Source of the DNA: an uncultured Gammaproteobacteria bacterium
GTDB taxonomy: Bacteria; Pseudomonadota; Gammaproteobacteria; UBA9214
Length of the DNA: 64,000 nt
Assembly: GCA_963748215.1 (NCBI GenBank)
Contig: CAVVHS010000006.1
Span: 339,259-403,258 of the forward strand
Direction of reading: 5' to 3'
Shown here: piece after piece, positions 1-64,000 of the stretch
Layout: every line of letters starts with the position of its first letter
How positions within the stretch are numbered: the first letter of the stretch is position 1
Program-made: the position numbers and the translations under genes
Notes under the pieces: generated by a model
The model's database searches: none
Seen by the model: the letters and a program-made list of their open reading frames with translations, nothing else
What the model was told of the DNA's origin: nothing

Positions 1-332
1 ATCGAGCTGACCTTGCGGTAACCGAGCAGTTGCATGGTATGGGCTGCGAGCGCGCTGCGATTGCCGGAACGGCACACCACCACCACATCCAGATCCCGCG
101 CCTCGACCAGGCCCCGGATGGTGTCCTCGTAATTGTATTCGCACGCCGCTTCGAGTATGCCGCGCGGGACATGCAGCGATTCCTCGATGTGCATAGCGGC
201 GAACTCGTCCGCCTCGCGCACATCGAGGATCAGCGGCCTGCTGCCACCGCCAAGCAGGTCGGCGACATCCCAGGGGTAGACCTCGGTGATATCCGGCAGA
301 CAGGCGGCGATCAGGTCGGTAAAACGCTTCAA
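1..332 (-). CDS. Rhodanese-domain sulfurtransferase (C-terminal part truncated by window edge)
   Basis: Minus-strand translation gives ...ILDVREADEF..HI.ESLHVPRG...VVVVCRSGNRSA, a rhodanese active-site Cys loop (CRSGxRS). Probable TTG start near 330; gene runs off the window at position 1. The track ORF 30..548(+) is antisense to it. Confidence 0.55.
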   Translation of the reverse strand, partial: MKRFTDLIAACLPDITEVYPWDVADLLGGGSRPLILDVREADEFAAMHIEESLHVPRGILEAACEYNYEDTIRGLVEARDLDVVVVCRSGNRSALAAHTMQLLGYRKVSS

Positions 333-344
333 GAAATTACCTGC

Positions 345-1019
345 TCAGCTGCTATCTTCGCTGTCGTGGTTGCGTCCTGTGCGCATGCCCTGTTCGACTG
401 CGATGACCGCGGCCTCGACCCGCGAGTGCACACCGAGCTTGCGCAGGATGGACTTGACGTGCAGCTTGACCGTACCGTCCGAAATACCGAGGTTGCGTGC
501 GATGACCTTGTTGCTCTGGCCTTCGGCCAGCAGTGCCAGTATCTCTGACTCGCGTGGCGTCAGCTTGGCGAACGGGCTTTCGTCGGGCGGGCTGATGCTT
601 TCGCCCTGCACCACGCGGGCCAGTACCGGCGCCAGGTCGGGCGCCACCACCGTCTTGCCGGCCACGATGTCACGCAATGCCAGCACCAGCTGGTCGGGTT
701 CCATGTCCTTCAGCAGGTAGCCCTGCGCACCGCTGCGCAGCGATTCGACCAGGTCGCGCTCGTCGCTGCTGGTGGTGAGCATGGCAACCGGGTTCTTGAA
801 GCCGCTCTTGCGCAGCTGGCGCAGCACCTCCATGCCATCCATTTCCGGCATGCGCATGTCAAGCAGCACGACATCTGGCTTGAGCTCGTTGGCCAGGCGC
901 AGTCCTTCCTGGCCGCTGCCGACTGCCGCGAGTATGTTGATATTGCGCCGGCTCAGCAGGCCCTCGAGGCCCTCGCGAAACAGGGTGTGATCGTCGACCA
1001 GCAGTATATTAAGGCTCAT
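345..1019 (-). CDS. NarL/FixJ-family response regulator (REC + LuxR-type HTH)
   Basis: MSLNILLVDDHTLFREGL...DVVLLDMRMPEMDG receiver domain with a C-terminal LuxR HTH (LTPRESEILALLAEGQSNKVIARNLGISDGTVKLHVKSILRKLGV). Stop overlaps the start of the upstream kinase (1016-1019). Confidence 0.85.
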   Translation of the reverse strand: MSLNILLVDDHTLFREGLEGLLSRRNINILAAVGSGQEGLRLANELKPDVVLLDMRMPEMDGMEVLRQLRKSGFKNPVAMLTTSSDERDLVESLRSGAQGYLLKDMEPDQLVLALRDIVAGKTVVAPDLAPVLARVVQGESISPPDESPFAKLTPRESEILALLAEGQSNKVIARNLGISDGTVKLHVKSILRKLGVHSRVEAAVIAVEQGMRTGRNHDSEDSS

Positions 1020-2572
1020 GATTTCGTACCGCCCGGCGTTGGATTCCTGATTTCAAGGGTGACGCGCGTTCCTTCACCGGGTTCACTTTCGATGCGCAGG
1101 TCGCCGCCGATCTTGCTGGCGCGCTCGCGCATGATAGTCAGGCCGACGTGTTCGCCCGGCGATCCGTATACCTGCTTGTTGATACCGATACCGTCATCCT
1201 CGATCAGGATATGGCAGAACTCGGTGTTGGCCCCACGGAGCAGTATACGCACGGTCTTGGCCTGGCTGTGCTTGCGTATGTTCCACAACGCCTCCTGTAT
1301 TATACGCAGGATCTGCGTCTCGGTGTCCCTCGGAAAGGTACTGGCTGAACAGTCTTTCTGGATATAGGTCCGGATACGGGTCTCGTTGCGGAACTGGCTG
1401 ACCATCTGCTCGATGGCCTCGACCAGGCCACGCTGGTAGGCCGGTGCGCGGAAGTTCGCGATCAGGCCGCGCAGCTCGGTATTGGCCTCGTCGAGACTGT
1501 TCTCGATCCGCTCGAGCTGTTGCCAGGTGGTGGATTCGTCGCCCTGGTGCAGGGTTTCGTCCAGCACGCGCACCTGGAAACGCAGACTGGCCAGCGTTTG
1601 CGCCAGCGAATCGTGCAGCTCGTGGGCAATACGTATGCGTTCCTCCCTGATCAGGTGCGCACGGTTCTCCTCGTCGTTGTAATACCGCTCGATGGCGACG
1701 CTGAGGTGGTGTGCCACACTGGTCAGCAGGGGCTTGATAGCCTCGGCCTGCTCGAGTAACTCCGTATCGAGGAACAGGTTGATCACACCGGTGATCCTGC
1801 CGCGATAGCGCATGGGGACCGAGACCAGCCCGATGCCTTCCTGTTCGAACAGGCGGCGGCCGGCGATTCGCTCGCACTTGTCGAGGTTCTGTTCGATCCA
1901 GATCTTGCCCTCGGTCGCGGCGCGTTCGTACAGGCAACGCCTGAATTCGTGCCGGTTGGGCAGCAGCAGATCATCGTCGATACCACTGCTGGCGCCGAGT
2001 TCGGTCTGTTGCTGGTTATGATCGACCCAGATGGCCGCGCCATGCGCGCGCGTGATGCGCTTGACCGTGTACATAAAGCGCGTCAGCAGGTCATCGAGAC
2101 TGTGTGCGGTATTGATGCTCGACACCACATCGTAGAGGATCTTGAGCGAGTCGGCCTCGAGGTCTGCCTTGTCCAGGGGGACGGGCTGCCGGCTGTTATC
2201 GGACGAGGTCATGCGTTTGCCGATGATATTCAGGTCTTCCGCCAGTTCGCTGAAGACGCGATCGGGCGGCGCGACAATCGGATCGGTATGCCGTCCGTCG
2301 CGCAGGCTCGCGGCCCAGGCCCTGATTTCGCGCAGCGGGTTGAGCAGGTTGTTTTGCACCAGCGTGGCGATCGACAGTATCAGCAGGAACCCCGATGCCG
2401 CCAGCATCGCGGCGAGCAGCATCCTGTTCTGGCCTTTCTCGAGCAACGGCAAGTCGATACTGAAGCAACCCACGGCTGCCGCGAGTATCAGCAGCAATAG
2501 CGCCAGGCGTGCGAACAGGCGGCGGCGTAACGTCGTGTCCTTGCCAGGGCCATGCGGGGTTCGCCTGTTCAT
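1016..2572 (-). CDS. Sensor histidine kinase, 2TM-HAMP-GAF-HisKA_3-HATPase (NarX/UhpB-like)
   Basis: Two N-terminal TM helices, a HAMP-like linker, a central GAF-like region, the HisKA_3 H-box HELHDSLAQTLASLRFQ and a C-terminal HATPase (DDGIGI...GLTIMRERA). Lies directly downstream of dsrR on the same strand. Confidence 0.8.
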   Translation of the reverse strand: MNRRTPHGPGKDTTLRRRLFARLALLLLILAAAVGCFSIDLPLLEKGQNRMLLAAMLAASGFLLILSIATLVQNNLLNPLREIRAWAASLRDGRHTDPIVAPPDRVFSELAEDLNIIGKRMTSSDNSRQPVPLDKADLEADSLKILYDVVSSINTAHSLDDLLTRFMYTVKRITRAHGAAIWVDHNQQQTELGASSGIDDDLLLPNRHEFRRCLYERAATEGKIWIEQNLDKCERIAGRRLFEQEGIGLVSVPMRYRGRITGVINLFLDTELLEQAEAIKPLLTSVAHHLSVAIERYYNDEENRAHLIREERIRIAHELHDSLAQTLASLRFQVRVLDETLHQGDESTTWQQLERIENSLDEANTELRGLIANFRAPAYQRGLVEAIEQMVSQFRNETRIRTYIQKDCSASTFPRDTETQILRIIQEALWNIRKHSQAKTVRILLRGANTEFCHILIEDDGIGINKQVYGSPGEHVGLTIMRERASKIGGDLRIESEPGEGTRVTLEIRNPTPGGTKS

Positions 2573-2614
2573 CCTGCGCTACGGGTGCGGCATACGGCAG
2601 GCAGGCGGCCCTGC

Positions 2615-2929
2615 CTATTTGCCGGGCCTGATGTAATTGACATCATTCGGATTCAGGAAGATCAATTGCCAGCTGTCCGGTTCGATTTCCACGTAATCCA
2701 CCGTCATGCCGTCAACCAGGATCTGGCTGGATTCGCCTATGACGATATCGATGTCCTCGACACTGAGCCGGTGATCGCCATCCAGCCGGTTGTCGTCGAA
2801 TCCCAGGCCGTAGTGAATGCTGCCGTCCGGATCGCGGCGAGCGGCGATGCGCAGCGCAAGGCCTTGCATATTGCCCTCCGCTGCGGCGGCGCGGATCTGT
2901 TCGGCGGCAGCCGGGGTGATGGTAATCAT
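2615..2929 (-). CDS. dsrR: DsrR, IscA/HesB-like protein lacking the conserved cysteines
   Basis: 104 aa beginning MITITPAAAEQIR, a HesB/IscA fold signature, with no Cys residues. Sits after dsrN as in Allochromatium vinosum dsrNR. Confidence 0.7.
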   Translation of the reverse strand: MITITPAAAEQIRAAAAEGNMQGLALRIAARRDPDGSIHYGLGFDDNRLDGDHRLSVEDIDIVIGESSQILVDGMTVDYVEIEPDSWQLIFLNPNDVNYIRPGK

Positions 2930-2972
2930 GATAACTCCTTGATGTAGACGGGCATTATACCCGATGCGGGAT

Positions 2973-4346
2973 TCATTTGCCGTGCCTGCGGGTGGCGCGT
3001 ACGAAGCCGACGAAGCGCCTGGCCCAATGGTGCTGACCGGTATCGCGCATGTGGCTGTAGCAGGCGACCAGATTGTTGAGGATCAGCCCGTCGTGCCGGC
3101 TGTCAATCCCGGTGCCACGCACCACCTCGTAGGCATAGTCGAGGCCGGGTGGAACGTTTTCAAGGCTGGAGTAGTGGAACTCGTGTGCGGCGATGACACC
3201 GTCCGGGTGTGGTGCCGGCCAGGGTGACTTGCCGGTCTCGAGCAGCCGGACGTAACCGCGACCCTGCGGTCGTTCGTGCATGACCACGTCGCCCGGTATG
3301 GCGCCGACCATGTCGCAGCGTGCGCCATTCCAGCTCAGGCTGCGTGCGAGGTACATCAGGCCGCCGCACTCGGCATAGACAGGCAGACCGTTTGCAATGG
3401 CGTCCCTGATCCGGGCCCGCAGGGCGCTGTTCGCCTGCAGTTCCTGCATGCGGCTTTCGGGGAAGCCGCCGCCGATGAACAGGCCGTCGATGTCCGGCAG
3501 CTGTGCGTCGCGCAGGGTATCGATCGGCACCAGCTCCGCGCCGGCGCGCTGCAGGGCATCGAGGTCGTCCGGGTAGTAGAAACCGAAGGCGGCATCGCGG
3601 GCAATGCCGATGCGAACCGTATCGCCGCCGGCTTGCGCAGGCGGTACGGGATCGAAGGCGAGCGGTGTATTACCCGCCACCGCGAGCACCCGGTCCAGGT
3701 TGACCTGGGCGGCGATCAGCCGGCTGATATGGTCGATCTTGCCGCGTGCCGCGTTATCCTCGTTGCTCGGTATCAGTCCGAGGTGGCGTTCGACGATCTC
3801 CAGCTCCGCGGCGCGGTGCACGCCGCCGAGCACCGTCAGGTCGGTGTAGTGTTCGATGACCGCCCGCAGCTTGGCCTCGTGACGGCTGCCGCCGAGCTGG
3901 TTGAGAATCACGCCGGCGATACTGACTCGGGGATCGAATGCCTGGTAGCCGAGGATCAGGGGCGCGATACCGCGCGTCATGCCGCGCGCATCGAGTACCA
4001 GCACCACCGGAGTCTGCGTCAGCGTGGCCAGTGCGGCATTGCTGTTGCTGCCGTCCAGGTCGAGGCCGTCATACAGGCCCTTGTTGCCCTCGATCAGCGC
4101 GATATCGGCATCGGCCGAATAATGACCGACCGCGGTGAGGATCTCCGCGTGGGTCATGCAATGGAAATCCAGGTTGTGGCAGGGTCGCCCGGCCGCCTGC
4201 CCGAGCCACATCGGGTCGATGTAGTCAGGTCCCTTCTTGAAGGGTTGTACGACGAGGCCGCGTGCCGCGAGCGCTGCACACAGACCGATAGTCACGGTGG
4301 TCTTGCCGGACGATTTATGGGCTGCCGAAATCAGCAGGCGGGACAT
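2973..4346 (-). CDS. dsrN: DsrN, cobyrinic acid a,c-diamide synthase (CbiA/CobB) homolog; siroheme amidase in dsr clusters
   Basis: 457 aa with the N-terminal P-loop ISAAHKSSGKTTV, a CbiA-family AAA domain and a C-terminal glutamine amidotransferase domain. Position between dsrP and dsrR. Confidence 0.8.
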   Translation of the reverse strand: MSRLLISAAHKSSGKTTVTIGLCAALAARGLVVQPFKKGPDYIDPMWLGQAAGRPCHNLDFHCMTHAEILTAVGHYSADADIALIEGNKGLYDGLDLDGSNSNAALATLTQTPVVLVLDARGMTRGIAPLILGYQAFDPRVSIAGVILNQLGGSRHEAKLRAVIEHYTDLTVLGGVHRAAELEIVERHLGLIPSNEDNAARGKIDHISRLIAAQVNLDRVLAVAGNTPLAFDPVPPAQAGGDTVRIGIARDAAFGFYYPDDLDALQRAGAELVPIDTLRDAQLPDIDGLFIGGGFPESRMQELQANSALRARIRDAIANGLPVYAECGGLMYLARSLSWNGARCDMVGAIPGDVVMHERPQGRGYVRLLETGKSPWPAPHPDGVIAAHEFHYSSLENVPPGLDYAYEVVRGTGIDSRHDGLILNNLVACYSHMRDTGQHHWARRFVGFVRATRRHGK

Positions 4347-4396
4347 GTTGTCAGCAGTCCCCGGGAGTGCTCCGCGTTGCCGGTCCTGGTGACGGC

Positions 4397-5611
4397 TCAG
4401 GCAGCATCCGCGGCAGCGTGATGGGGATCCACCTGGTCGTCGGCCAGGCTGACCGGCAGGAAGCGCAGGACGCGTGTGCCCACCACGGTGGCGGCGAGTG
4501 CCAGCGCGACGCCGCCGATGCCGAGCATGAACTCGGGCAGGCTGGGTTTATAGCTCGCGACGACGCCATCAAAGAAGGAACTGCTTACCTCCTTGCCGGG
4601 GAACAGTTCCATCGGATAGGCCTGGCCGCCGATGATGATGACGTACATCTGGGCGAGTCCGCCAACGATGACCAGCAGGCAGGCAATGCCGATCCACAGC
4701 CGTGACTTGCCGGCCGGTCCGTACAGCAGGGCGAGTGGCAGCAGGCTGCCCAGGCCGATCTGCACAAACCAGAACAGTGTGGTGTAAATGCCGCCATCGA
4801 GCAGGATGAAACGTTCCACACCGTGGTTTTCCGTGATGTAGAGGTTGGTCAGGTGGTAGGCCAGTACGAAATACAGCACGCCGGCGATAAATACACCGAG
4901 CAGGTTTTTCAGGCGGAACAGGACGGCATCGCCGAGCGGGCGTTGCGACCAGTTGTACAGGCCCATCAGCACGAGGATGAAGATCGCCAGTCCGAACGAG
5001 AACGACATGACGATGAACATGGGCGCCATGATGGCGGCATCGTAGGCCTCGCGTGCAACGAGGAAGCCGAAGATGGAGCCGGTACCGGTGGTCAGGATCA
5101 GGCGCCAGATGAACGCAGACATGCCGGCGGGCCGGGTGAAGTCGTTCATCTTGCGCTCCATCATCATCCACAGGTACACGGCGACGATCGCCATGAAGCC
5201 GGTATAGAGCATGATGTTCCAGGCAAAGATGGACTTGAAGTTGTAATAGGTCATGGCCACGATCAGCCGGTCCGGATGACCGAGGTCGAGTACCAGCACG
5301 GCCAGGCCGCCGACCAGCAGGGTAATGGCGAGCAGGCCGGACAGGCGCGCGAGCGGCTTGTACAGGGTCTTGCCGAACACCGAGCTGATGGATGCGACAT
5401 TGAGTGCGCCGGAGGCGGCGACGATCAGGAACACGGCGAACACGTGCGGCGTGCCCCAGACGACCTGGTTGTTCATGCCGGTGACCCAGTGTCCGTTGTG
5501 TTCCATGTAATACGCGGCACCCAGGCCGGCAAGTACGAATACGCCGATCGCGGCAACCAGCATGTAGAACGGCCGGCCGCCATCGATTTCCCTGTAATCT
5601 AGTGGTTTCAT
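4397..5611 (-). CDS. dsrP: DsrP, NrfD/PsrC-like polytopic membrane subunit of the DsrMKJOP complex
   Basis: 404 aa, about 10 predicted TM helices, NrfD-like. Start overlaps the dsrO stop at 5611. Confidence 0.75.
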   Translation of the reverse strand: MKPLDYREIDGGRPFYMLVAAIGVFVLAGLGAAYYMEHNGHWVTGMNNQVVWGTPHVFAVFLIVAASGALNVASISSVFGKTLYKPLARLSGLLAITLLVGGLAVLVLDLGHPDRLIVAMTYYNFKSIFAWNIMLYTGFMAIVAVYLWMMMERKMNDFTRPAGMSAFIWRLILTTGTGSIFGFLVAREAYDAAIMAPMFIVMSFSFGLAIFILVLMGLYNWSQRPLGDAVLFRLKNLLGVFIAGVLYFVLAYHLTNLYITENHGVERFILLDGGIYTTLFWFVQIGLGSLLPLALLYGPAGKSRLWIGIACLLVIVGGLAQMYVIIIGGQAYPMELFPGKEVSSSFFDGVVASYKPSLPEFMLGIGGVALALAATVVGTRVLRFLPVSLADDQVDPHHAAADAA

Positions 5612-6357
5612 CAGATCCCCCGGTAACGTACGCCGGTATTAAGCTGCAAGTCGGCACGAATCTGCTGCGAACTGTGCTGCTTCAGTGCCCTGGAAATGTC
5701 GCTGGCCGGATCGTTCAGGTCGCCGAACACCATGGCATTATGGTTTTCGGCGGTGCAGGCCTCGACGCAGGCCGGTGTGCGGCCGCTGTCGACACGATGG
5801 ACACAGAAGTTACAGGACTCGACGGTGCCCTTGCCGCGTGGTGTGTCCGGCAACTGGTCTGTCAGGTCTTCGTGAATGAAGGAGCGGGCCTTGTACGGGC
5901 AGGCCATCATGCAGTAGCGACAGCCGATACAGATGTGCTTGTCGACCAGCACGATGCCATCGGCACGCTTGAACGAAGCGCCGGTCGGGCAGACATCCAC
6001 GCAGGGCGGATGCTCGCAGTGCTGGCACAGCAGGGGCAGTGTCTGGGCATGACCGGTCTGCTTGTCCTTGAGCTTGACCTTGCGTATCCATTGCGCGTCG
6101 GTTTCCGGCCGGTCGAAGCCGGTCAGGCCGTGTTCGTCATTGCAGGCCGTGACGCAGTCGTCACAGCCCTCGGCGCATTTGCCGGAGTCTATCAGCATGC
6201 CCCAGCGTACCGCACTGGTGACAGCCTCTTTGGCCGGTTTTGCATGACCGATTTCGTGCAGGAACAACCCCGGTACGACGGCCATGCCGGCCGCTGCCCT
6301 GGCAGTCCCGCTGAGGAAGCGGCGACGATAGGTGTCGATGCCTGTTTCTTCACTCAT
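5611..6357 (-). CDS. dsrO: DsrO, periplasmic (Tat) 4Fe-4S ferredoxin-like subunit
   Basis: Tat motif RRRFLSGTARAAAGMAV and multiple CxxCxxCxxxCP ferredoxin motifs. The track ORF extends to 6552; the likely real start is the Met of MSEETGIDTYRRRFL. Confidence 0.75.
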   Translation of the reverse strand: MSEETGIDTYRRRFLSGTARAAAGMAVVPGLFLHEIGHAKPAKEAVTSAVRWGMLIDSGKCAEGCDDCVTACNDEHGLTGFDRPETDAQWIRKVKLKDKQTGHAQTLPLLCQHCEHPPCVDVCPTGASFKRADGIVLVDKHICIGCRYCMMACPYKARSFIHEDLTDQLPDTPRGKGTVESCNFCVHRVDSGRTPACVEACTAENHNAMVFGDLNDPASDISRALKQHSSQQIRADLQLNTGVRYRGI

Positions 6358-6805
6358 GAGCAATACCCTCTCTGGCCATGACATGCGGCTGGTCGGTGCT
6401 GCCGGCAGACACGGTCTGGCGCTGGCCGGGTTTGACCGGCCGGTCTGCGTGACACTGGAAACAGTCGATATGCACTGCCGCGTAGCTGTGGCAGCTATTG
6501 CAGAAATGCTCCTCGCTGCTGACGCGGGGTGCGTCAGGCGCATCGCTGACATGGCATTTGATGCATTCCTTCAGGCTGTGGCGGCTGCCGCGAATGCCCT
6601 CGTGCACGGTTTCATCGCGCTCGTGCAGGATGTATTTCATGTGGTTCTTGCGCATGTCCGCGGTGGGTTCCACACAACCCTGGGCTTCGCTGAAGCGCGC
6701 CTGGGCCGCGGGTATCTCCGGGAGCAGGGAATCACCGGCCCGACCTGGCACTGCAAGGCCGGCGGTGATTGCCATTAGCAGGATGATGAGACTGTGTTTC
6801 AGCAT
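6350..6805 (-). CDS. dsrJ: DsrJ, triheme c-type cytochrome
   Basis: Three CxxCH motifs (CIKCH, CNSCH, CFQCH) after a signal peptide MLKHSLIILLMAITAGLAV. The track ORF is 5'-extended to 6976. Confidence 0.8.
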   Translation of the reverse strand: MLKHSLIILLMAITAGLAVPGRAGDSLLPEIPAAQARFSEAQGCVEPTADMRKNHMKYILHERDETVHEGIRGSRHSLKECIKCHVSDAPDAPRVSSEEHFCNSCHSYAAVHIDCFQCHADRPVKPGQRQTVSAGSTDQPHVMAREGIAHE

Positions 6806-6836
6806 GACTGTGTCGTGTCCGCCATTTTGTATCCGG

Positions 6837-8807
6837 TTAGTGATCGCCCATGGCCATATCGATATAGCCGGTGGGGCAGACGTCCGAGCAGATATGACAG
6901 CCGATGCACTTGTCATAGTCGGTATCGACGTAGCGGCCCATGGTCGCCTGGTCCTTCTTGACACGGAAGATGGCATCCTGCGGACAGTAGATCACGCAGT
7001 TGTCGCACTCGAAGCACATGCCGCAGCTCATGCAGCGCTCGGCCTCGCTGACGGCCTGCTCGGGAGTCAGGCCGATGCCGCGTTCCTCGAAATGCCCCAG
7101 CACTTCCTCGGCACTCGGCCCCTTGGCGGAACGCTTGTTGCGCGGGGTGAACGGGAAGTGGCCAAGGAACAGGCGATCGGAGGAAATGATTTCCGAGCTG
7201 GAGCGGTCCTCGTAGTTGTGAACCGCGAACTGGGCATGATCGGTACCACGCATGTCGCCCATTTCATCCGCCTTGAACGGGGCCGGCGCATGGTTGGTCT
7301 CCTGGAGTTTCTTGAGCAGCTCGAAGTGGTGCACGTCGACCTTCGGGCGCTTCTTCTGCTCTTTCTGCTTCAGGTAGTGATCGATGCTCTCGACGGCAAT
7401 GGAGGCCTGACCGATGGCGGTGGTCAGCAGGTGCGGACGGATGATATCGCCGGCGACGAAATGGCCCTTGCGGCCCGGGACCTGGTAGAAGGCATCGGCG
7501 TCGATCAGGCCGCGGCCGTTGTCCAGGGACTCGAGCCCCTGGGACAGGTCGCCGCCCTGGCCGATGGCGGAGACGATGAGATCGCATTCGACCTCGAATT
7601 CGGTGCCTTCAACCGGGTTCGGACGTCCGTCCTTCATCTCGCACTTGGCCATCTTCAGGGCGCAGGCGCGGCCTTCGTCATTGACTACGACTTCGATCGG
7701 CATGACACCGTTCAGGATCGTGACACCTTCGCGCAGCGCGTCCTCGACCTCGTGTTCGGTGGCGGTCATTTCCTCGCGTTCGAACAGCGAGGTCAGTGTC
7801 ACCTCGGCACCCTCGCGGGCGGCCGCAAAGGCCGAGTCATGTGCGACATATCCGCCAATGACCTGTTCCGGACGGACTTCCTTGTTGATCTTGCTGATCT
7901 TGCCGAGGCGGCGTGCGACGGACACGACGTCGATGGAGGTATCACCGCCACCCACGCAGACCACCTTGTCGGCGGTGACCTGCAGGGTGCCCTTGTTGAA
8001 GGCTTCCAGGAAGGCAACGCCGGACACGCAGTTGGGCGCGTCGCTGTTGGGTACCGGCAGTTTCCGGCCCGATCTTGCAACCCATGGCCCAGAGAATGGC
8101 GTCGAATTCCTTTTCGATCTGCTCGATGCTGATGTCCTTGCCGACGCGGGTATTCATGCGCAGTTCGATGTCGCCCATGTCGACGATGCGCTGGCATTCA
8201 TGGTTGAGCACGTCGCGCGGGGTACGGTAGCCGGGGATGCCGTAGCGCATCATGCCGCCGAGTTCCTCGTGATCGTCGAAGATGGTGCTGGCATGGCCGA
8301 TGACGGCGCAGCTGGTAGGCGGCTGCCATGCCGGCCGGGCCGCCGCCGATGATGGCGATCTTTTTGCCGGTGAGCTTGGCGCGCTGCCTCGAAGGTGAAT
8401 TTCTTCTCGAAGGCGGAGTCGCCGATGAACTGCTCGACGGCGTTGATACCGACGAAATCCTCGACATTGTTACGGTTGCAGCCGTCTTCACACGGCGCCG
8501 GGCAGACGCGGCCCATCATGGACGGGAACGGGTTGGCGTCGGTGGAGCGGCGGAACGCATATTCTTCCATGCTCATGTCACCGGTCGGCTTCTCGATGCC
8601 GCGCACGATCTGCAGCCAGCCACGGATGTCTTCGCCGGACGGGCAGCTGCCCTGGCAGGGCGGCGTGCGGTGCACATAGGTCGGGCACTTGTGGGACGTG
8701 TCTTCATTGAAGATGTCGTCACCGATACGCGAATAGGTGTAGTCGCCATCCTTGAACCGACGGAAAGAGAGCTTGTCTTTTGCCATGTCTTCTTTTGAAG
8801 TTGCCAT
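6837..8807 (-). pseudogene. dsrL: DsrL (NAD(P)H:acceptor oxidoreductase, GltD-like Fe-S flavoprotein); reading frame interrupted by >=3 frameshifts in this sequence
   Basis: DsrL-like pieces lie in four different minus-strand ORFs: 8250-8807 (MATSKEDMAKDKLSF...), 8198-8491 (LTGKKIAIIGGGPAGMAAAYQLRR), 7942-8253 (MMRYGIPGYRTPRDVLNHE...) and 6837-8027 (C-terminal ferredoxin domain CIGCHICSDVCP). Frame changes fall near 8400, 8310 and 8050. Total span is 657 codons, matching full-length DsrL. Confidence 0.75.
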
Positions 8808-8857
8808 GCCTGTTCTCCTGTTATCTGATCAGGTGTTACCTGAGCAAAACTCAAAAA

Positions 8858-10348
8858 TTACTGTTTGTTGCCGAGCACGATCGCGTTGCTGACCAGCTGG
8901 TGCACGCTGACGATGCTGTCCATCTTGAAGCCGTAGTAGGGCAGGACCTTGGCGAACTGGCTCTTGCAGATGGCACAGATTGCGGCCATGTGGGTCACGC
9001 CATGGTTTTCGACCACGTGCTTCAGGGCCTCCATGCGCGGCAGGGCGCCCTTGACGCGCAGTTCCATCAGGTCGTCGGTCAGCAGGCCGCCGCCACCGCC
9101 ACAGCAGAAGGTGGCGTCGTGGATGGTGTCCTGCGGCATGTCGTAAAAGTGATTGCAGCTGGCCTTGATCACCTCGCGCGGCATGATGAACTGCCCGCCC
9201 GGCATCGGCCCCATGCGCGAGGCACGGGCGACGTTGCAGGAGTCGTGATAGGTCAGCACCATATCGTCATTGGCCGACTTGTCCAGCGTGATCGCGTTGC
9301 GCTGGATCAGGTCATAGGTGAATTCCAGATGTGCTGCGGTACCGGGTATTTCGGATCGAGGAAATCGAACGGCCCGGCCAGGGTGTTCAGGAAGCTGTAG
9401 GCAACACGCCAGGCATGACCGCATTCACCGAAGACGATGCGCTTTACACCGAGATCGAGCGCGGCCTCGCGGATGCGCAGCGACACCTTGCGCATGTTCT
9501 CGTAGCTGCCGATGAACATGCCGAAGTTGGCGGCCTCGCTGGCATGCGAACTCAGCGTCCAGCTGATGCCGGCCTCGTGGAATACCTTGGCGTAGCCCAT
9601 CAGGCCGTCGACGTGCGGCTCGGCGAAGAAGTCCGCCGACGGGGTCACCAGCAGTATGTCGGCGCCTTTCTCGTCCAGCGGCAGGCGCACCTTGACGCCG
9701 GTGTCGTCCTCGACGTCCTCTTCCAGGCCTTCCAGGGTGTCTGCCAGGGCCGGTTCCGGCAGGCCGAGGTTGTTGCCGATCTTGTAGACCTTGCCGATGA
9801 TTTCGTTGCAGTACTTCTGGCCGACACCGACGGAATCCATGATCTCGCGCGCTGCCATGGAGATTTCGGCGGTGTCGATGCCGTAGGGGCAGAACACCGA
9901 GCAGCGCCGGCACTGCGAACACTGGTGGAAGTAGCTGTACCAGTCGTCCAGCACTTCCTTGGTCAGGTCGGTCGCGCCAACCAGCTTGGGAAAATACTTG
10001 CCGGCGAAGGTGAAGTAACGGCGATAGACCTTGCGCAACAGATCCTGGCGCGCAACCGGCATGTTTTTCGGATCGGTGGTGCCGAGGTAGTAGTGGCACT
10101 TGTCGGTGCAGGCGCCGCACTTGACGCAGGAGTCCAGGAATACCTGCAGCGAGCGGTATTTGCCGTAGCAGCTCTTCCATCTTGTCGATGGCGACCTGCT
10201 GCCAGTTGTCGACCAGCTCGCCCGGGAAGCCCAGCTGCTGCTGGAACTCTTCCTTCGCCACAAACGGCTTGCTGTGCGCCATCACCCCTTCGTGAAGGGT
10301 CGGGATGACGGGATATTCTTTCAGCTCCGGTACTTCGAAATCAGCCAC
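8858..10348 (-). pseudogene. dsrK: DsrK (HdrD-like catalytic subunit, CCG domains); frame interrupted by 2 frameshifts
   Basis: N-terminus MADFEVPELKEYPVIPTLHEG in ORF 9425-10348; the middle (CVKCGACTDKCHYY ... GECGHAWRVAYSFLNTLAG) in ORF 9307-10263; the C-terminus (HDSCNVARASRMG ... CCGGGGG ... CAICKSQF) in ORF 8858-9424. Near 10180 the sequence ctgctAcggcaaa looks like a 1-nt insertion that is not in a homopolymer. Confidence 0.75.
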
Positions 10349-10381
10349 GCTCTGCTCCTGGTACGATCGTTATGCCGGTGG

Positions 10382-11110
10382 TTATTTCTCGAGTTCTGCC
10401 GCCCACGGTGCCAGGTGGCGCTGTTCGCGCGGGTTGTCCACCTGGTTGCGCGTCGGGCTGAAGAATACACCCGGTGCATGCAGCAGTTTGCTGATCGGGA
10501 AGATGATCATCAGCGTGGCGACCAGCCCGAGATGCACCAGCAACAGCGGATCTTCGGGAATGGGCTGCCAGTTGAAATACATCAGGCCCAGGAAAAAGGC
10601 CTTGAGCGACACGATGTCGGTGTGCGAAATGTAATCCATGCTCAATCCGGTCAGTGCAATACCCATCAGCAGTGCCAGCATCAGGTGATCGGACAGGGCG
10701 GAGATATAGCGCACCCGGTCCACCAGCACGCGGCGCGCCCACAGGCCGGCCAGTCCGGCGACCATGGCGAAGGCGGCATACAGGCCGAACGGCTGGATGA
10801 GCTCGACCCAGGTCCAGACCGGGTTGGTGAAATAACGCAGGTGGCGTGCCAGCACCAGGAACATGCCGAAGTGAAACAGGTAGCCGAAAATCCAGATCCA
10901 CTTGTTGGAACGGAACAGGCTCTCGAAGAACGCCACTTCCCGGAACATGCGCAGCACGACGCCCTGGCGCGTGACCGGTGCCGGGGTGGTCGGAATCTTC
11001 AAGGGTGCCGGTGTTTTTGCATACTTGCTGATCCTGTAGGCCAGGCCGCCGATCAGCAGGGCGGTGGCAACATAGAACAGAAGTGCATACACAATGGTCC
11101 AGAACGGCAT
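10382..11110 (-). CDS. dsrM: DsrM, NarI-like dihaem cytochrome b membrane subunit
   Basis: 242 aa, five TM helices, conserved His ligands, NarI-like; intact. Confidence 0.8.
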   Translation of the reverse strand: MPFWTIVYALLFYVATALLIGGLAYRISKYAKTPAPLKIPTTPAPVTRQGVVLRMFREVAFFESLFRSNKWIWIFGYLFHFGMFLVLARHLRYFTNPVWTWVELIQPFGLYAAFAMVAGLAGLWARRVLVDRVRYISALSDHLMLALLMGIALTGLSMDYISHTDIVSLKAFFLGLMYFNWQPIPEDPLLLVHLGLVATLMIIFPISKLLHAPGVFFSPTRNQVDNPREQRHLAPWAAELEK

Positions 11111-11186
11111 GCTACCTGGCTCCTGTTAGGGTTGTAAGATTCAGAAGGGCTGCAGGGGATGTCCCCTGCAGCCTTCGGTTGTTGCG

Positions 11187-11522
11187 TCAGACGCAGCCGG
11201 TCGGCTTCGGCAGACCGGCGTACTTGCAGGCCTGCTTGGCGGGACCGTACGGGAACAGCTCGTACAGGTACTTGCTGTTGCCCTTGTCCTTGCCCAGCTT
11301 CTTGCCGATGGCCTTGGTCAGCACGCGAACGGCCGGGGCGATCTGGTATTCCTCGTAGTATTCACGCAGGAAATTGATCACTTCCCAGTGGTTCTCGGTC
11401 AGCTCACAGTCGTCGAGCTTGGCCATGACATCCGCCACGTCCTTGTCCCATGTATTCAGGTCAGCCAGGTAACCTTCTTCGTCAGTTTCGTAAGTCTTGC
11501 CGTTCGCTTCAATTGTACCCAT
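11187..11522 (-). CDS. dsrC: DsrC sulfur-carrier protein
   Basis: 111 aa ending ...PAKQACKYAGLPKPTGCV, with both conserved C-terminal-arm cysteines present; intact. Confidence 0.9.
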   Translation of the reverse strand: MGTIEANGKTYETDEEGYLADLNTWDKDVADVMAKLDDCELTENHWEVINFLREYYEEYQIAPAVRVLTKAIGKKLGKDKGNSKYLYELFPYGPAKQACKYAGLPKPTGCV

Positions 11523-11566
11523 GTGAGGTCTCCTCGTTGGATGACGCTAATCAAAAAAAATGAAAA

Positions 11567-11863
11567 TCAGAGCCAGGACTGTACCTTGTCGTTGGCTGTA
11601 ACCAGATCGACGAACCCGCCGTAATCGATGACGTCGACGCCATCCAGCAGCTTGTCTTCCGTGATGCCGCGCGCGGCCAGGTCCGGCCCGAGCACGGCGA
11701 CCTTGAGGCCTTTCAGCAGGCTTGCCGCCTTGCCGTTTTTCATCGCTCCGTAAATACCATCCTCGATGAGCAGCAACTGGTCGCCATCCTTCATGATGGT
11801 CGATGCCGTGTTCAGGCTGCCGGTGTCGTAGGGTGACTTGTTTACCAGGTGTAACATTGCCAT
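11567..11863 (-). CDS. dsrH: DsrH (TusB-like)
   Basis: 98 aa beginning MAMLHLVNKSPYDT, DsrH/TusB fold; position after dsrF. Confidence 0.75.
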   Translation of the reverse strand: MAMLHLVNKSPYDTGSLNTASTIMKDGDQLLLIEDGIYGAMKNGKAASLLKGLKVAVLGPDLAARGITEDKLLDGVDVIDYGGFVDLVTANDKVQSWL

Positions 11864-11881
11864 TATTCCGGGCTCCCTGTA

Positions 11882-12292
11882 CTAGAAGTTGAACAGCACG
11901 TCTTGCTCGGCGAGCACGTCTGCCATTTCCGCGCGTGTGACCAGGCGGATGGAATCCTTTTCCGCGTAGTCCTCGTCCTCGTCTTCCCAGACCAGGTGTT
12001 GCAGGTCATCCAGGGTCAGGCCGCGTTCCTCGAGGGATTCCTTCTCGACGTAGATCTTGTTGACCTCGTAGTCACCCAGCGCGGCGTAGGTGGGCGAGAA
12101 GTTTTTCATGCCGATGCCCGCGGTGTCCTGGCCCTTGACGAGCTGGTACACACCGTCGTCCAGGAAGGCCATGCTGACGTCCTGTTCGAAGGCGGCGCCG
12201 ATCAGTACCACTTCCAGCGATTCCCACGCATAGATCGTCCCGTAGGGCGCCCTGCGGTTGATGTACATCATTTTCTTGGATTCTTCAGACAT
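11882..12292 (-). CDS. dsrF: DsrF (TusC-like)
   Basis: 136 aa, DsrF/TusC family; position between dsrE and dsrH. Confidence 0.75.
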   Translation of the reverse strand: MSEESKKMMYINRRAPYGTIYAWESLEVVLIGAAFEQDVSMAFLDDGVYQLVKGQDTAGIGMKNFSPTYAALGDYEVNKIYVEKESLEERGLTLDDLQHLVWEDEDEDYAEKDSIRLVTRAEMADVLAEQDVLFNF

Positions 12293-12306
12293 TGCCGCTC
12301 TCCCGC

Positions 12307-12700
12307 TCAGTCGCCGAACACGACCAGTCGATCGCTCTGGACGCCACCTTCGATCAGCTGACCCAGTCCGGAAATGCGGAAGCCGGGGGCGATGTTGGTT
12401 GCGTCCTTGCCGTTACGCTGCGCCTCGCCCTCGTCGACGATGCCGCGCCGCTGGGCGGCAGCCACGCACACCACCATGTCGATGTTGTGTGCCTGTCCCA
12501 GTTCACTCCAGCGCTTGACGATATTGCGATCGTCCTGCGGCGGTGTGGTCAGGCGCGTGCCGTTGTTGACGCCGTCGTGGTAGAAAAAGATACGAAAGAT
12601 CTCGTGTCCCTTTTCCAATGGCCGCCTTGGCGAAAAAGTAGGCCGTGTCCGCGGCCTGGTGCTGGTAGGGCCCCTCGTTAACCTGGATTGTAAGCTTCAT
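12307..12700 (-). pseudogene. dsrE: DsrE (TusD-like sulfurtransferase); 1 frameshift
   Basis: N-terminus MKLTIQVNEGPYQHQAADTAYFFAKAAI is in ORF 12503-12700; the rest (EKGHEIFRIFFYHDGVNN ... CVAAAQRRG ... RLVVFGD) is in ORF 12307-12618. At the junction attgGaaaaggg reads as a 1-nt insertion. Confidence 0.75.
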
Positions 12701-12715
12701 TCACATACCCTCTGA

Positions 12716-13793
12716 TCAGAAACGGATATGGGTTGAAGCGTTCAGGCTTGCACGGGCACCACGCCAGTTGTCGATGTGGTACTTGGTGAACGGCAGCCCG
12801 GTCTTCTCGAAGAAACGCGGCCAGCCGATACGCTCGATCCAGTCGTTGATACGCTCCCAGTCCTTGGCGTCTTCCTTGTAGACCTTGAGGATCTTCTTGA
12901 CGACGGCGGTGGCTTCCGGCCAGCGCGGCGGGTTGTTCGGGATGCCGGAGGCGACCAGCTTCTGGAAGGTCGGCTTGCCGCGGGCATTGGAGTGGTTGCC
13001 GCCCACCCAGATGGCCAGCTTGGAGTGCTCGGCGTCGTTGATCTGCATCGGCGGGCAGGGCGGGTAAGCAGGCACCGCAGCAGATGCACTTCTTCTCGTC
13101 GACTTCCAGCGACGGCTTGCCGTTGACCAGTGCCGGGCGAATGGCCGCGACCGGGCAGCGTGCCACGACCGACGGACGCTCGCAGACGTTGGACAACCAG
13201 GTCGTGGTTGATCTTCGGCGGCTTGGTGTGCTGCACGTTGATGGCGATGTCGCCCTGGCCGCCGCAGTTGATCTGGCAGCAGGAGGTGGTCATGTGCACG
13301 CGGTTCGGCATGTTCGCAGCCTTTGAACTCGTCGATCAGCTCGTCCATCATCGACTTGACCACGCCGGAGGCGTCGGTGCCCGGGATGTCGCAGTGCAGC
13401 CAGCCCTGGGTGTGCGACATCATGGCGACGGAGTTGCTGGGTACCGCCGACGACGAAGCCGGCATCTGTCAGCGCCTTGATCAGCGGCTCGACCTTGGCC
13501 TCGTCGGACACCATGTATTCGATGTTGCTGCGAATGGTGAAGCGCACATAACCCTCGCCGTAGGTGTCACCGATTTCGCACAGCTTGCGCAGGGTGAACA
13601 GGTCGAGGATACGCTGGGTGCCGGCGCGCACGGTCCAGATCTTGTCGCCATTGTTGGCAACGTGCAGCAGGACGCCGGGCTGCGGATCTTCGTGATAGGC
13701 CCACTGCCCGTAGTTCTTGCGCATTACCGGGTGCATGTACTGGAATCCGTCAGGACATCCGGATTCGATCGGCGAACGCATTTCTTGTGCCAT
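12716..13793 (-). pseudogene. dsrB: DsrB, dissimilatory sulfite reductase beta subunit; >=4 frameshifts
   Basis: DsrB segments alternate between three minus-strand frames: 13290-13793 (N-terminus), 12716-13465 (SNSVAMMSHTQGWLHCDIPGTDASG, and again the C-terminus INDAEHSKLAIWVGGNHSN...), 12742-13311 (MTTSCCQINCGGQGDIAINVQHTKPPKI) and 12678-13196 (VDEKKCICCGAC). Shift points fall near 13440, 13320, 13200 and 13055. Confidence 0.8.
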
Positions 13794-13880
13794 GTGATTC
13801 TCCTGAAAATCTCTTCAAGTTTTTGAACAAATCCCGGCGTTTGTACGCCGGGGTTGTCATATATGAACGGGTTGACCGGC

Positions 13881-15147
13881 TTACGCGGAGGCAGCCTGCT
13901 CCTCGGCCTTGCGCTCGAACCACTTCTCGGCTTCTTCGTCCCAGCCGTCCATGCGGACGTAGGAAGACTGGCGCGGGTTGCTGACCATGTTCGGGTCCAC
14001 CTCGACGCCGATGCCTTCGAGGAAGTTGACCAGACCGATACGCTCGATCATTTCACCGCAGCGCTCGTGCTCCAGGCCGTTCTCGGCCCAGAAGTCGATG
14101 ATCTCCTCGGCCATTTCACTGCAGGCTTTCGTAGTCTTCCTCGGTTTCCAGCTTCTTGAACGGGACCACCACGGTACCCATCAGGTCGCCGATCTTCAGC
14201 GTGCGCTTGCCGCCGATCAGGATGGTGACGCCCTTGTCGTCGCCCGGGTGCAGCGCCTTCGGCATGACGTTCAGGCAGTGCATGCAGCGCACGCAGTTCG
14301 TGGTTGTCGACGGTCGATGGTGTCGTCGTCGTTCAGGGTCAGGGCCTTGGTCGGGCAGCGGGTGATGACGTTGTCGATCACGTACTGACGGCCTTTCTTG
14401 CCGACGTAGTCCTTGACTTCTTCCTGGTCGACCTTCATGTCGTCGCGCCAGGTGCCGATGACGGCGAAGTCGGCGCGCTCGATGGCGTTCTGGCAGTCAT
14501 TCGGGCAACCGGAGACCTTGAACTTGAACTTGTAGGGCAGGGCCGGACGGTGCACGTCGTCGGTGAAGTTGTTCACCAGCCAGCGCTGGATGCCGTGCTC
14601 GTTGGCAGCAGGACATTTCGCAGCGCGCCGCACCGACACAGGACATGGCGGTACGCACGCACGGGCCGGCACCACCGAGATCCCAGCCGTACTCGTTGAT
14701 TTCGTCGAAGAAGTGCTGGGTGTTTTCGGTGGTGGTACCGATAAACATGATGTTGCCGGTCTGGCCGTGGAAGGTCACCAGGCCGGAACCCCATTTTTCC
14801 CAGCTGTCGCCGAGCTGGCGCAGCATGTCGGTGGTGTAGTAGTTGCCGGCCGGCGGCTGCACGCGCAGGGTGTGGAATTCCTTCGATTCCGGGAAGGCCT
14901 TGCCGACTTCGGAGAAGCGCGGGATGATGCCGCCGCCATAGCCGTAGACACAGACGGTGCCGCCTTTCCAGTAACCCTTGCGGGTTTCGTAGGAGTGCTC
15001 GAGCTGACCCAGCAAACCGTTGGTGACGTCGTTGATGCGTTCGTCCGGGTGCTCGTCACGCAGCCGCTTGATGCCGGTGATGAAGCTCGGCCAGGGGCCG
15101 TTCTCGAGTTCGTCCAGCATGGGAGTCGGGTAGGTGTTCTTGGCCAT
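13881..15147 (-). pseudogene. dsrA: DsrA, dissimilatory sulfite reductase alpha subunit; >=3 frameshifts
   Basis: N-terminus in ORF 14497-15147 (MAKNTYPTPMLDELENGPW ... SCVGAARCE), the middle in ORF 14271-14675 (KFKFKVSGCPNDCQNAIERADFAVIGTW), the C-terminus in ORF 13881-14114 (IIDFWAENGLEHERCGEMIERIGL). Total span 422 codons, matching full-length DsrA. Confidence 0.85.
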
Positions 15148-15507
15148 GGCAATAATCTCCTGGATTGTTTTCTACACCAATTGGTTTGCTACTGATGACA
15201 GCGCGCGCTGTCGCCCTGCCGGGCAACTGGAAATCAGCGAGTTATACGGAATTACAACAGCGTAACTCTCAGTTGAGCGCATTGTAGAAAGGCTCTGCGG
15301 GTATACATATCCTACCCTTGGGGTGGCGCCTATATGGGCCCGTATCCCGAACGGGGTATTGGCAGAATATTGATTTAATTTCCGGTAGTTATCAGAGTTG
15401 CCCGGATTTACTAATGCGTACAGAACTTTTTCTTATATTAACGCGCACTTAAGTAACCCTTTCTCAACCGGAGAAACGGGATTGCCGGTGTGATTTCAGC
15501 TATTTAG

Positions 15508-15524
15508 ATGAGAATCACTCTCAT
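15508..15524. promoter_or_regulatory. Perfect 6-5-6 inverted repeat ATGAGA-N5-TCTCAT in the divergent dsrA / dioxygenase promoter region
   Basis: Read directly from the sequence in the AT-rich 480-bp intergenic region between dsrA (15147, -) and the 15633 (+) gene. Confidence 0.25.
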
Positions 15525-15632
15525 TAGCAATTGGCCGCCGGCAGCGCAGGCAAGTCCCGGCCCCATGTATTAAACATTTAAGTGTGACCGTAAGATACAG
15601 GCTCCTGAAAAACCGGCCCGTCGCACAACTCC

Positions 15633-16577
15633 ATGATACACAGTCCAGACAGCTTTCGACCCTTTGACCTTGCCGGCGATGCCGACTACCGGGTCTGGCG
15701 CGCGTGGAAGCTGGATGGCTACCCCGTGGCCGCCGCCGACCTGATTGTGGACGTCGGCGATCCGGCGCACCTGTCAGCGGCCGAGCATGCGGCGATCCTG
15801 GCGCGCTGCCGCAAGGCCAATATGGCGATTTATGCCGTCCGGGGTGGTGGTAGCGCGGACAAGGAGGCGGTGCGCGCACTGGGCAGGCAGTTCGGGCTGG
15901 AACGTCTGGACATGAACCTGCGCGCCGACGAGGACAGCATCACCGCGTTGCGGGTGGTACCGGAATCGGCGGGGACCCGTTACATCCCCTACACCAACCG
16001 GCCGCTGAACTGGCATACCGACGGTTACTACAACACGCTCGACGAACAGGTGCGGGCCATCCTGATGCACTGCGTGTCCGCCGCGGCCAGCGGCGGCGAG
16101 AGTGTGCTGTTCGATCACGAACTCGCCTACCTGTTGCTGCGTGACGAGAATCCGGATTACATTCGCGCGCTCATGCAGCCGGACGCCATGACCATCCCGG
16201 CCAACATAGAGGACGGCCGGCAGATCCGCGGCGCGCAATCCGGTCCGGTCTTTACGGTTGAAAAGGGTAGCAACGCCCTCCATATGCGTTATACGGCACG
16301 CACCCGCAGTATCGAGTGGAAGGACGACCGGGACGTGCGCAATGCCATCGAATTCCTGCGTGAATTGCTGGACAGCGACCTGCCCTGGATCTTCCGGCAC
16401 CGGCTGCAGGCCGGACAGGGCATTATCTGCAATAATGTACTGCACAGGCGCGATGCCTTTGACGACGCGGCGGGTGACGGACAGGCCCGGCTGCTGTACC
16501 GGGCGCGTTATCACGACCGGATCCGCGCGACCGTCGCCGACAATGATTTTTATGGAGACAGGCAATGCTGTGGTTGA
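15633..16577 (+). CDS. TauD/TfdA-family Fe(II)/2-oxoglutarate-dependent dioxygenase-like protein
   Basis: 314 aa with a His-x-Asp motif in NWHTDGYYN and overall TauD-like spacing; divergent from dsrA. Confidence 0.6.
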   Translation: MIHSPDSFRPFDLAGDADYRVWRAWKLDGYPVAAADLIVDVGDPAHLSAAEHAAILARCRKANMAIYAVRGGGSADKEAVRALGRQFGLERLDMNLRADEDSITALRVVPESAGTRYIPYTNRPLNWHTDGYYNTLDEQVRAILMHCVSAAASGGESVLFDHELAYLLLRDENPDYIRALMQPDAMTIPANIEDGRQIRGAQSGPVFTVEKGSNALHMRYTARTRSIEWKDDRDVRNAIEFLRELLDSDLPWIFRHRLQAGQGIICNNVLHRRDAFDDAAGDGQARLLYRARYHDRIRATVADNDFYGDRQCCG

Positions 16578-16756
16578 GCGAAGTGCTGATACAGCAGCAT
16601 GACATCGAGTCCTTCGAGGCCCTGAAGCAGGCCATCAGCGCGCGTGCGCGCGGCGGCGAGATCCATTTCCGCATGGATGTGCGTCCGCCGTTTCCCGATA
16701 CACCCGAAGACTGGGAAGACCGGCTGGAAGCGGCCTTCTACTCGACAGGCAATTAA
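16565..16756 (+). CDS. Small hypothetical protein (63 aa), translationally coupled
   Basis: Start overlaps the preceding stop by 13 nt and the next gene starts 13 nt after its stop; coding-like codon usage. Confidence 0.35.
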   Translation: MLWLSEVLIQQHDIESFEALKQAISARARGGEIHFRMDVRPPFPDTPEDWEDRLEAAFYSTGN

Positions 16757-16768
16757 CCCCGGCGGTCA

Positions 16769-17467
16769 ATGACAAGCATGTTCTGGAACGACGAAAAGCA
16801 GAAAGCACCGGACTTCGTGATCCCGGATGACGTCGTCGACCTGGCGTTCAGGATCGGCTGCCCGACACTGCCGCTGGATCACGCCCATGCCCTGTCGCGA
16901 GCCCTGCTCGAGGTCCTGCCCTGGCTGGATGACGAGCCGCATGCCGGCGTCCACCTGATTCACGGTGCCGCCTCCGGTAACGGCTGGTATCGCCCCGAGG
17001 ATGCCGCCAGCGAGCTGCTGCACCTGTCGCGGCGTACCCGCATGCGCCTGCGTGTGCCCAGGCATCGCCTGGAGGATGCGCGCAAGCTGACCGGCCGGCG
17101 GCTCGATATCGGCGGCCATCCGCTCGAAGTCGGCGACTCGGAGGTTTTCCTGCTGAGCAGCCTGTCGACGCTGTTCTCGCGCTACGTCATGACCGGGGCC
17201 GACACCGATGAACAGGCCTTCCTGGAGGAGGCCACGCGTGGGCTGCAGGCCATCGATATCGATTGCCGCAAAATGCTGGGGGGCATCAGCCATGCTCTGC
17301 AGTTCCCGGACGGACCGGTACACACCCGCAGCCTGATGGTGGCGGATCTCGAGCCGGAGCAGTCGGTGCGACTGCAGCAGCTCGGACTGGGCGAGGGGCG
17401 CAGCATCGGCTGCGGCCTGTTCCTGCCGCACAAGGGCATCAAGCCGGTCAACGACGCAAAGGAATAG
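16769..17467 (+). CDS. Hypothetical protein with a Cas6f(Csy4)-like Gly-rich C-terminal motif (EGRSIGCGLFLPHKGIKP)
   Basis: 232 aa. The C-terminus resembles the Csy4 G-rich loop (EGGFTCYGLSKGGFVP) and the N-terminus DLAFRIGCPTLPLDHAHAL resembles DIRLRPDPEFPPAQL. There is no CRISPR array or other cas gene in the window, and the family assignment is not verified. Confidence 0.45.
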   Translation: MTSMFWNDEKQKAPDFVIPDDVVDLAFRIGCPTLPLDHAHALSRALLEVLPWLDDEPHAGVHLIHGAASGNGWYRPEDAASELLHLSRRTRMRLRVPRHRLEDARKLTGRRLDIGGHPLEVGDSEVFLLSSLSTLFSRYVMTGADTDEQAFLEEATRGLQAIDIDCRKMLGGISHALQFPDGPVHTRSLMVADLEPEQSVRLQQLGLGEGRSIGCGLFLPHKGIKPVNDAKE

Positions 17468-17694
17468 CCTTGTCGGTCAGGCGCTGTCCCGGGCGAGGCC
17501 TGCCATTCCGGTGTTGCGCGATAAATACCTGCCCGCGCGGCTGAGACCCGCCAGGACAGCCGGCAAACCGTCGTATAAGGAAACGCACTTCGGCCGGCTT
17601 CCCATATGGGATATGTTCGGTGCTCGGGCAACTGGCTATAGTTGCGCTTATTCAATAATTTACAACGACTTGACTCGCATCCGGAGAGAAGATC

Positions 17695-17898
17695 ATGAGC
17701 AATAAACAGGAACTGATCGCCAAACTGCTGGAAATGCAGAAGAAATTCATCGATTACGAGCATGCCAATGGCGTGGAGATGAAGGACTACTTCGCCGCCG
17801 ATGAAGGCCATCCACTGAAGGGCTTCCGCCAGGAATACACGGACCTGGCTAACCAGCTGGTCGACATCGCGCACACCGAAAAGGGTTCGCATCGCTAG
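17695..17898 (+). CDS. Small hypothetical protein (67 aa)
   Basis: ORF with an upstream AT-rich promoter-like region, followed by a strong terminator. Confidence 0.4.
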   Translation: MSNKQELIAKLLEMQKKFIDYEHANGVEMKDYFAADEGHPLKGFRQEYTDLANQLVDIAHTEKGSHR

Positions 17899-17914
17899 TC
17901 AGGCGTAATAGCAA

Positions 17915-17951
17915 TAAAAAGCCGCATTCCGAAAGGGTGCGGCTTTTTTTT
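17915..17951 (+). terminator. Rho-independent terminator
   Basis: Hairpin aaaaaGCCGCAttccgaaagggTGCGGCtttttttt. Confidence 0.6.
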
Positions 17952-18187
17952 GGCGTGACCTCTAAGGCCAGTAGCGGCCACAGAGGGCACAGAGTACACA
18001 GAGAAAAATCAAATCAGAAAATGCCTGGCCGACACTCGGCACCTTTGTCTGCAGGCGGCCGGGTTACCACCGGAATCCCGTGCCTTGCACCGCTGGTGAC
18101 AGCTTACGCGGAAGATATGAAATAATTCTGTGAGCTCCGTGTTCTCTGTAGCGACTGTTTATTGAATGACGGCTTGCCCGTCCGGAG

Positions 18188-18532
18188 TCAGTACCCGCCC
18201 TTGCGCAGGATGAATGGCAGACCGGCGATCCGGTTACCCTGCTTGCTGGGGGCGAAGGGGAACAGTTCAAAGAGTTCCTTGCTGCTGACTTTCTTGTCCC
18301 AGATCTTGGCCATGCTCTTGTTGATCACCCGCTCCATGGGCTGTGAGCCGTTGTTATCGAAGTATTCCGAGCGCAGGTAATTCAGTACATCGAAATGCGC
18401 CTCGGTCAGCTCGATACCTTCCTTGGCGGCCAGTGCTTTCGCAACATCCTCATCCCAGGCGGTCGGGTCGGTGAGATTGCCGTTCTCATCCAGTTCGATG
18501 CTCTTGCCGTTTACGTCCAGTGCCATTTTCAT
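18188..18532 (-). CDS. DsrC/TusE-family paralog lacking both conserved cysteines
   Basis: 114 aa: MKMALDVNGKSIELDENGNLTDPTAWDEDVAKALAAKEGIELTEAHFDVLNYLR... aligns with DsrC along its length, but the C-terminus is SKQGNRIAGLPFILRKGGY rather than AKQACKYAGLPKPTGCV. Confidence 0.7.
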   Translation of the reverse strand: MKMALDVNGKSIELDENGNLTDPTAWDEDVAKALAAKEGIELTEAHFDVLNYLRSEYFDNNGSQPMERVINKSMAKIWDKKVSSKELFELFPFAPSKQGNRIAGLPFILRKGGY

Positions 18533-18740
18533 GCTCCTGATTCAACTTGAGAAAAGAATTTTGAGGCGGAATTGTATTGCAATACAGCCGTCATCGGAAG
18601 AGGTGCGAACACGACCCGGTATGCATTTTACAGGCATTCCACAGGGTATTTTCCCGTGCCACAACGCCTGGACGATGTCTTCAGGGAAGCCGGATGTGCG
18701 GATAAAATACCCGTTCCGAAAATTGATCGATGGCTGACAC

Positions 18741-19250
18741 ATGCGTATTCGGGAATTCACCCTGCCAGACCCGGCGGCACTCAACGAGCGTCTGTATGCC
18801 CGGTTTCTGGAATTATCCGGCACCGACCGGATCAGGCAGACCCATCATTTTGCCGGCCGTTTCGAGAACACCTACATCGCCGCGGCTGACATACCGGAGA
18901 TTGCCGCGGTTCTGGATGTGTTCCGGCAGCAGGCCGCGCAGTGGCTGGACGTTGCCGCGGATACGCTGAAGGCCGGGTTCTGGTTTAACGCCATGGGACC
19001 GGGGCACGTGACTTCACCGCATCACCACGACGAGAACGACGAGCTCCTTTCGGCGGTGTACTACATCCGCGTACCCGCAAACTCCGGCGAGTTGATCCTG
19101 TACGACGACGATACGCCGGTCACCGTGCGGCCGGAAGAAGGCAAGCTGGTGATGTTCGGTCCTGATGTGATGCACGAGGTGACGGTCAACAACAGCCCGG
19201 AGCTGCGCCTGTCTGTCGGCATGAACATCGGGCCGGCTGATGCGGAATAG
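18741..19250 (+). CDS. 2OG-Fe(II) oxygenase superfamily protein (TIGR02466-like cupin)
   Basis: 169 aa with HHHDENDELLSAVYYIRVP ... MHEV, a H-x-D...H facial-triad pattern. Confidence 0.5.
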   Translation: MRIREFTLPDPAALNERLYARFLELSGTDRIRQTHHFAGRFENTYIAAADIPEIAAVLDVFRQQAAQWLDVAADTLKAGFWFNAMGPGHVTSPHHHDENDELLSAVYYIRVPANSGELILYDDDTPVTVRPEEGKLVMFGPDVMHEVTVNNSPELRLSVGMNIGPADAE

Positions 19251-19337
19251 CCGGTTGGTCAAAATCTCTCACGGCGATTTCGTCACTAACGCCCAACCCA
19301 GGCAACGGGAAAATATTTCACCTGTTTGGTATGGGCG

Positions 19338-20057
19338 CTATTTCTTTCCTCCCTCCAGTCGCCCCCCCTGCTGAAGCCATTGGGCCACCAGCCAGCAGGC
19401 GGCGGCCCAGGCCGCTCCGGCCGCCCAGCCGGCCAATACATCGCTTGGCCAGTGAACCCCGAGATAGACGCGACTGACACCGACCAGCAACGTAGCCAGC
19501 ACAGAGCAGCCGATCAGGTAGATCCGTACCCTGCGCGCGGCGTGTGCCACCGCCAGCAAGGCGCCGCCGGTGAGATAAACCACCGCCGACAGCATCGAAT
19601 GGCCGCTGGGAAAACTGGATGTATAGATCATCGAACCGTGAGCCACCAGGTCCGGGCGTGGCCGGTCAAAACCGTTCTTGAGTGCCAGGCTCAGCAGCAG
19701 GCCACCCAGTATCGCCGACAGTACGAACAACGCGACCCGCGGCAGACCCTGTAGCCAGAGGTAGCCTATCGAAACCAGGGTGAGCAGGCCGAGCACCCCG
19801 ATACCCCCCAGGGCCGTGAAGTCACGGAACATTTCCTCCACCCAGGCAGGGCCCAGCGGGTCGCCGGGGTCCCCTGGTACGCGCGTCGCCAGCAGCAGCC
19901 ATCGGTCGAGCCGCGCGGTGTCGCCTTCCAGCATCTCATCGGCGATGCCGATAAAGGCGAATAATCCAAAGCCGAAAATCAATAGTGCCAGCGAGGCAAA
20001 ATGATGCCGGGCGAATAGTCTGGGAGAGACAGAAGCCGTTTTTTGCTTAGCACTCAC
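19338..20057 (-). CDS. PAP2-family membrane phosphatase
   Basis: KxxxxxxRP (GFDRPRPD), PSGH and SRVYLGVHWPSD motifs with several TM helices. Confidence 0.7.
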   Translation of the reverse strand: MSAKQKTASVSPRLFARHHFASLALLIFGFGLFAFIGIADEMLEGDTARLDRWLLLATRVPGDPGDPLGPAWVEEMFRDFTALGGIGVLGLLTLVSIGYLWLQGLPRVALFVLSAILGGLLLSLALKNGFDRPRPDLVAHGSMIYTSSFPSGHSMLSAVVYLTGGALLAVAHAARRVRIYLIGCSVLATLLVGVSRVYLGVHWPSDVLAGWAAGAAWAAACWLVAQWLQQGGRLEGGKK

Positions 20058-20188
20058 CTGGCATTACCCCTGAAATAAAAGGGCCAGAAACATTTTCTGA
20101 ATTGGCATCAGTAAAATTCTGTGTGCTCTGTGCACTCTGAGGCAGGTTATTTGTATTTTCCCTGCGCCTCCGCGCGAGACAGGGTTTC

Positions 20189-20860
20189 TCAGACATCCGA
20201 CCACATGCGCACCAGGTTGATGTAGGACTGGTTGACCTGCACGGTTTCCGCTGCGTCCGGTCTATCATGCAACAATACCTCGCGTGCCTGGTTCAGGTCG
20301 TGCAGCAGCGCGCGGCGGTCGGGTTCGCGCACCAGGCTCTGTATCCAGCTCACGGCGACCAGGCGTTCGCCGCGGGTGACTTCGGCGACGCGGTGGATGC
20401 TGGAGGAGGGGTAGATCACGGCGTCGCCGGCCGACAGCTTGACCTGCTGGTCGCCGAACGGGGTCTGGATGCATAGCTCGCCGCCATCGTAGTCCTGCGG
20501 TTCATTCAGGAAGATCGTTACCGACACATCGGACCGGTACAGGTCACCCTGGCCCATGATCGGGTCGTCGACATGATTACCGTAGGCCATGCCGGGCAGG
20601 TAGCGGGCGTAGTAGGGCGTGGCGGTCTTGCGTGGCATGGCTGCGCTGCGGAATACCGCATGCCGGACCAGGCTGCCCATCACCAGGTTGTTGAGTTCGC
20701 TCATGCGTGCCGGGTCCAGCGCCAGTTCCTCGTTCAGCTTGACGCGCCGTGCCGCCGTACCGGCAGAGCCGCGGCCGTCACCGAAGCGTCCGCCGGCGAT
20801 CAGCCGTTCGACGGTATTGAGTTGCGAGCGGTCGAGCACGCCCTCTATACGGGTGAGCAT
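20189..20860 (-). CDS. PKHD-type hydroxylase (YbiX-like Fe(II)/2OG oxygenase)
   Basis: 223 aa; MLTRIEGVLDRSQL start and HxD...H motifs typical of YbiX/PiuC. Confidence 0.7.
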   Translation of the reverse strand: MLTRIEGVLDRSQLNTVERLIAGGRFGDGRGSAGTAARRVKLNEELALDPARMSELNNLVMGSLVRHAVFRSAAMPRKTATPYYARYLPGMAYGNHVDDPIMGQGDLYRSDVSVTIFLNEPQDYDGGELCIQTPFGDQQVKLSAGDAVIYPSSSIHRVAEVTRGERLVAVSWIQSLVREPDRRALLHDLNQAREVLLHDRPDAAETVQVNQSYINLVRMWSDV

Positions 20861-20941
20861 GAATCAGTCCTGCAGCCGGTGGCGGGTATGCGGTAACATA
20901 AACACGATACAGTCAGTGTAACCAAAATCAGGGCGCTAATC

Positions 20942-21265
20942 ATGATTCTGAACGTGGTGGTGGAGGAACAGGTCTATCCGGTCAAGGTGCCGGATATGCT
21001 GATCAACGAGGCAGGTGACTTCTTCGACAAGATGGATGCCGACATGGATAAGGGCTGGCAGATGAGTCGCGACTGGGTGGATAACCCGACCCTGGAACAA
21101 CGCTGCCAGATCGTCGGTGACAAGATGCTCACCGCCATGCACCAGGACAACAAGAAGATGCTGCTGCTGCTGTCCGCCTACATCCTCGCGCGGGCGCCGG
21201 GCGTGACCGGCATCCGTATCGATAGCAATGGCGAGATGCTGGAAACCGAGCTGGTGACGGACTGA
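20942..21265 (+). CDS. Hypothetical protein (107 aa)
   Basis: ORF only. Confidence 0.4.
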   Translation: MILNVVVEEQVYPVKVPDMLINEAGDFFDKMDADMDKGWQMSRDWVDNPTLEQRCQIVGDKMLTAMHQDNKKMLLLLSAYILARAPGVTGIRIDSNGEMLETELVTD

Positions 21266-21292
21266 GTGCACTGACTGCCGCGTAGACTGCCC

Positions 21293-21676
21293 ATGGCCGA
21301 CCTGTTTTCCGTTACCGCGCCCTTACTGATCCGTTATCCCGATGGCCACCGGCACATCATGCTGGAACGCTTCGCGTATGGCCCGGGCCATGCCCGTAAT
21401 AATGGCTCGGCTTCTCCGGCGGGACTGGTCTATTTCCGACCGTTCTGGGACCGGCTGGGTGAGGAGGGCATTTGCCTGGTGCAGGGCGAACTGCGCGGTG
21501 ACGGGCCATGGAAGGTCGGTGCCGCGGTGATCACGGTGCTGGGCTGCCACGGCAGCGATCCCGTCGAGGCTGCCGAGTACGCCGACTGGCTGCTGCATCG
21601 CGAGCAGCTCGCCGACAACTACCCGGATCGTGAAACGCTACGGGACATGGCACGCAGTGCCGGTTACCTGCCCTGA
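21293..21676 (+). CDS. Hypothetical protein (127 aa)
   Basis: ORF only; paired with the preceding gene. Confidence 0.4.
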   Translation: MADLFSVTAPLLIRYPDGHRHIMLERFAYGPGHARNNGSASPAGLVYFRPFWDRLGEEGICLVQGELRGDGPWKVGAAVITVLGCHGSDPVEAAEYADWLLHREQLADNYPDRETLRDMARSAGYLP

Positions 21677-22119
21677 GCGGTGCTGCCGCCGAACCGCTTG
21701 CTCATTTTCACGTGGGCGATACGGTTGAACAGCGTGTGTCCGGCGCCATCCACCGCATAACCCTGCTTGCGATAGAAGCCAAGCGCGGTTTCCCGTGCAT
21801 CCAGTACGATGCGTGCGGCGCCCAGTGCGCACGCCCTGTGCTCGAGCGCATGGAGCAGCCGGCTGCCGAGACCGCTGCGCTGCTGCGCTACCTCGACCGC
21901 CATGAAGCGGATCTGCGCCTCGCGGATGGTGTTGAAATGCAGGCGTCCCACGGCCAGCGGCTTGCCGCCGTCATCGACCAGCATGAGATGGGTGCTGCCG
22001 GCATCCTGCGCATCGCACTCGCTGCCGCGTGGCTGGTCCCAGGGCGCGCGCAGGATGCGCCAGCGCAGGTCGTAGTATCGCCGGTACTCGTCGGCGCTGG
22101 TCGGCTCGATGAGGCGCAT
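21664..22119 (-). CDS. GNAT-family N-acetyltransferase
   Basis: QRSGLGSRLL...GFYRKQGY acetyl-CoA-binding motif. Confidence 0.7.
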   Translation of the reverse strand: MRLIEPTSADEYRRYYDLRWRILRAPWDQPRGSECDAQDAGSTHLMLVDDGGKPLAVGRLHFNTIREAQIRFMAVEVAQQRSGLGSRLLHALEHRACALGAARIVLDARETALGFYRKQGYAVDGAGHTLFNRIAHVKMSKRFGGSTAQGR

Positions 22120-22139
22120 GCCGGGCCGGGTGCGGTTGC

Positions 22140-22752
22140 TCAGGCGAACACGACCCAGGTAGTGGCGATGTACTTGACGCCCTGCTCGAGTCTGGCGCCA
22201 CGGTGTTCGTGGGTCCAGAACGGCGGAAACAGCAGCAGCTTGCCGGCCTCGGGCTGAATCTGGACGTCCTGGCAGGAAAACTCGGTGGCCCCGCCGGGGC
22301 CGGGCACATCGTTCAGGTACCAGACCGCCACCAGCTGGCGCTGGCTGAAATCGTGGCTGCCGCCGTCGATGTGCCAGTGATAGAACTCGCCGGGCAGGGT
22401 GCGCTGGATGGCATAGCCGCTGTCCTTGAATGGGCCGCCGAAAAAGGGATAGGCATTGCGGAATTCCTGGATGGCCCGTCCCAGCGACCGAAACAGCTCG
22501 CGATCGATGTCCTGCCAGTGTTCCTTGCCGCTGACCACCAGGTCGGTCGAGCGCTTGATGTCGCGTTCCTGCTGCACGGTCTGGCCGACGCGGCCGGGAT
22601 ACTGTTCATCCGTGCGTTCCTCGAAGCGGCGGATCATCTCGTTGCATATGTCGAGCGGCAATGCGCGTGGCTTCTCGAAGATGAAACTCAGCGGCTTTAC
22701 CTCGCGGAGAGTGGTCAGTGGCGCGGTCGGTGCCGTAGCGGATTGTTTCATG
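22140..22752 (-). CDS. 2OG-Fe(II) oxygenase superfamily protein (TIGR02466-like), second copy
   Basis: FYHWHIDGGSHDF ... FPPFWTHEH. The track ORF runs to 22817; the likely start is MKQSATAP. Confidence 0.55.
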
Positions 22753-22771
22753 ACAGTCGGTGTCTGCGTGG

Positions 22772-23857
22772 TCAGAGCTGGTTCGATTCGATGGTGGCGA
22801 TGAGTTGCTGCCGGCACCCGGTGCCTTGCCGGTCGAACAGGTCAAGCAGCTCGCCGGCCAGTGTCGTCCAGTGCGCCGCCGAGCGGTCAGAGAGTTGCTC
22901 GAGTTCACGGGTATTCCCGGTAATCGTCCAGATCTCGTAGGCGGCGAGCAGTTGCGGAAACAGTTCCTTGCGCATGCTGGACAGGCTGCCGATGTAGCAA
23001 TGCAGTGTCGCCGGGTTGTTCTCCGCCAGCAGGCCGGGCAGCGTCGAAAGCGCGTCCGCCAGGTGATCGCGCACGGCGCGCAGCATGATCTCCTCCCTGC
23101 TGTGGCCGAGTCTCACCAGCATGTCTTCCCAGCCGGGACCGAGCAGTTTGCCGGCCTGCACCTCGCCGATCTCGTGCAGCATCACCGTGTTCAGCTCGCT
23201 GTCGGTCATCGCCTCGAGCGATTCGTCCGGTGCGTTCTCGAAGTCATAGCACTCGAGGGCGTGCTGCATGGCATTGGCCGGGCGGTTCCAGCGCCATTCC
23301 TCGAGTCGTTCCCACAGCATCCTGCGCAGCGACTCGCGACGGATGAAGATGGTGCCGTCCAGGCTCATGGCCGGCGGCGCAGCGAGGTCGCGCGCCAGCT
23401 CCCGGCCGGATACCAGCAACTGGTAATCATCACGTTGCCGGTGGACCTCGAGCGTGCCCATGAAGAACACCGGCTTCATGCCGGGACCGTAGCCGCTGCT
23501 GTAGACATACCCGAGCGGATTCAGCACGGCATTGATCGCGGCGCTATCGAAAGGACTGAAGCGTTCATTGCCGACCGGTATATTCTCGAAGCGGCTGTGC
23601 TCGAGGCTGTCCCAGTGCGTCTCGCGCCGGGTCAGCCAGTCGGTCAGCTGGTCGTGCGGCAAGGCGGCCCCGAACGGCAGGCCGTGTTCCCAGCGAAAGT
23701 ACTCGCGCATCTTGAGCAGGTAGACGCACAGGGTGTAGTTGGTGGCGAATTGCGCATCGGAGATATGGCAGTTGGTGCGCACAGCACCGAGCGTCGGCAT
23801 CAGTGCGCTGATGTCGGCTGCTGCTGCGAATGGACTGGGTCTGCCGTTGGTCTTCAC
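22772..23857 (-). CDS. Hypothetical protein (361 aa)
   Basis: Long ORF with coding-like composition; overlaps the downstream gene start (translational coupling). Confidence 0.5.
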   Translation of the reverse strand: MKTNGRPSPFAAAADISALMPTLGAVRTNCHISDAQFATNYTLCVYLLKMREYFRWEHGLPFGAALPHDQLTDWLTRRETHWDSLEHSRFENIPVGNERFSPFDSAAINAVLNPLGYVYSSGYGPGMKPVFFMGTLEVHRQRDDYQLLVSGRELARDLAAPPAMSLDGTIFIRRESLRRMLWERLEEWRWNRPANAMQHALECYDFENAPDESLEAMTDSELNTVMLHEIGEVQAGKLLGPGWEDMLVRLGHSREEIMLRAVRDHLADALSTLPGLLAENNPATLHCYIGSLSSMRKELFPQLLAAYEIWTITGNTRELEQLSDRSAAHWTTLAGELLDLFDRQGTGCRQQLIATIESNQL

Positions 23858-23900
23858 ACTCGTTACCCTGATAATTCCGCTGTTTTTTCTATGCTAGCAT

Positions 23901-24521
23901 GTGACATTATGCCTCGCCATTATCATCGTCTGGCAGCCAGGACGGGGCGGCAGGAGAGCCGGTGTGAGAGTCAAGAGCAAGTGGAATATCAAGGAACGGG
24001 AACGCAGTCTGGCCGAGATCGGCGGCGCGGCAGCGTTTATCCTGTGGCGCATTGCGCAGCAGGGTACGCTCAACCTCGAGAACGAGGGCTTCCAGACCGA
24101 CACCAACGCCCAGCGCCTGGATATCATCGCGGAGTTTGTGGCTTTTCTGGTGCACATGGCCGACCGGCTGAAGGCCACGGAGCTGGACCAGACGCAACGC
24201 CAGGAATTCATCACTTCGCTGGCGCGTCACCTGGCGGACCAGGTGCAGGACAACCGTACCGATGCGCAGGGCAAGGGAGAATACCGGCAGGCGTTTATCG
24301 AACTGCTCAACTCACGTACCGCGGACTACGCCGAATTTACCATGGTGGATGGCGAGCCCGGCTACGCCCTGAAACGCTACTTCGGGGAGAACGTGCGCGC
24401 CGTGATGGGCGAGAAGGACAACAAGTGGATCACCGACCAGGTGATGGAAATCGAGTTGCCCGAGGCGATGACACCGCTGCGCAAGGCGCTGCGCGAGCTG
24501 TTTGCGCGCCCGGAGACATAA
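23901..24521 (+). CDS. Hypothetical protein (~190-206 aa)
   Basis: ORF; possible GTG start near 23961; followed by a terminator. Confidence 0.45.
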   Translation: MTLCLAIIIVWQPGRGGRRAGVRVKSKWNIKERERSLAEIGGAAAFILWRIAQQGTLNLENEGFQTDTNAQRLDIIAEFVAFLVHMADRLKATELDQTQRQEFITSLARHLADQVQDNRTDAQGKGEYRQAFIELLNSRTADYAEFTMVDGEPGYALKRYFGENVRAVMGEKDNKWITDQVMEIELPEAMTPLRKALRELFARPET

Positions 24522-24549
24522 AAAAAGGCGGGGCAGGCCCGCCTTTTTC
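24519..24549. terminator. Bidirectional rho-independent terminator between convergent genes
   Basis: aaaaaaAGGCGGGgcagGCCCGCCTttttc. Confidence 0.55.
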
Positions 24550-24567
24550 AGTTCGACCCCGCGGGGT

Positions 24568-24762
24568 CTATTTTTTCCACTCGCCGAAGTTGTCGGCGTT
24601 GTGCGCCTTGCCGTCTTCGTAGCCGGCGGAGTAGGCGTCGGTGACACGCTGCTCTTCACGCTCCGGGTTCAGCAGGTAACCGCCCTGCCAGCCCTGGATG
24701 TAATCCGGGTCGACGCCATTTTCTTCCATCTTGGTGACTGCGTTGTAGTATTCCTGGTTCAT
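24568..24762 (-). CDS. Small hypothetical protein (64 aa)
   Basis: ORF ending at the bidirectional terminator. Confidence 0.35.
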   Translation of the reverse strand: MNQEYYNAVTKMEENGVDPDYIQGWQGGYLLNPEREEQRVTDAYSAGYEDGKAHNADNFGEWKK

Positions 24763-24820
24763 CGTTGCTTCCTCGTCTCGGTCTATGTTTGGGTTGAAAG
24801 GGTTGCCGCCGCGCGCCTGT

Positions 24821-25951
24821 TCAGCCGCGTGCCGCCGTAAAGTGTGACAGTGCTGCCCCCGAATCGATTGCCGCTGCTACCGCTGCCGCCGCGTCCTCGA
24901 GGGTGGCGTGGCGGCGCAGGTGATGCAGCATGATGGCGGCGCCGTAGACCAGGCTGTCACGTGCCGCGCCCGGTATTCCCTGCAGTGCGGACAGGCCGGC
25001 CGCTGCCGCAGCCTGCGCCGCTGCCGCGCTGTCGAATGCTGCTGTGTCACTGCCTTCGATGGTGTCCGGTGCATTGTCCTGCGGGAGCGGGACAGTGCGG
25101 GTCTGCTGCACGATACCGATCATTTCGGGGTGTACTTCCTGCGGGTATTCCGCGCCGCCGTCATGATAGCAGAATACCAATGCCGGTTGTTTCAGCGAGG
25201 GAATGACGCCGCCCTCGACGCCGCGAATGATGGCCGCCGAGGCGAAGCCGGCGTGGCGCGCCAGCTGCGCATAGACCGGCGGATAGGCCTTGTGCACATA
25301 GCCGGTCATCAGATGGGTACGTGCGGCACCGCGCACCGGTCCGGTCAGCGTTTCGACCGTGGTCAGGACCGGTCGCTTCACGATGCGGGTGCGCAGCGGG
25401 ATCAGGTCATGCAGGCGGGGCGCGGAGTGCTTCTGGTCCACGTAGCCCCAGCCGATGGCGGGGTCGGCGATCCGGGCGGCAGCCTGTTGCGGGGAGAGGT
25501 CGACCTCGACGCCGGCGGCACGCAGTACCTTGCGGTGCGTGACGCCATACTTCGGGCCGACGGCTTCCAGGCCGTGCGTGACGGCCGGTACACCGCAGGC
25601 GGCAAATACAGCCGGCAGGAAGGGCGACATCGGCAGTCCACGCGTGTAACCGTCATAGGGATCGGCCACGTCGATGAGTTCGTCGACGGCGGCGGTGACC
25701 GGGTTCATGGTGTCGAGAATGGCCTGCAGTACGCCGGCGTTCTCCGCGTCGGTCTCGCGCTTCATGCGCAGGGCGATCAGCAGCACGGCCGCCTGAACCG
25801 GATCCGATTTTCCTTCCAGGATGTGACGCATGGCGGCATAGGCCTCATCGAAGGGCAGGTCCTTGCTGAACTCCGGGCCGGTCGCCACCTTCTGGATGCA
25901 GCTACGCATCAACAGGTCGGTGTCGCTCCCGCTTATCATCCGTGCCGCCAT
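24821..25951 (-). CDS. TrpD2/YbiB-family protein (anthranilate phosphoribosyltransferase-like, glycosyl transferase family 3 fold)
   Basis: 376 aa with TrpD-like N-terminal helical and alpha/beta domains. Not in a trp operon context. Confidence 0.65.
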   Translation of the reverse strand: MAARMISGSDTDLLMRSCIQKVATGPEFSKDLPFDEAYAAMRHILEGKSDPVQAAVLLIALRMKRETDAENAGVLQAILDTMNPVTAAVDELIDVADPYDGYTRGLPMSPFLPAVFAACGVPAVTHGLEAVGPKYGVTHRKVLRAAGVEVDLSPQQAAARIADPAIGWGYVDQKHSAPRLHDLIPLRTRIVKRPVLTTVETLTGPVRGAARTHLMTGYVHKAYPPVYAQLARHAGFASAAIIRGVEGGVIPSLKQPALVFCYHDGGAEYPQEVHPEMIGIVQQTRTVPLPQDNAPDTIEGSDTAAFDSAAAAQAAAAAGLSALQGIPGAARDSLVYGAAIMLHHLRRHATLEDAAAAVAAAIDSGAALSHFTAARG

Positions 25952-26193
25952 AATACTTCGCTAGCTTGTTGTTTCAATTGGATTTACAGTCGAGTCGAGG
26001 AGTATACAGGAGGGTAAATTGACCCCGTATATCCCGATGGAGAGAGTAATGGCAGTCCTGAGTTGCGTTGTATCCATATGAAAATCGTAGACATTCTCTC
26101 TTTAGAGGTATTCGATACCGAGCTGCGAATGACTAGCATAGACACTCTCTCATCCCGGTGCGTCCGGGAAATCCACGACCCAAGAGGCAGTGC

Positions 26194-26628
26194 ATGGCAG
26201 ACGAGCTGAACAGTTCCGACTATAGCAGTGGAGTGGCCGCATTCGAGGCCAAGAATTTTTCCCAGGCGATGCGGCTGCTGTCGCCGCTGGCGGATGCCGG
26301 CGATGCCGATGCGCAGCACCGCGTGGCGATCATGTGCCAGAACGGTCTCGGCATGGTGCGTAACGAACTCCGCGCCTACAAGATGATGAAGGCCGCTGCC
26401 GAGCAGGGTTACGCGATCGCCCAGCACGGTCTCGGCTTCATGTACCTGGAGGGCGAGTGCGTCGAGCAGGACAGTGCCAGGGCGGCCGAGTGGTTTCGCA
26501 AGGCGGCCGACCAGGGGCTGGCGGGTTCGCTCACGACCCTGGCCCTGATGTACGAACAGGGTAACGGTGTCGAGAAAGACCCGGATGAGGCGAAGCGGCT
26601 CTATGCCAGGGCCGGGTTTGACCTCTGA
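26194..26628 (+). CDS. Sel1-like (TPR-like) repeat protein
   Basis: Repeated AQxxLGxMYxxGxGVxxDxxxAxxWxxKAA Sel1 motifs. Confidence 0.6.
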   Translation: MADELNSSDYSSGVAAFEAKNFSQAMRLLSPLADAGDADAQHRVAIMCQNGLGMVRNELRAYKMMKAAAEQGYAIAQHGLGFMYLEGECVEQDSARAAEWFRKAADQGLAGSLTTLALMYEQGNGVEKDPDEAKRLYARAGFDL

Positions 26629-26637
26629 CGCGGCCGC

Positions 26638-27792
26638 TTGCTGAGCGGAGCGGCCTACATGGACCTGACGGCGGAAGACGACCTGCGGGTGAACGTACTG
26701 CTGGCCGGCACGCTCAAGGCCGTGCGCATCGACGAATCCAAGATGACGCTGCATGCGCTGTCCGACAAGGGTGAAGCGAAGATCCAGCTGAATCCGAACT
26801 GTCGCGACGAATCCTACCTGCGGCGCGTGCGTGAGACCCTGTCCAGCCACGTGCTGGGTTCGCCGGGCGGATACCCGGTTTACCTGAAGCGCTGGACGCG
26901 CATGGGCCAGGCGCGTGACAGCATCCTCGAATCGCTGTTGCTGCTGGGCGAGCCCGAGGCGGTGGTGGCCGTGGTCAATGCACCGGGTATTACCGATGAA
27001 ATCGCCAGTCGCGCCTGGTGGGCGTCGCAGAATTCCGAGAACGCGCGCTGCATGCTGCGCCAGGAGGCGGTGATGGAGGGGCGCATGGGGCCGGTACTGG
27101 CGCAGTTTCTGCTCGAATTCCTGCCGTTCGAGGAAGAGGCGCGGGATCAGATCCGCTCGGTGCAGCTGGTGCTGCAGGGGGAGCTGATCGATGCCGCGGA
27201 ACGGCAGTGCCTGTGGGAAAAGGGCAAACACCGCAACGCGTTCCACGTCGGCTTCCTGCAGGCCCTGCCTGATGATCTGCCGGACGAACAGGCGCCCGGC
27301 CCGGCCTGGGAGCAGGTGGGACGGGCAGTAGCGGCTCTCATGCCGGTGGGCAATCCGTTCGCCATGCAGTTGTGCCGCCTGCTTGGCCCGGCGGGTCAGG
27401 CGTTTCTTGCCACTGTCGAGAGTGTGCTGAAGAAACCGTCCAATCAGGACGTCGTGGTCGAGTTGATGCACGCACTGGCAGCCCATGCGCGCGACCTGCC
27501 TGTCCCGCGAACGCGATTCACCCGTGTCGATGAAATCAGCGCGGTCGTGGATCAACTGCTCGCCGCTGCCGGGCAGGGCGATCCCGCATGGCGGGATCTC
27601 GCGGACGTATTGCAGGAATTGCCAGGCAATGTGCATCATATCCGTGCGATGCTGTTTCTTGGACTGCTGGATGAGCCGCTGCTCGATCCGGTGTTCGCGG
27701 GGACCGACGCGATCGGTTCGGTCATGCGCAAGAAGCTCGAACCGGTCACCGGGCCCATGCTGCAGCAGATCGCAGTTCTCAGGGGTTTGTAA
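26638..27792 (+). CDS. Hypothetical protein (384 aa)
   Basis: ORF. The antisense track ORF 25984-27639(-) is judged spurious. Confidence 0.5.
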   Translation: MLSGAAYMDLTAEDDLRVNVLLAGTLKAVRIDESKMTLHALSDKGEAKIQLNPNCRDESYLRRVRETLSSHVLGSPGGYPVYLKRWTRMGQARDSILESLLLLGEPEAVVAVVNAPGITDEIASRAWWASQNSENARCMLRQEAVMEGRMGPVLAQFLLEFLPFEEEARDQIRSVQLVLQGELIDAAERQCLWEKGKHRNAFHVGFLQALPDDLPDEQAPGPAWEQVGRAVAALMPVGNPFAMQLCRLLGPAGQAFLATVESVLKKPSNQDVVVELMHALAAHARDLPVPRTRFTRVDEISAVVDQLLAAAGQGDPAWRDLADVLQELPGNVHHIRAMLFLGLLDEPLLDPVFAGTDAIGSVMRKKLEPVTGPMLQQIAVLRGL

Positions 27793-27810
27793 TCAACAAG
27801 GGAATGCCAG

Positions 27811-28071
27811 ATGGTAGATATACGTATGTACTGCACCGCCTTTTGTCCCTATTGCGTGCGTGCGGAGATGTTGCTCAAGTCAAAGGGCGTGATGGATATC
27901 GACAAGATCTTCATCGACAACATGCCGGACGGGTTCCAGGAACTGTCCAGGCTGACCGGGCGCAGGACGGTGCCGCAGATCTACATCGGCGAGCAGCATA
28001 TCGGTGGCTATGATGATCTCGCCGCGCTGGACAAGCGTGGCGGGCTGGATCCGCTGCTGGCGACGGACTGA
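27811..28071 (+). CDS. grxC: Glutaredoxin (Grx3-type, CPYC active site)
   Basis: YCTAFCPYC ... TVPQIYIGEQHIGGYDDL. Confidence 0.8.
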   Translation: MVDIRMYCTAFCPYCVRAEMLLKSKGVMDIDKIFIDNMPDGFQELSRLTGRRTVPQIYIGEQHIGGYDDLAALDKRGGLDPLLATD

Positions 28072-28095
28072 TTCACCGCGCGGACGCAGAACAAC

Positions 28096-29496
28096 ATGGA
28101 TTACCTGCCGATTTTCCTGAAAGTCAGAGAGCGTCCCTGCCTGGTGGTGGGGGGAGGCAAGGTGGCCGCGCGCAAGGTGGCCCTGTTGCTCAGGGCCGGC
28201 GCCCGTGTCACGGTCGTGTCGCCGGAATCCTGCGCCGAGGTCGCCTCGCAGACGGCCGGGAGCAACGTGACCTGCGTGGAACGCACGTTCCAGCCGGCTG
28301 ATATCAGCGGCATGGTGCTGGCGATCGCGGCTACCAACGACGTGGCGGTCAACCGCCACGTGTATGAGCTGGCCACGCAGCAGGGGATTCCGGTCAACGT
28401 GGTCGACAATCCCGCCTTGTGCAGTTTCATCGTGCCCTCGATCATCGATCGCTCGCCGGTCCAGGTGGCGGTATCCACCGGCGGGGCGTCGCCGGTGCTG
28501 GCGCGCCTGTTGCGGGCCCGCCTGGAGAGTTTCATCCCGTCCGCCTATGGCAGGCTGGCGCGCCTGGTCGATGAATACCGCCAGCGTGTCAAGCTGCGCT
28601 TTCCAGGTGCCGGTCAAAGGCGCTACTTCTGGGAAAGCATCCTGCAGGGGCGTGTTGCCGAGCTGCTGTTTGCCGGCCAGGAGGACAAGGCGCGCGCGGC
28701 CTTGCAGGAGGCCATCGACGACACCAGTGAAAACTACGACAGCGGCGGCGAGGTCTACCTGGTCGGTGCCGGTCCGGGTGATCCCGACCTGATCACCTTT
28801 CGCGCGCTGCGGCTGATGCAACAGGCCGACGTGGTGGTGTACGACCGGCTGGTCGCACAGCCGATCCTGGACATGGTGCGACGCGATGCCGACCTGATCT
28901 ATGCAGGCAAGGAACGTGACAAGCATACGCTTAGCCAGGAAAGCATCAACGAGCTGCTGGTGCGGCTGGCCAGGGAAGGCAAGCGGGTGCTGCGGCTGAA
29001 AGGGGGTGACCCCTTCATCTTCGGGCGCGGCGGCGAGGAGATCGAGACCCTGGCGCAGGAGGGGATACCCTTCCAGGTGGTGCCAGGGATTACCGCCGCT
29101 TCCGGCTGTGCGTCATATGCCGGTATCCCGCTGACGCACCGCGACCATGCGCAATCCTGCATCTTCGTGACCGGGCACCTGAAAGATGGCAGTGTCAATC
29201 TCGACTGGGAGCGATTGGCGAAACCGTCACAGACCATCGTGTTCTACATGGGCATGTACAGCATAGCCGCGATCAGCAGGGAGTTGATTGCCCACGGCTT
29301 GCCGCCGGATACGCCGGTGGCCCTCGTGCAGCAGGGTACCACCCCGCAGCAGCGCGTCTATATCGAGACGCTGGCGTCCCTGCCGAGCCTCGGCGAACGT
29401 CACGAGGTCAAGCCACCGACCATCATTATCGTGGGTTCGGTTGTCAGCCTGCACAGCAAGCTCGAGTGGTTCCGCAGCGCCTCGACGGGGCAATAA
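28096..29496 (+). CDS. cysG: Siroheme synthase CysG (precorrin-2 dehydrogenase/ferrochelatase + uroporphyrinogen-III C-methyltransferase)
   Basis: 466 aa with an N-terminal NAD-binding GGGKVAARK motif and a C-terminal SAM methyltransferase domain ([15 protein letters not shown]). Confidence 0.9.
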
Positions 29497-29639
29497 CCTA
29501 CCAATACTGCATGGTATGGATTCTGCTTTCTGTAGGAATTTTCCTATTTTCCGTAAATTTCCCGATCGCTAGCCTCACTCGTGTAAAAGTGGTATTAGGG
29601 AAAAACAAATAACTTATGGATGATAGAGGAGGGGGGAAG

Positions 29640-30287
29640 ATGATCAATGTCATGCTGGTTGATGATCACGGGCTGGTAAGAAACGGTATCAAGCGTATCC
29701 TCGACGATGTCGACGGCATTGCCGTCGTTGCCGAGGCGGAAAATGGCGAGCAGGCTATCAGGCAGGTGAGAAAGCAACCGCCTGATGTCATCCTCATGGA
29801 CATCAGTATGCCGGGTATCGGTGGCCTGGAGGCTACCCGAAAAATCGCGCAGTCCCTGCCGGGTGTCAAGATCATTGCCGTGACGATTCACGATGATGAC
29901 CCGTTCCCGGCACGCTTGCTGGAAGCCGGGGCGGTCGGTTATCTGACCAAGGGTTGCGATGTGCGGGAAATCATCAGCGCGATTCGTTCCGTGCATACCG
30001 GCAAGCAGTACATTACACCGGCGGTTGCCCAGAAGCTCGCGCTGTCCTTTATCAACAATGGTGAGAAATCGCCCATCGACAGGCTGACCCAGCGCGAGAC
30101 ACAGGTCATGCTCATGATTGTGAAAGGCAACACGAACAAGGAAATCTCGGAAAAGCTCTGCCTGAGCCCCAAGACCACCAGCACCTACCGTTACCGGCTG
30201 TTTGACAAGCTGGGCGTGTTCAACGAGGTTGAACTGACACGCTTCGCCATTCGCTACGGGCTCATCAAGGAAAATATCTCGCATTGA
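29640..30287 (+). CDS. uvrY: UvrY/GacA-type response regulator (REC + LuxR HTH)
   Basis: MINVMLVDDHGLVRNG ... Upstream of uvrC, matching the uvrY(gacA)-uvrC arrangement. Confidence 0.8.
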   Translation: MINVMLVDDHGLVRNGIKRILDDVDGIAVVAEAENGEQAIRQVRKQPPDVILMDISMPGIGGLEATRKIAQSLPGVKIIAVTIHDDDPFPARLLEAGAVGYLTKGCDVREIISAIRSVHTGKQYITPAVAQKLALSFINNGEKSPIDRLTQRETQVMLMIVKGNTNKEISEKLCLSPKTTSTYRYRLFDKLGVFNEVELTRFAIRYGLIKENISH

Positions 30288-30458
30288 TCGACACATGCCG
30301 TGCCGGCAGCCTGACCGGGCTGCCGGCCGACCGATGTGCCTGTGCACGGATTTGAGACGTTCATCAGAGTCTTGCCGGCTCTCCCTGCTAGGCTGTTCCA
30401 GGTTGAGCTTCCCAGTCGTCCTTCGGGAAGCTGAAATTATCCAGGGCAGGAGTGCGAG

Positions 30459-31907
30459 ATGTCTGCGGTACATAGCCGTGCACCGGCGTTTCCCGGTGGA
30501 CTCGAGTGGTTCAATATTGACGGAACGGTCAAGATGTCGGAACAGCGCGGCAAGATCGTGCTGATTGATTTTGGCAGCTATTGTTCGGTCCATTGCCGGC
30601 ATGCCCTGGCGGATCTCCGTAGACTGCAAGGCAAGTACCGGGACGACCTTGTCATTATCGGTGTCCATGCGCCCAGATTTCGCAGTGAATTGCGGCGCAC
30701 GCACGTGCAGAAGTCAATCAATCGGCATAACGTCGAATTTCCGGTCATCCACGATGCCGACCAAAAGCTGAGGAAGCTGTATGGCATCAGGATCCTGCCG
30801 ACCCGGGTGCTGATCGATCATGAAGGCTACATCGTGGGCTCGCTGTCGGGCGATGGCAAGGCCGTGCGGCTGGATCAGGTCATCGCCAGTCTGCTCGGCA
30901 AACGCACGGGAGCTGTCGCAAACCCGGCCAGTTCTTTCAGGCTCAAGTCCTGTCCGGAGCCGAAGGGTGTGCTGAATTTCCCGGGACACATCGTTGCCGC
31001 CAGAGACCGTGTATACATTGTTGACAGCGGGAATCACCGTATCCTGGTGACATCGGCAAGCGGTCATGTATTGCGTCAGTATGGCGGCGAGGGGCCGGGA
31101 TTCCTGGATGGCACAGGCGCGTCGGCCGCATTCAACAATCCGCAGGGGATTGCGGTGAACGATGATTTCCTGTTTGTGGCCGACGAGGGAAATCATGCGA
31201 TACGGCGCATCAATCTGCGCACGGACGAGGTAGTGACGATAGCCGGCACCGGCAGGCAGGGTGGTCTGCAGGCCGGGCCAGGTGACGTGCCGCGGAAAAC
31301 GGCGCTGAATTCGCCGACGGATATCGTGTTTCATAACGGCGATCTGTTTATTGCGATGGCGGGCGCGCACCAGGTCTGGCGCCTGTCCCTGTTGCAGAAC
31401 ACGCTGGAGGTGCTTTCAGGCAGTGGCTGCGAAGGGCTGACGGATGGTCCGCCAGGCACGGCGTCGTTTGCCCAGCCGACCGGCCTGACGGTATGCGGTG
31501 GCAAGTTGTACACCGTCGACGCGATGGCATCCGCGGTACGCTGCGTGGATCCGGAAACGGGATACGTCACAACCCTGGTCGGCGAGGGGCTGTTCGCATT
31601 TGGCGAAGAGGACGGCATCGGGCTGGCCGCGCGGCTGCAGTACCCGCTCGATATCAAGGCTGACCAGAGCCAGAACATGCTCTGGGTGGCTGACACGTAC
31701 AATAACAAGATCAGGAGAATCGGCGTGAAAACCCGGCATGTGTCCAGCGTGCTGCTTGACCGGCGGCTGGATGAGCCGGGCGGACTGGCGTTTAGCAACA
31801 ATACCCTTTACATTGCCAATACCAATGCGCACGAAGTGCTGCGCCTGAACACGAACAATGGCCAGACCGAAGCCCTGAATGTCACCGAAGAGTACATCGA
31901 AATTTAA
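30459..31907 (+). CDS. Redoxin (thioredoxin-like)-NHL-repeat beta-propeller protein
   Basis: N-terminal AhpC/TSA-redoxin-like domain followed by repeated NHL-type blades (GIAV..D..FVAD.GNH.IRRI). Confidence 0.65.
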   Translation: MSAVHSRAPAFPGGLEWFNIDGTVKMSEQRGKIVLIDFGSYCSVHCRHALADLRRLQGKYRDDLVIIGVHAPRFRSELRRTHVQKSINRHNVEFPVIHDADQKLRKLYGIRILPTRVLIDHEGYIVGSLSGDGKAVRLDQVIASLLGKRTGAVANPASSFRLKSCPEPKGVLNFPGHIVAARDRVYIVDSGNHRILVTSASGHVLRQYGGEGPGFLDGTGASAAFNNPQGIAVNDDFLFVADEGNHAIRRINLRTDEVVTIAGTGRQGGLQAGPGDVPRKTALNSPTDIVFHNGDLFIAMAGAHQVWRLSLLQNTLEVLSGSGCEGLTDGPPGTASFAQPTGLTVCGGKLYTVDAMASAVRCVDPETGYVTTLVGEGLFAFGEEDGIGLAARLQYPLDIKADQSQNMLWVADTYNNKIRRIGVKTRHVSSVLLDRRLDEPGGLAFSNNTLYIANTNAHEVLRLNTNNGQTEALNVTEEYIEI

Positions 31908-32547
31908 CCCTGACTGCAGACTCTGTCCCCGGCTGGCCGGCTTTCTCGACCAGGTTTCCGTAAAACACCCCGATTATCACGCCCGACCGGTAGCGGCCTT
32001 CGGAGATTCGCAGGCACGCTTGCTGATCGTAGGCCTGGCGCCCGGCATGCATGGCGCCAATGCCACGGGACGTCCCTTCACCGGCGACTATGCCGGTATC
32101 CTGCTGTACGAGACACTGTACAAGTTCGGCTACAGCAACAAGCCCGTGTCGGTGGCGCGCAACGACGGCCTGGAACTGAGCGGCTGCAGGATAACCAACG
32201 CGGTCAAGTGCCTGCCGCCGCAGAACAAGCCGCTGCTCGAGGAAGTCAGGAACTGCAACCGCTTTCTGCATAAGGAGCTGCACAGCTTGCCGGATGACGC
32301 GGTCGTCATCGCGCTGGGCAGACTGGCGCACGATGCCGTACTGCGCGCGCTGGGGCTGCGGCTTTCCGGGTACGCGTTCGGACATGCCGCGATCCACGGG
32401 TTGGCGGATGGACTGCGCATGGTGGATTCCTACCACTGCAGCCGCTACAACACGCAAACCCGCCGCCTCACGCCCGAGATGTTCCACAAGGCGTTCCGGC
32501 TTGCAGGAAATATGCTCTCCGGCAGGCCACGCCGGGTGTCGGCCTGA
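31879..32547 (+). CDS. Uracil-DNA glycosylase, family 4/5 type (Fe-S)
   Basis: CRLCPRL...IVGLAPGMHGAN motif A with a C-terminal HCSRYN. Confidence 0.75.
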   Translation: MSPKSTSKFNPDCRLCPRLAGFLDQVSVKHPDYHARPVAAFGDSQARLLIVGLAPGMHGANATGRPFTGDYAGILLYETLYKFGYSNKPVSVARNDGLELSGCRITNAVKCLPPQNKPLLEEVRNCNRFLHKELHSLPDDAVVIALGRLAHDAVLRALGLRLSGYAFGHAAIHGLADGLRMVDSYHCSRYNTQTRRLTPEMFHKAFRLAGNMLSGRPRRVSA

Positions 32548-32556
32548 CCTGCCAGG

Positions 32557-34387
32557 CATGAATAAAACCGGCACAGCATTCGATTCGCGCGGATTCCTGA
32601 AAACACTGGCGGTACGGCCGGGTGTCTACCGCATGCTCGATGCCGGCGGCAATGTGCTCTATGTCGGCAAGGCCGGCAACCTCAGGAAGCGGGTCGCCAG
32701 CTATTTCAGGAAATCAGGCCTGTCAGCCAGGACAGCCGCACTGGTGGAACAGATCGCTGCCATCGAGGTGACGGTTACGCATACGGAAGGCGAGGCCCTG
32801 CTGCTGGAAAGCAATCTCATCAAGCAACTGCAGCCGCGCTATAACGTGCTGCTGCGTGATGACAAGAGCTATCCCTATATCTACCTGTCGGACACGCAGG
32901 AATACCCGCGGCTGGCATTGCATCGTGGTGCGCGTCGTGCCTCCGGCCGCTATTTCGGTCCGTATCCGAATGCCGGTTCAGTGCGCGAAAGCCTGCATCT
33001 CCTGCAGAAACTGTTCAGGGTCAGGCAGTGCGAGGACAGCTTTTTCAGCAACCGCAGCCGGCCCTGCCTGCAATACCAGATCAAGCGTTGCACGGCGCCA
33101 TGTGTCGAGCTGGTCAGCGCGCAGGATTATGCACGCGATGTGGAAAACACGGTGCTGTTCCTGGAGGGTAAAAGCAGCCAGGTGATCGATGGCCTGGTTA
33201 AACGCATGGAAGAGGCAGCGACGCTGCAGGATTACGAGCAGGCCGCGATATTCCGCGACCAGATAATCAGCTTGCGCCATGTGCAGGAAAAGCAGTACAT
33301 CAGCACCGAACACGGCGACCTGGACATCATCGCGTGTGTGACGGAAAAGGGCAGTGCCTGCGTGCAGGTGTTTTTCGTGCGCGGTGGCAGGAATCTCGGC
33401 AATGCGGTGTTTTACCCGAAGGTGCCGATGGAGCAGGGGCCGGACGAGGTACTGTCCGCGTTTATACCCCAGTATTACCTCGGCAAGGATATCCCGCCCG
33501 AATTGCTGCTCAGCCACGAGCTGCAGGACGGCGAGGTCATCGGACAGGCCTTGAGCCAGCACGCTGCCCACGGGGTCGAGCTGCGTTCCAGGGTGCGCGG
33601 CAACCGGGCACGCTGGGTGAAAATGGCCCGCGAAAATGCCGGTCATGCGCTCCATGCGCAACTCAACACGCGCCGGGGATTTGCCGTGCGCCTGCAGGCC
33701 CTGGCCGATGCACTGCAGCTGCCCGACGTGCCGGAGCGGCTCGAGTGCTTCGATATCAGCCATACAGCTGGCGAGTCGACAGTTGCCTCCTGTGTTGTGT
33801 TCGGGCTTGAGGGCCCTTTAAAATCGGATTACCGGCGCTTCAATATCCGTGACATCGAGCCCGGCGACGATTATGCGGCAATGGATCAGGCCATCAGCCG
33901 GCGCTACACACGGCTGAAGAAGGGTGAGGGACGTATGCCCGACCTGCTGCTGATCGATGGCGGAAAGGGCCAGGTGGCCGCGGTCTGCAGGGCGCTCGAG
34001 GAACTGCAGGTGACCGACCTGCGGGTGCTCGGCGTGGCCAAGGGGCCGGGACGGAAGCCGGGGCTTGAAGTGCTGCACCTGCCGGATCGCAAGGCCGCGC
34101 TGGTATTGCCGCCGGATTCACCCGCATTGCACCTGATCCAGCAGATCAGGGACGAGGCGCACCGTTTCGCCATCACCGGCCACCGTCAGCGGCGTGCGCG
34201 GCAGCGGAATGTGTCACCGCTGGAGAGCATCCCGGGGGTTGGTGCCAAGCGGCGCCAGCAACTGCTGCAACAGTTCGGTGGACTGAGGGAAGTGACGCGT
34301 GCCGGCGTGGAGGATCTTTCCCGCGTCAAGGGGATCAACCGAACGCTGGCTCAGCAGATATATGACGCATTGCACGGGGACGTGTAA
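32557..34387 (+). CDS. uvrC: Excinuclease ABC subunit C
   Basis: 610 aa with GIY-YIG (YRMLDAGGNVLYVGKAGNLRKR), UvrBC, endonuclease V-like and HhH domains. The track ORF is 5'-extended to 32294 into another gene's frame. Confidence 0.9.
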
Positions 34388-34402
34388 AAGAGGCTTTCCA
34401 CC

Positions 34403-34987
34403 ATGAAATGGACATGGCCAAATATCCTGACCCTGCTGCGTATCAGCATGATACCGGTGCTGGTGGTCGTCTTCTACCTGCCCGGAAAATTGATGCCGCT
34501 GCTGTGTGCCGCGATTTTCGGACTGGCTGCCGTGACTGACTGGCTGGACGGCTATCTTGCGCGGCGCCTGAAGCAGCAATCGGTATTCGGCGCCTTTCTG
34601 GACCCGGTCGCAGACAAGCTGATGGTGGCGGTCGCGCTCGTCCTGCTGGTCGAGTCCAACGGCGACCTGTTCTTCACCATACCCGTTGCGGTCATCATCG
34701 GCAGGGAAATCGCCATTTCGGCATTGCGTGAATGGATGTCGGAGATCGGTGAGCGCGCCACCGTGGCTGTCTCGATCATTGGCAAGGTCAAGACTACGGC
34801 ACAGATGGTCGCGATCCTGCTGCTGCTCTATGACACACCTGTCGGGCTGTTCCCTACGCACGAGGTGGGACTGGTGCTGCTCTACGTGGCTGCCGTCCTG
34901 ACGCTCTGGTCGATGCTGATCTACATGCGGGCGGCCTGGCCGGTCATCTTCGGCAGGACCGGGGCGCCGGGAGAGGGGGATGCTTGA
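34403..34987 (+). CDS. pgsA: CDP-diacylglycerol--glycerol-3-phosphate 3-phosphatidyltransferase
   Basis: MKWTWPNILTLLRISMIPVL... CDP-alcohol phosphatidyltransferase motif; position uvrC-pgsA-tRNAs. Confidence 0.85.
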   Translation: MKWTWPNILTLLRISMIPVLVVVFYLPGKLMPLLCAAIFGLAAVTDWLDGYLARRLKQQSVFGAFLDPVADKLMVAVALVLLVESNGDLFFTIPVAVIIGREIAISALREWMSEIGERATVAVSIIGKVKTTAQMVAILLLLYDTPVGLFPTHEVGLVLLYVAAVLTLWSMLIYMRAAWPVIFGRTGAPGEGDA

Positions 34988-35011
34988 CAGTATCCCGCCA
35001 GTCTATAAAAT
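34984..35011 (+). promoter_or_regulatory. Candidate sigma70 promoter for the tRNA Gly-Cys-Leu operon
   Basis: TTGACA (34984-34989), a 16-nt spacer, TAAAAT (35006-35011), about 15 nt before tRNA-Gly. Confidence 0.35.
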
Positions 35012-35026
35012 GGCGGTTTGCTGTGT

Positions 35027-35102
35027 GCGGGAATAGCTCAGTTGGTAGAGCACAACCTTGCCAAGGTTGGGGTCGCGAGTTCGAATCTCGTTTCCCGCTC
35101 CA
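35027..35102 (+). tRNA. tRNA-Gly (GCC)
   Basis: GCGGGAATAGCTCAGTTGGTAGAGCACAACCTTGCCAAGGTTGGGGTCGCGAGTTCGAATCTCGTTTCCCGCTCCA; near-identical to E. coli glyW. Confidence 0.9.
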
Positions 35103-35162
35103 TCTTTTTTCAGCCCTGGTCTCCGGGGTTTTTCCTGTCAGGGTGCCGGTTACCCGATCCAT

Positions 35163-35236
35163 GGCTGGGTGGCAGAGTGGTTATGCAGCGGCCTGCAAAG
35201 CCGTGTACGCCGGTTCGATTCCGGCCTCAGCCTCCA
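35163..35236 (+). tRNA. tRNA-Cys (GCA)
   Basis: GGCTGGGTGGCAGAGTGGTTATGCAGCGGCCTGCAAAGCCG...GGTTCGATTCCGGCCTCAGCCTCCA; 7-bp acceptor stem with one G-U pair. Confidence 0.85.
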
Positions 35237-35290
35237 ACTAATCCTCTACATCCCCGGTATGTCTCTGTAAAATCGCCCGGGCGCCTGTTG

Positions 35291-35377
35291 GCCCGGGTGG
35301 CGAAATTGGTAGACGCAAGGGACTTAAAATCCCTCGGTGGCAACACCGTGCCGGTTCGATTCCGGCCCCGGGCACCA
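35291..35377 (+). tRNA. tRNA-Leu (TAA), long variable arm
   Basis: GCCCGGGTGGCGAAATTGGTAGACGCAAGGGACTTAAAATCCC... ending GGGCACCA; the E. coli leuZ equivalent. Confidence 0.85.
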
Positions 35378-35619
35378 TCTGACGCGCCTGTTGCACCAGT
35401 CGGTCACGGGCCTGCAGGTACTCCGCTGAAAACAATCGCGCCAACAACGATCCGAAATTTCAAGAGAACTTCGTATATGCAGCCTGCGGCCTGTCCGGGC
35501 CCTGCCCGGTGCGGACCTGGACTTGCGATATACAGGGACGTACGAGTGTCATGGCGGCAGGGATGCCGTGAGCGACCGGTATGCCGGCTACGGGTGCAAT
35601 TGACGGGTTAAGCCCTTCA

Positions 35620-36030
35620 TCAGCCGCTCATGATGCGCGGCCAGCGGGCATGGATCGCTTCCGCGAGTTCCGGCTCGATGGTGACCACGTAGATGCGCCG
35701 TTCATGCCGGTCGCGTGCCACCAGCCCCTGGATCCATTGACCCCGGGTCAGGTCGTACCAGCGGCTGTGACCTTCAAGGTCTTTTTCCATGAAGCTTCTG
35801 ACCGGTATCTTGACCGGTACCGGGAACCAGCGATCCCAGCGACCGGCATAGATGCCGTCCAGCCGTGCCCAGCCGCCCAGCGGCAGGCTGCCGGCCTGTT
35901 CATGTCGGCGTCCCCATGCCAGACGGCGGGTGCCGCCGCCCCGGGCCATGACCGGCAATTGCGCCTTCGGGTTGGGGAAGTACACCCGGATATCCTGACC
36001 GTTTGCCGTGTAGTAGACGCCGTCGCACAT
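35620..36030 (-). CDS. Short SRAP (SOS response-associated peptidase, YedK/DUF159)-like protein, 136 aa
   Basis: Starts MCDG..., with RRLAWGRR resembling RWGLVPxW and RRIYVVTIEPELAEAIHARWPRIM resembling SFTILTTEAN...IHDRMPVIL. Start overlaps the end of dinB by 8 nt. Shorter than canonical SRAP (~220 aa). Confidence 0.4.
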   Translation of the reverse strand: MCDGVYYTANGQDIRVYFPNPKAQLPVMARGGGTRRLAWGRRHEQAGSLPLGGWARLDGIYAGRWDRWFPVPVKIPVRSFMEKDLEGHSRWYDLTRGQWIQGLVARDRHERRIYVVTIEPELAEAIHARWPRIMSG

Positions 36031-36199
36031 GGGAGTTCAGATTGTCTGGCGGTGTCCGAACGGCTTCCAGGACGGCGCAATGACGTTTGGCATGCTGGAG
36101 CGGTTGAGCAGCCGGGCAGGGGCCAGCACCAGCTCGCCGTAGCGCCGGTTGACGGCGTCCATGACCTCGTTGGCCTCGCGCCGCGCCGCGTCTTCACTG

Positions 36200-37282
36200 T
36201 CAAACAGCTCGAGCTGGCCGCCGGCGGGAACGGGAGTCCAGGGCGGTGACCTGCACCTGGTGTACACCCTCGTCGTGCCAGGCCTCGTCGATAACGCGGC
36301 GGCACAGTACCATGATGTCCCTGCCATCACTGGTGGGCAGCATACTGCGCAGCTTGCCGCCCACCCAGCCGTCGCCGGTGCGCAGGCCGATGAAAAAGGT
36401 CTGTGCCTGCAACCGGTGGCGTCGTAGCCGTGCACCGACCTTGGTGCTCATGTGCAGCAGCCAGGTCAGCAGCAGTTCCCGGTCGCGCGTGCCGGGTGGG
36501 ACGACCTTGCCGTGACCGATGGATCCGGGTGCCGGGACATCCAGCTGCAGGCCTGCCGGGTCCTGGCCCTGGCACATGTACCAGATGCGACGTCCCGGGT
36601 TGCCGAAGCGCCGCGCCAGTACGCTGATCGGCAGGCGTCCGACCTCGCCGCAGGTGTGTACGCCATGTTCGGCCAGGAACCCGCCGATGCCTGCGGCGAT
36701 GCCGCACAGCGCGGTTACCGGGACATCGTGCAGGTGCTGCGCCGCTTCCCAGGGCAGGATCACGGTCAGGCCATCCGGCTTGTCCAGCTTGGCGGCGAAC
36801 TTGGCAGTGGTCTTGTCGCCGCTGACGCCGATCGAGCACAGGATGCCCGAGGCCTCGAATACCTTGCGCTTGACCAGCCGGGCGATACGTGCCGGCGTGC
36901 CGAGCAGCCGCTGGCAACGGGTGATGTCCAGAAAGGCCTCGTCGACTGAAAATATCTCGATATCCGGAGTGATGTCCTGTAGCGCCGCCATGATGGCGGC
37001 AGAGGTGGTTGCATAGCGTTCCGGGTGTGCCGGGCACTGGATCAGCTCCGGGCACAGTTGGTGTGCGCGTTTCAGGCGCATGCCGGTCCTGATGCCATAG
37101 GCGCGTGCCTCGTAGGAGCAGGTGATGATGCAGGTACCCTTGAGGCCGTTGGTGATTGCCACCGGGCGCCCGCGCCACTCGGGGCGGTCCCGTTGCTCGA
37201 TCGAGGCGAAGAAGGCATTCATATCAACCAGCGCTATGGCGCGTGGCCAGACGATGTCGACAGTTCCTGTAGGACAATTCAT
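36200..37282 (-). CDS. dinB: DNA polymerase IV; C-terminal ~45 codons continue in another frame to 36037 (1 frameshift near 36250)
   Basis: Y-family polymerase motifs (VDMNAFFASIEQRD, SIGVSGDKTTAKFAAKLDKPDG). The C-terminal tail PAGGQLELFDSEDAARREANEVMDAVNRRYGELVLAPARLL appears in ORF 36037-36435 after a frame change in ctggactcccgttcccgcc. Confidence 0.8.
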   Translation of the reverse strand: MNCPTGTVDIVWPRAIALVDMNAFFASIEQRDRPEWRGRPVAITNGLKGTCIITCSYEARAYGIRTGMRLKRAHQLCPELIQCPAHPERYATTSAAIMAALQDITPDIEIFSVDEAFLDITRCQRLLGTPARIARLVKRKVFEASGILCSIGVSGDKTTAKFAAKLDKPDGLTVILPWEAAQHLHDVPVTALCGIAAGIGGFLAEHGVHTCGEVGRLPISVLARRFGNPGRRIWYMCQGQDPAGLQLDVPAPGSIGHGKVVPPGTRDRELLLTWLLHMSTKVGARLRRHRLQAQTFFIGLRTGDGWVGGKLRSMLPTSDGRDIMVLCRRVIDEAWHDEGVHQVQVTALDSRSRRRPARAV

Positions 37283-37283
37283 A

Positions 37284-37303
37284 TACTGTAATTATATACA
37301 GTA
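37284..37303. promoter_or_regulatory. LexA (SOS) box TACTGTaattatatACAGTA upstream of dinB
   Basis: Perfect CTGT-N8-ACAG palindrome matching the gammaproteobacterial LexA consensus, immediately 5' of the dinB coding region. Confidence 0.7.
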
Positions 37304-37408
37304 TGTGGCCGGAATGGCTGAATTGTGGTTTGTAACGCAATGGTGTATACGAATCTGCCGATTGACCGTGCGGGATATTCGAGGACTGTAAAGGCCGGGG
37401 GTGTTGTG

Positions 37409-39133
37409 ATGAGGCTTAAGAGGCTATTTTCTTTAAAGAAAGACAGGAATCTGGAGCTTGAACAGGCGTTTATGCGTCTAATTCTTGTTGTAGTTGCAGT
37501 TGCCTATGGTGTAACGATTTCGACGATGGATGTTTTTGAGAAAGGTGTTCTGGATAAGATCGTAGTGCTTGGATATTTTTACATAGCCGTGTCATGTGTG
37601 AGTGTGCTGCAAGTTTATTTATGGCCTGACGGTAGCAAACGGCGGCATAGCATATATATGTTCTTTGATGTGTTGGTGACTAGTATTGTTATGCATAATT
37701 TTGGTAAATATGGAATTCCTTACTTTGTGCTCTATATGTGGTTAACAGTAGGAAACGGATTCAGGTATGGTTATCGTGAGCTAATATTTTGCTCCGGACT
37801 ATCCCTGTTAGGTTTTATTGCTGTTTGCTTAACAACACAGTTCTGGATAGATGAATATCTTATATCTCTTACGTGTGTGATGTTGTTATCCATAATACCA
37901 ACATATGTCGCAGTAATGTTAAAAAGACTCCAAGACGCAAAAGAACGTGCTGAAACCGCGAGCATTGAGAAATCAAGGTTTATCGCGAATATCAGTCATG
38001 AAATCAGAACTCCGCTAAACGCTATCGTCGGATTCAGCGGCATGATGAGCAAGGTTGATGATGTGACCCAGCAGCGTCAGATGACAGTACGCATCAAGGA
38101 AGCATCGGACAGCCTCATGGACCTGATCGAGGGTGTGCTTGATTTCGCCAGGATTGAATCCGGGCACGTTAAACTGAAGCCGGTTTTGACCGATCTGCGT
38201 GTCTTGCTGGAGTCGATCGAGGGCATGTTTTCCCTGCAGGCACAGAGCAAGGGCATAAAATATTCGACATCTGTGGAGCACCACATACCGCAACAGTTTA
38301 TATGCGACAAGCAACGATTGCGTCAGGTGCTCGTCAACCTGATCGGTAATGCGCTCAAGTTTACAGACAAGGGTCGAATCGACGTGTCTGTCAGTCTTGT
38401 AAGTCCAACGGCCGATACTCGCCAACTCAGGTTTGATGTGATCGATACTGGAAAAGGGATAAAGAAGGAATTTCATGATCATATCTTCGATCGGTTCAGG
38501 CAGGCCGATGATTCCGCACAACGCCAGCATGGTGGTACAGGGCTGGGAACGGCGATCGCCAGGAATCTGGTGGAACTGATGGGTGGGCAAATCGGCATGG
38601 AAAGTCACTATGGATTCGGTAGCCGGTTCTGGTTCATCGTTCCACTTGTCGTGCCAACAGAAGCACAGCTGGGGCGGCAATCTTCTATCAAGAAAAGTCG
38701 CTCCTTGCTGGAGGCCGCGAGTACTTCAGATGGCGAATCCAGCATACTTATCGCTGAAGACAGTGATATCAACCGGTATGTCTATTCGACCATGTTCAAC
38801 TATCTGGGCGTGAGAATCGAGTTTGCCGAAACCGGTGAGATTGCGCTCGACAGGCTGAAGCACTCGAATTACGACCTGCTGATTGTGGATATGCAGATGC
38901 CCGGCATGTCGGGTATCGATATCATCAACAAATATTATGAATTCACGCCGCCATCGCAAAGGCTGCCTATTGCAATGATCACCGGTGATGCAACCGCTGA
39001 CATCGAGCAGAATTGCGAGCAGCTGGGTGTGAAGGTATTCCTGGCCAAGCCTGTCACGCTGGAGAAATTGCACGATCTGGCCAGCGCATACGTGTCGGCG
39101 CCCCTGGCCGGTGTCGTGGGACTGGAAGGGTGA
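37409..39133 (+). CDS. Orphan hybrid sensor histidine kinase (multi-TM N-domain, HisKA, HATPase, C-terminal REC) on a low-GC islet
   Basis: About six or seven N-terminal TM helices with no large periplasmic domain, H-box FIANISHEIRTPLNAIVGFSGMM, HATPase (GTGLGTAIARNLVELMGGQIG) and a receiver (ILIAEDSDINR...LLIVDMQMPGMSGID). Local GC is about 40% against about 63% in the flanks. The track ORF starts at 37325. Confidence 0.8.
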   Translation: MRLKRLFSLKKDRNLELEQAFMRLILVVVAVAYGVTISTMDVFEKGVLDKIVVLGYFYIAVSCVSVLQVYLWPDGSKRRHSIYMFFDVLVTSIVMHNFGKYGIPYFVLYMWLTVGNGFRYGYRELIFCSGLSLLGFIAVCLTTQFWIDEYLISLTCVMLLSIIPTYVAVMLKRLQDAKERAETASIEKSRFIANISHEIRTPLNAIVGFSGMMSKVDDVTQQRQMTVRIKEASDSLMDLIEGVLDFARIESGHVKLKPVLTDLRVLLESIEGMFSLQAQSKGIKYSTSVEHHIPQQFICDKQRLRQVLVNLIGNALKFTDKGRIDVSVSLVSPTADTRQLRFDVIDTGKGIKKEFHDHIFDRFRQADDSAQRQHGGTGLGTAIARNLVELMGGQIGMESHYGFGSRFWFIVPLVVPTEAQLGRQSSIKKSRSLLEAASTSDGESSILIAEDSDINRYVYSTMFNYLGVRIEFAETGEIALDRLKHSNYDLLIVDMQMPGMSGIDIINKYYEFTPPSQRLPIAMITGDATADIEQNCEQLGVKVFLAKPVTLEKLHDLASAYVSAPLAGVVGLEG

Positions 39134-39228
39134 TCCGTTCACCTGCAAACAGCTGTGTCGCAGGAGCTATATATCAGGAGGGGTCGCGGTATATAATCCC
39201 GGGCTCGATTTCCGGATGTGATTGAACA

Positions 39229-40638
39229 ATGAGTGTAAAAACACGATTTGCACCCAGCCCGACAGGCTACCTGCATGTCGGCGGTGCAAGAACTGCGTTG
39301 TTTTCATGGCTGTATGCCCGCAAGCACGGCGGCAAGTTCGTATTGCGCATCGAGGATACCGACCTTGAGCGGTCTACCCAGGAATCCATCAATGCCATTC
39401 TGGAGGGGATGACCTGGCTTGGGCTGGAGTATGACGACGGGCCGTTTTATCAGACGCACCGGTTTGACCGGTATAACAAGATAATCGACGATCTGATCGG
39501 CGGGGGGCTGGCCTATCGATGTAATTGTTCCAGAGATCGTCTCGATGCGTTGCGCGAGTCCCAGATGCAGCACAAGCTCAAGCCCCGATACGATGGACAC
39601 TGCCGGAAGCATTCCGTCTCGCCCGATGAGCCTCATGTGGTTCGGTTCTGTAATCCGGCGGATGGCAGCGTAGTCGTCGACGACCAGATCCGCGGCAAGG
39701 TCATTTTCAGCAATGACGAGCTCGATGATCTGATCATACGCAGGACTGATGGCTCGCCCACCTACAACCTGACCGTGGTGGTGGATGACATGGATATGGA
39801 GATTACACATGTCATTCGTGGCGACGACCATCTCAACAACACGCCGCGGCAGATCAATATTCTACGGGCACTCGGTGCCCAGCAGCCCGTGTATGCGCAT
39901 GTGCCTATGATTCTTGGCGATGACGGCATGCGCCTGTCCAAGCGTCACGGCGCAGTGAGCGTGATGGAATACCGGAATCAGGGGATACTCCCCGAGGCCT
40001 TGCTTAACTACCTGGTTCGACTGGGCTGGTCGCATGGCGACAGGGAAATATTCACGCTCGAGGAGATGGTCGAGTTGTTCGACATCAAGGATGTCAACAA
40101 GGCAGCTTCCGCATTCAACAGCGAGAAACTGCTGTGGCTGAACCAGTGCTACATTAAGGGGTCGGAGCCGGCCAGGATTGCCCGGCTCCTGAGCCCGCAC
40201 ATCGGGCAATTGGGTATCGATCCTGCCTGTGGTCCGGATCTGGTGGCAGTTGCCGAGGTGCAGCGGGAAAGGGCAAAGACACTGGTGGAAATGGCGGAAA
40301 TCAGTGCATTCTTTTATCGTGATTTCGAAGACTTCGATGCAGATGCGGCTGGCAAGTTTCTCAAGCTCGCAGCCCGCGAACCACTGCAGAAACTGCGTGA
40401 TGCCCTGGCAACAGTGCCAGAATGGGAGCCGGATGCCCTGCATCAGGTTGTCAAGGACGTCGCGGAGCTTCTGGATCTGAAGCTTGGCAAGGTTGCCCAG
40501 CCACTGCGGGTCGCCGTCGTGGGGCGGGCGGCCTCGCCCGGTATCGATGTGACCCTGCATCTGGTCGGGCGTGAGGCCTGTCTGCGCAGGATCGACAAGG
40601 CGCTTGATTATATCTTGCAACGGAGCAGTGAGGCCTGA
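39229..40638 (+). CDS. gltX: Glutamate--tRNA ligase
   Basis: [29 protein letters not shown] (HIGH) and KLSKRHG (KMSKS); 469 aa. Confidence 0.95.
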
Positions 40639-40641
40639 TTA

Positions 40642-42336
40642 ATGAATGATCTTGATATTGTGGCAGGCGGAAACTTCATACGCCAGACCATTGATGCAGA
40701 TATCGCCGCCGGAAAAAATGACGGGCGGGTCGTTACGCGGTTTCCGCCCGAGCCGAACGGTTACCTGCACATCGGGCATGCAAAATCCATTTGCCTGAAC
40801 TTTGGTATCGCGGAAGACTACAAGGGCAGCTGCAACCTGCGTTTCGATGACACCAATCCGCACAAGGAAAACGTCGAGTATATCGAGGCGATCAAGGCCG
40901 ATGTGCGCTGGCTGGGTTTCGAGTGGGACAGCCTGTACTTTGCGTCAGACTATTTCGAGCATTTGTACGAATTTGCCGTCGGGCTTATCAAGGCGGGCAA
41001 GGCCTACGTGTGTGACCTGTCTGCGGAACAGATACGTGAATATCGCGGTACGCTGACAGAGCCGGGTCGGCAGAGTCCCTATCGAAACCGCAGTGTGGGT
41101 GAAAATCTGGACCTGTTCGGGCGTATGCGTGCGGGCGAGTTCGAGGATGGCAAGCGCGTCCTGCGCGCGAAAATCGACATGGCATCGCCAAATATCAACA
41201 TGCGTGATCCCGCCCTGTACCGGATTCGTCACGGCGTGATCCATCATCAGACCGGTGCGGAGTGGTGTATTTACCCGATGTATGATTACACCCATCCCAT
41301 ATCGGATGCTCTAGAGGGGATTACACACTCGATCTGTACTCTGGAGTTTGCCGACCATCGTCCATTGTACAACTGGATACTGGATAACATACCGGCACCC
41401 TGTCACCCGCAGCAGATCGAGTTTTCCAGGCTCAATCTCGAGTATACCGTCATGAGCAAGCGCAAGCTGACCGAACTGGTCGGCGAGGGTTATATGGAAG
41501 GCTGGGACGACCCGCGCATGCCGACGATAGCGGGTCTGCGACGCCGGGGATACACGCCGGCATCGATCCGTGATTTCTGCGCGCGAATCGGCGTCAGCAA
41601 ATCGGAGAACACGGTCGAAATGGGCGTGCTGGAGAATTGCATTCGCGAAGACCTCAATATGAATGCGCCACGCCGGATGGCCGTTTTACATCCACTGAAG
41701 GTGATAATTACCGATTATCATTCGGCTCGAATCGAGCATATCGAGGTGGCAAATCATCCGCAGAACGACACCATGGGTACCCGCGCGCTTGCCTTCACCA
41801 GTGAACTCTATATCGACAGGAGTGATTTCCTGGAAGATCCGCCGAAGGGCTTCAAACGGCTGATTCCCGGTGGCGAGGTGCGATTGCGTAATGCCTACGT
41901 TATCCGCTGCAACGAAATCATCCGGGACACGCACGGGGAGATCATTGAATTGCACTGCAGTCACGATCCCGCCACGCTTGGCGCCAACCCGGAAGGTCGC
42001 AAGGTGAAAGGAGTGATTCACTGGGTATCGGCCCGTTCAGGCGTGACGGCGGAGATCCGCCTGTATGACCGCCTGTTCAGTCATCCCGTGCCGGATGCAG
42101 CCAGGGAAGGAGGGGACTACAAGGACTGCCTCAATCCGGATTCGTTGCGGACGCTTACTGGGTGTATTGTTGAGGCGTCGCTCGCGACTGCTGCCTGCGG
42201 CGAGAGCTTTCAGTTCGAGCGGGAAGGCTATTTTTGTGTCGAGTCAAGGCATTCAACAACACATGCACTGGTATTCAACCGGACCGTAACGCTGCGGGAT
42301 TCCTGGGCGAAAATCGAACGGGCGCAGAATGGCTGA
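40642..42336 (+). CDS. glnS: Glutamine--tRNA ligase
   Basis: [23 protein letters not shown] (HIGH) and VMSKR; 564 aa. Confidence 0.95.
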
Positions 42337-42403
42337 CAAGCCGGATTTTCCCCTACGTCAACTGCTTAGGCTGCTCGTGAGTAACTAAATCTTTTTTGTG
42401 ATC

Positions 42404-42432
42404 TTGACATGCAAGGGCGTCTAACGTAAATT
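42404..42432 (+). promoter_or_regulatory. Candidate sigma70 promoter for the tRNA Ala-Glu operon, with GC-rich discriminator
   Basis: TTGACA (42404-42409), a 17-nt spacer, TAAATT (42427-42432), then gcgcgc before the tRNA at 42448. Confidence 0.45.
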
Positions 42433-42447
42433 GCGCGCTTCGTTTTC

Positions 42448-42523
<76 letters not shown>

Positions 42524-42565
42524 AAATTGTCCCGGGCGCCCGTGTTGCCCTGGTCAGCGTCACAG

Positions 42566-42642
42566 GTCCCCATCGTCTAGTCGGCCTAGGACACCGCCCT
42601 TTCACGGCGGTAACAGGGGTTCGAATCCCCTTGGGGACGCCA
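42566..42642 (+). tRNA. tRNA-Glu (TTC)
   Basis: GTCCCCATCGTCTAGTCGGCCTAGGACACCGCCCTTTCACGGCGGTAACAGGGGTTCGAATCCCCTTGGGGACGCCA. Confidence 0.9.
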
Positions 42643-43130
42643 TAAACCAAAAGGCCCGCTATTGCGGGTCTTTTGGTTTATCACCTCGGGAGGGGATGAG
42701 AACCCCGGGTTCGAGCCGAGCCACGCCAGGCGTGGCGAGACAACAACGCCGCAGGCGTTGGCCCCGCAGGGGTGAGGCGCGCAGCGACGAATAATCCCCT
42801 TGGGGACGCCATAAACCAAAAGGCCCGCTATTGCGGGTCTTTTGGTTTATCACCTCGGGAGGGGATGAGAACCCCGGGTTCGAGCCGAGCCACGCCAGGC
42901 GTGGCGAGACAACAACGCCGCAGGCGTTGGCCCCGCAGGGGTGAGGCGCGCAGCGACGAATAATCCCCTTGGGGACGCCATAAACCAAAAGGCCCGCTCT
43001 TGCGGGTCTTTTGTTTATCACCTCGCGAGGGGATGAGAACCCCGGGTTCGAGCCGAGCCATGCCAGGTGTGACAGGACAGCAACGCTTCAGGCGTGGCCC
43101 GGCAGGGATGAACTCTGGCTCGAAACACTA
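42621..43130. repeat. Tandem repeat, 3 copies of a ~170-bp unit that starts with the last ~22 nt of tRNA-Glu (att-core-like) and includes the terminator hairpin
   Basis: Units begin at 42621, 42791 and 42961. Copies 1 and 2 are identical; copy 3 is degenerate (ctcttgcgggtcttttgtttat ... catgccaggtgtgacagg). The period also shows as repeated peptide strings in the overlapping track ORFs. Confidence 0.75.
42643..42682 (+). terminator. Strong bidirectional rho-independent terminator hairpin after tRNA-Glu (first of three copies)
   Basis: AAACCAAAAGGCCCGCtattGCGGGTCTTTTGGTTT, a 16-bp stem. Confidence 0.6.
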
Positions 43131-44441
43131 CTTCTGCCTGAATATCCAGACGTCCTTGATGCCGAGCTCCTGCTTGACGGTTCCGGCATGCTTCTTGGCG
43201 GCGGCGTAACTTTCAAAACCGGCTATCTGCAGTCGCCAGTATTGCCTGCCATTCACCGTCGCGCTGTTCAGTTCGGCATTCTGTTTTGCGGCGCCGCTGT
43301 TTCTGCTGAAACGTTCAACGTAGGCCTTGTCAGGAGAGGAAAGCAGATTGATGACCCATGGGCCAGTGCTCGACGCAGGTTTGTCTGCCGTCATCAAAGC
43401 TTGAGAAGCTTCGGGGGCAGCTTTGCTTCCCGTGTCTTCGCGGACGGGCGTCGGCGGAGCAGTCCTGGTGATCGCGGCAACCGCATCTCCGGCAACCGGG
43501 GGTTTCGATGGCCTGGTTGCCGGTTGTGTGACCGTGCCTGCCATACCGGGACTGCTGCGCCCCGGCAGGTCAGGCTGGGCAGGTTCCTGATCGATGGCGT
43601 CGTCAGCAGCGGCTGTTGCAGGTCTGCTGGCCGCTGCAGGTATTTCCGGCTCCCTGGCAGGGCTGTCTGGTTTCCGCGCCTCTCGCGCTGGTGTGCTCGC
43701 GGAAGGCGGGATAACCTGGCCCAGTCTGCTAGCGAGATTGGCGAATGCCTCGTTCAGCGCAGTCATCCGGGCGTTGAGCGACGCATACCTGCCTTCCTGC
43801 AAGCTGGCGCTGAATACACGACTCTGTATGTCAGCGAGTTCTGTCGATTGCCGCTTGCTTAGCGTTTCGAGGGTACTGATGCGGCTGTCGATACTGGCGG
43901 TATAGACATAACCCCCGGTAATCACGCAGACGGCAAATACCGTGGCAAGAATAACTGAATAGAATGGCCGGTTATTCTGTTTCTGTGCGTGCTTTGTTGC
44001 CTGCCCGGAGAGCTTTTCATTAATGAGATTTGCGGTTGCCCTGCTGCTTGTGCCTCTCCTGTCCAGGCGGCCAAGCGAGGCTTCGAGTTTATGCTGTTCG
44101 CTGACCCGATAGGATTCAATCAGGTCCACCAGTACGGGGTCGGGCTTGTGAAATTCAACGTCGATGCTGTCCGCTTCGACATGTCGAACCCAGGAAGGGA
44201 TGGCAATTTTCCTTGTCTTGCCCTCATGCTTTATGGTCAGGTGAACATCGACGCTGTCGCCGTCCTTGAAGGTCAGCAGGCGTCCATCGGCATCACATTG
44301 CAGCTGCATGCCGTTCTGGCTGACATTCATGACGCGGCAGCCTTTTGGAACGGTTTTTTCGCCGATAAGGAGGGCGTTGATATTGACCGGCGTTCGCGCT
44401 TGACTTCTACGTTCCATAGCTCTGCTTGATAAGCTCCGCAA
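43128..44441 (-). CDS. PilZ-TM-coiled-coil-SPOR domain protein
   Basis: N-terminal PilZ c-di-GMP-binding motifs (RRSQAR = RxxxR; NVSQNG = N/DxSxxG), one TM helix (FYSVILATVFAVCVITGGYVY), a Pro/Ala-rich linker and a C-terminal SPOR-like peptidoglycan-binding domain (WVINLLSS...YWRLQIAGFESYAAAKK). Confidence 0.6.
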   Translation of the reverse strand: MRSLSSRAMERRSQARTPVNINALLIGEKTVPKGCRVMNVSQNGMQLQCDADGRLLTFKDGDSVDVHLTIKHEGKTRKIAIPSWVRHVEADSIDVEFHKPDPVLVDLIESYRVSEQHKLEASLGRLDRRGTSSRATANLINEKLSGQATKHAQKQNNRPFYSVILATVFAVCVITGGYVYTASIDSRISTLETLSKRQSTELADIQSRVFSASLQEGRYASLNARMTALNEAFANLASRLGQVIPPSASTPAREARKPDSPAREPEIPAAASRPATAAADDAIDQEPAQPDLPGRSSPGMAGTVTQPATRPSKPPVAGDAVAAITRTAPPTPVREDTGSKAAPEASQALMTADKPASSTGPWVINLLSSPDKAYVERFSRNSGAAKQNAELNSATVNGRQYWRLQIAGFESYAAAKKHAGTVKQELGIKDVWIFRQK

Positions 44442-44596
44442 GCTGGCAGCTGATCCGTTGATTCGTTCTGGGTTGCCCGGCGTGTGTCGGGTTGACGTGA
44501 ACTATACGATCATTAATGCAGAACGTCCATGCCTGTGTCAGGCAGGATTCTCCCGTGGTCGCCGACCGACCGGTGCCCGATGGAATATGTCGATAC

Positions 44597-45766
44597 TCAG
44601 TCTCTTCGGAGCTTGGCGTTGACGGTGATCGGGGTGGGGTAATTGAGCATGATCAGGTACGAGGAGGCTACAAAGGTGAGCAGTGTGGTCGCCTGGATGA
44701 GGTACGAGGCCCGGGAACTGATCGCGCCGGCATTCAGGGCCAGGACGGCTATCATAAGGGAAAATTCACTGACCTGGCCGAGCCGGACTCCCGCCTCGAG
44801 CGAGAGCTTGTGCTGTTCGCCGGAGTAACGGAGTAATCTCGAAAACACCAACGGTTTGGCGGCGAGCATGACGGTTGCGATGACTGCGGCAGGAATGAAG
44901 ACATCCGCCAGAACCGTGATATTGAAACCGGCGCCGAGCGAAAAGAAAAACATAATCAGGAAGAAATCGCGCAGCGGTTTGAAACTCTCGGCGATGAACA
45001 GTGATATCGGGTTCGTGGCCAGCGCCACGCCGGCAATGAAGGCGCCTGTCTCGTAGGAAAGGCCTGCCGTTTCCGCCAGCTGGGCCATGCCCAGGCACCA
45101 GCCGATCGCGGTAAGGAAAACATACTCCTGGATGGTATCAAAGCGCAGGATCAGTGGCTGCAGGACATAGCGTTCGAACAGAAAGGCGACTGTTATCAGG
45201 ACTGGAATCGCCAGCGCCAGTATTCCTATGCGCTGCCACTCGATGGCTGACTGCGAGAATGCGTCCAGAAAGACGAGAATAAATATCGCGAGGATATCCT
45301 GCAGCAGCAGGATGCTGACCATGACCTGGCCCATATGGCGGTGGTGCAGTGCCGTCGTGGGCAGCAGTTTCAGTCCGATGATGGTGCTCGAGAACATCAT
45401 GACAGCACCGATTATCAGGCTGTCGAAGGAACTGAACCCGAAAGCCCTGCCGATCAGGTAACCGGCCGCGCAAAAGGCGAGCGAGCTGACGGCAGTAACG
45501 ACCAGGGCCTCCCTGAACATCCGTGCAAGTTGCGAGGGCTGCAGGTTGAGTCCCAGCAGGAACAGCAGGAAGATGATGCCGATGTGGCCGATCTGCTGGA
45601 TTACCGAGGCGTCGGTTACCAGCTGCAGGCCCCATGGTCCGACAAGTCCGCCGAGCAGGATATATGCAACCAGCAATGATTGTCTGGCAAACAGCGCCAG
45701 GGCGGCGAGTACAGCAGCGCCGGTGAATATCAGGAATATGGAAAAGATGATCGAATGGTCAGGCAT
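44597..45766 (-). CDS. Monovalent cation:proton antiporter (CPA2/Na+-H+ exchanger family) membrane protein
   Basis: 389 aa, about 12 TM helices, CPA-type fold; no C-terminal RCK domain. Confidence 0.75.
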   Translation of the reverse strand: MPDHSIIFSIFLIFTGAAVLAALALFARQSLLVAYILLGGLVGPWGLQLVTDASVIQQIGHIGIIFLLFLLGLNLQPSQLARMFREALVVTAVSSLAFCAAGYLIGRAFGFSSFDSLIIGAVMMFSSTIIGLKLLPTTALHHRHMGQVMVSILLLQDILAIFILVFLDAFSQSAIEWQRIGILALAIPVLITVAFLFERYVLQPLILRFDTIQEYVFLTAIGWCLGMAQLAETAGLSYETGAFIAGVALATNPISLFIAESFKPLRDFFLIMFFFSLGAGFNITVLADVFIPAAVIATVMLAAKPLVFSRLLRYSGEQHKLSLEAGVRLGQVSEFSLMIAVLALNAGAISSRASYLIQATTLLTFVASSYLIMLNYPTPITVNAKLRRD

Positions 45767-46402
45767 GACTTATCGTATAGCCGGCGTCCTGCAAAATAAA
45801 GGCGCTCCGTACTGGTCACCTGGCGGGGCCATGCCAGTATGAGGGCGCCAGGGCGCGATTGCCTGTTGCCTGGCGGTGTGGCTGTGTGCTGTTACAGAAT
45901 GGTGTTGGCCTGCCCGGGTAGCGAAAGCTCGAGTGCCCGGACCCGCTTGCCGGCCCCGTCGAGGGCCCTGCCGGCGGCGAACATGACATCATGACTGCCG
46001 GCTATGTGCTTCTGTTCGCCTGTAACATCTGTCGTTTGGCTGGTCGACAGGGTTGTGCAGGGTATGCTGGCCGATGCTGAATTGTTTGCGGCAGGGCTGC
46101 TATCCGTGGCTGCTGGCATCAAGCTGACCCCTGACGGAATCGGCCATGAGGTTGATGCGATCCAGTGCCGCTTGCCGGTGTCGCCGCATTCCCGGGTTTG
46201 CCAGTGGCTCGAGGTTGTCGGTTGCCAGCGGGGACGGTTTATCCGACATCAGGACATCGAGGTGGGCTTCGCCGACCCTGAGGCGAAGCATATCCGTCGT
46301 ACTGTATTTGTCGCAGGCGTGGGATTACACCCGGACGCGATGTCGCCGGAACGGGTCACCCCGTGCTAGTCGGCAACAGTCTCCTGTCATTATGATGATG
46401 TT

Positions 46403-47071
46403 TCAGGATATTTCGCTGAAGAAGAGCGCAAGGTTGAGCCGATTCTCTATTTCCAGTTTTCTGAAAATAGCGCTCAGGTGTGCCTTGACAGTGCGCTCCG
46501 AGATGTCGAGTTCGCGTGCAATCATTTTATTGTTGCCGCCGAGATGAACCATGCGTGCGACTTGCAGCTCTCTCGGCGTCAGGGTTCTGACCAGTGAATT
46601 GTCGAAATTGCTGTGCTGTAAGGGCACATTGCCCTCGCTGGCCAGTTCGCTGATCATCTCGGTGATCAGTTTTCTCTGTATCCAGTATTCTCCCTCGAGT
46701 ACCAGATTTACGGCGCGCGCAAGCAGTGCGGGCGTGATGTCATCCTTGCAGAAACCGCGTGCGCCGGCCTTGAACAGGCTGCGCTGGTCAACCAGCCTGT
46801 CAGATTGATTGTCGATGATGACCACGAAAATACCCGACAGTTTTCTTATCAGGCTGGTCAGGAATTCCGTCGTGTTATCCGCACAGACATGTGGATCGAT
46901 AAAGAGCAGGGTAGGTCTTTCGCTTGCGACGCAGGAATGCATGGCGGGCAGGGAAGTTATCCGCCGGGTTTCGTATTTTTTCCCCAGAACGCCGGTATAA
47001 CGGCCCGTGACAATATCGTCGCGACTGACAATCAGGATATAGTCATTTGCCGGTGATGCACTTGCTGCCAT
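46403..47071 (-). CDS. LuxR-family regulator with an atypical receiver-like N-domain (solo)
   Basis: C-terminal LuxR HTH (LTPRELQVARMVHLGGNNKMIARELDISERTVKAHLSAIFRKL). The N-domain is receiver-like with no cognate kinase adjacent. Confidence 0.7.
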   Translation of the reverse strand: MAASASPANDYILIVSRDDIVTGRYTGVLGKKYETRRITSLPAMHSCVASERPTLLFIDPHVCADNTTEFLTSLIRKLSGIFVVIIDNQSDRLVDQRSLFKAGARGFCKDDITPALLARAVNLVLEGEYWIQRKLITEMISELASEGNVPLQHSNFDNSLVRTLTPRELQVARMVHLGGNNKMIARELDISERTVKAHLSAIFRKLEIENRLNLALFFSEIS

Positions 47072-47759
47072 TGGCCCATTCCGCTGTCTGCCGTTCTGTG
47101 AGTGCTCATTCCCCTGCGCAGGACCGGTTTCAGCAGATAGTCAAGGACTGTTATTACGCCCATGAGGATATCAACCAACGTGTCTTGCCAGGATCGATTT
47201 CCGGTGGGTCCGCTTCAGTGTCCAGATAGCCGTGTTCAATCCTGAACCGGATCAGCAACAAGCCCTCACCGTTCCCATGTGTGATGGTATCGGCACTGAT
47301 GCGTTCTAGTTTAGCCGGCGATATACCGTAAATAGCGAGATCATATGCAGTTAATTTGACCAGGGCGGACTATTCCGGGCGCAGTAAGGCAATATCGGCG
47401 GGTCTGGTATGGGCCGTTGAAGGGATACGGCCTTCCAGGGGTACGATTTGATGCGGGAGCATTACCGGTCTGGATGATGCCACCTGTGTGTCGATCTTGA
47501 CCTGATCGATTCTTTGCGGACCGGCGTCCGGCTCACCCTGTAGCGTCGCCTGTCAGTCAGACGATCCTGGCTATCGAGGATCTGGCCGATCTGTTGATCG
47601 GGTCGCAGGTTGTCCCGCTTGGTGACCTCCCGGAAACGTCACAGCGAAATCTGACCGTGCGGCAAGGTATGCGTGACGAGGTCAACACGACGGCGAATCT
47701 CATAGCCGGAGTAGAGGACACATTCTCGATCCGGGCGCCTTGCACTCGGCCTCACGTTA

Positions 47760-49748
47760 TTATCGCGTCAGGCTGGCACTGGCCGATTCCTGAGCCAATT
47801 CCGGCCTGCCGGTCAGATACCCTTGCAAACCATCGATATTCAGGCCTGTCAGTGTGTCGCGCTCGGCAGCGGTTTCCACGGACTGTGCGATTACCTGGAT
47901 ATCGAGACTGTGCAGGGTATCCGTGAGCGCCTGTACGAAGAACCGGTTGTCGCTGTTGCTGTCGATACCGCGTATGTAACTGCTGTCGATCTTTACAAAA
48001 CTGATATCCATGCTGCGCAGGTAGCCGAACGATGCGAACCCCTTGCCAAAATGATCAATGCCGCTCCTGCAACCCAGTGTATTCAGGCGTTCGACGAGGT
48101 TGCGGGCATTCTGGATGTTTGCAAGGACCGCGTACTCTGGGAATTCAACCAGTATATGTTTCGCTAGCGTGGGGGCATTGCCAAGTGTGCTGGATAACCA
48201 CTGGATGAAGACTGCGTCATGCAGGGATGTCGATGAAAGGTTGACGGCAAAAAGGGTTGACGGATCGGGGTTCTGTGCGAGGTATTCGAGCAGTCGTGTG
48301 ACAGCCAGCTTGTCAAGCTGGCTGGCGAGACCGAAACGTTCAGCCAGTGGTACGAATATGCCGGCATTGACACCGTTGTTGCTTTTGTCATCGATGCGTG
48401 CGAGTACTTCTTTGTGCAGCATGCCGCTACCCTGCGCTTTGGTTTGGTATACCGCTTGCATGTACAGCCTGATGGCGCCTTTGTCGATGACCTCGCGTAA
48501 TCGCTTGCGCCAGTTTTGCATGCTGTGTATCTCGGGCTGGTTGGCTGCCGGAGCCTGATAGCGCTGCCAGATGTTCTGGCCGCTTGCCTGGGCAGAACGC
48601 AGTGCCATGTCGGCCTCGGACAGCAATTCCGGCAGCGTATTGCCATGCCGCCACATTGCAATGCCGATATGACCGATGTCATTTGAATCGGCAAGGCCGT
48701 CAGCGCGGAGCTGCAGGAGATCCCTGCAAAGTGTCGCAGCGAGTGCGTCGGCGCTGCTGACCGGAAGACCGGTGACGACAATGCCGAAGCCGGCGCCCGA
48801 TATGCGGGCGGCAAAGCTGTTCTCAAGATAGGAAAGTTGCGACTTTATCAGCTCGCCCGTTCTTTTCAGCAGCATGTCTCCTGCCGTGTAACCGCTACGT
48901 TCGTTGACCCTCGATAAGTCGCGCAACTCGAGCAACAGCAGCGCACCCTGCGAGACTTCGTCCCTGCTATCCAGCATTGCACCGAACTGACAGTCGAAAT
49001 AGCGCCGGTTGCCAAGGCCGGTGACGGTATCCTGGTAGGCCTGCTCGCGCAGGCGCTCCGTCAGTGCAGACTGTTCGGTAAAGATTTCACCGACCTTCTC
49101 GGAAAGCCTGTTCATTGCCAGAACGACGCTGCGCAGTTCGGCGGTACGCGGCAGGCGTCTCTGGATCATGTACGAACGGTTACGTATGGCATCCGCCTGT
49201 AACTTAACCCTCGCCAGTGGACGCAGCAGGAACCTGACAGCGACAGTTGCGAGTACCAGGGTGACGACCGCGGCGACCAGGTACAGCATCAATGTATCCA
49301 TTGTCGTGGCCCATAGCTGATTGTAGGCGCGCCCGGTATTGCTGGTAACATGAATCCGGCCGGCCTGGCTCCAGCCGGACATGACCAGTGCCTCCATGGC
49401 AGGCGCTTGCAGGGTAATCGCTTTCACGAACCACTCCGGCGCGGCACCGGTGTCTGGCGGTACGCTCTTTTCGACCAGCGTGTCTCCATCAGCCGAGATC
49501 AGCGCAATACGCTGGTATTCGCCACGGTCAAATACGGCGCCGATCATGGTCGAAATCACCGGTATGTCCGGCGGTTGCACATACGGAGACAGCGACAGAC
49601 CCAGTGATGTTGCGGTATCCCGCGCATGTGTCTCGAGCTGCGCGGTCATGAACGTGCGCAGGTTTTGTGTGCTGATAGCGACTGTTGCGATGAAGCCGGC
49701 AATCAGTATCAGCACAATCCCCGTCGAGATCTGTCTGTAAAGTGTCAT
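47760..49748 (-). CDS. lapD: LapD-like inner-membrane c-di-GMP receptor (LapD/MoxY N-domain, HAMP, degenerate GGDEF, EAL)
   Basis: 662 aa: TM-periplasmic-TM, HAMP, a GGDEF-like domain whose signature is degenerate (RISGAGFGIV), and a C-terminal EAL-like domain. Directly adjacent to a LapG-type protease. Confidence 0.7.
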   Translation of the reverse strand: MTLYRQISTGIVLILIAGFIATVAISTQNLRTFMTAQLETHARDTATSLGLSLSPYVQPPDIPVISTMIGAVFDRGEYQRIALISADGDTLVEKSVPPDTGAAPEWFVKAITLQAPAMEALVMSGWSQAGRIHVTSNTGRAYNQLWATTMDTLMLYLVAAVVTLVLATVAVRFLLRPLARVKLQADAIRNRSYMIQRRLPRTAELRSVVLAMNRLSEKVGEIFTEQSALTERLREQAYQDTVTGLGNRRYFDCQFGAMLDSRDEVSQGALLLLELRDLSRVNERSGYTAGDMLLKRTGELIKSQLSYLENSFAARISGAGFGIVVTGLPVSSADALAATLCRDLLQLRADGLADSNDIGHIGIAMWRHGNTLPELLSEADMALRSAQASGQNIWQRYQAPAANQPEIHSMQNWRKRLREVIDKGAIRLYMQAVYQTKAQGSGMLHKEVLARIDDKSNNGVNAGIFVPLAERFGLASQLDKLAVTRLLEYLAQNPDPSTLFAVNLSSTSLHDAVFIQWLSSTLGNAPTLAKHILVEFPEYAVLANIQNARNLVERLNTLGCRSGIDHFGKGFASFGYLRSMDISFVKIDSSYIRGIDSNSDNRFFVQALTDTLHSLDIQVIAQSVETAAERDTLTGLNIDGLQGYLTGRPELAQESASASLTR

Positions 49749-49808
49749 ATATCGTTCCGTGCCGTTACTGCAGCAGAATTCACCCTGTATACGATGGTGT
49801 GTGGTTGC

Positions 49809-50507
49809 TCAGCGCGGCAGGGCAAGCTGTTCGTCGCTGATCCGGGCGATAACTTCCTTCCAGCGGCTCAGTCGTTCCGGATCCCCAACGTGCTGGTCCA
49901 TGCCGCGTGCCTTTACCAGCCACAACCCGTTACCGTTGAAACTATACACCGGTAACAGGTCGGTCCTGCTGGACGATGTGCGAATTTCCATAACCAGGTT
50001 ATCGAGTACCAGGGGGTCCGCATCGGATGTACTGTAATACGTTAACACCATATGCGCCTGCTCGAGCTCAAGTGCCTTGACATAGGTAAGCCGCATACGC
50101 TCGGCGGGTATGCCCATCTGGCGGAGCGTGAAATATTTCGCGATGGAGAAATCCTCGCAGTCACCGCCGTTCGATGCCAGCATCTGCAGGGGGGTCGCCC
50201 AGTAGTCCTCCTTGCCCCAGTGATCGATATCGCTGATGAAGGTAACCTTGTTGAAAAAATCGTTGGTCCTTTGCAATTTCTGCATGTCATCCAGCCCGTT
50301 GCTGGCCCGGATCATATCCTGCCAGTCGCTGATCCGCTGCAGTGCATGTTCGCCATACGTCTCCCTGATTCCTGCCAGTGATTCGACTGCCAGCGTAAAT
50401 TCCTCGCCATTGCACGGTGCAATGCCGGCAAGGCTCAGTATGCCCGCCAGCAGGATGCACAGCAGGGGAGAGGCGGTCGCGAGCGGACGTGCTGCGGACG
50501 CTGACAT
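49809..50507 (-). CDS. lapG: LapG-like periplasmic transglutaminase-like cysteine protease (BTLCP)
   Basis: Signal peptide plus ...NGGDCEDFSIAKYF...H...D, the Cys-His-Asp triad context of BTLCP/DUF920. Confidence 0.7.
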   Translation of the reverse strand: MSASAARPLATASPLLCILLAGILSLAGIAPCNGEEFTLAVESLAGIRETYGEHALQRISDWQDMIRASNGLDDMQKLQRTNDFFNKVTFISDIDHWGKEDYWATPLQMLASNGGDCEDFSIAKYFTLRQMGIPAERMRLTYVKALELEQAHMVLTYYSTSDADPLVLDNLVMEIRTSSSRTDLLPVYSFNGNGLWLVKARGMDQHVGDPERLSRWKEVIARISDEQLALPR

Positions 50508-50707
50508 CAGGCAGTCGTTGCGGATGTTTGTGGCATACGAATGCCTATCGGCACCGGTCGCAACCGACTTGTGAAATCAGGCTATAAATGAATGACCTGT
50601 CGTTGCATCACTACGGCCGGCGGGTGGCCCGGTGCGTGGTACCTAGGTCCAATTGCGCCGCCGACGGCCCGCCTCTAGACTCTTTAAAACCATAAAAACA
50701 AAGGCTT

Positions 50708-51196
50708 ATGAAAAAAATAAAAGTCACTATTGTCGCGACGGCCGCGGAGGAATATCCGGGATGCGCAGACATCCTGGGCGCCTGTCCTGAATTCGAAATC
50801 GTTGTCCGCTCCGGCGGGCTGTGCGAGACGGGTGGCTGGTCGGCCATTTCCACTTCCGACGTGCTGGTGTTTGACGAGGCAGCACTGGTGCAGGAAGGCC
50901 CAACCGGGCTGCGCGATATTCAGTACTACCACCCCTTGCTCAAGCTCTTGCTTGTTCTCGAAAATCACAATGAAAACAAAATAATGGAGGCTCTTGCCCT
51001 GGGATTTTCCGGAATTATCGAACGTGCCTCGCTGCGTTCCATGCTGCGCCGGTCCATCCCGGCGTTGTACTCGGGCGATGCCTGGGTGTCGCGCCAGCTT
51101 GTTCAGTCGCTGCGCACCCGGCTGTTGCACCTGGACGGCGACAACGTGCCAGGGATGTCGGTACGCACCGGCAAAAACCATGGAAAACTCAATTGA
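50708..51196 (+). CDS. Hypothetical protein (162 aa), possible receiver-like fold
   Basis: ORF only. Confidence 0.35.
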   Translation: MKKIKVTIVATAAEEYPGCADILGACPEFEIVVRSGGLCETGGWSAISTSDVLVFDEAALVQEGPTGLRDIQYYHPLLKLLLVLENHNENKIMEALALGFSGIIERASLRSMLRRSIPALYSGDAWVSRQLVQSLRTRLLHLDGDNVPGMSVRTGKNHGKLN

Positions 51197-51814
51197 TTGA
51201 TGTGCTTAAGTCGCATCGACGGGTGATTGCTGGCGTGTGACAGGCAAGTTGTCCGTGATCACTGTCTGTCTGCGTTACCGCGGGCAGGCAGGGTGACTGC
51301 CGTTGCCAGAAACCTGAATCCGCTGGCAGGCAGGAAATCATCATGCCCGATCAGCTGATCGGCACTACCGGGACAAGCGACAGGAGTGCAACCGTCGTTC
51401 ATCCGAGCGGAGCGACCGGGTCGCTTGCCGATGCTGCTGCTGTGGTCGTTGCGTCCATCAGTACAGCCGTCCGGATCGAGGGCGAGTAACGCGGGTCCGG
51501 GATGGACAGACCGTCAGTCTGGCGGCAGCGGGGCGGACATCCATATCCGGTCGCAGGGCAAGTCCGGGTTCGGCCGGGAGATCGATTTCAATAGCACGGA
51601 AGCGGACGCGCTTGACCTTGCCGATCTGCTGGCGGGCGAGAGCAACCCGACGGCCCTGGAACCGGACAATGGCAACCCGGGCATTGCCTCGGGCACCGAT
51701 ACCACCATCACCATCTTCGACGTCGCGGCAAATCGATAGCCATGTGAAACTTGCGCTCCGGCTGTGTAATAATCCCCCCCTCCTGATTGCCCCGGAGGGG
51801 GAACTGCCGCACCC

Positions 51815-53062
51815 ATGTTTAGACCACTTGAGCTGTTTGTCGGTCTGCGCTACACGCGCACCAAGCGGCGTACCCACTTCATCTCGTTCATCACACTGAC
51901 CTCCATGCTCGGCATTGCGCTGGGTGTGACGGCACTGATTACCGTGTTGTCGGTAATGAACGGCTTCGAGACCGAGTTGCGCACGCGCATCCTGGGCATG
52001 GCGTCACACGCCACCATCTCCCGCTATGACGGCCGGCTCGATGACTGGCAGTCGCTGGCGTCGCTTGTCGAAAACCAGCCGCACGTGCTGGCCTCGGCCC
52101 CCTATGTCAGCGGCGAATCCATGCTCAGCAACGGCCAGCAGGTGAGTGGCGCCATCCTGCGCGGCGTGGATCCGGCGCTGGAAGGCCGTGTGTCCGACGT
52201 GGTCGATCACATTCGCGGCGGTGACATCGCGCAACTCAGTCCCGGCGGCTACGGCATTATCCTGGGCAGCGAGCTGGCCGCGGCACTCGGTGTGGGTGCC
52301 GGCGATGCAATCACCGTGGTTTCCCCCCAGATTACGATTGCACCGACCGGTGTACTGCCGCGACTGCGACGCTTTACCGTGCTGGCGACCTTCGAGGTCG
52401 GCATGTACGAGTACGACCGGGGTGTCGCGCTGGTGCACCTGCAGGATGCCGCCAAACTGTTCCGGCTCGATGGTGCCGTCAGCGGGCTGCGCCTGAAAAT
52501 CGACGATGTGTTCGATGCGCCCATGGTGGTGCGCCAGCTGGCTGCGGAGTTGCCGGGTGATTACCGGCTCGAGGACTGGTCGCGCAAACACGCCAACTTC
52601 TTCCGCGCGGTGAAGACCGAGAAGCGCGTCATGTTCATTATTCTTACGCTGATTGTCGCCGTTGCCGCATTCAATATCGTGTCCACCCTGATTATGGTGG
52701 TAACCGACAAGCGTTCGGATATCGCGATCCTCAGGACGCTGGGCGTCACGCCGCGCTCGATCATGATGATCTTCATCATCCAGGGCGTCGTGATCGGCGT
52801 GCTGGGCACGGCGCTGGGCGTGGCCGGCGGGGTGGGGCTGGCCCTGAACATCGAGTCCATCGTGCCGGCTATCGAGCGGCTGTTCAACGTGCAGTTCCTG
52901 GCGGCGGATGTGTACTACATCAGCGAGGTACCCTCCGAGCTGCACTGGAACGACGTGTGGATCATGGCCTCGGTGGCATTGCTGCTGAGCCTGCTGGCGA
53001 CGCTGTACCCGGCCTGGCGCGCGGCGCGCACACACCCGGCCGAGGCATTGCGCTATGAGTGA
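51815..53062 (+). CDS. lolC: Lipoprotein-releasing system permease LolC/LolE
   Basis: [19 protein letters not shown]..., MacB-like periplasmic domain and FtsX TM domain; 415 aa. Confidence 0.85.
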
Positions 53063-53726
53063 GGTACTGCGTTGCGAGGGTCTGGGCAAGACTTTCAGGG
53101 AAGGCAGTGAGGCCCTGAAAATCCTGCATGACATCGATTTTACGGTCGCGACCGGCGAGCGCATCGCGATCACGGGTGCCTCGGGCAGTGGCAAGAGCAC
53201 CCTGCTGCACCTGCTCGGCGGGCTGGACCAGCCCACGACAGGTCGGGTCATCCTGGCGGGCAAACCACTCGCCAGCCTGACGGCGGCGCAGCTCGGACGA
53301 TTGCGCAACCACGAACTGGGCTTCGTTTACCAGTTTCACCACCTGTTGCCCGAGTTCACGGCGCTGGAGAACGTGGCCATGCCGCTGCTGGTGCGCGGCC
53401 TGGCGCCGGCGCAGGCGCGGCAGCAGGCCGCCGCCATGCTGGAGCGGGTCGGCCTGTCCGCGCGCCTGGGACACAAGCCCGGCGAGTTGTCGGGCGGTGA
53501 ACGACAGCGGGCGGCCGTGGCGCGCGCCCTGGTGACGCAACCGCATTGCGTGCTGGCCGACGAGCCGACCGGCAACCTGGATCGCCGGAATGCCGACCAG
53601 GTCTATGCGCTGATGCTGGAGCTCAACCGGGAACTGGGTACCAGCCTGCTGGTGGCGACCCACGATGCCGCGATTGCCGAACGCATGGAACGGGTTGTGC
53701 AACTGGAGGATGGTCGCCTGGTCTAG
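53055..53726 (+). CDS. lolD: Lipoprotein-releasing ABC ATPase
   Basis: Walker [10 protein letters not shown], signature LSGGERQR, Walker [12 protein letters not shown]. Confidence 0.9.
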
Positions 53727-53800
53727 CCGCACCGCAAAACATGGGTCCTCCATGATCGACGCGCCGGCTCACCCGGTTTCTTCGAAGATCATGGAAGACA

Positions 53801-56092
53801 ATGTATTTAATAACAATATCGTTTGTCATCGGGGTCTGCAGCCTGTTCTGGCTCAGCGCGCTGCCGGTCACGGCGGCCGCGCTGCTGCTGCCCGCGGCGC
53901 TGGCTGCGCTGCGCTGGCCAGGGCTGCGCCCGCCGGCACTGCTGGCACTGGGTTTTGCCTGGGCGGTATTGCATGCGGCCCAGGCCCAGTCGCCGGCGCT
54001 GGACCGGTCCGTCGAGGGGCGTACCGTCCTGGTCGAGGGCACGGTCGCCAGTCTGCCGGATCGGCGCAGCGGTCGGTTGCAGCGCTTTATCTTCCACGTC
54101 GAACGCCTGGACGACGGGTCGGGCTGGAGCGACTTCGACGGCAAGGTCAGGCTGGGCTGGTACGGTGATGGCGGCGATCCCGATGCCGGTGAGCGCTGGC
54201 AACTTGCCGTGCGACTGAAGCGTCCGTACGGCATGGCCAACCCGGGCGCTTTCGATTATGAACGCTGGTTGTTCCAGCAGCGTATTCATGCCACGGGCTA
54301 CGTGCGCGAGGATCCGCGTAACCGGCGCCTGTCGAAGGGGAGGCTGTCACCGATTGCCACCTACCGCATCCGCCTGCTGCGCGCCTTCGCCGTCGAGGGT
54401 GAGACGCCCGGTACGGCGTTCGTCCAGGCGCTGACCGTCGGCGAGCGCGGTGCGATCGGCGCCGCGCAGTGGCAGGTGCTCAACGCGACCGGCACCAGCC
54501 ACCTGATGGCGATTTCCGGCCTGCATATCAGCCTGGTGGCCGGTCTGGGATTCTGGCTGGTACGGCGCGGCTGGCCGCATTTCGGTCCTGTGGCCAGCCG
54601 CCTGCCGGCGCCGCGTGCGGCGGCCATCGCTGCCATAACCGTCGCCGTGCTGTATGCCATGCTGGCCGGCTTCGGCATCCCGGCGCGGCGTGCCCTGGTG
54701 ATGGTCTGTGTGCTGATGCTGGCCATTCTTTCCGATCGATATTCATCCTTTGCACAGGTCATATGCCTGGCCGCGATGTGCACGCTGCTGCTGGATCCGC
54801 TGTCAGTACTGTCGGCCGGCTGGTGGCTGTCGTTCCAGGCGGTCATTATCATCGCCTGGCTGGCCACCGGACGCCACGGGATGCCGGGGCGGGGGCGCCG
54901 CATGCTCATGCACGTGGCGCTGGCGTTCTGTATGGTACCGATGCTGTTGTTGTTTTTTCAGCAGGCCTCGCTGCTGGCCCCGATCGCGAACGTGATCGCC
55001 GTACCGTTCGTCGGCCTGCTGATCGTGCCGCTGGCCTTGCTGGGTTGTGTGCTGTTCGCCGTCAACGAGACGCTGGGTATGCAGCTGCTCGGGATGGCCG
55101 CGGATTTGCTGGAACTGGCCTGGCCCATGCTGGAATGGCTGGCCGGCACCGGCATGGCTGCCTGGACCCGACATCAACCGCCGGCGTGGACGGTGCTGCC
55201 TGCGCTGGCCGGACTGGCACTGCTGTTCATGCCGCGCGGCATGCCCGGCCGCTGGGCCGGTGGTGTGTTGTTGCTGCCGATGCTGCTTGTGCACCCGCCA
55301 GCCCCGCCGCCGGGTGCGGCCTGGATTACTCTGCTGGATGTCGGGCAGGGTCTGTCGGCCGTGGTGCGGACGGCACGGCATACCCTCGTCTACGATACCG
55401 GTCCACGCTACAGCCCCGATTTCGACACCGGCCAGGCGGTGGTGATCCCGTTCCTGCGCCGGCAGGGTATAACCCGGCTCGATACCCTGGTGGTCAGTCA
55501 CGGCGATAACGACCATATCGGTGGTGCCGATTCGCTGCTGGCCGCCTTTCCGGCGGATGCCGTCTACAGCAGCGTACCGGACCGGTTGCCGGGCGGTGGT
55601 GCGCTGCGCTGTCGAAAAGGCCAGCACTGGCAATGGGACGGCGTCTCGTTCACGCTGCTGCATCCGGAGCCGGCAGGCGGACTGAGCGGTAACAATAACT
55701 CCTGTGTGCTGCTCGTCGAGACGACGAACGGCCAGCGCCTGCTGTTGCCTGGCGATATCGAGCGCCCCGCGGAACGACGCCTGGTCGAAACACAGCGCGG
55801 CCGGCTGCCTGCACAGGTACTGGTGGCCCCACACCACGGCAGCGCCACGTCCTCGTCGCCGGCCTTTATCGAGGCTGTCGATCCGGATGTGGTGATAATC
55901 CCGGCAGCCTGGATGAATCGCTACCGCTTCCCGAAGCGTGACGTGGTCGAACGCTACCGCGCCGCCGGTGCGCGGATACTGGACACCGGCCGCAGCGGCG
56001 CGCTCAGCGTCAAGCTTTCATCCTCGACAGCACAACCGGAGATCGCCGTCTGGCGGGACCGGTACCGGCATGTCTGGAGCTGGCAGGAATAA
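53801..56092 (+). CDS. comEC: DNA internalization-related competence protein ComEC/Rec2 (with metallo-beta-lactamase domain)
   Basis: Multi-TM competence domain plus a C-terminal MBL motif (VVSHGDNDHIGG); 763 aa. Confidence 0.8.
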   Translation: MYLITISFVIGVCSLFWLSALPVTAAALLLPAALAALRWPGLRPPALLALGFAWAVLHAAQAQSPALDRSVEGRTVLVEGTVASLPDRRSGRLQRFIFHVERLDDGSGWSDFDGKVRLGWYGDGGDPDAGERWQLAVRLKRPYGMANPGAFDYERWLFQQRIHATGYVREDPRNRRLSKGRLSPIATYRIRLLRAFAVEGETPGTAFVQALTVGERGAIGAAQWQVLNATGTSHLMAISGLHISLVAGLGFWLVRRGWPHFGPVASRLPAPRAAAIAAITVAVLYAMLAGFGIPARRALVMVCVLMLAILSDRYSSFAQVICLAAMCTLLLDPLSVLSAGWWLSFQAVIIIAWLATGRHGMPGRGRRMLMHVALAFCMVPMLLLFFQQASLLAPIANVIAVPFVGLLIVPLALLGCVLFAVNETLGMQLLGMAADLLELAWPMLEWLAGTGMAAWTRHQPPAWTVLPALAGLALLFMPRGMPGRWAGGVLLLPMLLVHPPAPPPGAAWITLLDVGQGLSAVVRTARHTLVYDTGPRYSPDFDTGQAVVIPFLRRQGITRLDTLVVSHGDNDHIGGADSLLAAFPADAVYSSVPDRLPGGGALRCRKGQHWQWDGVSFTLLHPEPAGGLSGNNNSCVLLVETTNGQRLLLPGDIERPAERRLVETQRGRLPAQVLVAPHHGSATSSSPAFIEAVDPDVVIIPAAWMNRYRFPKRDVVERYRAAGARILDTGRSGALSVKLSSSTAQPEIAVWRDRYRHVWSWQE

Positions 56093-56179
56093 CCTGCAGT
56101 ATTGTTTGGCTGTGGTTGCAAATACAGTATGATTCGCTGCGGCTGGTGATTACACAACTGTACAAAGGATGGTGATGGT

Positions 56180-56800
56180 GTGCTGGAACTGGTAGAAGCT
56201 GGCGGCTGGCTGATGCTGCCCATTATCGCGTGTTCGGTGATTGCGATGGCAATCATAGCCGAACGCCTCTGGTCATTGCGGGTAGGCCGGGTCCTGCCCA
56301 AGCACCTGGTCGCGCAGGTATGGCGCTGGGAGAAGATCAACCAGCTTGATGACCAGCACATGAAAGAACTGCAGGCCAGTTCGCCGCTGGGCGCCATCCT
56401 TGCGGCCGGTATCATCAATCGCGACAAGAGTCGCGATTATATGAATGAGAGCATCGAGGATACCGGGCGGCACGTAGTACACGAACTCGAGCGCTTCCTG
56501 AACTCCCTGGGTACGATCGCTGCCATCACGCCGCTGCTGGGACTGCTCGGCACCGTGATCGGCATGATCAAGGTGTTCGCCACCATCACCACGCAGGGCG
56601 TGGGCGATCCCGGTGCGCTGGCAGGAGGCATCTCCGAGGCACTCATCACCACGGCGGCCGGTTTGTCGGTCGCCATTCCGACACTGATGTTCTACCGCTA
56701 TTTTCGCGGGCGTGTCAGGATGCTGGTGCTGCGCATGGAAAAGGAAGCCATGCTGATGGTCGAGATCATGCACGGCACCCACAAACGGCGCGACGACTAG
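56180..56800 (+). CDS. exbB: MotA/TolQ/ExbB-family proton channel
   Basis: 206 aa, three TM helices, ExbB-like. Confidence 0.8.
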   Translation: MLELVEAGGWLMLPIIACSVIAMAIIAERLWSLRVGRVLPKHLVAQVWRWEKINQLDDQHMKELQASSPLGAILAAGIINRDKSRDYMNESIEDTGRHVVHELERFLNSLGTIAAITPLLGLLGTVIGMIKVFATITTQGVGDPGALAGGISEALITTAAGLSVAIPTLMFYRYFRGRVRMLVLRMEKEAMLMVEIMHGTHKRRDD

Positions 56801-56812
56801 GAGGGTGTACGC

Positions 56813-57232
56813 ATGAACCTGCAGCCAGGCAGCGAGGACGAACCCGATGTCAACCTGACACCGCTGATCGACGTGGTGTTCCTGTTGCTGATTTTCTTCA
56901 TGGTGTCGACCACCTTCGAACAGCAGTCCCGCATCCAGATCGAACTGCCCGAGGCAACGGCCGATGCGACAGCGCAGGAGGACGACACGCTGGAAATCCT
57001 GGTCGACGCGCAGGGGCGCTACTTCATTGGCGACCAGCAGGTCATCAACTCGGAACTCAAGACACTGAAGACCGCGATTCGCAAGGCGGCAGGCAACCGA
57101 GGCGAACTGCCCGTGACCATACGCGCTGACGCGAACACCCCGCACCAGGCCGTGATCCGGGTGCTGGATGCGACCAGCCAGCTGGGCCTGACGCATATTT
57201 CGCTGGCGACATCGAAAATCGAGGAACAGTAA
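56813..57232 (+). CDS. exbD: ExbD/TolR-family protein
   Basis: NLTPLIDVVFLLLIFFMV TM helix followed by a periplasmic domain. Confidence 0.8.
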   Translation: MNLQPGSEDEPDVNLTPLIDVVFLLLIFFMVSTTFEQQSRIQIELPEATADATAQEDDTLEILVDAQGRYFIGDQQVINSELKTLKTAIRKAAGNRGELPVTIRADANTPHQAVIRVLDATSQLGLTHISLATSKIEEQ

Positions 57233-57244
57233 GCGCATCACCAG

Positions 57245-58279
57245 ATGAAGGGCCTTAACTATTACTGGTATTCGCGTAGCCCCTGGCTCGTCCTGCTGAC
57301 ACCCCTGTCACTGCTGTTTCGTATCCTCGTCCGGCTGCGGCGGTCAGCCTATCGCACGGGCCTGCTGCGCAGTCACCGCATCGAGGCACCGGTCATTGTG
57401 GTCGGCAATATTACCGTTGGCGGCACCGGCAAGACCCCGCTGGTGGCCTGGCTTGCCGGTTATCTCGGGGAGCAGGGTTTCAAGCCCGGCATTGTCGCGC
57501 GCGGGTACGGGGGCAGGGCGGCATCGTGGCCGCAACAGGTGCGTGCTGACAGCGATCCTGCCGTGGTCGGCGACGAGGCCGTGCTGCTGGCCAACCTGAC
57601 AGGCTGTCCGCTGGCAGTCGGTCCCGATCGCGTGGCCACGGCCGAGGCACTGATCAAGTACAATGACTGTAACCTGGTCATCAGCGACGACGGACTGCAG
57701 CATTATGCCCTGCGGCGCGATATCGAAATCATCGTGATCGACGGGGTGCGCCGCTTCGGTGTCGGTTTCATGCTGCCGGCCGGGCCGCTGCGTGAACCGG
57801 TCAGCCGCTTGCGCGAGGCGGACCTGCTGGTGGTCAACGGTATCGGTGGCGCGGGTGAATACCCCATGAAGCTGAAATCGGGTGACGTGCATAACCTGCG
57901 CGATGACAGCGTGATGAAAAAACTGTCGGATTTCAGGGGCGGCAAAGTGCACGCCGTGGCCGGGATCGGCAACCCGGAGCGGTTTTTCCAGTCCCTGCGT
58001 CAGGTCGTCCGCCACGTCGATGAGCATGCATTTCCGGACCATCATCGCTACCGGGCCGGTGATCTGCGTTTTGATGATGATGCGCCGGTACTCATGACAG
58101 CGAAGGATGCGGTCAAGTGTCGCCGATTTGCCAGCGGCAACGAATGGTATATTCCGGTCAGGGCCGAAATGTCGAGGGATTTTCAGGCGCGGCTGAATGC
58201 GTTGCTGGAGTCTCGCGGTTGTCGTGCGGAGATATGTGCTGCAGGCGCAGATTTGCCACCAGGAGTACAATGTGGATAA
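57245..58279 (+). CDS. lpxK: Tetraacyldisaccharide 4'-kinase
   Basis: P-loop [14 protein letters not shown]. Confidence 0.85.
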
Positions 58280-58451
58280 AAAATTGCTGGATATTCTTGC
58301 CTGCCCTGTATGCAAGGGGGCGCTGCTTTATCGCAAGGATGAAGAGGAACTGGTTTGCAAGGTCGACCGGCTGGCGTACCCGATCAGGAACGATATACCC
58401 GTCATGCTGGTCGACGAGGCCAGGCAACTCGCCGCTGACGAGGAAGTCTGA
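58272..58451 (+). CDS. ycaR: Trm112/YcaR-family (UPF0434) small protein
   Basis: GTG start with an AGGAG RBS; (V)[17 protein letters not shown]...; the lpxK-ycaR-kdsB arrangement. Confidence 0.7.
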
Positions 58452-58459
58452 ATTTTCGC

Positions 58460-59215
58460 ATGGCCGGTACCGGGTTCAGGGTCATCATACCCGCACGCTA
58501 TGCCTCGACCCGGCTGCCCGGCAAGCCACTGCTGCCGATCGCCGGGCGTCCCATGCTGCAGCACGTGTATGAGCGGGCGCTGGCGTGCGGTGCAAGTGAT
58601 GTTGTGATCGCCACGGATGATGAACGCATTGCGCAGGTCGCAGCCGGGTTCGGCGCACCCGTGTGCATGACCGCGATCGACCATGCATCAGGCACCGAGC
58701 GTCTCGCCGAGGTGGTGGAACTGCACGGCTGGTCCGCGGACAGCATCGTGGTGAACGTCCAGGGTGACGAGCCACTGATCGAGCCGGCGCTGATACGGCA
58801 GGTCGCGGACGATCTTGCCGCTTACCCGGAGGCCGCCATGGCAACGCTGGCCTATCCGCTTGCATCGCCTGCCATGCTGAACGACCCGAATGTGGTGAAG
58901 GTTGTGCTCGACAGGGAAGGTTATGCCCTGTATTTCAGTCGTGCACCGATTCCATTCGTTCGTGATGCGGCTGCGGGCGATGGCGCCGAAGGCTTGCGTC
59001 ACATCGGCCTGTACGGCTACCGGGCCGGCTTCCTTGGCCGTTACCGTCAGCTCGAGACCGCCCCCTGCGAACAACTGGAGAAGCTTGAGCAGTTGCGCGT
59101 GCTGTGGCACGGCATGAAGATCCACGTCAGTATCGCTGCGCGCATGCCCGGTCCCGGCGTCGATACCCATGAAGACCTGCAGCGGGTCGAGGGCCTGATG
59201 GCTGACGCCGGGTGA
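58460..59215 (+). CDS. kdsB: 3-deoxy-manno-octulosonate cytidylyltransferase (CMP-KDO synthetase)
   Basis: [24 protein letters not shown]...; 251 aa. Confidence 0.9.
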
Positions 59216-59232
59216 GCGCCGCAGGTGTGTCG

Positions 59233-59646
59233 CTACAGCCGCCCGGTCTGCGAGGCGACCTGTTGCATGTAGTTTTCGATGCCGCGGATATCGGTATCGC
59301 GCAAGGCAATGAACTGGGCGCCGACTGTGAAGCTGTCCTGGGACAGACGTTCGGTATAGATGAGCCGGGCCTGTGCCCGGACCGACAGGGGTTTCTTTCT
59401 GCCCGCAGCGTGCAACTGGAAATATATCTCGATTTCGACACCGCTGACCTGTCCGGGGATTCTCTGGTCTTCCGGCAGCAGCAGGTTGAATACCGCGCGA
59501 TTGCAGGTGAATTTCAGGCCACCCGCCGACAGGTTGATAATGATGACGTTTTTTCTGTTCCCACCGACCGGGCGCACCTGGCAGGGTATCTCGGTGGTGA
59601 TCCGTTCATGTTCGCGGTCAATCCAGAAATGCTGTTTATTTGTCGC
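59233..59646 (-). CDS. PilZ-domain protein (stand-alone)
   Basis: REHERITTE ... NLSAGGLKF motifs. The track ORF is extended to 59691. Confidence 0.55.
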   Translation of the reverse strand, partial: ATNKQHFWIDREHERITTEIPCQVRPVGGNRKNVIIINLSAGGLKFTCNRAVFNLLLPEDQRIPGQVSGVEIEIYFQLHAAGRKKPLSVRAQARLIYTERLSQDSFTVGAQFIALRDTDIRGIENYMQQVASQTGRL

Positions 59647-59900
59647 CATTGTTATCCTGGAGCCGGCTCTGGCTGTCACTGTAACGCGCATCTCATGGCG
59701 CGTGCATCATAGTATGTTAAGCGTACGGTGTCATAATATAGAGCGTCCGAAGCCGGGCCATAAGCGGCGCGCAACACCGCCGGAGGGTGGTTTGCGGGAG
59801 CGACGGAGTGCCTGTCAGGTGTAACAAGGTCGTGGGTGTTGATTATTTGACGCACATTTAAACAATAACTTGGTAATATTTCAATGACTCTGGATTATCC

Positions 59901-60665
59901 ATGAAAAGCTACATAAAGGAATTGCTGTACCTGGTGCTGTGGATTTTAGCCGGCTGTTTGCTGATGCCGCCGGTTTTCTGGTGGCTGGGCAGCCAGGGAA
60001 TCCTGACTGTACCCGATATGGAGTTCGGGACGCTGCGGGCAACCTACCTGGATGTCGTCGCCAGACTGCGCGAGCCGCTGTGGCTGATTGCCATGAGCTT
60101 TCCTTATCTGATCTTCAGCGCGGTGCGGATGTTGCGCGGGAGTCTGGGCCCGTCAGGGTCGACCGAGCTGGGCCTCGCCGTGACCCGGGGCGAACCGGCC
60201 CTGGTGCAGCAACTCATCGAGCAGGGACAGGACCTGAACCAGGGCAATGCCGCCGGTGAAACGCCCTTGCACCTTGCAGTCATGCGCGGTGACATGAGCA
60301 TGACCTGGATGTTGCTGGAGGGCGGGGCCGATTTCAACGCAACCGATCAGGCGGTCGGTTACAGTCCGCTGCAAATCGCCGCGTTGCAGGGACACAGTGA
60401 AATCTGTGAAGCGTTGATTCGCTACGGCGCCGGTGTGGATGCACTGACCTCAAGGCATGAAACGGCCCTGCATCTGGCAGCACGGGCCGGGCATGGCGCG
60501 GTCGTAGCGGTATTGCTTAAGTACCGGACCAATACCGGTATCAGAAACAACGCGGGACAGACGGCACGGCAGATCGCGGAACAGCAAGGGCATGTCGAAC
60601 TGGTCAGCCTGATGGATCAGCACGCCAGCAGTGAGTGGCCCTATCTCAGATTGTCGAATGGCTGA
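59901..60665 (+). CDS. Ankyrin-repeat protein with N-terminal TM/signal segment
   Basis: Four ankyrin repeats (GETPLHLAVMRGD...LLEGGADFN, GYSPLQIAALQGH, ETALHLAARAGH...). Confidence 0.65.
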   Translation: MKSYIKELLYLVLWILAGCLLMPPVFWWLGSQGILTVPDMEFGTLRATYLDVVARLREPLWLIAMSFPYLIFSAVRMLRGSLGPSGSTELGLAVTRGEPALVQQLIEQGQDLNQGNAAGETPLHLAVMRGDMSMTWMLLEGGADFNATDQAVGYSPLQIAALQGHSEICEALIRYGAGVDALTSRHETALHLAARAGHGAVVAVLLKYRTNTGIRNNAGQTARQIAEQQGHVELVSLMDQHASSEWPYLRLSNG

Positions 60666-60715
60666 CGGTCGTTCATCGCTCAAACAGTTTTTCAAACTCC
60701 TGTATATTACGTGCC

Positions 60716-61198
60716 ATGGAAACTGTAAAAGTCCTGTTTGTCTGCATGGGCAATATCTGTCGTTCTCCGACAGCGCAGGGTGTGTTCACCCGGCATGTCG
60801 AGGAGACGAACCTGTCCGATGTCATACTGATCGATTCGGCCGGCACCCATGCCTATCATGTCGGTGAGCCGCCGGACAGCCGGGCGAGCGCCGCCGCGCT
60901 GCGCCGCGGCATCGACCTGTCCAGTCAGAAGGCACGCCGGGTGCAGGAGGCGGATTTCGAAGTATTCGATTATGTGCTGGCAATGGACCAGAGCAATTAC
61001 GAGGCTCTCGCGAGCCTCTGCCTGCCTGAACAGCGTTCCAGGCTGCACCTGTTCCTGGACTTCGCCCCCGAACTGGGTACCCGTGATGTCCCCGATCCCT
61101 ACTATGGCGGCACGACCGGCTTCGAACGGGTACTGGACCTGATCGATGCGGCGTCAATCGGCTTGCTGGCGAACATCCGCAAGCAGCACGGAATCTGA
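60716..61198 (+). CDS. Low-molecular-weight protein-tyrosine phosphatase
   Basis: VLFVCMGNICRSPTAQ P-loop (CX5R) and a downstream DPYY motif. Confidence 0.8.
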   Translation: METVKVLFVCMGNICRSPTAQGVFTRHVEETNLSDVILIDSAGTHAYHVGEPPDSRASAAALRRGIDLSSQKARRVQEADFEVFDYVLAMDQSNYEALASLCLPEQRSRLHLFLDFAPELGTRDVPDPYYGGTTGFERVLDLIDAASIGLLANIRKQHGI

Positions 61199-61208
61199 CA
61201 CCCGGCCG

Positions 61209-63605
61209 TTATTCGGCGGCCACCTTTGCCTTGGGTTGTTCGGGAGGCGTACCGGAATCGCCGCCGCTGTTGTCGTGTGCGGCCGGTGGTTTCGGCTGCG
61301 ACGGTTCCCTGGTTGCGGGTGCGTCGCCGGCCGGTTTCTTCGCGGCCTCGGTTGTCGGTGACGTGGCATTAGCAGCAGCGGTGCGGGCCCCGGATGTCTC
61401 GCGCGTGTTGCCACTGCCTGTGGCGGCCGCTGCAGCACCCGATGTGCGCTTGCCATCCTCGGTGCCGGTTGAAGTCTTTTCCTTCGAATCACTCGCCGCA
61501 GGCGCGTTGCCGGATGCGGCCTGGTTACCTGCAGTGCCCGCTGCGTTATCCTGGGTGCGGGTTTGTGTGCTGCGCCGGCGCCCGCCGCGGCGCCCGCGCC
61601 GGGAACTGCGTCGCGGTGTCGTCTGGCTGTCGTCCTGCGCGGGAGTGCCTGACTCTGCGGCTTGTGCATCGGGCTTGACTGCAGGCTGCGCGGTTTTCCG
61701 GGTGTCGCCCTGGCGTGCCTGGGCGGTCTTGCCCTGGCGGCTGGTGCGGCTGCCCTGGCGTTCATCCGGCCGCCGGCCGGTGCTGCGCCGGCTGCTGCTG
61801 CCGCTGCGGGTGCCATCGCGGCCGCTCTCACGCTGACGTGTGACCGGGCGGCTGCGTTCCGTTTCGCGCTGGCCACCTTGCTTCGGCTGTTCCGTATCAC
61901 CGCTGCTGCCGAACAGGCTGCCGAATACCCGTTTCAGCAGGCCGGGTTTCGCTTCTGCCCCGGGTGCTGCCGGTACCGGAGCGGGAGCCGGTGCGGGTGT
62001 TGGCGGCGCCACGGACTGCACGGCAGGTACTTCCGCTTCCGCCCGTACCTCCTCAAACGGCGCCTGAGTCTCGACGTCCTCACGTGTCAGCGCCAGGTCG
62101 TAGCTGGCCTGCTGCCGTACGGTGCCGACCTCGTCGGCGCGGATACGCTGGATATCGAAATTCGGTGTTTCGAGTGCCGGTGTCGGGATCAGCATGACAG
62201 CAATCTTGTGACGTGCTTCCAGCATCGCCAGCAGGTCGCGCTTTTCGTTGAGCAGGAAGGTGCCGACATCGACCGGTACGTGTGCGATCACGCGTGCCGT
62301 GTTCTCCTTCATGACTTCTTCCTCGATCACGCGCAGTACGGACAGCGACAGTGATTCGACACCGCGAATGGTGCCCTGGCCGGTGCAGCGCGGGCAGACG
62401 ATCTGGCTGGATTCGCCGAGCGACGGTCGCAGGCGCTGACGTGACATCTCCAGCAGGCCGAAGCGCGAGATGCGGCCGATCTGAACCCGCGCGCGGTCCA
62501 GCTTGAGGGCGTCGCGCAGGCGGTTCTCCACTTCGCGCAAGTTGCGCGCCGGCTGCATGTCGATGAAATCGATCACTACCAGGCCACCAAGATCACGGAT
62601 GCGCAGCTGGCGGGCGACTTCGTCGGCCGCCTCCAGGTTGGTGTTCAGGGCAGTTTCCTCGATATCGCCACCCTTGGTGGCGCGCGCCGAGTTCACGTCG
62701 ATCGCGATCAGTGCCTCGGTGTGGTCGATGACCACCGCGCCGCCGGATGGCAGGCGCACCTCGCGCTTGAAGGCGGACTCGATCTGGGACTCGATCTGGA
62801 AGCGGTTGAACAGGGGGATGGTTTCCTGGTAAAGCTTCAGCTTGCTCAGGTTGTGCGGCATTACCCGTTCCATGAATTCCTTGGCCGTCTCGATGACTTC
62901 ATTGCTGTCGATGAGGATTTCGGCAACGTCGTTGCGCAGGTAGTCGCGCAGGGCGCGGATGATGACGTTGCTTTCCTGGTACACCAGAAACGGGGCGGGG
63001 CGTTCGGTGGCTGCGCTCTCGATGACACTCCACAGGTGGGTCAGGTAGTCGAGATCCCACTGCAGTTCCTCGCTGCTGCGCCCGATGCCGGCGGTTCGCA
63101 CGATCACGCCCATGCCCTCCGGGATGTTCATGGCGGCCATGGCCTCACGCACCAGGTCGCGATCCTCGCCCTGGATGCGCCGTGACACGCCACCGGCGCG
63201 CGGGTTGTTTGGCATCAGCACCATGTAGCGGCCGGCCAGGCTGATGAAAGTGGTCAGTGCGGCACCCTTGTTACCGCGCTCTTCCTTTTCGACCTGCACC
63301 ACCAGTTCCTGGCCTTCGTGGAGGGCATCCTTGATGCTGAGCCGGCCGCCCGCCTCGCGTGCGGATTCACTGAAATAGCTGCGTGCGATTTCCTTCAGCG
63401 GCAGGAAACCGTGCCGGTTGCCGCCGTAATCGATGAAGGCCGCCTCGAGACTGGGCTCGATGCGGGTTATCTTTCCCTTGTAGACATTGGACTTTTTCTG
63501 CCCGCGGGCGGGGACTTCTATATCAAGGTCGTAGAGTTTCTGGCCATCGACCATGGCAACACGCAATTCTTCGGGCTGCGTGGTGTTGATAAGCATTCTT
63601 TTCAT
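61209..63605 (-). CDS. rne: Ribonuclease E
   Basis: [30 protein letters not shown]... S1 and DNase I-like catalytic domains, with an Arg/Pro/Ala-rich low-complexity C-terminal scaffold. The track ORF starts 11 codons upstream. Confidence 0.9.
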
Positions 63606-64000
63606 GTTTTTTGTCTCTGTTGCGCTCGACCCGGTCACGCCGCAACCTTACCGGCCGGCTGGCCGGTACCGCGACACGCAGCCAGCCGGTACGGGGTATC
63701 GTGATACCCGCCAGCAGTGCCAGACTGTACGTGACGAACAGTAGTTCTACGTATTCCATGGGAGCGATTGTCATTAATCAGGATTTCTACAGCATCATGC
63801 TGAACAACTATGGAGATGCCTGGCCGGTATTGCGCCCACCATCACCATAAATAAACAGGTAACTTCGGCAATCGCCGGGCAGGCGTGCTGCCGGCCCGTA
63901 GCCTTCGCCGAGGCTGAACTATAGCAATGTTACCGAGCGCCCGCAAACAACTTCAACTGATACAAACAGGTGATTCCCTGTACAATTTCCGGTTGGAACC

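Follow-up and report, generated by a model that had tools for sequence, protein, structure and literature searches.

Histidine kinase, NarL-like regulator and rhodanese genes behind dsrR: a candidate signalling cassette in the reverse-Dsr operon of sulfur-oxidizing Gammaproteobacteria

In a broad range of sulfur-oxidizing Gammaproteobacteria, we found a sensor histidine kinase, a NarL-like response regulator and a rhodanese encoded in a tightly packed series behind dsrR, and this cassette is a good candidate for the dsr regulator of chemotrophic sulfur oxidizers. To our knowledge, the induction of dsr genes is only sketchily known, in the phototroph Allochromatium vinosum alone (DsrR, DsrS and possibly DsrC), and DsrR and DsrS are the sole dsr-encoded factors linked so far to dsr expression. 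We tentatively propose, with slightly less than even confidence, that these genes constitute a signalling cassette dedicated to, and built into the 3' end of, the reverse-Dsr (rDsr) operon, which would operate by thiol-sensing feedback. In the literature searched, the Thiohalobacter genome papers included, we found no account of such a set of genes linked to dsr.

Gene order behind dsrR

The window analysed here is the whole stretch of 64,000 nucleotides from an uncultured gammaproteobacterium. The end of its dsr operon and the cassette are laid out as follows.

2973-4346, minus strand: dsrN
2615-2929, minus strand: dsrR, IscA-like, 104 aa, final member of the canonical dsr set ahead of the cassette (Pfam Fe-S_biosyn 32.6 bits; NCBIfam TIGR00049)
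2573-2614, minus strand: intergenic spacer between dsrR and the kinase gene, 42 nt
1016-2572, minus strand: sensor histidine kinase, 518 aa (TM1, outside loop, TM2, HAMP-like linker, GAF, HisKA_3, HATPase_c)
1688-2107, minus strand: GAF domain of the kinase, residues 156-295 (GAF_2, E=8.6e-11)
1046-1642, minus strand: transmitter of the kinase, HisKA_3 (311-377) and HATPase_c (418-509) (Pfam)
345-1019, minus strand: NarL-like response regulator, 224 aa, REC and GerE/LuxR HTH (Response_reg 100.4 bits, GerE 82.3 bits)
1-332, minus strand: single-domain rhodanese, N-terminal 110 of 156 aa, cut by the window start (Pfam Rhodanese, E=4e-13)

ORF coordinates and Pfam matches agree with an earlier sequence-only reading of this DNA, which had placed the kinase, the NarL-type regulator and the rhodanese in series after dsrR on one strand. 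The gap between dsrR and the kinase gene, given there as 43 bp, is actually 42 nt (2573-2614), while the overlap of 4 nt between the kinase and regulator genes was found as described (ATGA, 1016-1019); the regulator stop codon is separated by 12 nt from the TTG start of the rhodanese gene (332). Consensus scans of the spacer detected neither a promoter-like nor a terminator-like site, either of which, if strong, had been expected to speak against a link to the dsr operon. The spacer contains a hairpin of 5 bp (GCAGG/CCTGC) that is not followed by a U tract, and RNA folding of the junction gave z = -1.0, i.e. a structure that is not unusual. A search of window positions 1-20000 against Rfam gave no matches. 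From the spacing (same strand, junctions of 42 nt, a 4-nt overlap and 12 nt, with no consensus signals from dsrR to the cassette) we infer that in the source organism the dsr mRNA probably extends through the cassette as its last part. Indels or frameshifts are present in dsrA, dsrB, dsrK and dsrL of the window; a decaying dsr operon, which they could suggest, was set aside, assembly errors being judged more likely.

The order dsrR-kinase-regulator-rhodanese was present in 43 of 44 informative species-representative loci, at kinase identities of 41-86%, so the tail is kept in relatives, as the sequence-only reading had asked to be checked, and its assignment of the two-component genes to the dsr operon is supported by the tight junctions, by the lack of a visible terminator and by retention of the tail down to 41% kinase identity. 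The cassette occurs behind dsrR in more than 40 related species: it is carried by the complete chromosome of Thiohalobacter sp. IOR34, and the same synteny (dsr...N-R-HK-RR-Rhd) was found in a Granulosicoccaceae MAG and others. Such a recurring gene order is more than chance. In all, kinase orthologs are 41-98% identical to the window kinase, and the dsr-linked regulator orthologs (71-96%) are far better conserved than the kinase or DsrR, the latter being 79% identical between the window and locus L001. The spacing is retained as well, with 13-60 nt between dsrR and the kinase gene in relatives with kinase identity of at least 60%, the 4-nt overlap in 43 of 52 loci, and a regulator-rhodanese gap of mostly 9-36 nt. 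Further downstream, the genes beyond the cassette vary between loci. Two contigs (L174 and L175) are 99.9-100% identical to the window and contain the complete rhodanese of 156 aa.

Departures from this pattern are of several kinds. Two loci (L051 and L052) possess the kinase-regulator pair without the rhodanese, and in another (L049) the cassette lacks dsrR and dsrN, yet lies beside DsrC-like and DsrL-like genes. In a distant clade the gap between dsrR and the kinase gene contains its own promoter-like element, thus membership of the cassette in the operon is not universal; a palindrome in the gap of this clade, CCTACAG-N3-CTGTAGG, does not occur in the window.

The kinase and the regulator

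The hydropathy profile of the kinase indicated two TM helices, spanning approximately residues 19-43 and 50-72, with an outside loop of only a few residues (roughly 6-10 aa) between them, and the kinases of one subclade have neither TM segments nor HAMP and start at about residue 115-130. Because of the tiny outside loop and the subclade without a membrane anchor, we infer that sensing is cytoplasmic rather than periplasmic. Of the HAMP-GAF architecture proposed from the sequence alone, the GAF domain was found, and the HAMP domain reached only a sub-threshold score in the window protein (13.7 bits, cut-off 25), where the match covers the first half of the model and the linker is degenerate; the Thiohalobacter ortholog scores 33.1 bits for HAMP at the homologous position. 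The transmitter belongs to the HisKA_3 class (HisKA_3 53.8 bits, HATPase_c 59.7 bits, conserved His), its phospho-acceptor H317 (1622-1624) lies inside an invariant RIAHELHD box, and its closest solved relatives are DesK and VraS. As judged from its conserved residues, the kinase is catalytically intact.

Outside its catalytic regions, the kinase is best conserved in the GAF domain. This domain contains two conserved cysteines, C213 (1934-1936) and C233 (1874-1876), which are kept in 53 and 54, respectively, of 57 dsr-linked kinases. In two species (loci L019 and L032) both were replaced together and the cassette was nonetheless retained, and distant orthologs have a CxC...C arrangement in place of the pair. 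The family is narrow, with 263 cluster representatives of 1.84 billion matching at E<1e-3. The AF2 model showed a generic GAF fold (pLDDT 86), for which Foldseek returned only generic GAF domains at TM scores of about 0.6-0.7, led by PtsP, Lcd1 and NifA. In PDB sequence searches the domain did not match NreA, the central module of NarQ, the heme GAF of DosS/DosT or the GAF of free-Met-sulfoxide reductase; the NarQ sensor and the NreA chain were not matched even at E<=10, and Pfam gave no PAS domain in the kinase. The most likely role that we would assign to the cysteine pair is that of a thiol switch reporting sulfane sulfur or the thiol redox state; however, binding of a metal or a cluster by these residues is just as possible.

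NarX and NarQ are characterized by a periplasmic four-helix sensor domain with a P-box between TM1 and TM2. We ruled out that the kinase is a nitrate sensor of this type, as a periplasmic domain is missing and its scores fall well short of both model cut-offs (NarQ 176.6 bits, cut-off 553; NarX 116 bits, cut-off 578), with an alignment confined to residues 275-510. The regulator belongs to the NarL/FixJ family (REC with an acidic pocket and a phospho-acceptor Asp, followed by a C-terminal GerE/LuxR HTH), and among solved structures NarL of E. coli is its closest relative (169 bits). Its segment 'vvlldmrmp' aligns to 'lilldlnmp' of NarL, in which the Asp is presumably the phospho-acceptor D59, and in the recognition helix (TVKxHVK) it keeps the K-x-x-x-K pattern, whose residues we take to be those with a role in NarL. 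On the NarL equivalog model it scored 230 bits, below the cut-off of 250, and its partner kinase is neither NarX nor NarQ. Public pipelines name the orthologous kinases 'NarX' or 'NreB', labels that would mislead metabolic reconstructions from metagenomes toward nitrate or oxygen sensing.

Candidate operator, rhodanese and DsrS

Upstream of dsrA, phylogenetic footprinting revealed a palindrome of NarL type, TAYCYC-N4-GRGRTA, which is strongly conserved, and a second box 35 bp downstream of it. The palindrome and the CCCCAWGGGTAGG box are candidate targets of the regulator, and the candidate operator upstream of dsrA has the 7-2-7 inverted-repeat geometry of E. coli NarL sites. A scan for the strict 7-2-7 consensus of E. 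coli NarL, in which up to 2 mismatches were allowed, did not match the region upstream of dsrA and gave two matches elsewhere, at chance level. As an operator of the cassette regulator, the palindrome failed its control, since it is not specific to clusters with the kinase and regulator: it is also present in L172, a DsrS-type cluster without the kinase after dsrR, and in L168 it adjoins TauD-Cas6 genes instead of dsrA. We therefore do not claim a regulator-operator link. At no locus examined did either of the two motifs occur in the vicinity of the cassette genes. Control of the dsr genes by the regulator is thus suggested here as a putative function.

The rhodanese has the features of a single-domain enzyme (Pfam 50.1 bits; a six-residue loop of CRxGxR type with the catalytic Cys), and its active-site loop, CRSGNRS, is conserved in the orthologs, so that sulfurtransferase activity is predicted. 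Its best solved relative is 6mxv, a generic two-domain rhodanese, and no specific family could be assigned. Within the sequence covered, in which DsrS-type clusters do not extend further downstream, it occurred only alongside the kinase and regulator genes, and no TusA or DsrE2 partner genes adjoin it. This association and the short gap to the regulator gene would suit a signalling-linked function no less than a metabolic one.

The slot directly after dsrR is held by dsrS in A. vinosum and in L172, a Chromatiaceae-like contig whose post-dsrR gene (379 aa) is without recognizable domains and is taken to be dsrS from its position and size; A. vinosum DsrS is likewise a domain-less protein of about 380 aa, whereas the cassette places a signalling system there. 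According to the sequence-only reading, no DsrS homolog was present and the cassette stood instead of dsrS. There is indeed none after dsrR; however, an ORF 24 kb away on the plus strand (26638-27792) shares 56% identity over about 41 aa (E=1e-11) with the N-terminus of the L172 protein, is similar to it in length and also lacks Pfam and NCBIfam matches. This ORF is a probable DsrS homolog, and its presence elsewhere in the window suggests that the cassette is an addition and not a simple replacement of dsrS. In A. vinosum a single transcript covers the dsr genes, and dsrS, at its tail, is served by an additional promoter (PMC3368242).

Possible mechanism, alternatives and known systems

In the mechanism that we propose, the cassette would form the end of the dsr mRNA, and the GAF domain of the kinase would detect a cytoplasmic signal, with its two cysteines acting as a thiol switch for sulfane sulfur or the thiol redox state. 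The rhodanese would either load this switch with persulfide sulfur or mobilise the sulfur species that is sensed, and the phosphorylated regulator would bind NarL-type inverted repeats and adjust the transcription of sulfur-oxidation genes. As the cassette genes would ride on the dsr transcript, the feedback loop would thereby close. A more specific version, in which the GAF-cysteine kinase loaded by the rhodanese is a direct cytoplasmic sensor of sulfane sulfur and its NarL-like partner is the missing rDsr transcription factor of marine chemolithotrophs, seems to us unlikely; if true, it would represent the first persulfide sensor based on a histidine kinase, with a protein-to-protein sulfur relay as the signal input.

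Several alternatives have to be weighed against the thiol-sensing cassette. The one that we regard as the least improbable, while still doubting it, is the role suggested for the rhodanese in the sequence-only reading: it would serve metabolism by passing sulfane sulfur on to DsrEFH/DsrC, following the model of Rhd_2599-TusA-DsrE2 of A. vinosum, and would share no more than its expression with the regulators. The intact CRSGNRS loop and the location in the dsr operon agree with such a role, as does the need of DsrEFH and DsrC, which cannot themselves mobilise the sulfur of thiosulfate or GSSH, for an upstream sulfurtransferase (PMC3397948). However, the rhodanese appears only behind the pair, the pair is kept without it in L051 and L052, and it has neither adjacent TusA or DsrE2 nor a specific family, the generic 6mxv being its closest solved relative. 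It is also possible, though we consider it unlikely, that the kinase responds more generally to redox state, quinones or oxygen, through an ArcB/RegB-like thiol switch or through a metal or Fe-S centre on the GAF cysteines, and tunes dsr to the electron-acceptor supply, while the rhodanese has no signalling role. The cysteine pair and the CxC...C of distant orthologs would be compatible with a disulfide switch or with a metal or cluster site, and the kinase is membrane-anchored in most lineages; yet the soluble variants lack the anchor that quinone sensing needs, and a pure redox sensor would not require a rhodanese that is almost always co-inherited at 9-36 nt.

We find it quite improbable that the cassette is a nitrate/nitrite-responsive Nar-type or NreA-like GAF system that couples sulfur oxidation to denitrification, with the regulator as a true NarL. 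This is what the NarL equivalog score, the solved NarL relative, the NarQ/NarX-like transmitter and the pipeline label NarX could indicate, and genes for NosR and a cytochrome cd1 nitrite reductase lie 5-8 kb downstream in the near-identical contigs. These denitrification neighbours are, however, not conserved (L005, L006), whereas the dsr linkage is, and the absence of a periplasmic sensor, the soluble orthologs, the partial NarQ/NarX matches, the unmatched NarQ sensor and NreA chain and the sub-cut-off regulator score all argue against it. Chance placement beside dsr of an unrelated two-component system that controls other genes is the least probable of the explanations considered: it would accommodate the lack of a regulator site assignable to dsr, the separate promoter-like element before the kinase in the distant clade, and the L049 cassette without dsrR and dsrN, but not the linkage to dsrR that persists in 43/44 loci as kinase identity falls from 86% to 41% while the genes further downstream vary, and even the L049 cassette adjoins DsrC-like and DsrL-like genes.

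Compared with E. coli NarQ/NarX-NarL, the cassette has in common the kinase class, HisKA_3 and HATPase_c following a central GAF-like module and, ahead of it, a HAMP region that is sub-threshold in the window protein, as well as a regulator closest to NarL (NCBIfam, PDB). It differs in that the kinase lacks the periplasmic nitrate-binding four-helix domain and is soluble in some orthologs, in its context (dsr, not nar/nap/nir) and in the attached rhodanese. The GAF domain has no detected relation to the nitrate-binding GAF of NreA, which sets the cassette apart from staphylococcal NreABC. The logic proposed here resembles that of CstR, SqrR, BigR and YrkD, repressors that sense persulfides by their thiols and have operon-encoded rhodanese-type sulfurtransferases: in the cassette, too, sulfane sulfur would act on a conserved cysteine pair whose gene lies with those for a rhodanese and sulfur oxidation. 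These are, however, one-component repressors, whereas the cysteines of the cassette lie in the GAF domain of a kinase, where their switch role is putative.

The regulators RsrR and TspR of Acidithiobacillus caldus, presumably of the OmpR and sigma-54/NtrC classes, belong to systems that differ from the cassette in regulator class, sensor domains and targets (tetH/doxD, sox) and include no rhodanese. RsrS-RsrR and TspS-TspR are nevertheless encoded beside dissimilatory sulfur-oxidation genes, which they regulate, in a chemolithotroph (PMC5093147). NreB/NreC of Bacillus licheniformis, of the HisKA_3/NarL class, is sulfide-responsive and drives sqr-pdo (PMC9918477). Like the cassette, it is a HisKA_3 kinase with a NarL-family regulator inside a sulfur-oxidation cluster, with which NreBC is co-transcribed (PMC9918477), and it detects its signal in the cytoplasm by a sensor whose chemistry depends on cysteines, both of which we would expect of the cassette kinase. 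On the other hand, NreB has a PAS domain with four Cys (Fe-S cluster), the GAF domain of the cassette kinase has two Cys or, in distant orthologs, three, and the pathway served is SQR/PDO in the former case and would be rDsr in the latter.

Among the carriers of the cassette are Thiohalobacter, a Granulosicoccaceae MAG and numerous uncultured Gammaproteobacteria, recovered for the most part from metagenomes of sediment and other environments. For these bacteria an operon-encoded sensor-regulator pair provides a concrete handle on dsr regulation, and Thiohalobacter is culturable. The cysteine-bearing GAF domain and the co-inherited rhodanese suggest a mechanism of signal input that has not yet been described for histidine kinases.

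The kinase-regulator-rhodanese cassette at the end of the dsr operon

The operon closes with dsrN, dsrR and the three genes of the cassette:

2973-4346, minus strand: dsrN
2615-2929, minus strand: dsrR, IscA-like (Pfam Fe-S_biosyn)
2573-2614, minus strand: dsrR-kinase spacer, 42 nt
1016-2572, minus strand: histidine kinase, 518 aa (Pfam GAF_2 156-295, HisKA_3 311-377, HATPase_c 418-509)
345-1019, minus strand: response regulator, 224 aa (Pfam Response_reg and GerE)
from TTG 332, minus strand: rhodanese ORF, 3' part cut by the window edge (Pfam Rhodanese, E=4e-13; catalytic loop CRSGNRS)

The sequence-only reading had correctly placed the kinase on the same strand as dsrR, with a gap that proved to be 42 nt and not 43 bp. 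The 4-nt overlap that it reported was found at 1016-1019, where the regulator's start codon and the kinase's stop codon share the sequence ATGA, and the gene starting 12 nt after the regulator was indeed recognized as a rhodanese sulfurtransferase by its domain and catalytic loop. Contigs L174 and L175, which share 99.9% and 100% identity with the window, contain the rhodanese gene in full (156 aa). Convergent with it, just past the window start (L174, 4006-4323), lies a gene whose product of about 105 aa has Peptidase_S24 (a LexA-type protease domain) as its sole domain. This gene is kept in nearly all loci (47-85% identity; L001, L003 and others), and genes for an epimerase and a UDP-glucose dehydrogenase come after it.

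The cassette genes are intact, unlike four dsr genes, each of which is split over two frames by single-base insertions or deletions in comparison to relatives:

6840-8807: dsrL
8861-10348: dsrK, with frame breaks e.g. near 10166 and 9328
12716-15147: dsrB and dsrA

The segments of the split genes retain 84-95% amino acid identity to close relatives (values for dsrK and dsrL). The breaks most probably stem from assembly errors, since a long contig 97% identical to the window (L173) has its own, different broken genes and the short-read contig L174 is intact in the overlapping part.

Many kinase orthologs (60-98% identity) were found in uncultured Gammaproteobacteria. In a scan in which each GTDB species was represented by a single genome, 47 orthologous kinase loci were found (41-86% identity), below which identity fell sharply to the 28-38% of generic HisKA_3 kinases from Streptomyces and others. 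According to a tblastn map and ORF mapping, the order dsrEFHCMKLJOPN-R-kinase-regulator-rhodanese was present in 43 of the 44 loci whose contig reached far enough; in the sole exception (L049) the cassette adjoins DsrC-like and DsrL-like genes, and rhodanese was absent from loci L051 and L052. Look-ups anchored on DsrC added four loci with dsrR followed by the kinase, namely L167 from Thiohalobacter sp. IOR34 (complete chromosome, CP128988.1), L168 from a Granulosicoccaceae MAG, and L169 and L170 from two other lineages, so that the proposed check of whether close relatives keep the same tail had a positive outcome. The 4-nt overlap was retained in 43/52 loci, the regulator-rhodanese spacer was mostly 9-36 nt, and the regulator was much better conserved (71-96% identity across the set) than the kinase (41-84%) or DsrR (47-84%). 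Because of this synteny, the kept overlap and spacers, and the identities across loci, we conclude that the cassette is stably appended to the dsr operon and inherited together with it throughout a broad clade.

As the sequence-only reading had stated, no terminator was visible between dsrR and the kinase: consensus scans gave neither promoter- nor terminator-like sites, and folding of the junction RNA showed a 5-bp hairpin lacking a U run, with unremarkable stability (z = -1.0). For the window's clade, whose spacer of 13-60 nt leaves scant room for a promoter, the simplest reading would be that transcription from the dsr promoter continues into the cassette. In a distant clade (41-50% identity) most spacers measure about 50-300 nt, and an extended -10-like TGCTATAGTG is conserved in the 84-305-nt spacers of loci L033-L037, L040 and L167, in most of them with a CCTACAG-N3-CTGTAGG palindrome about 25 nt upstream; this element is absent from the window. 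The -10-like sequence preceded by a palindrome suggests an additional, possibly autoregulated, promoter for the three genes in the distant clade. This parallels the dsr genes of A. vinosum, which form one transcript with extra promoters for dsrC and dsrS (PMC3368242).

No DsrS-like gene directly follows dsrR in the window. In the Chromatiaceae-like contig L172, dsrR is followed by a 379-aa gene and no kinase, and from its position, size and lack of domains we infer that this gene is DsrS. Its first 42 residues matched the window at 26659-26781 (56% identity over 41 aa, E=1e-11), within a same-strand row of genes:

26158-26628, plus strand: Sel1-repeat protein
26638-27792, plus strand: probable DsrS homolog, 384 aa (377 aa from the aligned Met)
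27811-28071, plus strand: glutaredoxin 3 (grxC)
28096-29496, plus strand: siroheme synthase CysG

Neither this ORF nor the L172 gene had a match in Pfam/NCBIfam. The earlier claim that no DsrS homolog is present thus has to be withdrawn in favor of a probable homolog between the Sel1-repeat gene and grxC-cysG.

The sensor kinase and the regulator

Of the 2TM-HAMP-GAF-HisKA_3 architecture ascribed to the kinase, two TM helices (hydropathy; approximately residues 19-43 and 50-72, separated by an outside loop of only a few residues) and the GAF_2 and HisKA_3 domains (Pfam) were recovered; HAMP scored 13.7 bits, below the cut-off of 25, and a significant 33 bits in the Thiohalobacter ortholog. Public pipelines name the orthologs NarX or NreB. 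The transmitter resembles NarQ/NarX in an alignment limited to residues 275-510, and identity with either was rejected at 176 (NarQ) and 116 (NarX) bits, far under the equivalog cut-offs of 553 and 578. A periplasmic nitrate-binding domain was also rejected, as there is no room between the TM helices, and a PDB search relaxed to E<=10 returned no NarQ sensor or NreA chain. In one subclade (loci L025-L032 and the 399-aa proteins P0117-P0119) the kinase starts at about residue 115-130, directly after dsrR, as a soluble GAF-HisKA_3-HATPase_c protein that lacks both TM helices and the HAMP-like linker, so the membrane anchor is dispensable. Since these soluble kinases keep GAF, this cytoplasmic domain is predicted to be the conserved input module.

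The GAF domain is the best-conserved non-catalytic region of the kinase. Its fold was predicted confidently (pLDDT 86), with only generic likeness to solved GAFs, and its family is narrow (263 cluster representatives/1.84 billion at E<1e-3). Among 57 dsr-linked kinases, C213 (RRCLYERA) is present in 53 and C233 (KCE[KR]IAG) in 54; Thiohalobacter-type orthologs add a third cysteine (CLCG...C). In loci L019 and L032, which keep the remainder of the domain as well as the cassette, both residues are replaced together (C213S, C233H). This joint conservation and joint loss suggests that C213 and C233 act as a pair, which may form a thiol switch or a metal/cluster site.

All hallmarks of a receiver domain are present in the regulator, along with a GerE helix-turn-helix. 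In NCBIfam it matched the NarL equivalog best (230 bits, slightly below the cut-off of 250), the closest solved relative was E. coli NarL (169 bits; VraR 118 bits), and its recognition helix reads TVKLHVK vs TVKVHVK in NarL. We classify it as NarL-like, not as NarL. A second NarL-family regulator, 30% identical to it, lies within 29616-34387 (plus strand), about 2 kb upstream of uvrC, a location like the usual uvrY-uvrC neighborhood; a thioredoxin-fold/NHL-repeat protein is encoded in between.

The region upstream of dsrA

For phylogenetic footprinting, the intact N-terminal portion of DsrA served as query against metagenomes and brought up 80 loci with DNA upstream of the gene. In the closest relatives, the conserved region corresponds to window 15300-15460 (minus strand) and contains two conserved AT-rich blocks. 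An inverted repeat, TACCCCGTTCGGGATA, is located at 15343-15358, and a second box, CCCCA[AT]GGGTAGGATATG (also given as CCCCAWGGGTAGGATATG), exactly 35 bp downstream of it. A -10-like TA[CG]AAT (TACAAT in the window) without a good -35 precedes a leader of about 130 nt. This leader also holds a hairpin at 15197-15230 (GTTGCCC/GGGCGAC; GGTTGCC...GGCAAC in relatives) and a perfect 16-bp palindrome, GACAGCGCGCGCTGTC, and matched no Rfam family. Divergent from dsrA, a cluster at 15633-18532 is kept in the Thiohalobacter, Granulosicoccaceae and Chromatiaceae-like contigs (L167-L170, L172):

15633-16577: TauD-like dioxygenase
16769-17467: solitary Cas6/Cmx6 homolog (Pfam Cas6, 218 bits)
18188-18532, minus strand: second DsrC/TusE-like gene

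In relatives, TauD and Cas6 are separated by a small ORF (about 64 aa). The vicinity of the Cas6/Cmx6 homolog, a Cas6-fold protein retained next to dsr genes, contains neither a CRISPR array nor further cas genes.

The general form of the inverted repeat, TAYCYC-N4-GRGRTA, was present at about -150 to -260 in 72 of 79 dsrA loci when up to 2 mismatches were allowed; the strict TAYCCC-N4-GGGRTA was found nowhere else among 167 loci and once in the window. The palindrome has the geometry of a NarL 7-2-7 site, and its orientation differs from lineage to lineage, as a palindrome bound by a protein would be expected to do. The regulator may bind it. Specificity of the palindrome for kinase-regulator clusters received no support from the control: L172 has a perfect copy, in L168 it is 1.5 kb away from dsrA and instead precedes the TauD gene by 134 nt, and the Ca. 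Thiosymbion lineage has neither the palindrome nor the TauD-Cas6-DsrC2 cluster. Because of these three cases, we conclude that the candidate operator is ancestral to both tail types and follows the divergent TauD-Cas6-DsrC2 genes no less closely than dsrA.

A possible role in sulfur oxidation

We found no description of a dsr-linked kinase, regulator and rhodanese in the literature, and the Thiohalobacter genome papers are silent on the cassette. The nearest functional precedent is the sulfide-responsive NreB-NreC pair of Bacillus licheniformis, located inside an sqr-pdo cluster (PMC9918477); its kinase and regulator are of the same classes, but NreB senses through a PAS domain, and the cassette kinase would do so through GAF. 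A metabolic role of the rhodanese as a sulfurtransferase is possible, since DsrEFH and DsrC require an upstream sulfurtransferase (PMC3397948). The best-supported reading is a feedback module in which a cytoplasmic thiol-based sensor kinase would signal to a NarL-like output, with a private rhodanese alongside; expressed together with dsr, the cassette would feed back on the sulfur-oxidation genes.

Follow-up and report, generated by a model that had tools for sequence, protein, structure and literature searches.

Clustered single-base frameshifts in the dsr operon of an uncultured gammaproteobacterium, a probable mixed-haplotype consensus artefact

The dsr operon and its single-base indels

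A 64-kb stretch of DNA from an uncultured gammaproteobacterium (the window; all coordinates are counted from its first letter) carries a minus-strand dsrABEFHCMKLJOPN operon with 14 single-base indels, comprising 13 insertions and 1 deletion, in five genes (dsrA, 4; dsrB, 4; dsrE, 1; dsrK, 2; dsrL, 3). The oxidative-type dsrABEFHCMKLJOPNR cluster of sulfur-oxidizing Gammaproteobacteria was described in Allochromatium vinosum. In six-frame translation, all five affected genes hop between minus-strand frames without in-frame stops, and tblastn with intact homologues gave the same picture. Indel positions were fixed by nucleotide alignment to relatives with intact genes and are given below on the plus strand, with a range where the placement of the extra base is ambiguous.

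13881..15147, minus strand: dsrA (dissimilatory-type sulfite reductase alpha subunit); insertions at 14605-14608, 14315, 14296-14299, and 14118
12716..13793, minus strand: dsrB (beta subunit); insertions at 13438, 13316, 13194-13196, and 13065-13068
12307..12700, minus strand: dsrE; one 1-nt insertion at 12616
11882-12292, minus strand: dsrF; intact single ORF, NCBIfam TusC/DsrF match
11567-11863, minus strand: dsrH; intact single ORF, NCBIfam TusB/DsrH match
11187-11522, minus strand: dsrC; intact single ORF, NCBIfam DsrC match
10382-11110, minus strand: dsrM; intact single ORF, DsrM match below cut-off
8858..10348, minus strand: dsrK; insertion at 10166-10169, deletion at 9328
6837..8807, minus strand: dsrL; insertions at 8379-8381, 8301, and 8073
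6350-6805, minus strand: dsrJ; intact ORF of 151 aa, same length in contigs L082 and L083
5611-6357, minus strand: dsrO; intact ORF of 248 aa, same length in L082 and L083
4397-5611, minus strand: dsrP; intact ORF of 404 aa, same length in L082 and L083
2973-4346, minus strand: dsrN; intact ORF of 457 aa, same length in L082 and L083
2615-2929, minus strand: small Fe-S_biosyn gene, dsrR-like; intact ORF of 104 aa, same length in L082 and L083

A preliminary description of this DNA had reported at least 13 frameshifts in dsrA, dsrB, dsrE, dsrK, and dsrL, and had held that no uniform error rate could explain them. The present count adds one to its minimum for dsrA, and the probability that all 14 events fall by chance within 6.5 of the 64 kb is about 1e-14. 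Its mention of frame-restoring indel pairs was mistaken, as 13 of the 14 events are +1 insertions. It had also listed the other dsr genes and the non-dsr genes (comEC among them) as intact, and both statements stand. As a frame check, a Viterbi scan based on codon usage was run over all 64 kb; its frame junctions coincided with the dsr events or lay close to them, and it gave no clear frameshift in the other ~57 kb. Comparison with same-species contigs gave no coding frameshift outside dsr over window positions 1187-22000, 24700-30317, and 46813-64000. Two weak Viterbi candidates (~56016 and ~58210) were rejected as the normal ends of comEC and lpxK/ycaR, with lengths equal to those in L091 and L092. 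A TauD gene lies upstream of the operon.

Removal of 13 bases and addition of 1 yielded five stop-free proteins of full length; the preliminary description had remarked that the fragments lack stops in the correct frame and add up to full-size products. DsrA (420 aa) matched TIGR02064 over positions 1-402 of 402 (652 bits; cut-off, 393), DsrB (357 aa) matched TIGR02066 over 1-341 of 341 (538 bits; cut-off, 341.5), DsrE (130 aa) matched TIGR03012 over 1-127 of 127, DsrK (496 aa) scored 626 bits against the DsrK model NF045796, and DsrL (655 aa) matched NF009410, a DsrL-type NAD(P)-binding model, over 5-565 of 566. Matches above NCBIfam cut-offs were obtained for TusD/DsrE, TusC/DsrF, TusB/DsrH, DsrC, DsrK, and NF009410, and the DsrM match fell under its curated cut-off (175.6 versus 300 bits). 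In L082 and L083, where the gene order is identical, NrfD (DsrP) and Fer4_11 (DsrO) are among the precomputed Pfam domains.

The gene content is that of an oxidative-type rDsr system, with dsrEFH and dsrL adjoining dsrAB and with dsrC and dsrMKJOP in the cluster. The nearest named database proteins to the corrected DsrA come from Gammaproteobacteria, Thiohalobacterales, and Thiotrichales MAGs. Its identity is at most 92% to any representative in the protein database (which lists 90%-identity cluster representatives, a limit on the top value, and also served for the test of conservation and decay described below) and 94.3% to same-species contigs. As the best explanation, we propose that the source is a sulfur oxidizer, an uncultured gammaproteobacterium whose oxidative-type dsrABEFHCMKLJOPN operon would be ordinary and functional.

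Same-strain contigs and selection

An exact look-up of DsrM gave no hit, same-species contigs were found via an exact DsrC look-up, and the same-strain set consisted of the contigs of NCBI MAG GCA_049667585.1 together with Logan short-read contigs. Outside dsr, same-strain contigs were 99.92 to 100% identical to the window with zero gaps (L097 over 24700-30317, L092 over 55338-59136, and also L093-L101); contigs of GCA_049667585.1 other than L083 were 99.92 to 99.95% identical, and L102 had no mismatch over 15103-17435. L083, the dsr contig of this MAG, covers window positions 12850-3867 at 99.09% identity, and its dsrE, dsrK, and dsrL are unbroken at each of the six frameshift sites that it overlaps (6/6). 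The dsrE insertion at 12616 is absent from both L083 and the Logan contig L105, which are same-strain short-read contigs. Intact dsrK (496 aa) occurs in L083, L082, L084, and L086, intact dsrL (655 aa) occurs in L083, L082, and L084, and no coding indel was found in the seven short-read contigs L083-L089 or in L082. The remaining 8 of the 14 events, in dsrA and dsrB, lie at sites that are intact in all of the same-species contigs available there at 95 to 96% identity; no same-strain short-read contig spans them, since by TauD and DsrF look-ups these contigs stop ~190 nt into dsrA or begin in the 3' end of dsrB. The preliminary description had named restored single ORFs in reads as the mark of an assembly artefact, and the intact same-population short-read contigs provide that check by proxy at every covered site.

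L081 belongs to the same species and is an independent contig of long-read style. Within the operon, it has 9 private insertions of 1 nt and 1 deletion at positions other than those in the window; two further indels, an insertion in dsrB (13065-13068) and a deletion in dsrK (9328), are common to L081 and the window. These identical indels are not predicted by purely stochastic error, and we count them against an artefact. That they are real, marking a natural sub-lineage in which frameshifted dsrB and dsrK are tolerated or bypassed, appears very unlikely; in a milder variant, they would point to an error of basecalling or polishing that is reproducible and specific to its context.

Genuine and very recent inactivation, with 14 frameshift mutations carried by the strain or a sub-population and knocking out the catalytic rDsr genes, was the alternative raised in the preliminary description. 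The indels do stand in the deposited sequence, two of them recur in L081, and homopolymers are avoided, so the events are not of the classical long-read error type. The intact ORFs of the same strain's short-read contigs nevertheless argue strongly against such a loss, as does the state of the genes themselves. The corrected frames of the five genes contain no stop codons, near-invariant columns of the corrected DsrA show 1 singleton change (mean, 0.68 in 120 homologues), and pN/pS is 0.06 to 0.22. In codons downstream of the two indels common to the window and L081, synonymous and nonsynonymous differences number 11:5 between the window and L081 and 24:1 between L081 and L082, indicating that purifying selection persists in the original frame past both sites. 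The relaxed selection expected of pseudogenes (stops, missense decay, and pN/pS near 1 were sought) was not found, in keeping with the missing substitution decay noted earlier, and thirteen +1 insertions without nonsense or missense decay are implausible as mutations. We consider inactivation highly improbable.

Programmed recoding, in which real frameshifts would be bypassed by ribosomal frameshifting or transcriptional slippage, has open and conserved downstream frames as its sole support and is so improbable as to be negligible. The sites have no slippery or homopolymeric sequence and no shared motif, none of them recurs in about 100 related loci apart from the two common to L081, and fourteen events in five genes would be without precedent; intact orthologues on short-read contigs of the same strain in effect refute it.

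Inserted alleles and mismatch patches

In 12 of the 13 insertions, the added base corresponds to an alternative allele of an adjacent alignment column, counting only alleles present in at least 10% of relatives. The null mean is 4.4, and none of 20,000 simulations reached 12 (P<5e-5), a pattern that mutational inactivation does not predict. Flanking-column entropy at the insertions is 1.55, versus 1.02. Explicit pairs of parent haplotypes were found at five sites: GAA (same species) and AAC (L001) give GAAC at 14299, GTG and GTT give GTTG at 13194, TGT and TGC give TGCT at 13068 (the 13065-13068 insertion), C and G give CG at 8379, and C (L081 and L082) and A (L083) give CA at 8301. Several private insertions of L081 are likewise allele unions.

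L001 represents another species among the relatives, to which the dsr operon is ~86 to 92% identical. L001-type alleles account for the insertions at 14605, 14299, 13194, and 10166 and for 6 private mismatches. As sole second parent, L001 was rejected because it leaves 6 other insertions unexplained, and another population must therefore be involved; at 14315, 14118, 13438, 13316, 12616, and 8073, the inserted base matches only alleles of more distant relatives, not those of the same-species contigs or L001, which counts against the artefact.

Within dsr, the window has 74 mismatches to L083 over 8,550 nt compared, and mismatch density against the same-strain assembly is 13.7 times that outside (Fisher P=1e-17); 57 of the 74 are alleles of other relatives, 6 of these found only in L001. 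Over the initial 190 nt of dsrA, 11 positions distinguish the window from short-read contigs of the same strain; at most of these, the window has alleles of other relatives, several known only from the other species L001, L026, or L005. The excess begins ~45 nt or less from the dsrA start codon, a further point against inactivation. Indels occur only in 500-nt bins that are <99% identical to L083 (6/6; P=0.005), bins 11800-10801 are 100% identical, and bins from 7800 downward are 98.6 to 100% identical and free of indels. The genes dsrC and dsrM are conserved too, as is the 3'-terminal 1.2 kb of dsrL, yet all of these are clean, which counts against mixing.

On this evidence, the 14 dsr frameshifts are very probably a mixed-haplotype consensus artefact over a conserved operon and not gene loss; the preliminary description had leaned toward a localized consensus or polishing artefact, and the intact same-strain contigs, allele unions, and mismatch excess bear it out. 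From this footprint in the consensus, we infer a mixing of populations. The source consensus over dsr would have been computed from reads of its own strain mixed with those of one or more relatives that are more divergent, most likely in an unphased long-read metagenome assembly of the type made for the closest relatives with Flye and a neural polisher (platform and pipeline presumed), and the mixing step may have been graph collapse or polishing. Especially at clustered SNPs, differing haplotypes can align as an insertion together with a deletion; a consensus that keeps both alleles in tandem would gain one extra base and shift the frame, and flips of haplotype between such sites would leave patches ~1.5 to 2% mismatched to the true strain. 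The strict localization would be explained because dsr stays about 86 to 92% identical to the L001 species and the dsr stretch carries other-lineage alleles, and the contig would be clean outside the operon because the other population is too different there to be recruited.

Ordinary random or systematic long-read error without haplotype mixing (low coverage, homopolymer miscalls, or methylation-motif miscalls) is also quite unlikely, if marginally less so than inactivation. Isolated dsr frameshifts do occur in other long-read MAG loci (L007, L005, L021, L027, L006, and L001), frameshift errors are reported to be commoner in Nanopore soil assemblies (PMC13087279), and the 9328 deletion might reflect under-calling of the CC in ATCCTGG, a haplotype that L005 carries. 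Against this stand 14 events in 6.5 kb and zero in the remaining ~57 kb of the window, and none of the 47 runs of at least 4 nt in 6840-15147 is affected, which extends the earlier observation that some events lie outside homopolymers. Neither the agreement of the inserted bases with alleles of relatives nor the co-located excess of substitutions would be expected of such error, and there is no convincing k-mer enrichment around the sites. A methylation or sequence motif was rejected as the cause (of 3- to 5-mers within 4 nt of the sites, none has an enrichment that would survive multiple testing), as was an apparent CTGC pattern, which is not enriched (2 sites; P=0.18).

Comparison with long-read assemblies and known dsr clusters

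Split-frame dsr genes were detected in 7 of 12 long-read-type loci and 2 of 81 others (P=3e-6) with a crude tblastn counter, which under-counts close events (3 of 14 in the window) and serves only for presence or absence between assembly types. For the closest relatives that bear MFD bin names, the assemblies were made from Nanopore reads alone with metaFlye and a single Medaka round (PMC12313526). Frameshift and truncation artefacts of long-read (Nanopore) assemblies are usually measured with IDEEL and repaired by short-read or reference-guided polishing (PMC9262707, PMC13087279, and bioRxiv 10.1101/2021.08.23.457338).

The mixed-consensus reading leaves the locus without biological import, the organism's oxidative dsr operon being ordinary and intact. 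Taken at face value, the record would have DsrAB, DsrE, DsrK, and DsrL scored as missing and a sulfur oxidizer miscalled as Dsr negative or pseudogene bearing. It offers a clean, checkable example of a less familiar class of long-read metagenome error, namely non-homopolymer +1 insertions made from two alleles and confined to a conserved operon that recruits reads of a related population. Its signature (an inserted neighbor-column allele, a local mismatch excess, and clean flanks) could serve to flag such regions without reads.

As in known Nanopore metagenome artefacts, single-base indels split conserved genes in long-read-style contigs and not in the same organisms' short-read contigs. The textbook case has homopolymer indels genome-wide, whereas here 13 of 14 events are insertions, none lies in a run of at least 4 nt, and all are confined to one conserved operon with two alleles kept side by side. 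As in collapsed strain or inter-genome repeats, which give a chimeric consensus over conserved genes, there are mismatch patches with other-lineage alleles, and the same strain's short-read contigs are interrupted at dsrA and dsrB. Collapse of this type is usually described for rRNA operons, transposases, and strain-level variation; here, it would concern a 10-kb metabolic operon that is about 86 to 92% identical between co-occurring species. The gene order dsrA-B-E-F-H-C-M-K-L-J-O-P-N, followed by the small Fe-S_biosyn gene, is that of the Allochromatium vinosum cluster. With the 14 indels undone, the operon is predicted to have no functional difference from a cluster of that type, and its host is an uncultured lineage.

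The dsr cluster and its single-base indels

The window carries a complete oxidative-type dsr cluster on the minus strand (dsrA-B-E-F-H-C-M-K-L-J-O-P-N plus a small Fe-S_biosyn gene). By six-frame translation, dsrA, dsrB, dsrE, dsrK, and dsrL each pass between minus-strand frames as stop-free, high-quality protein, and the same splits were seen by tblastn with intact homologues as queries. A DsrM-based scan of species-representative genomes yielded 80 related loci. Indels were located by detailed alignment to six relatives (L001, from another species, and L005, L006, L007, L009, and L026); the coding differences unique to the window were 13 single-base insertions and 1 single-base deletion.

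Features of the dsr cluster and positions of the 14 indels
dsrA, start 15147, minus strand: insertions at 14605-14608, 14315, 14296-14299, and 14118
dsrB, minus strand: insertions at 13438, 13316, 13194-13196, and 13065-13068
dsrE, minus strand: insertion at 12616
dsrK, minus strand: insertion at 10166-10169 and deletion at 9328
dsrL, minus strand: insertions at 8379-8381, 8301, and 8073
dsrN, 2973-4346, minus strand
Small Fe-S_biosyn gene, 2615-2929, minus strand

With the 14 edits reversed, the genes encode DsrA (420 aa), DsrB (357 aa), DsrE (130 aa), DsrK (496 aa), and DsrL (655 aa) with no internal stops, and all five corrected proteins match curated NCBIfam models end to end, above the cut-off. 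The frameshifts that a preliminary description had placed in these five genes are thus borne out, and its figure of at least three in dsrA holds as a minimum, the actual number being four.

Frames across the whole window were assigned with a seven-state Viterbi model (six coding frames plus noncoding; codon usage trained on the window). The dsr events coincided with frame junctions or lay close to them, which shows that the scan is sensitive to such frameshifts. Outside dsr, same-strand frame changes coincided with the upstream gene's stop codon, bar two weak candidates (~56016 and ~58210), which were rejected as the normal ends of comEC and lpxK/ycaR, with lengths identical in related contigs. 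Comparison with same-species contigs over 1187-22000, 24700-30317, and 46813-64000 revealed no coding frameshift outside dsr. Under a uniform rate, 14 events in 6.5 kb against 0 in ~57 kb would have a probability of ~1e-14. None of the 47 runs of ≥4 nt in the affected stretch was involved, and homopolymer error was rejected because the sites lie outside homopolymers; the strict localization and nonhomopolymer positions described earlier both stand.

Upstream of dsrA are three genes conserved in L081 and L082, two long contigs of the window's species: a TauD-family dioxygenase gene (15633-16577, plus strand), a 232-aa open reading frame (16769-17467, plus strand) with a precomputed Pfam Cas6 match (PF09559), odd for its lack of CRISPR context, and a second DsrC/TusE-like gene (18188-18532, minus strand). 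One extra noncoding base upstream of dsrA (15453), relative to L081, L082, and the compared contigs L085 and L087, shows no gap in the same-strain contigs L102 and L103 and probably reflects true variation between strains. At 37001-38000, GC content is only 46% (about 61% elsewhere); this dip lies in the 5' part of a 602-aa open reading frame (37325-39133) adjoining gltX and may mark foreign or atypical sequence. A 1.5-kb stretch called noncoding by the codon model holds tRNA-Ala and tRNA-Glu followed by two tandem RtT-like elements (42448-42980 overall).

RtT-like elements
42675-42811: RF00391, 61 bits
42844-42980: RF00391, 61 bits

Same-strain comparators, tandem alleles, and mosaic sequence

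Same-species contigs were found by exact-sequence look-up of the window's DsrC. L082 (661 kb, 94.9% identical) has every dsr gene intact, as do seven shorter contigs (95 to 99% identical; MEGAHIT-style ENA assemblies, Logan, JGI, and two NCBI MAGs); in L081 (ENA ERZ25039603 contig_15234; 271 kb, 97% identical), dsrA, dsrK, and dsrL are fragmented in the public record. Additional contigs, belonging to NCBI MAG GCA_049667585.1 and to Logan assemblies of several sequencing runs, were retrieved by look-ups with ExbD, glutaredoxin, DsrF, and the TauD-family gene that precedes dsrA. Outside dsr, these match the window at 99.947% over 5618 nt and 99.921% over 3799 nt, three contigs of 1.5 to 1.8 kb are 100% identical, L102 has 0 mismatches over 15103-17435, and there are no gaps; to judge from this identity, they represent the window's own strain.

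Inside the operon, identity between the window and the contig from GCA_049667585.1 (L083; window 12850-3867) falls to 99.09%, with 74 mismatches in 8550 nt, 13.7 times the density outside dsr (Fisher P = 1e-17). The preliminary description held that reads restoring single open reading frames would mean an assembly artefact; by proxy, same-population short-read contigs do restore them, since L083 has dsrE, dsrK, and dsrL single and full length at all 6 of the frameshift sites that it spans. A Logan contig, L105, likewise is without the 12616 insertion. This same-strain comparison reaches the dsrE, dsrK, and dsrL sites, and the contigs stop short of crossing dsrAB.

In codon alignments of 50 to 70 relatives per gene, the extra base of 12 of the 13 insertions was an allele that 10% or more of the relatives have in the column directly beside it (random-insertion null mean, 4.4; 12 reached in 0 of 20,000 simulations), and the columns flanking insertions were unusually variable. 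At 14299, CAC-GAA-TGC (the species) and CAC-AAC-TGC (L001) appear in the window as CAC-GAAC-TGC; at 13194, GTG and GTT appear as GTTG; at 13068, TGT and TGC as TGCT; at 8301, A in L083 and C in others as CA; and at 8379, C and G as CG. Mutation does not predict such tandem alleles; a consensus over a two-haplotype pile-up does, because, where SNPs between haplotypes cluster, the alignment can place an insertion and a deletion instead.

The mismatches point the same way as mosaic sequence: 57 of the 74 differences from L083 are alleles found in other relatives, 6 of them common only with L001, which is ~87% identical to the window across the operon and declines and fragments in similarity outside it. 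Where L083 covers the operon, each of the six indels falls in a 500-nt bin with less than 99% identity to L083 (P = 0.005), and bins at 99.2 to 100% contain none. Over 2.3 kb, L102 and L103 match the window exactly; 11 differences then fall within the initial ~190 nt of dsrA, and at most of them the window has alleles also present in other relatives (several found only in the other species L001, L026, or L005). Identity of the window to its own strain is 94.4% over this stretch, where the window is nearer L001 than its own strain is. The same-strain short-read contigs break at ~14955 (end of L102/L103, ~190 nt into dsrA) and 12850 (start of L083, 3' dsrB). Such breaks are the expected behavior of a short-read assembly graph with similar haplotypes and suggest the presence of several dsrAB haplotypes together in those samples.

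Gene loss, shared indels, and other causes

The corrected genes show no decay: DsrA has 1 singleton change at near-invariant columns (mean, 0.68; 120 homologues), and pN/pS of the corrected genes against relatives (0.06 to 0.22) is similar to that of intact neighbors. Two indels, at 13065-13068 and 9328, are common to the window and L081 and could suggest real, older mutations; however, codons downstream of both retain mostly synonymous divergence in the original frame (synonymous to nonsynonymous, 11:5 for window-L081 and 24:1 for L081-L082). The pair is therefore better explained by the same haplotype pair producing the same deterministic error, with an under-called CC in ATCCTGG a possible alternative at 9328. 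This recurrence is the least well explained detail.

No sequence motif was enriched around the 14 sites, which leaves a methylation-motif miscall unsupported. Programmed frameshifting was excluded: slippery sites are absent, and the sites are unconserved among relatives, bar the two common to L081.

Probable mixed-population consensus and similar errors in other assemblies

Intact same-strain open reading frames, tandem alleles, mosaic mismatches, and the absence of decay support the preference, already expressed in the preliminary description, for a localized consensus artefact over inactivation. The frameshifts are not a real biological feature, and the operon is predicted to be an ordinary, functional rDsr cluster. 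Reads of at least one other dsr-bearing population would have corrupted the consensus over the operon, leaving +1 insertions of tandem alleles and mosaic substitutions in this conserved region alone. We consider this mixed-population reading very probably correct; the small residual doubt stems from the contig-level nature of the evidence, the two indels shared with L081, same-strain contigs that end short of crossing dsrAB, and six insertions whose extra base matches no allele of same-species contigs or L001.

In L081, a separate long-read-style contig, the same operon contains 9 single-base insertions and 1 deletion that are private to this contig and lie elsewhere than those of the window, with a few more in the neighboring region.

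Indels of L081, window-equivalent positions
14904, 12705, 11562, 11177, 11139, 10038, 9008, 8853, 8775, 7119, 4389, and 20847/20166/20138

Several of these insertions are allele unions, in which alternative bases of two haplotypes are kept in tandem (e.g., G/C to CG at 14904), and one L001-like stretch lies near 8775. Of all the loci fetched, 12 bear long-read-style contig names, being either MFD Nanopore bins or ENA "contig_N" records, and 7 of these have split-frame dsr genes, against 2 of the 81 others (P = 3e-6). Isolated cases in long-read MAG loci of related species are L007 (dsrA), L005 (dsrK), L021 (dsrL, two events), and L027, L006, and L001 (dsrN); the two loci not of long-read type are L035 (dsrA) and L004 (dsrK, across a span with Ns, and dsrN).

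For annotation, the practical value is a warning and a recognizable error signature. The MFD bins were built from Nanopore reads only, with metaFlye and one Medaka round and without short-read polishing (PMC12313526), and a higher frequency of frameshift errors has been reported for Nanopore soil assemblies (PMC13087279); by analogy with its relatives, the window may come from a similar metaFlye-plus-Medaka-type workflow.

Follow-up and report, generated by a model that had tools for sequence, protein, structure and literature searches.

Our analysis shows that the segment at 15633-25951 of the window (the whole 64-kb stretch of DNA analyzed) is a conserved, vertically inherited neighborhood of dsrAB in many sulfur-oxidizing Gammaproteobacteria and not a foreign island. 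Judging from sequence, we think it fairly probable that this segment is the conserved "upstream arm" of the reverse-Dsr locus, where it would form an accessory or regulatory layer that depends on O2, Fe(II), and 2OG. GC3-guided ORF calling followed by Pfam and NCBIfam profile searches, the basis of our gene calls, reproduced every item listed for this segment in an earlier sequence-only reading (Table 1). Profile searches showed that the PAP2, GNAT, TrpD2, and cysteine-free DsrC paralog genes proposed there are real, and the three small ORFs, put at 63-67 aa, were found to encode 63, 67, and 64 aa. The ORF at 16769-17467, which had been left as hypothetical, proved to belong to the Cas6/Cmx6 family, that at 22772-23857 to the DUF6866/Sfum_1244 family, and the one of 64 aa to the Alvin_2107 family. 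The segment is tied to sulfur by its DsrC-family paralog, its Alvin_2107-family member, and the nearby cysG, which makes siroheme (the DsrAB cofactor).

Table 1. Features of the segment and its surroundings. Presence is given for loci with enough flank (50-52 loci) and is conditional on Cas6L, the query with which all loci were retrieved.
Feature	Position	Strand	Description	Presence
Left flank	345-15147	-	dsr operon dsrABEFHCMKL and further genes; TIGR02064 dsrA match	dsrA, 50/52
Shared dsrA/dsrQ divergent control region	15148-15632		dsrA-dsrQ spacer	
TAnAnT hexamer	15281-15286	-	TACAAT; control region	
Palindrome 1	15311-15325		CCTACCCTTGGGGTG; control region	
Palindrome 2	15343-15358		TATCCC-N4-GGGGTA; control region	
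Second conserved AT-rich block	about 15430-15460		control region	
dsrQ	15633-16577	+	TauD/TfdA-family Fe(II)/2OG oxygenase, 314 aa; PF02668, 85.9 bits, E 5.7e-24	50/52
s63	16565-16756	+	conserved 63-aa ORF	52/52
Cas6L	16769-17467	+	Cas6/Cmx6 family; PF09559, E 1.8e-64; TIGR02807, 143 bits vs cutoff 98.9	
s67	17695-17898	+	conserved 67-aa ORF	47/50
DsrC'	18188-18532	-	DsrC/TusE/RspA-family paralog; PF04358, 110 bits, E 9.3e-32	49/50
Oxy169	18741-19250	+	small 2OG-Fe(II) oxygenase, 169 aa; PF13759, 48.7 bits, E 1e-12; TIGR02466-like	16/50 (clade-specific)
PAP2-family phosphatase	19338-20057	-	PF01569, E 1.3e-24	0/50 other loci
YbiX	20189-20860	-	YbiX/PKHD-type Fe(II)/2OG hydroxylase; NF003974, 242 bits vs cutoff 143; PF13640 and PKHD_C matches	48/50
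h107	20942-21265	+	107-aa conserved ORF divergent from ybiX	46/50
h127	21293-21676	+	127-aa ORF, less widely conserved	24/50
GNAT acetyltransferase	21664-22119	-	PF00583, E 3.4e-13; last gene of DUF6866-P4H-GNAT operon	42/50
Oxy203	22140-22751	-	prolyl-4-hydroxylase-like Fe(II)/2OG oxygenase, 203 aa; PF13640, 48.4 bits, E 1.9e-12	47/50
DUF6866/Sfum_1244-family protein	22772-23857	-	361 aa; PF21739, PF21740, NF045620 (451 bits)	48/50
h206	23964-24521	+	conserved ORF divergent from DUF6866; 185 aa from likely start	49/50
Alvin_2107-family small protein	24568-24762	-	64 aa; NF049856 "Alvin_2107 family globule sulfur oxidation protein", 111 bits vs cutoff 60	39/50 (some loci end before the gene)
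TrpD2/YbiB-like protein	24821-25951	-	PF02885 and PF00591; NCBIfam equivalog scores all below cutoff	14/50 (variable)
Right flank	26158-29496	+	Sel1-repeat protein, 384-aa orphan, grxC, cysG (siroheme synthase); co-conserved with segment	

A tblastn comparison with the intact Dsr proteins of locus L002 uncovered frame changes in several dsr genes of the window, so the link between the segment and dsr has to be argued from other genomes as well. Relatives of Cas6L were present in 203 species-representative genomes, from which the best 80 were fetched. The segment is syntenic beside dsrAB in about 80 species-level genomes (i.e., the best 80 of the 203 with Cas6L relatives), and most of its genes are present in 42-49 of 50 loci. 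Since independent species-level genomes carry the same set next to dsrAB, the association exceeds what chance would give, and the genes are a co-conserved set and not singly scattered. In addition, protein identities co-diverge with Cas6L identity (r = 0.74-0.95). The carrier lineages include those with Thiohalobacter, Thiogranum, and Thioalkalivibrio, as well as many uncultured sediment and soil clades.

Synteny kept among related Gammaproteobacteria need not mean a common function. It is conceivable, though in our view unlikely, that unrelated housekeeping or stress genes lie between dsr and cysG in one gammaproteobacterial lineage and have so far escaped separation by rearrangement. This would fit with the fetched loci all being from Gammaproteobacteria, the loss of the second-tier modules as a block in Thioalkalivibrio (L081 and L082), the variable occurrence of TrpD2, h127, Oxy169, and PAP2, and the wide distribution of the YbiX and GNAT families. 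However, where Cas6L identity has fallen to 36-50%, dsrAB is still accompanied by a divergent array of dsrQ, a small ORF, a 225-aa gene or DUF6967, Cas6L, and DsrC', and this dsrQ operon stays at dsrA even when unrelated genes have replaced everything downstream. Moreover, the DUF6866/h206 pair or YbiX is found again near the dsrQ operon after rearrangement (the former still paired in L087, the latter in L088), and an identical distribution is seen for seven families that are otherwise orphans. The DsrC paralog and the Alvin_2107-family gene, which are thematically tied to sulfur oxidation, also argue against mere inertia.

The TauD-like gene at 15633 matches the published, uncharacterized dsrQ, a name applied to the tauD-like gene upstream of dsrA in a passage of PMC7596348 that cites Lenk et al. 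2012; according to that passage, Lenk et al. 2012 regard dsrQ as a typical gene of chemotrophic sulfur oxidizers that are (facultatively) aerobic. The sequence-only reading had found it odd that O2-dependent genes adjoin an anaerobic-type operon, which was overstated, since dsrQ upstream of dsrA had already been described and cultured carriers include Thioalkalivibrio and Thiohalobacter. As the first gene of an operon divergent from dsrA, dsrQ is followed by s63, the Cas6/Cmx6 homolog, the Cys-less DsrC', and s67. Translational coupling is suggested by the 13-nt overlap of s63 with the dsrQ stop, and Cas6L starts 12 nt after s63. Conservation of s63 is strong over its whole length; neither s63 nor s67 matched a Pfam or NCBIfam family.

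An improbable alternative, in our estimation, is that DsrQ is a true TauD-type sulfonate dioxygenase that releases sulfite from taurine-like organosulfonates to feed Dsr/Apr/Soe, with neighbors unrelated to it. A sulfonate dioxygenase role for dsrQ has been raised as speculation in the passage of PMC7596348 concerned with this gene; DsrQ does fall within the TauD/TfdA Pfam family, and a gene of the TauE sulfite-exporter family is found close to the cluster in a single distant locus (L088). Nevertheless, DsrQ scores far below all equivalog models, and the models that it partially matches best are those for BBOX, TmpA, and TMLD, not TauD (only 45 bits against cutoffs of 268-415), while its nearest PDB entry is TmpA (6npb), at only E 1e-3. 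The coupling of dsrQ to s63 and Cas6L, its co-conservation with DsrC', and the lack of a conserved sulfonate transporter or aminotransferase in the cluster likewise speak against this alternative.

Cas6L, whose start is likely at 16778 because its relatives begin at MFWND, has two RRM folds and a G-rich loop, and its invariant residues comprise His38 and many Arg/Lys. It matches a type I-B Cas6 in the PDB (8fcj_B, E 3.3e-17), and its top Foldseek matches are all Cas6. No CRISPR array was found in the window, which is also devoid of cas genes, or in 84 of 85 loci. A CRISPR flag in L062 was rejected as a three-copy tandem repeat with an 81-nt period. Down to 36% identity, the Cas6L family is dsr-linked and not CRISPR-linked. 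A search for an RNA partner gave no Rfam match and no structured RNA in the spacer, and the downstream intergenic regions are unconserved.

The dsrA-dsrQ spacer, which is about 470-540 nt long in most loci, has a promoter-like layout. TAnAnT occurs in all 61 loci compared, with a median distance of 145 nt to the downstream dsrA ATG, and is probably the dsrA -10 box, whereas the palindromes are putative operator sites in fixed phase to it, with palindrome 2 beginning 61-63 nt from the hexamer in 58 of the 61 loci. The control-region motifs are unique within the window and were also found in the distant loci L086-L088. It is quite improbable, we believe, that the palindromes are instead RNA stem-loops bound or cleaved by Cas6L for post-transcriptional control of dsr/dsrQ transcripts. 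Substrates of Cas6e and Cas6f resemble the 6-7-bp stem and 4-nt loop of the palindromes, the motif accompanies Cas6L in distant loci, and the Cas6 fold, G-rich loop, invariant His38, and many invariant basic residues are in line with this reading. RNAalifold also favors the plus strand (-7.4 versus -0.2 for the minus strand), and G-U pairs are numerous. However, on both strands the control region has a folding energy no better than that of its shuffled counterparts; most of the G-U excess stems from a single clade, and C-A mismatches are seen as well. The fixed 61-63-nt distance from TAnAnT is that of a promoter and operator, which would place the palindromes upstream of the dsrA transcription start.

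DsrC' contains no cysteine anywhere in the protein and shares 45% identity with the canonical DsrC (11187-11522). Its C-terminal arm is retained and reads GLP-x3-RKGGY; both subtypes keep RKGGY, whose conservation across 81 sequences is 95% or more. In the clade of the window, DsrC' is inverted and paired with Oxy169, which always adjoins a type-B (second-subtype) DsrC'; the pairing also occurs in L060.

All four Fe(II)/2OG oxygenases that had been proposed match profiles, and the iron triad HxD...H is kept in every aligned homolog. With the 2OG-binding Arg also conserved in all four, the enzymes look active by sequence. The conserved residues of aligned DsrQ homologs are WHTDGYY, a distal His, and an Arg; Oxy169 keeps HHHD...H; and HWHIDGG and FWTHEHRG are invariant in Oxy203. 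The substrate cannot be read from the oxygenase sequences, and the nearest characterized relatives of DsrQ (TmpA and BBOX) use small molecules. Of the two genes earlier called TIGR02466-like, that at 18741 deserves the label (46.7 bits versus a cutoff of 62.5), but the one at 22140 has no TIGR02466 match. This latter gene encodes Oxy203, whose nearest PDB entries are the P4Hs 5c5t and 3itq. Its start is most likely 22751, as in its relatives, and a longer ORF to 22817, with 22 unconserved initial residues, is probably unused.

Among the other products of the segment, h107 carries the invariant motif GWQMSR..W..RC, and neither h107 nor h206 has a PDB or Pfam relative; a family search with h127 gave no significant match. 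The DUF6866 protein (AF2 model, pLDDT 90) has a dipeptidyl-peptidase-III/PolE-like fold, and Foldseek returned no match.

From these features, we infer a mechanism in which the core dsrQ operon would be transcribed divergently from dsrAB under a common control region of about 0.5 kb, with a second tier comprising ybiX/h107, DUF6866-P4H-like-GNAT/h206, the Alvin_2107-family protein, Sel1, the orphan, grxC, and cysG. This accessory layer might adapt the O2-independent Dsr machinery to oxygen, with the oxygenases hydroxylating protein or peptide partners encoded by their neighbors. The best candidates for hydroxylation would be the small conserved proteins and the swinging arm of DsrC' with its RKGGY motif; prolyl 4-hydroxylases, to which Oxy203 is nearest, act on proteins. 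DsrC', unable to carry sulfur, could modulate DsrAB/DsrEFH/DsrK or the dsr promoter, and the Cas6-derived protein could bind or process RNA or serve as a scaffold. In sulfate reducers, DsrAB is activated allosterically by DsrD, a small protein linked to dsr (PMC8794893).

Although protein or peptide modification, one theme of the sequence-only reading, stays plausible, its suggestions of a small-molecule tailoring island and of horizontal acquisition are contradicted by synteny with correlated divergence and by composition: GC in the segment (0.55-0.64) is similar to that of the flanks, its borders lack integrases, tRNAs, and IS elements, and core chromosome surrounds it in the window (dsr, grxC-cysG, uvrC, gltX, and glnS). 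It is thus highly improbable that the segment is a stress island or a small-molecule/RiPP tailoring island gained by horizontal transfer, despite the many tailoring-type enzymes (oxygenases, GNAT, and the peptidase-like fold), the small ORFs, and the recent PAP2 insertion, given the vertical co-divergence across about 80 species and small ORFs that are conserved end to end, match no precursor family, and lie in a cluster with no protease or exporter. Apart from the window, PAP2 was found solely in L001, which is from the same population; L006, which is 93-95% identical, lacks it. The gene is an insertion specific to the strain or population and lies outside the conserved set. Only PAP2 and the clade-specific Oxy169 are accessory.

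Because the window has a GC content of ~61%, raw ORF lists were noisy, and the gene map (see the table) was therefore drawn from the ORF list after a GC3 filter, with families assigned by Pfam and NCBIfam scans. These scans recovered every family named in the sequence-only reading, and alignments of 29-73 homologs per family revealed that the HxD...H iron triad is kept in all four of the Fe(II)/2-oxoglutarate (2OG) oxygenases it had listed. Its TIGR02466 label for the oxygenases at 18741 and 22140 was not borne out (46.7 bits against a cutoff of 62.5, and no match, respectively), although Pfam places both among the 2OG-Fe(II) oxygenases. Three of the ORFs it had called hypothetical do belong to families, namely, Cas6/Cmx6, DUF6866/Sfum_1244, and Alvin_2107, the last being matched over its full length (NF049856, 111 bits versus 60). 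No family or PDB assignment was found for the 63- and 67-aa ORFs (s63 and s67), the conserved ORFs h107, h127, and h206, a 384-aa ORF, or an optional 225-aa gene.

Features of the segment and its surroundings, with the number of related loci that carry each gene (counts restricted to loci with sufficient flank, n = 50-52, all retrieved through the Cas6-like protein)
Feature	Coordinates	Strand	Family evidence	Loci with gene
dsrA				50/52
TAnAnT hexamer, control region	15281-15286	dsrA strand
First palindrome	15311-15325
Second palindrome, TATCCC-N4-GGGATA	15343-15358
AT-rich conserved block	~15430-15460
dsrQ, TauD-family oxygenase	15633-16577	+	Pfam/NCBIfam scans	50/52
s63				52/52
Cas6L, Cas6/Cmx6 homolog	16769-17467		PF09559 E 1.8e-64; TIGR02807 over cutoff
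DsrC', DsrC paralog, zero cysteines	18188-18532	-	Pfam/NCBIfam scans	49/50
s67				47/50
Oxy169, oxygenase	18741-19250	+	PF13759; TIGR02466-like, under that model's cutoff	16/50
PAP2 insertion	19241-20146
PAP2	19338-20057	-	Pfam/NCBIfam scans	0/50
YbiX/PKHD equivalog oxygenase	20189-20860	-	NF003974	48/50
h107	20942-21265			46/50
h127	21293-21676
GNAT	21664-22119	-	Pfam/NCBIfam scans	42/50
Oxy203, P4H-like oxygenase	22140-22817	-	PF13640	47/50
DUF6866/Sfum_1244 family	22772-23857		Pfam/NCBIfam scans	48/50
h206	23964-24521			49/50
Alvin_2107 family globule sulfur oxidation protein, 64 aa	24568-24762		NF049856
TrpD2/YbiB-like	24821-25951	-	Pfam/NCBIfam scans	14/50
Two tRNA genes and tandem repeat	42448-43111

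The same reading had proposed a horizontally acquired island. Our data speak against such an origin and show instead that the segment is vertically inherited and co-conserved. Its base composition (15-26 kb) resembles that of the remainder of the window, with a GC content like that of its flanks, which consist of the dsr operon, grxC-cysG, uvrC, dinB, gltX, glnS, and tRNAs; family scans and Rfam detected neither an integrase nor a tRNA at the segment borders. An exact-match look-up found a metagenome-assembled contig of the same population (99.6% identity to the window), and the same gene order occurs on two further contigs whose Cas6-like proteins are 74-82% identical. We then scanned an alignment of Cas6L, the Cas6/Cmx6-like protein, against one genome per species, which uncovered relatives in 203 species, and compared the best 80 loci; all loci were thus collected via Cas6L, with non-gammaproteobacterial and phototroph dsr loci outside the set. 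Among the 80, carriers include Thiohalobacter thiocyanaticus, Thioalkalivibrio denitrificans, Thiogranum, Acidiferrobacterales, and many other Gammaproteobacteria.

A tblastn search with the window proteins revealed a near-uniform gene order across these loci. dsrB-dsrA are divergent from dsrQ-s63-Cas6L-DsrC'-s67, and YbiX (minus strand) and h107 (plus strand) follow, at times with h127 after the latter. Then come GNAT, the prolyl 4-hydroxylase (P4H)-like gene, and DUF6866 (minus), with h206 (plus); beyond them lie Alvin_2107 (minus), at times TrpD2, and finally Sel1, the 384-aa orphan, grxC, and cysG. Most families are present, in the same order, in 42-52 of the 50-52 informative loci, and their identities all track that of Cas6L (r = 0.74-0.95). 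PAP2 looks to be the sole part of the segment that resembles a recent acquisition, and Oxy169 is a clade-level addition. The PAP2 insertion (~0.9 kb) is specific to the source population, being missing from a 93-95% identical locus (L006) and from all 50 other informative loci. In addition, three metagenome-assembled genomes labeled "Halobacteria archaeon" (L016, L027, and L028; CAWKAE010000011.1, CAVYIJ010000017.1, and JABDRC010000157.1) bear a typical gammaproteobacterial dsr/dsrQ locus with a Cas6L identity of 72-73%, which points to mis-binning or a wrong taxonomy.

So uniform an order might be synteny without shared function. However, in rearranged distant loci, either the DUF6866/h206 pair (L087) or YbiX (L088) is again found beside the dsrQ operon, and this reappearance argues for a functional coupling of this second tier of genes to the dsrQ operon rather than for inertia alone.

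The gene that opens the operon has a precedent. According to PMC7596348, Lenk et al. (2012) gave the name dsrQ to a tauD-like gene upstream of dsrA. Like the window gene, it is a member of the TauD family that immediately precedes dsrA in divergent orientation, and it occurs in chemotrophic sulfur oxidizers that are aerobic or facultative. In our analysis, dsrQ additionally opens an operon of five genes (with s63, Cas6L, DsrC', and s67) that sits inside a larger co-conserved set. The start of s63 overlaps the end of dsrQ by 13 nt, and Cas6L begins 12 nt further on. DsrC' and s67 follow Cas6L on the same strand in most lineages, with DsrC' being inverted and paired with Oxy169 in the window's clade. 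Part of the neighborhood was already present in public environmental clones, as seen from the DUF6866 homolog UniRef I1X587, whose source is given as "uncultured bacterium ws034A6".

In nine loci (L037, L042, L043, L049, L056, L061, L078, L087, and L088), s63 and Cas6L are separated by an extra conserved gene of ~225-235 aa that matches no Pfam family. L086 carries a DUF6967 gene (7772-7993) in its place, and the window lacks the extra gene.

Given its family, DsrQ could cleave sulfonates, a reading that we consider unlikely. The Fe(II) triad (HxD...H) and the 2OG-binding Arg are conserved in 66 homologs, including the WHTDGYY motif, the distal His, and the Arg. Yet DsrQ is only remotely related to true TauD, and we found no equivalog-level similarity to a characterized enzyme, since the best NCBIfam scores were 33-45 bits against cutoffs of 268-415 (for BBOX, TmpA, and TMLD rather than TauD). 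A PDB search returned TmpA as the sole match (E 1e-3).

Cas6L scores over the curated thresholds of both Cas6 models (PF09559, 217.7 bits versus 26.7; TIGR02807, 143.3 versus 98.85) and matches a solved type I-B Cas6 (PDB 8fcj_B) with an E value of 3.3e-17. Its AF2 model, of modest confidence (pLDDT only 60), displays the beta-alpha-beta-beta-alpha-beta arrangement twice, and its top Foldseek matches are all Cas6. It thus shares with Cas6/Cmx6 (type I-B/I-MYXAN) the profiles, the double-RRM fold, and the C-terminal G-rich loop (GLGEGRSIGCG), which is conserved family-wide as GLGxGRxxGCG. Unlike Cas6/Cmx6, it has a ~10-residue insertion with an invariant NGW-x-RP and the lineage-specific invariant residues His38, His62, Arg89, and Arg95. 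Together with Arg138, Lys168, and the GxGxxxxxGCG loop, these are invariant across the family, a pattern that fits nucleic-acid binding. Conservation of His38, which opens helix 1, reaches 95%; in the solved I-B Cas6, this position is occupied by Asn.

Moreover, in contrast to CRISPR Cas6, Cas6L is dsr-linked in every context inspected. No CRISPR array was found in the 64-kb window or in 84 of 85 related loci, and the one flagged (L062) is merely a 3-copy tandem repeat with an 81-nt period. Within 10 kb of Cas6L in ~85 loci, there are no cas genes, and the neighbors all belong to non-cas families. We therefore rejected a CRISPR remnant. An exhaustive search of cluster representatives (50% identity) revealed 989 clusters related to Cas6L at E<=1e-3 and 179 at E<=1e-30. 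Even members that share just 36-50% identity with the window protein lie next to dsrAB, in the divergent arrangement dsrQ-small ORF-(225-aa gene or DUF6967)-Cas6L-DsrC'. Public records name these proteins "type I-MYXAN CRISPR-associated Cas6/Cmx6", and "CRISPR-associated" is probably a misnomer for the dsr-linked subfamily. This large Cas6-derived family appears to have left CRISPR and to be systematically misnamed in public annotation. A literature search of limited reach found no paper on a dsr-linked Cas6 and likewise nothing relevant for Cmx6, DUF6866, or dsrU.

The dsrA-dsrQ spacer measures ~470-540 nt in most loci and contains three conserved blocks that are present also in distant loci. 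In the first, a TAnAnT hexamer (TAGACT, TAGAAT, TACAAT, or TAAAAT) occurs in 61/61 sequences and precedes the dsrA ATG by a median distance of 145 nt. Two palindromes accompany it, the second of which begins 61-63 nt from the hexamer in 58/61 loci. This tripartite element, with its fixed spacing, is kept even where Cas6L is only 36-50% identical, and it probably represents the promoter of dsrA together with predicted regulator sites. Relative to a putative sigma-70-type dsrA promoter, the spacing would put the palindromes close to -44.5 and -76.5. Neither palindrome has further copies in the window, so a wider regulon is unsupported there.

Alternatively, Cas6L might act on hairpins formed by the spacer. 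RNAalifold favors plus-strand hairpins in it, but single-sequence folding was no better than that of shuffles, the G-U excess in these hairpins is largely the inherited state of one clade, and the rigid TAnAnT spacing fits DNA sites better than a structured RNA. We thus consider the palindromes more likely to be operator or activator sites than a Cas6L substrate. No RNA partner of Cas6L emerged from spacer folding or from Rfam over the window, which at gathering thresholds gave only tRNAs and RtT elements outside the spacer.

The AT-rich conserved block (TCTTATATTAACG..GCACTTAA in the window) may be part of the dsrQ promoter. In Thiogranum/Thiohalobacter-type loci, it reads TTGAATATTATCA..GCTTAT, which is nearly palindromic and bears a loose resemblance to iron-regulator boxes.

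The sulfur carrier DsrC has two conserved C-terminal cysteines, namely, the penultimate CysA and CysB ten residues upstream. DsrC' matches the family profiles (PF04358, 110 bits; TIGR03342, 94 bits versus 53.5) and shares 45% identity with the canonical DsrC of the same genome. It retains the DsrC/TusE/RspA fold family, the GLP hinge, and the C-terminal arm. In contrast to canonical DsrC, it contains no cysteine in the whole protein and hence lacks both redox cysteines, and its arm is 1-2 residues longer, with an invariant RKGGY end in place of KPTGCV (...KQGNRIAGLPFILRKGGY versus ...KQACKYAGLPKPTGCV in the canonical copy). Since the cysteines are absent, we group it with the RspA-type members of the family named in PMC8477390. 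Two subtypes can be distinguished: ...GLPES[MR]RKGGY lies directly after Cas6L, and ...GLP[FY][IV][LA]RKGGY always adjoins Oxy169, even in L060, a locus that is distant in other respects. An arm that is kept, that cannot carry sulfur, and that recurs beside oxygenases suggests two possible roles for DsrC', either as a substrate for modification or as a protein that competes or modulates at the sites where DsrC binds.

A modulatory role for the small dsr-linked proteins would also be reasonable by analogy with DsrD, a small protein of sulfate reducers that activates DsrAB allosterically and so adjusts the enzyme without itself catalyzing a step (PMC8794893). Like DsrD, s63, s67, and DsrC' are small, highly conserved, and encoded at the dsrAB locus, although they share no sequence relationship with that protein of the reductive pathway.

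Further analysis of the second tier placed the gene at 20189 as a YbiX equivalog (NF003974, 242 bits versus 143) with the PKHD C-terminal domain PF18331 and a conserved HxD...H triad. Oxy203, the P4H-like oxygenase at 22140, has viral and Bacillus prolyl 4-hydroxylases as its nearest relatives in the PDB and probably starts at 22751. Both therefore resemble bacterial P4H and PKHD (YbiX/PiuC) hydroxylases with intact triads. Whereas E. coli ybiX presumably belongs to an iron-uptake context, the window ybiX and Oxy203 genes are fixed in the dsr neighborhood.

The DUF6866 protein gave a high-confidence model (pLDDT 90), which provides the family with a predicted fold resembling that of dipeptidyl-peptidase III (DPP III, M49) and SnPolE (Fe2+/pterin-dependent). 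However, it shares no more than 10-12% sequence identity with these, is far smaller than DPP III, and lacks the canonical HExxGH, and neither sequence searches nor Foldseek found relatives. Because its His/Glu clusters are invariant, it is probably a mononuclear-metal enzyme. DUF6866 is co-operonic with the P4H-like oxygenase and GNAT, and each of the three represents a type of enzyme for which peptides or proteins can be substrates. The peptidase-like fold of DUF6866 is the sole hint toward a RiPP cluster, an idea that we discard along with that of a tailoring island, as the small ORFs match no precursor family and show conservation from end to end, and an exporter and leader peptidase are absent.

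Reverse Dsr (rDsr) is the main route by which environmentally abundant sulfur oxidizers oxidize stored sulfur; to our knowledge, its regulation and accessory proteins are poorly known. In the reading that we favor, the segment would provide this pathway with an accessory or regulatory layer that depends on O2, Fe, and 2OG, in which the oxygenases would modify proteins co-encoded with them and DsrC' and Cas6L would serve as modulators. A more elaborate scheme, which we regard as speculative and rather unlikely, would have Cas6L as an exapted CRISPR endoribonuclease that, with the RKGGY-arm DsrC' and DsrQ, forms an oxygen-responsive RNP or regulatory device controlling or maturing rDsr, with the P4H-like, YbiX-like, and DPP-III-fold enzymes hydroxylating or processing small co-conserved proteins in the same circuit. 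The proposed layer would account for the presence, in aerobic sulfur oxidizers, of O2-dependent hydroxylases beside an O2-independent pathway. The oxygen paradox raised by the sequence-only reading was overstated, and its horizontal origin fell, while the co-conserved module itself proved real. The dsrQ arrangement beside dsrA was already known. What appears to be novel is the operon with the Cas6-like protein and DsrC', along with the architecture of the promoter, the set of co-conserved orphans, and the fold of DUF6866. Through the present analysis, a vague "tauD-like gene upstream of dsrA" becomes a defined five-gene operon with a promoter/operator region and ~7 orphan families.

Compared with intact orthologs, the window's dsrA, dsrB, dsrE, dsrK, and dsrL (6840-15147, minus strand) are each spread over two or three frames, with single-base gaps at, for example, 14608, 14315, 14296, 14118, 13438, and 13316. 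By contrast, dsrF, dsrH, dsrC, and dsrM have intact frames, and a comparison of the flagged segment with the 99.6% identical contig revealed no indel. The frame changes reflect either a local assembly or strain-mixing artifact or genuine dsr decay in the source strain. Finally, gltX and glnS have downstream of them a pair of tRNA genes and then a tandem repeat (169-nt unit, 2.9 copies), which matches the RtT RNA family twice (61 bits versus a gathering score of 45).

Follow-up and report, generated by a model that had tools for sequence, protein, structure and literature searches.

A Cas6-superfamily protein encoded in a conserved operon beside the reverse dsr genes of sulfur-oxidising Gammaproteobacteria

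What does a Cas6-superfamily protein do beside the reverse (oxidative) dsr genes of a gammaproteobacterium, in an operon that starts with a dioxygenase gene? The question is raised by the following genes of the window, which is the whole stretch of 64,000 nucleotides that was analysed:

13881–15147, reverse strand: dsrA, at the head of the divergent reverse-dsr operon, apparently frameshifted
15633–16577, forward strand: TauD-like dioxygenase, 314 aa, first gene of the operon
16565–16756, forward strand: 63-aa protein, directly 5' of the Cas6 gene
16769–17467, forward strand: protein of the Cas6 superfamily (Cmx6/type I-B kind), 232 aa
17695–17898, forward strand: conserved 67-aa protein, last gene of the unit
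18188–18532, reverse strand: DsrC-family paralogue (Pfam DsrC, 9.3e-32)
20189–20860, reverse strand: PKHD/YbiX-type 2OG-Fe(II) oxygenase (Pfam 2OG-FeII_Oxy_3, 1.7e-14, and PKHD_C)
23901–24521, forward strand: 206-aa protein (p206 family), a conserved, family-less neighbour

The initial annotation had described the first three forward ORFs as an overlapping or abutting block that diverges from dsrA, and the coordinates bear out both points. The TGA of the TauD-like gene (16575–16577) lies beyond the ATG of the 63-aa gene (16565), which gives a 13-nt overlap, and 12 nt separate the TAA of the latter (16754–16756) from the ATG of the Cas6 gene. Most Cas6 homologues begin at the second ATG, at 16778, with MFWNDE, and this is likely the true start. 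The 67-aa gene comes next and is followed by a terminator. On the dsr side, apparent frameshifts affect dsrA, dsrB, dsrK and dsrL. Judged from their sequences, the TauD-like, 63-aa and Cas6 genes are all real, because the first product has a Pfam match of 5.7e-24 and a metal triad, the second has 514 homologues, and dN/dS values of 0.06–0.33 indicate purifying selection on every gene of the operon.

Family and fold of the Cas6 protein

The 232-aa protein matches PF09559 with 217.7 bits (cutoff 26.7) over profile positions 1–190 of 191, and TIGR02807 with 143.3 bits, above the equivalog cutoff of 98.85. On the same models, a genuine CRISPR Cas6 (PDB 8FCJ chain B, from the type I-B CAST Cascade) reaches 221 and 189 bits. 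The double RRM (ferredoxin-like) fold of Cas6 proteins is found as well; the AF2 model is of moderate confidence (pLDDT 68), which counts against the explanation favoured below. The C-terminal Gly-rich loop, GhGxxxxxGhG, is present as G206-L-G208-EGRSI-G214-C-G216 and is invariant in 20 homologues and 92–95% conserved in 143 representatives. By profile and fold, the protein is thus a Cas6-fold member of the PF09559/TIGR02807 (Cmx6, type I-B-like) family.

The initial annotation had instead likened it to Cas6f/Csy4, the type I-F endoribonuclease. Both Cas6f/Csy4 and Cas6/Cmx6 are RRM-fold proteins of the broad Cas6/RAMP superfamily, and their Gly-rich C-terminal motifs look alike, but only superficially. 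The window protein has no match to Cas_Csy4 (PF09618) at E ≤ 10, whereas the Csy4 of P. aeruginosa, used as a control, scores 7.2e-64; BLASTP between the two proteins gives E = 1.4, and Csy4 is absent among the fold matches listed. The C-terminal motif on which the assignment had drawn, GEGRSIGCGLFLPHKGIKP, does occur at residues 208–226, but the G-rich loop cited with it, EGGFTCYGLSKGGFVP, is the sequence of P. aeruginosa Csy4 itself and is absent from the window. Neither a type I-F array nor csy1-3, cas1 or cas3 was found within the 64 kb, where about 45 ORFs were scanned for genes. Homology to Csy4/Cas6f is ruled out by the profile, pairwise and fold comparisons, with no detectable sequence or profile similarity, and a Cas6f/Csy4-family endoribonuclease at this locus has next to no probability. 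Of the proposed co-opted, stand-alone Cas6f-family protein paired with a dioxygenase, what stands is a Cas6-family protein outside CRISPR beside a TauD-like gene; its Cas6f type does not.

The Cas6/Cmx6 proteins of type I-B/I-MYXAN are the relevant relatives, at 21–22% identity in the case of 8FCJ chain B. Those proteins belong to CRISPR systems, whereas in the dsr-linked clade the gene shares a fixed operon with those for a dioxygenase, small proteins and a DsrC paralogue, with neither arrays nor cas genes alongside. Several invariant features of the clade are missing in CRISPR Cas6, namely the SGNGW loop, R89, E148 and H38. Compared with 8FCJ_B, the clade has an additional invariant SGNGW(x)RPE loop, a PHKGI C-terminus and His38 in place of Asn; this His is 91% conserved in the dsr-linked clade, and its replacement in 8FCJ_B, which leaves catalytic equivalence doubtful, counts against the favoured explanation. 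So does the pI of the clade, which is acidic to neutral (median 6.5, window protein 5.8), in contrast to the crRNA-binding 8FCJ_B (9.2). Its conservation is strong, with 71–90% identity across 120 clusters and a dN/dS of about 0.15.

Neighbourhood and partner proteins across loci

Clustering at 50% identity splits the clade into at least 179 clusters, and its species-level genomes number at least 293; its neighbours are dsr, TauD, the DsrC paralogue and 2OG oxygenases. Across 80 species-level genomes, the module is a block transcribed away from the reverse-dsr operon, and this arrangement persists at Cas6 identities as low as 35%. The 63-aa gene is present in 82 of 84 loci, always directly 5' of Cas6, and TauD lies upstream in 73 of the 75 loci that could be assessed. 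Divergent dsrA (57 of 59 assessable loci), the DsrC paralogue adjoining Cas6 (78 of 80) and the downstream 67-aa gene (71 of 80) recur in the same way, as do the PKHD/YbiX-type oxygenase (58 of 63 assessable loci) and the 206-aa protein (34 of 36 long loci). Several further 2OG oxygenases are conserved nearby. The order in most relatives is TauD, 63-aa, Cas6, Cys-less DsrC paralogue with a KGGY end, and 67-aa; the paralogue is inverted in the clade of the window, whereas in most other loci it lies on the same strand, directly 3' of Cas6.

A second lineage, represented by 74 metagenomic loci, has these families in another order, together with a rhodanese, and again beside dsrAB. Its TauD orthologue is 48% identical, its DsrC paralogues end in GKGGY, and a protein encoded inside one of its Cas6 operons (L091:7984-8604) is 39% identical to the 206-aa protein of the window (E 2e-43). 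In two loci, L036 and L040, the 63-aa–Cas6 pair occurs without TauD and dsrA nearby, and in L040 its neighbour is dsrEFHC. The carriers found are all sulfur-oxidising Gammaproteobacteria; cultured ones include Thiohalobacter thiocyanaticus (Hrh1) and Thioalkalivibrio denitrificans (ALJD), and CP070821.1, CP070738.1 and OZ252002.1 are among the complete genomes with the module.

The first gene of the operon encodes a TauD/TfdA-family Fe(II)/2-oxoglutarate dioxygenase, as its match to PF02668 (85.9 bits, 5.7e-24, profile positions 13–266 of 267) indicates. The metal triad H128-x-D130...H281 and the C-terminal Arg motif RLLYRARY are conserved in 84 homologues. Matches to more specific models are weak (NCBIfam BBOX, TmpA and TMLH), and the nearest PDB entry, TmpA 6NPB, is reached at only E~1e-3.

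The 63-aa protein is acidic (pI about 4.6) and forms an orphan family with an almost invariant core, MLWLSE...FFRMDVrPPFxDTPEDWEDRLEAAF. Its AF2 model has three helices (pLDDT 87), and a PDB fold search returned no match. NCBI names the protein DsrC, to which it is unrelated: as a DsrC relative or a DUF6967 member it was rejected on an hhalign probability of 0.5% and an hmmsearch E of 0.12. No fusions of it to Cas6 were found; the long representatives are mis-called starts. The 67-aa protein has 74 distinct homologues with a conserved C-terminus, AH.EKGS, and no Pfam or PHROG match; the 206-aa protein likewise has no Pfam match.

The DsrC paralogue is a clear member of PF04358, the DsrC/TusE/RspA family (9.3e-32), but neither functional cysteine is present and its C-terminus reads KQGNRIAGLPFILRKGGY. 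DsrC proper carries two C-terminal cysteines in its ...C...PTGC(V) arm, and the loci also hold 50 true DsrC copies, with PTGCV or PTGCI at the end, whereas all 81 of 81 paralogues end in (R/K)KGGY within a conserved arm, GLPxxx(R/G)KGGY. Without cysteines and with this ending, the paralogue falls into the RspA-type class, a recognised class of Cys-less DsrC-family members (PMC8477390). The lack of both cysteines, together with the invariant (R/G)KGGY end, means that a persulfide relay as in DsrC/TusE is not possible. In tRNA thiolation by TusA-TusBCD-TusE-MnmA, a sulfur relay is combined with an RNA-binding partner. The second-lineage operon, with its rhodanese, may resemble this composition by analogy, and the resemblance is weakened because the paralogue has no relay cysteines.

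Control elements, hairpins and CRISPR searches

Four non-coding elements accompany the operon:

15311–15325: conserved motif CCTACCC(A/T)TGGGGTG in the dsrA–TauD spacer
15343–15358: 16-nt inverted repeat TATCCCGAACGGGGTA, with the family pattern TAYCYC-N3-6-GRGRTA
17601–17642, forward strand: conserved block with an operator-like palindrome, CCCATATGGGATA (17601–17613), and about 20 nt on a -10-like sequence, TGGCTATAGT (17633–17642)
17916–17951: bidirectional intrinsic terminator, a GCCGCA..GAAA..TGCGGC hairpin with an A-tract and a T-tract, ending the operon

The spacer to the dsr operon is about 480 nt long and holds a conserved palindromic element. Its first motif was found by nhmmer in 64 of 68 dsrA–TauD spacers and is probably the operator half of a shared control region. 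The inverted repeat occurs 69 times in 1.2 Mb against about 3 expected, 57 times in the dsrA–TauD spacer, and also lies 5' of the 63-aa–Cas6 pair in L036 and L040. It was considered as an RNA hairpin for Cas6 (TATCCC-N4-GGGATA) and rejected: its arms vary independently (Fisher p 0.68–1.0) without covariation, C-A mismatches are frequent, and the two strands pair equally (91% against 89%), with no strand preference. The repeat is probably a DNA operator for a dimeric regulator; candidates for the latter are the DsrC paralogue and a NarL-type response regulator at 29616–30287, which together with a GAF-HisKA_3 kinase lies beyond 10 kb from the module. Since a conserved palindromic DNA operator lies in the divergent spacer that the two operons share, the Cas6 operon is probably co-regulated with dsr. 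Operator-like repeats also recur upstream of other genes.

Downstream of Cas6, the block at 17601–17642, conserved in 12–17 loci, likely serves the 67-aa gene of this clade as an internal promoter; a sigma-70 promoter scan of 15.0–18.7 kb returned no sites. At nearly every locus the 67-aa gene has a hairpin after it, though with differing stem sequences. Because the stem differs between clades and is flanked by A and T tracts, the hairpin was taken as an intrinsic terminator and discarded as a sequence-specific Cas6 site. The spacers between Cas6 and the DsrC-like gene, considered as in-operon processing sites, hold only variable, terminator-like hairpins. Rfam searches of the whole window at gathering thresholds, and of 14.9–19.4 kb in E-value mode, returned only tRNAs, RtT elements and sub-threshold noise. 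Two results count against the favoured explanation: Rfam has nothing near the operon, and no conserved RNA hairpin or candidate RNA target was found there.

In agreement with the initial annotation, no CRISPR-like array was found in the 64-kb window, and among its roughly 45 substantial ORFs a Pfam scan identified neither cas nor csy genes, which agrees with the claimed absence of cas1-3 and csy. Flanks of ±10 kb around the loci, together 1.8 Mb (1.26 Mb from 80 genomic and 0.54 Mb from 74 metagenomic loci), are also free of arrays. The 169-nt tandem repeat at 42.6 kb (42624–43111), the sole large one of the window, was weighed as an array candidate but consists of RtT elements after tRNA genes, and a repeat candidate in locus L058 is a coding Lys/Glu/Ala repeat.

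Possible functions and comparison with known systems

From gene content and conservation, the module is very probably non-CRISPR and dsr-linked. Taken as a whole, the explanation towards which we lean, on balance, is that the Cas6-fold protein no longer acts in CRISPR immunity and would be a subunit of an accessory module of the reverse (oxidative) dsr system, with a role related to RNA. That the genes overlap or abut suggests joint synthesis of the operon products, which may form a complex. In it, the Cas6-fold subunit would bind, and perhaps cleave, a specific RNA; with the dioxygenase and the DsrC/TusE-like paralogue as partners, it could act on the sulfur-oxidation regulon either post-transcriptionally or by modifying RNA. 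Our best guess is that the protein serves as the RNA-binding subunit of an accessory complex co-regulated with dsr; that it still binds RNA, taken by itself, is plausible but falls somewhat short of probable. A more specific version is a good deal less likely: Cas6 as the nucleic-acid-recognition subunit of an O2-dependent complex with the TauD-like enzyme, the KGGY-type DsrC paralogue and the small partners, which would mark or process a specific RNA, an mRNA of the dsr regulon or a tRNA, and so couple O2 availability to rDsr expression or activity. It would then be an RNA-targeting system derived from Cas6, of a type not known before, with a housekeeping role in metabolism.

A serious, if rather unlikely, alternative is that the Cas6 fold serves as an RNA-independent protein scaffold. 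It would bring the TauD-like dioxygenase together with its target, either the Cys-less DsrC paralogue or the 63-aa protein, for hydroxylation that depends on O2. Once modified, the paralogue might modulate DsrAB or the trafficking of sulfur, for instance by sitting in the channel that receives the DsrC arm, and so serve as an O2-sensing switch of rDsr. The loss of net positive charge (median pI 6.5 against 9.2 for 8FCJ_B) and the conserved RNA element that was not found are consistent with such an adaptor, while the clade-specific invariant SGNGW loop, R89, E148 and H38 point to a novel site for binding or catalysis. Cas6, DsrC paralogue and TauD-like enzyme co-occur in two lineages, several other 2OG oxygenases are conserved nearby, and the weak nearest relatives of the TauD-like enzyme, BBOX, TMLH and TmpA, fit with the Lys in the invariant C-terminus of the paralogue. 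TMLH hydroxylates trimethyl-lysine. Small modulators of DsrAB also have a precedent in DsrD, which acts allosterically (PMC8794893). Against the scaffold stand the RNA-binding G-rich loop and Arg-rich strand of Cas6 proteins, which are kept almost invariant, and the lack of fusions among the representatives examined.

By its NCBI name, 'type I-MYXAN CRISPR-associated protein Cas6/Cmx6', the protein would be an ordinary CRISPR Cas6 that acts in trans, processing the pre-crRNA of arrays elsewhere in the genome. Such a role would agree with the scores on PF09559 and TIGR02807, which resemble those of 8FCJ_B and pass the equivalog cutoff, and type III systems are known to have stand-alone cas6 genes that serve distant arrays. 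It is nevertheless very improbable, given a fixed operon beside dsr in about 150 loci, in two gene orders and down to 35% identity, the unusually strong conservation, the clade-specific insertion and acidic pI, and the absence of arrays from the 1.8 Mb of flanks and of cas genes from the window ORFs scanned.

Still less credible is an adjacency to dsr that is inherited synteny without functional meaning, with Cas6 as the decaying remnant of a lost CRISPR locus: shared ancestry of the carriers, all sulfur-oxidising Gammaproteobacteria, does contribute to the pattern, but each operon gene is under purifying selection, the association outlasts the reordering in the second lineage and the change of neighbour in L040 (dsrEFHC), genes outside the module vary between loci, and the dsr promoter region shares the conserved operator.

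If the favoured explanation is true, a large clade of a core Cas family works wholly outside CRISPR under strong constraint. It would represent either a clean exaptation of Cas6 or a view of the roles of Cas6-like RRM proteins before or alongside CRISPR. For sulfur microbiology, the dioxygenase, the Cas6-fold protein, the KGGY DsrC paralogue, p206, the small proteins and the shared operator would make up a conserved, probably co-regulated accessory set of rDsr, and the position of the Cas6-fold protein beside dsr points to an undescribed role in sulfur metabolism. With the labels 'type I-MYXAN ... Cas6/Cmx6' and, for the 63-aa protein, 'DsrC', censuses of CRISPR among sulfur oxidisers come out too high and the module goes unnoticed; the literature searched contains no description of it.

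Array-less exaptations of Cas proteins include the Streptomyces I-E cas5-8 module with a STAND NTPase, haloarchaeal HRAMP, type IV systems and CASTs (PMC8730458, PMC6452270); no case like the Cas6–dsr module is listed in these two reviews. Like it, they are Cas-derived proteins that serve other ends than canonical adaptive immunity and often have no array next to them. The known cases, however, are multi-subunit effector modules tied to defence or mobile elements, whereas the Cas6–dsr module has a single Cas6 gene in a chromosomal sulfur-oxidation neighbourhood.

A Cas6-family protein encoded in a three-gene block

The three ORFs of the initial annotation lie where it had placed them, divergent from dsrA and all on the forward strand:

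15633-16577, +, TauD-like gene, 314 aa
16565-16756, +, 63-aa gene, directly upstream of Cas6
16769-17467, +, Cas6 gene, 232 aa

They overlap or abut as described, with the TauD stop codon overlapping the start of the 63-aa gene by 13 nt and 12 nt separating the stop of the latter from the Cas6 ATG; a second ATG, at 16778 (MFWNDE), is the start in most Cas6 homologues. The reported absence of CRISPR was borne out as well, since no CRISPR-like array is detected in the 64 kb and no cas gene was recognized by Pfam among about 45 substantial ORFs, which comprise the dsr operon, sirohaem synthase, two-component regulators, UvrC, GltX, GlnS, RNase E, and similar genes. The sole large tandem repeat, at 42624-43111, is made up of RtT elements that follow the genes for tRNA-Ala and tRNA-Glu (unit of 169 nt, 2.9 copies, two of them identical; Rfam RtT, RF00391, matched twice at 61 bits).

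Of the proposed Cas6f-like identity, the assignment to the Cas6 family stands, and the Cas6f part is ruled out by profile, BLASTP, and structural comparisons: the Cas_Csy4 profile gives no match even at E<=10 (Csy4 control, 7e-64), the protein aligns with Csy4 at E=1.4, and the listed structural matches of the predicted structure, which is of moderate confidence only, include no chain of Csy4. In NCBI, the protein is named "type I-MYXAN CRISPR-associated protein Cas6/Cmx6," although its clade never adjoins CRISPR, and the 63-aa protein is labeled "sulfur relay protein DsrC," which is unsupported, as it has no DsrC similarity; both names would likely mislead automated censuses.

The 63-aa protein is real and acidic (pI about 4.6), and is predicted with good confidence to fold into three helices (pLDDT 87); it has no neighbor among PDB folds and is unrelated to both DsrC and DUF6967. 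The TauD-like enzyme keeps the triad H128-x-D130...H281 and is only remotely related to the characterized BBOX, TMLH, and TmpA.

Conserved neighborhoods beside dsr

The Cas6-fold protein shows no CRISPR link in the flanks scanned, is fixed in a dsr-adjacent operon, and is strongly constrained. The homolog search returned 2372 matches, the best 120 clusters of which are 71-90% identical, an unusual degree of conservation, and an exhaustive search gave 989 clusters at 50% identity (E<=1e-30 in 179/989). A scan of species-representative genomes found a relative in 293 species, all sulfur-oxidizing Gammaproteobacteria and almost entirely uncultured MAGs, with Thiohalobacter thiocyanaticus and Thioalkalivibrio denitrificans as cultured carriers. 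Three loci of this gammaproteobacterial dsr/Cas6 type come from MAGs labeled "Halobacteria archaeon" (L012, L022, L023; identity to the window 72-73% for Cas6 and 93-95% for DsrA), and these contigs are probably mis-binned or mislabeled.

In lineage 1, the window type, the neighborhood is near-invariant.

Neighborhood of Cas6 in lineage 1, counted in 80 loci and six more
63-aa gene, directly upstream of Cas6: 82/84 loci
TauD-like gene, upstream of the 63-aa gene: 73/75 loci
dsrA, divergent: 57/59 loci
DsrC-family paralog adjoining Cas6: 78/80 loci
67-aa gene: 71/80 loci
PKHD-type 2OG oxygenase: 58/63 loci

The context, dsrABEFHCMKL(-) facing TauD-63aa-Cas6-DsrC-like, is unchanged at 35-38% identity to the window protein; in one locus, L040, it is dsrEFHC from which the 63aa-Cas6 pair diverges. 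Purifying selection acts on each of the four operon genes (dN/dS 0.06-0.33), and 1.26 Mb of lineage-1 loci contain no CRISPR array. The usual order is Cas6, DsrC-like, 67aa, and an intrinsic terminator, and in the window clade the DsrC paralog is inverted, past the terminator at 17916-17951. Seven genomes (L032, L037, L038, L044, L051, L057, L073) carry an extra gene of ~223 aa without Pfam match between the 63-aa gene and Cas6 (for example, L051:9328-9999).

The DsrC paralog is a clear PF04358 member without either functional cysteine:

window 18188-18532, -, DsrC paralog
L082:8707-9048, DsrC paralog of another homologous locus
L091:6692-7048, DsrC paralog of another homologous locus

Every copy, in lineage 2 as in lineage 1 (81/81), ends in (R/G)KGGY, whereas the true DsrC copies at those loci end in PTGCV or PTGCI; judged by this invariant C-terminus, the paralogs beside Cas6 are a distinct sequence class.

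Genes for 2OG-Fe(II) oxygenases are unusually dense here, with three besides the TauD-like gene (among 18741-19250, 20189-20860, 22140-22751, and 22772-23857) beside genes for a GNAT acetyltransferase and a DUF6866 protein, and most of this group is kept beside the module elsewhere (DUF6866 in 33/36 long loci). A strongly conserved block at 24586-24768, seen in ~40 loci between the gene for the 206-aa protein p206 and a glycosyltransferase-family-3 gene, is probably an uncalled minus-strand ORF of ~64 aa, of which L082 has an annotated counterpart (10847-11041).

When L086, a relative without the clade-specific insertion, was used as a query on metagenomes, 74 loci of a second lineage were obtained, in the order dsrEBA(-) facing DUF6967-Cas6-DsrC-like-tandem rhodanese-p206-TauD, then hemA and prfA, with no CRISPR array in 0.54 Mb. 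Between the lineages, Cas6 is 34% identical, the TauD-like proteins are orthologs sharing 48% identity (3e-97), and the 206-aa protein is homologous to that of window 23901-24521 (39%, 2e-43). Cas6, the DsrC paralog, the TauD-like protein, and p206 thus stay together beside dsrAB despite rearrangement, which argues for a functional link and not inherited synteny alone.

In the window, dsrA, dsrB, dsrK, and dsrL (6840-15147) are each broken across reading frames by multiple single-base insertions absent from near-identical relatives. Compared with L002 and with L001, which comes from another assembly (99.5% identity), dsrAB has six, at 13316, 13438, 14118, 14296, 14315, and 14608 (the last absent from L001), none within a homopolymer; dsrM, dsrC, dsrEFH, and all genes from 15633 to about 29000, the Cas6 side included, are intact. 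The frameshifts reflect either an assembly artifact confined to this region or pseudogenization of core dsr genes in the strain.

The control region and a candidate regulon

The dsrA/TauD spacer is kept at about 450-520 nt, and in 64/68 it carries CCTACCC(A/T)TGGGGTG followed, after ~14 nt, by TATCCC-N4-GGG(A/G)TA:

15311-15325, first half of the spacer element
15343-15358, second half of the spacer element

An RNA hairpin for Cas6 was rejected, as the two arms change without regard to each other (Fisher p 0.68-1.0), C-A mismatches are frequent, and pairing is equal on both strands, all of which make the inverted repeat a palindrome at the DNA level. Where about 3 occurrences of the pattern would be expected, 69 are observed; it still precedes the 63aa-Cas6 pair at loci lacking dsrA and TauD, is found upstream of a Sel1-repeat gene (L035, L053, L059, L063, L064, L066), and has a related palindrome upstream of the 67-aa gene (window 17601-17613). 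TAYCYC-N3-6-GRGRTA plus CCTACCCWTGGGGTG is common to the dsrA/TauD control region, the 67-aa promoter, and the Sel1-repeat/~380-aa gene pair. The palindrome looks like a shared operator of a small regulon coupling the Cas6 operon, which is probably co-regulated with dsr, to the latter. Its 7-2-7 layout resembles that of NarL/NarP sites, and candidate regulators that may act on it are encoded at the two ends of the dsr and accessory region:

1016-2572, -, GAF-HisKA_3 histidine kinase, one end
29616-30287, +, NarL/LuxR-type response regulator, other end

Possible roles and known systems

Tentatively, the Cas6-fold protein may be the subunit that binds RNA in an accessory complex co-regulated with dsr. 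Retained RNA binding is favored by the glycine-rich loop, invariant in 20 homologs, and by a set of conserved basic residues (R88/89/91/95, R138, K168, R187, K222), three of which are common to crRNA-bound 8FCJ_B, the Cas6 chain of a type I-B CAST Cascade. It is disfavored by the acidity of the clade (median pI 6.5 vs 9.2 for 8FCJ_B), by the clade-specific nature of its most conserved residues (SGNGW loop in 139/143 representatives, R89, E148, H38), and by the intergenic regions, none of which yielded an RNA element that is conserved, and on these grounds an RNA-independent adaptor or protein-modification role is conceivable, if rather unlikely. Ordinary CRISPR use in trans, for a clade whose scanned flanks hold no array in either lineage, is highly improbable.

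RNA binding is further favored by the DsrC/TusE-like partner, joined in lineage 2 by a rhodanese, a combination that brings to mind the tRNA-thiolation relay. It would be pure speculation to add that the near-C-terminal Gly-Gly of the paralog recalls ubiquitin-like sulfur carriers needing C-terminal trimming, with the rhodanese adjacent in lineage 2. No description of this dsr-linked Cas6 module was found in the literature outside subscription journals, and nothing resembling it in reviews of Cas exaptations, which cover CASTs, type IV, Streptomyces I-E with STAND, and HRAMP (PMC8730458, PMC6452270). The protein belongs to a known family by sequence and is probably new by its context and presumed role.
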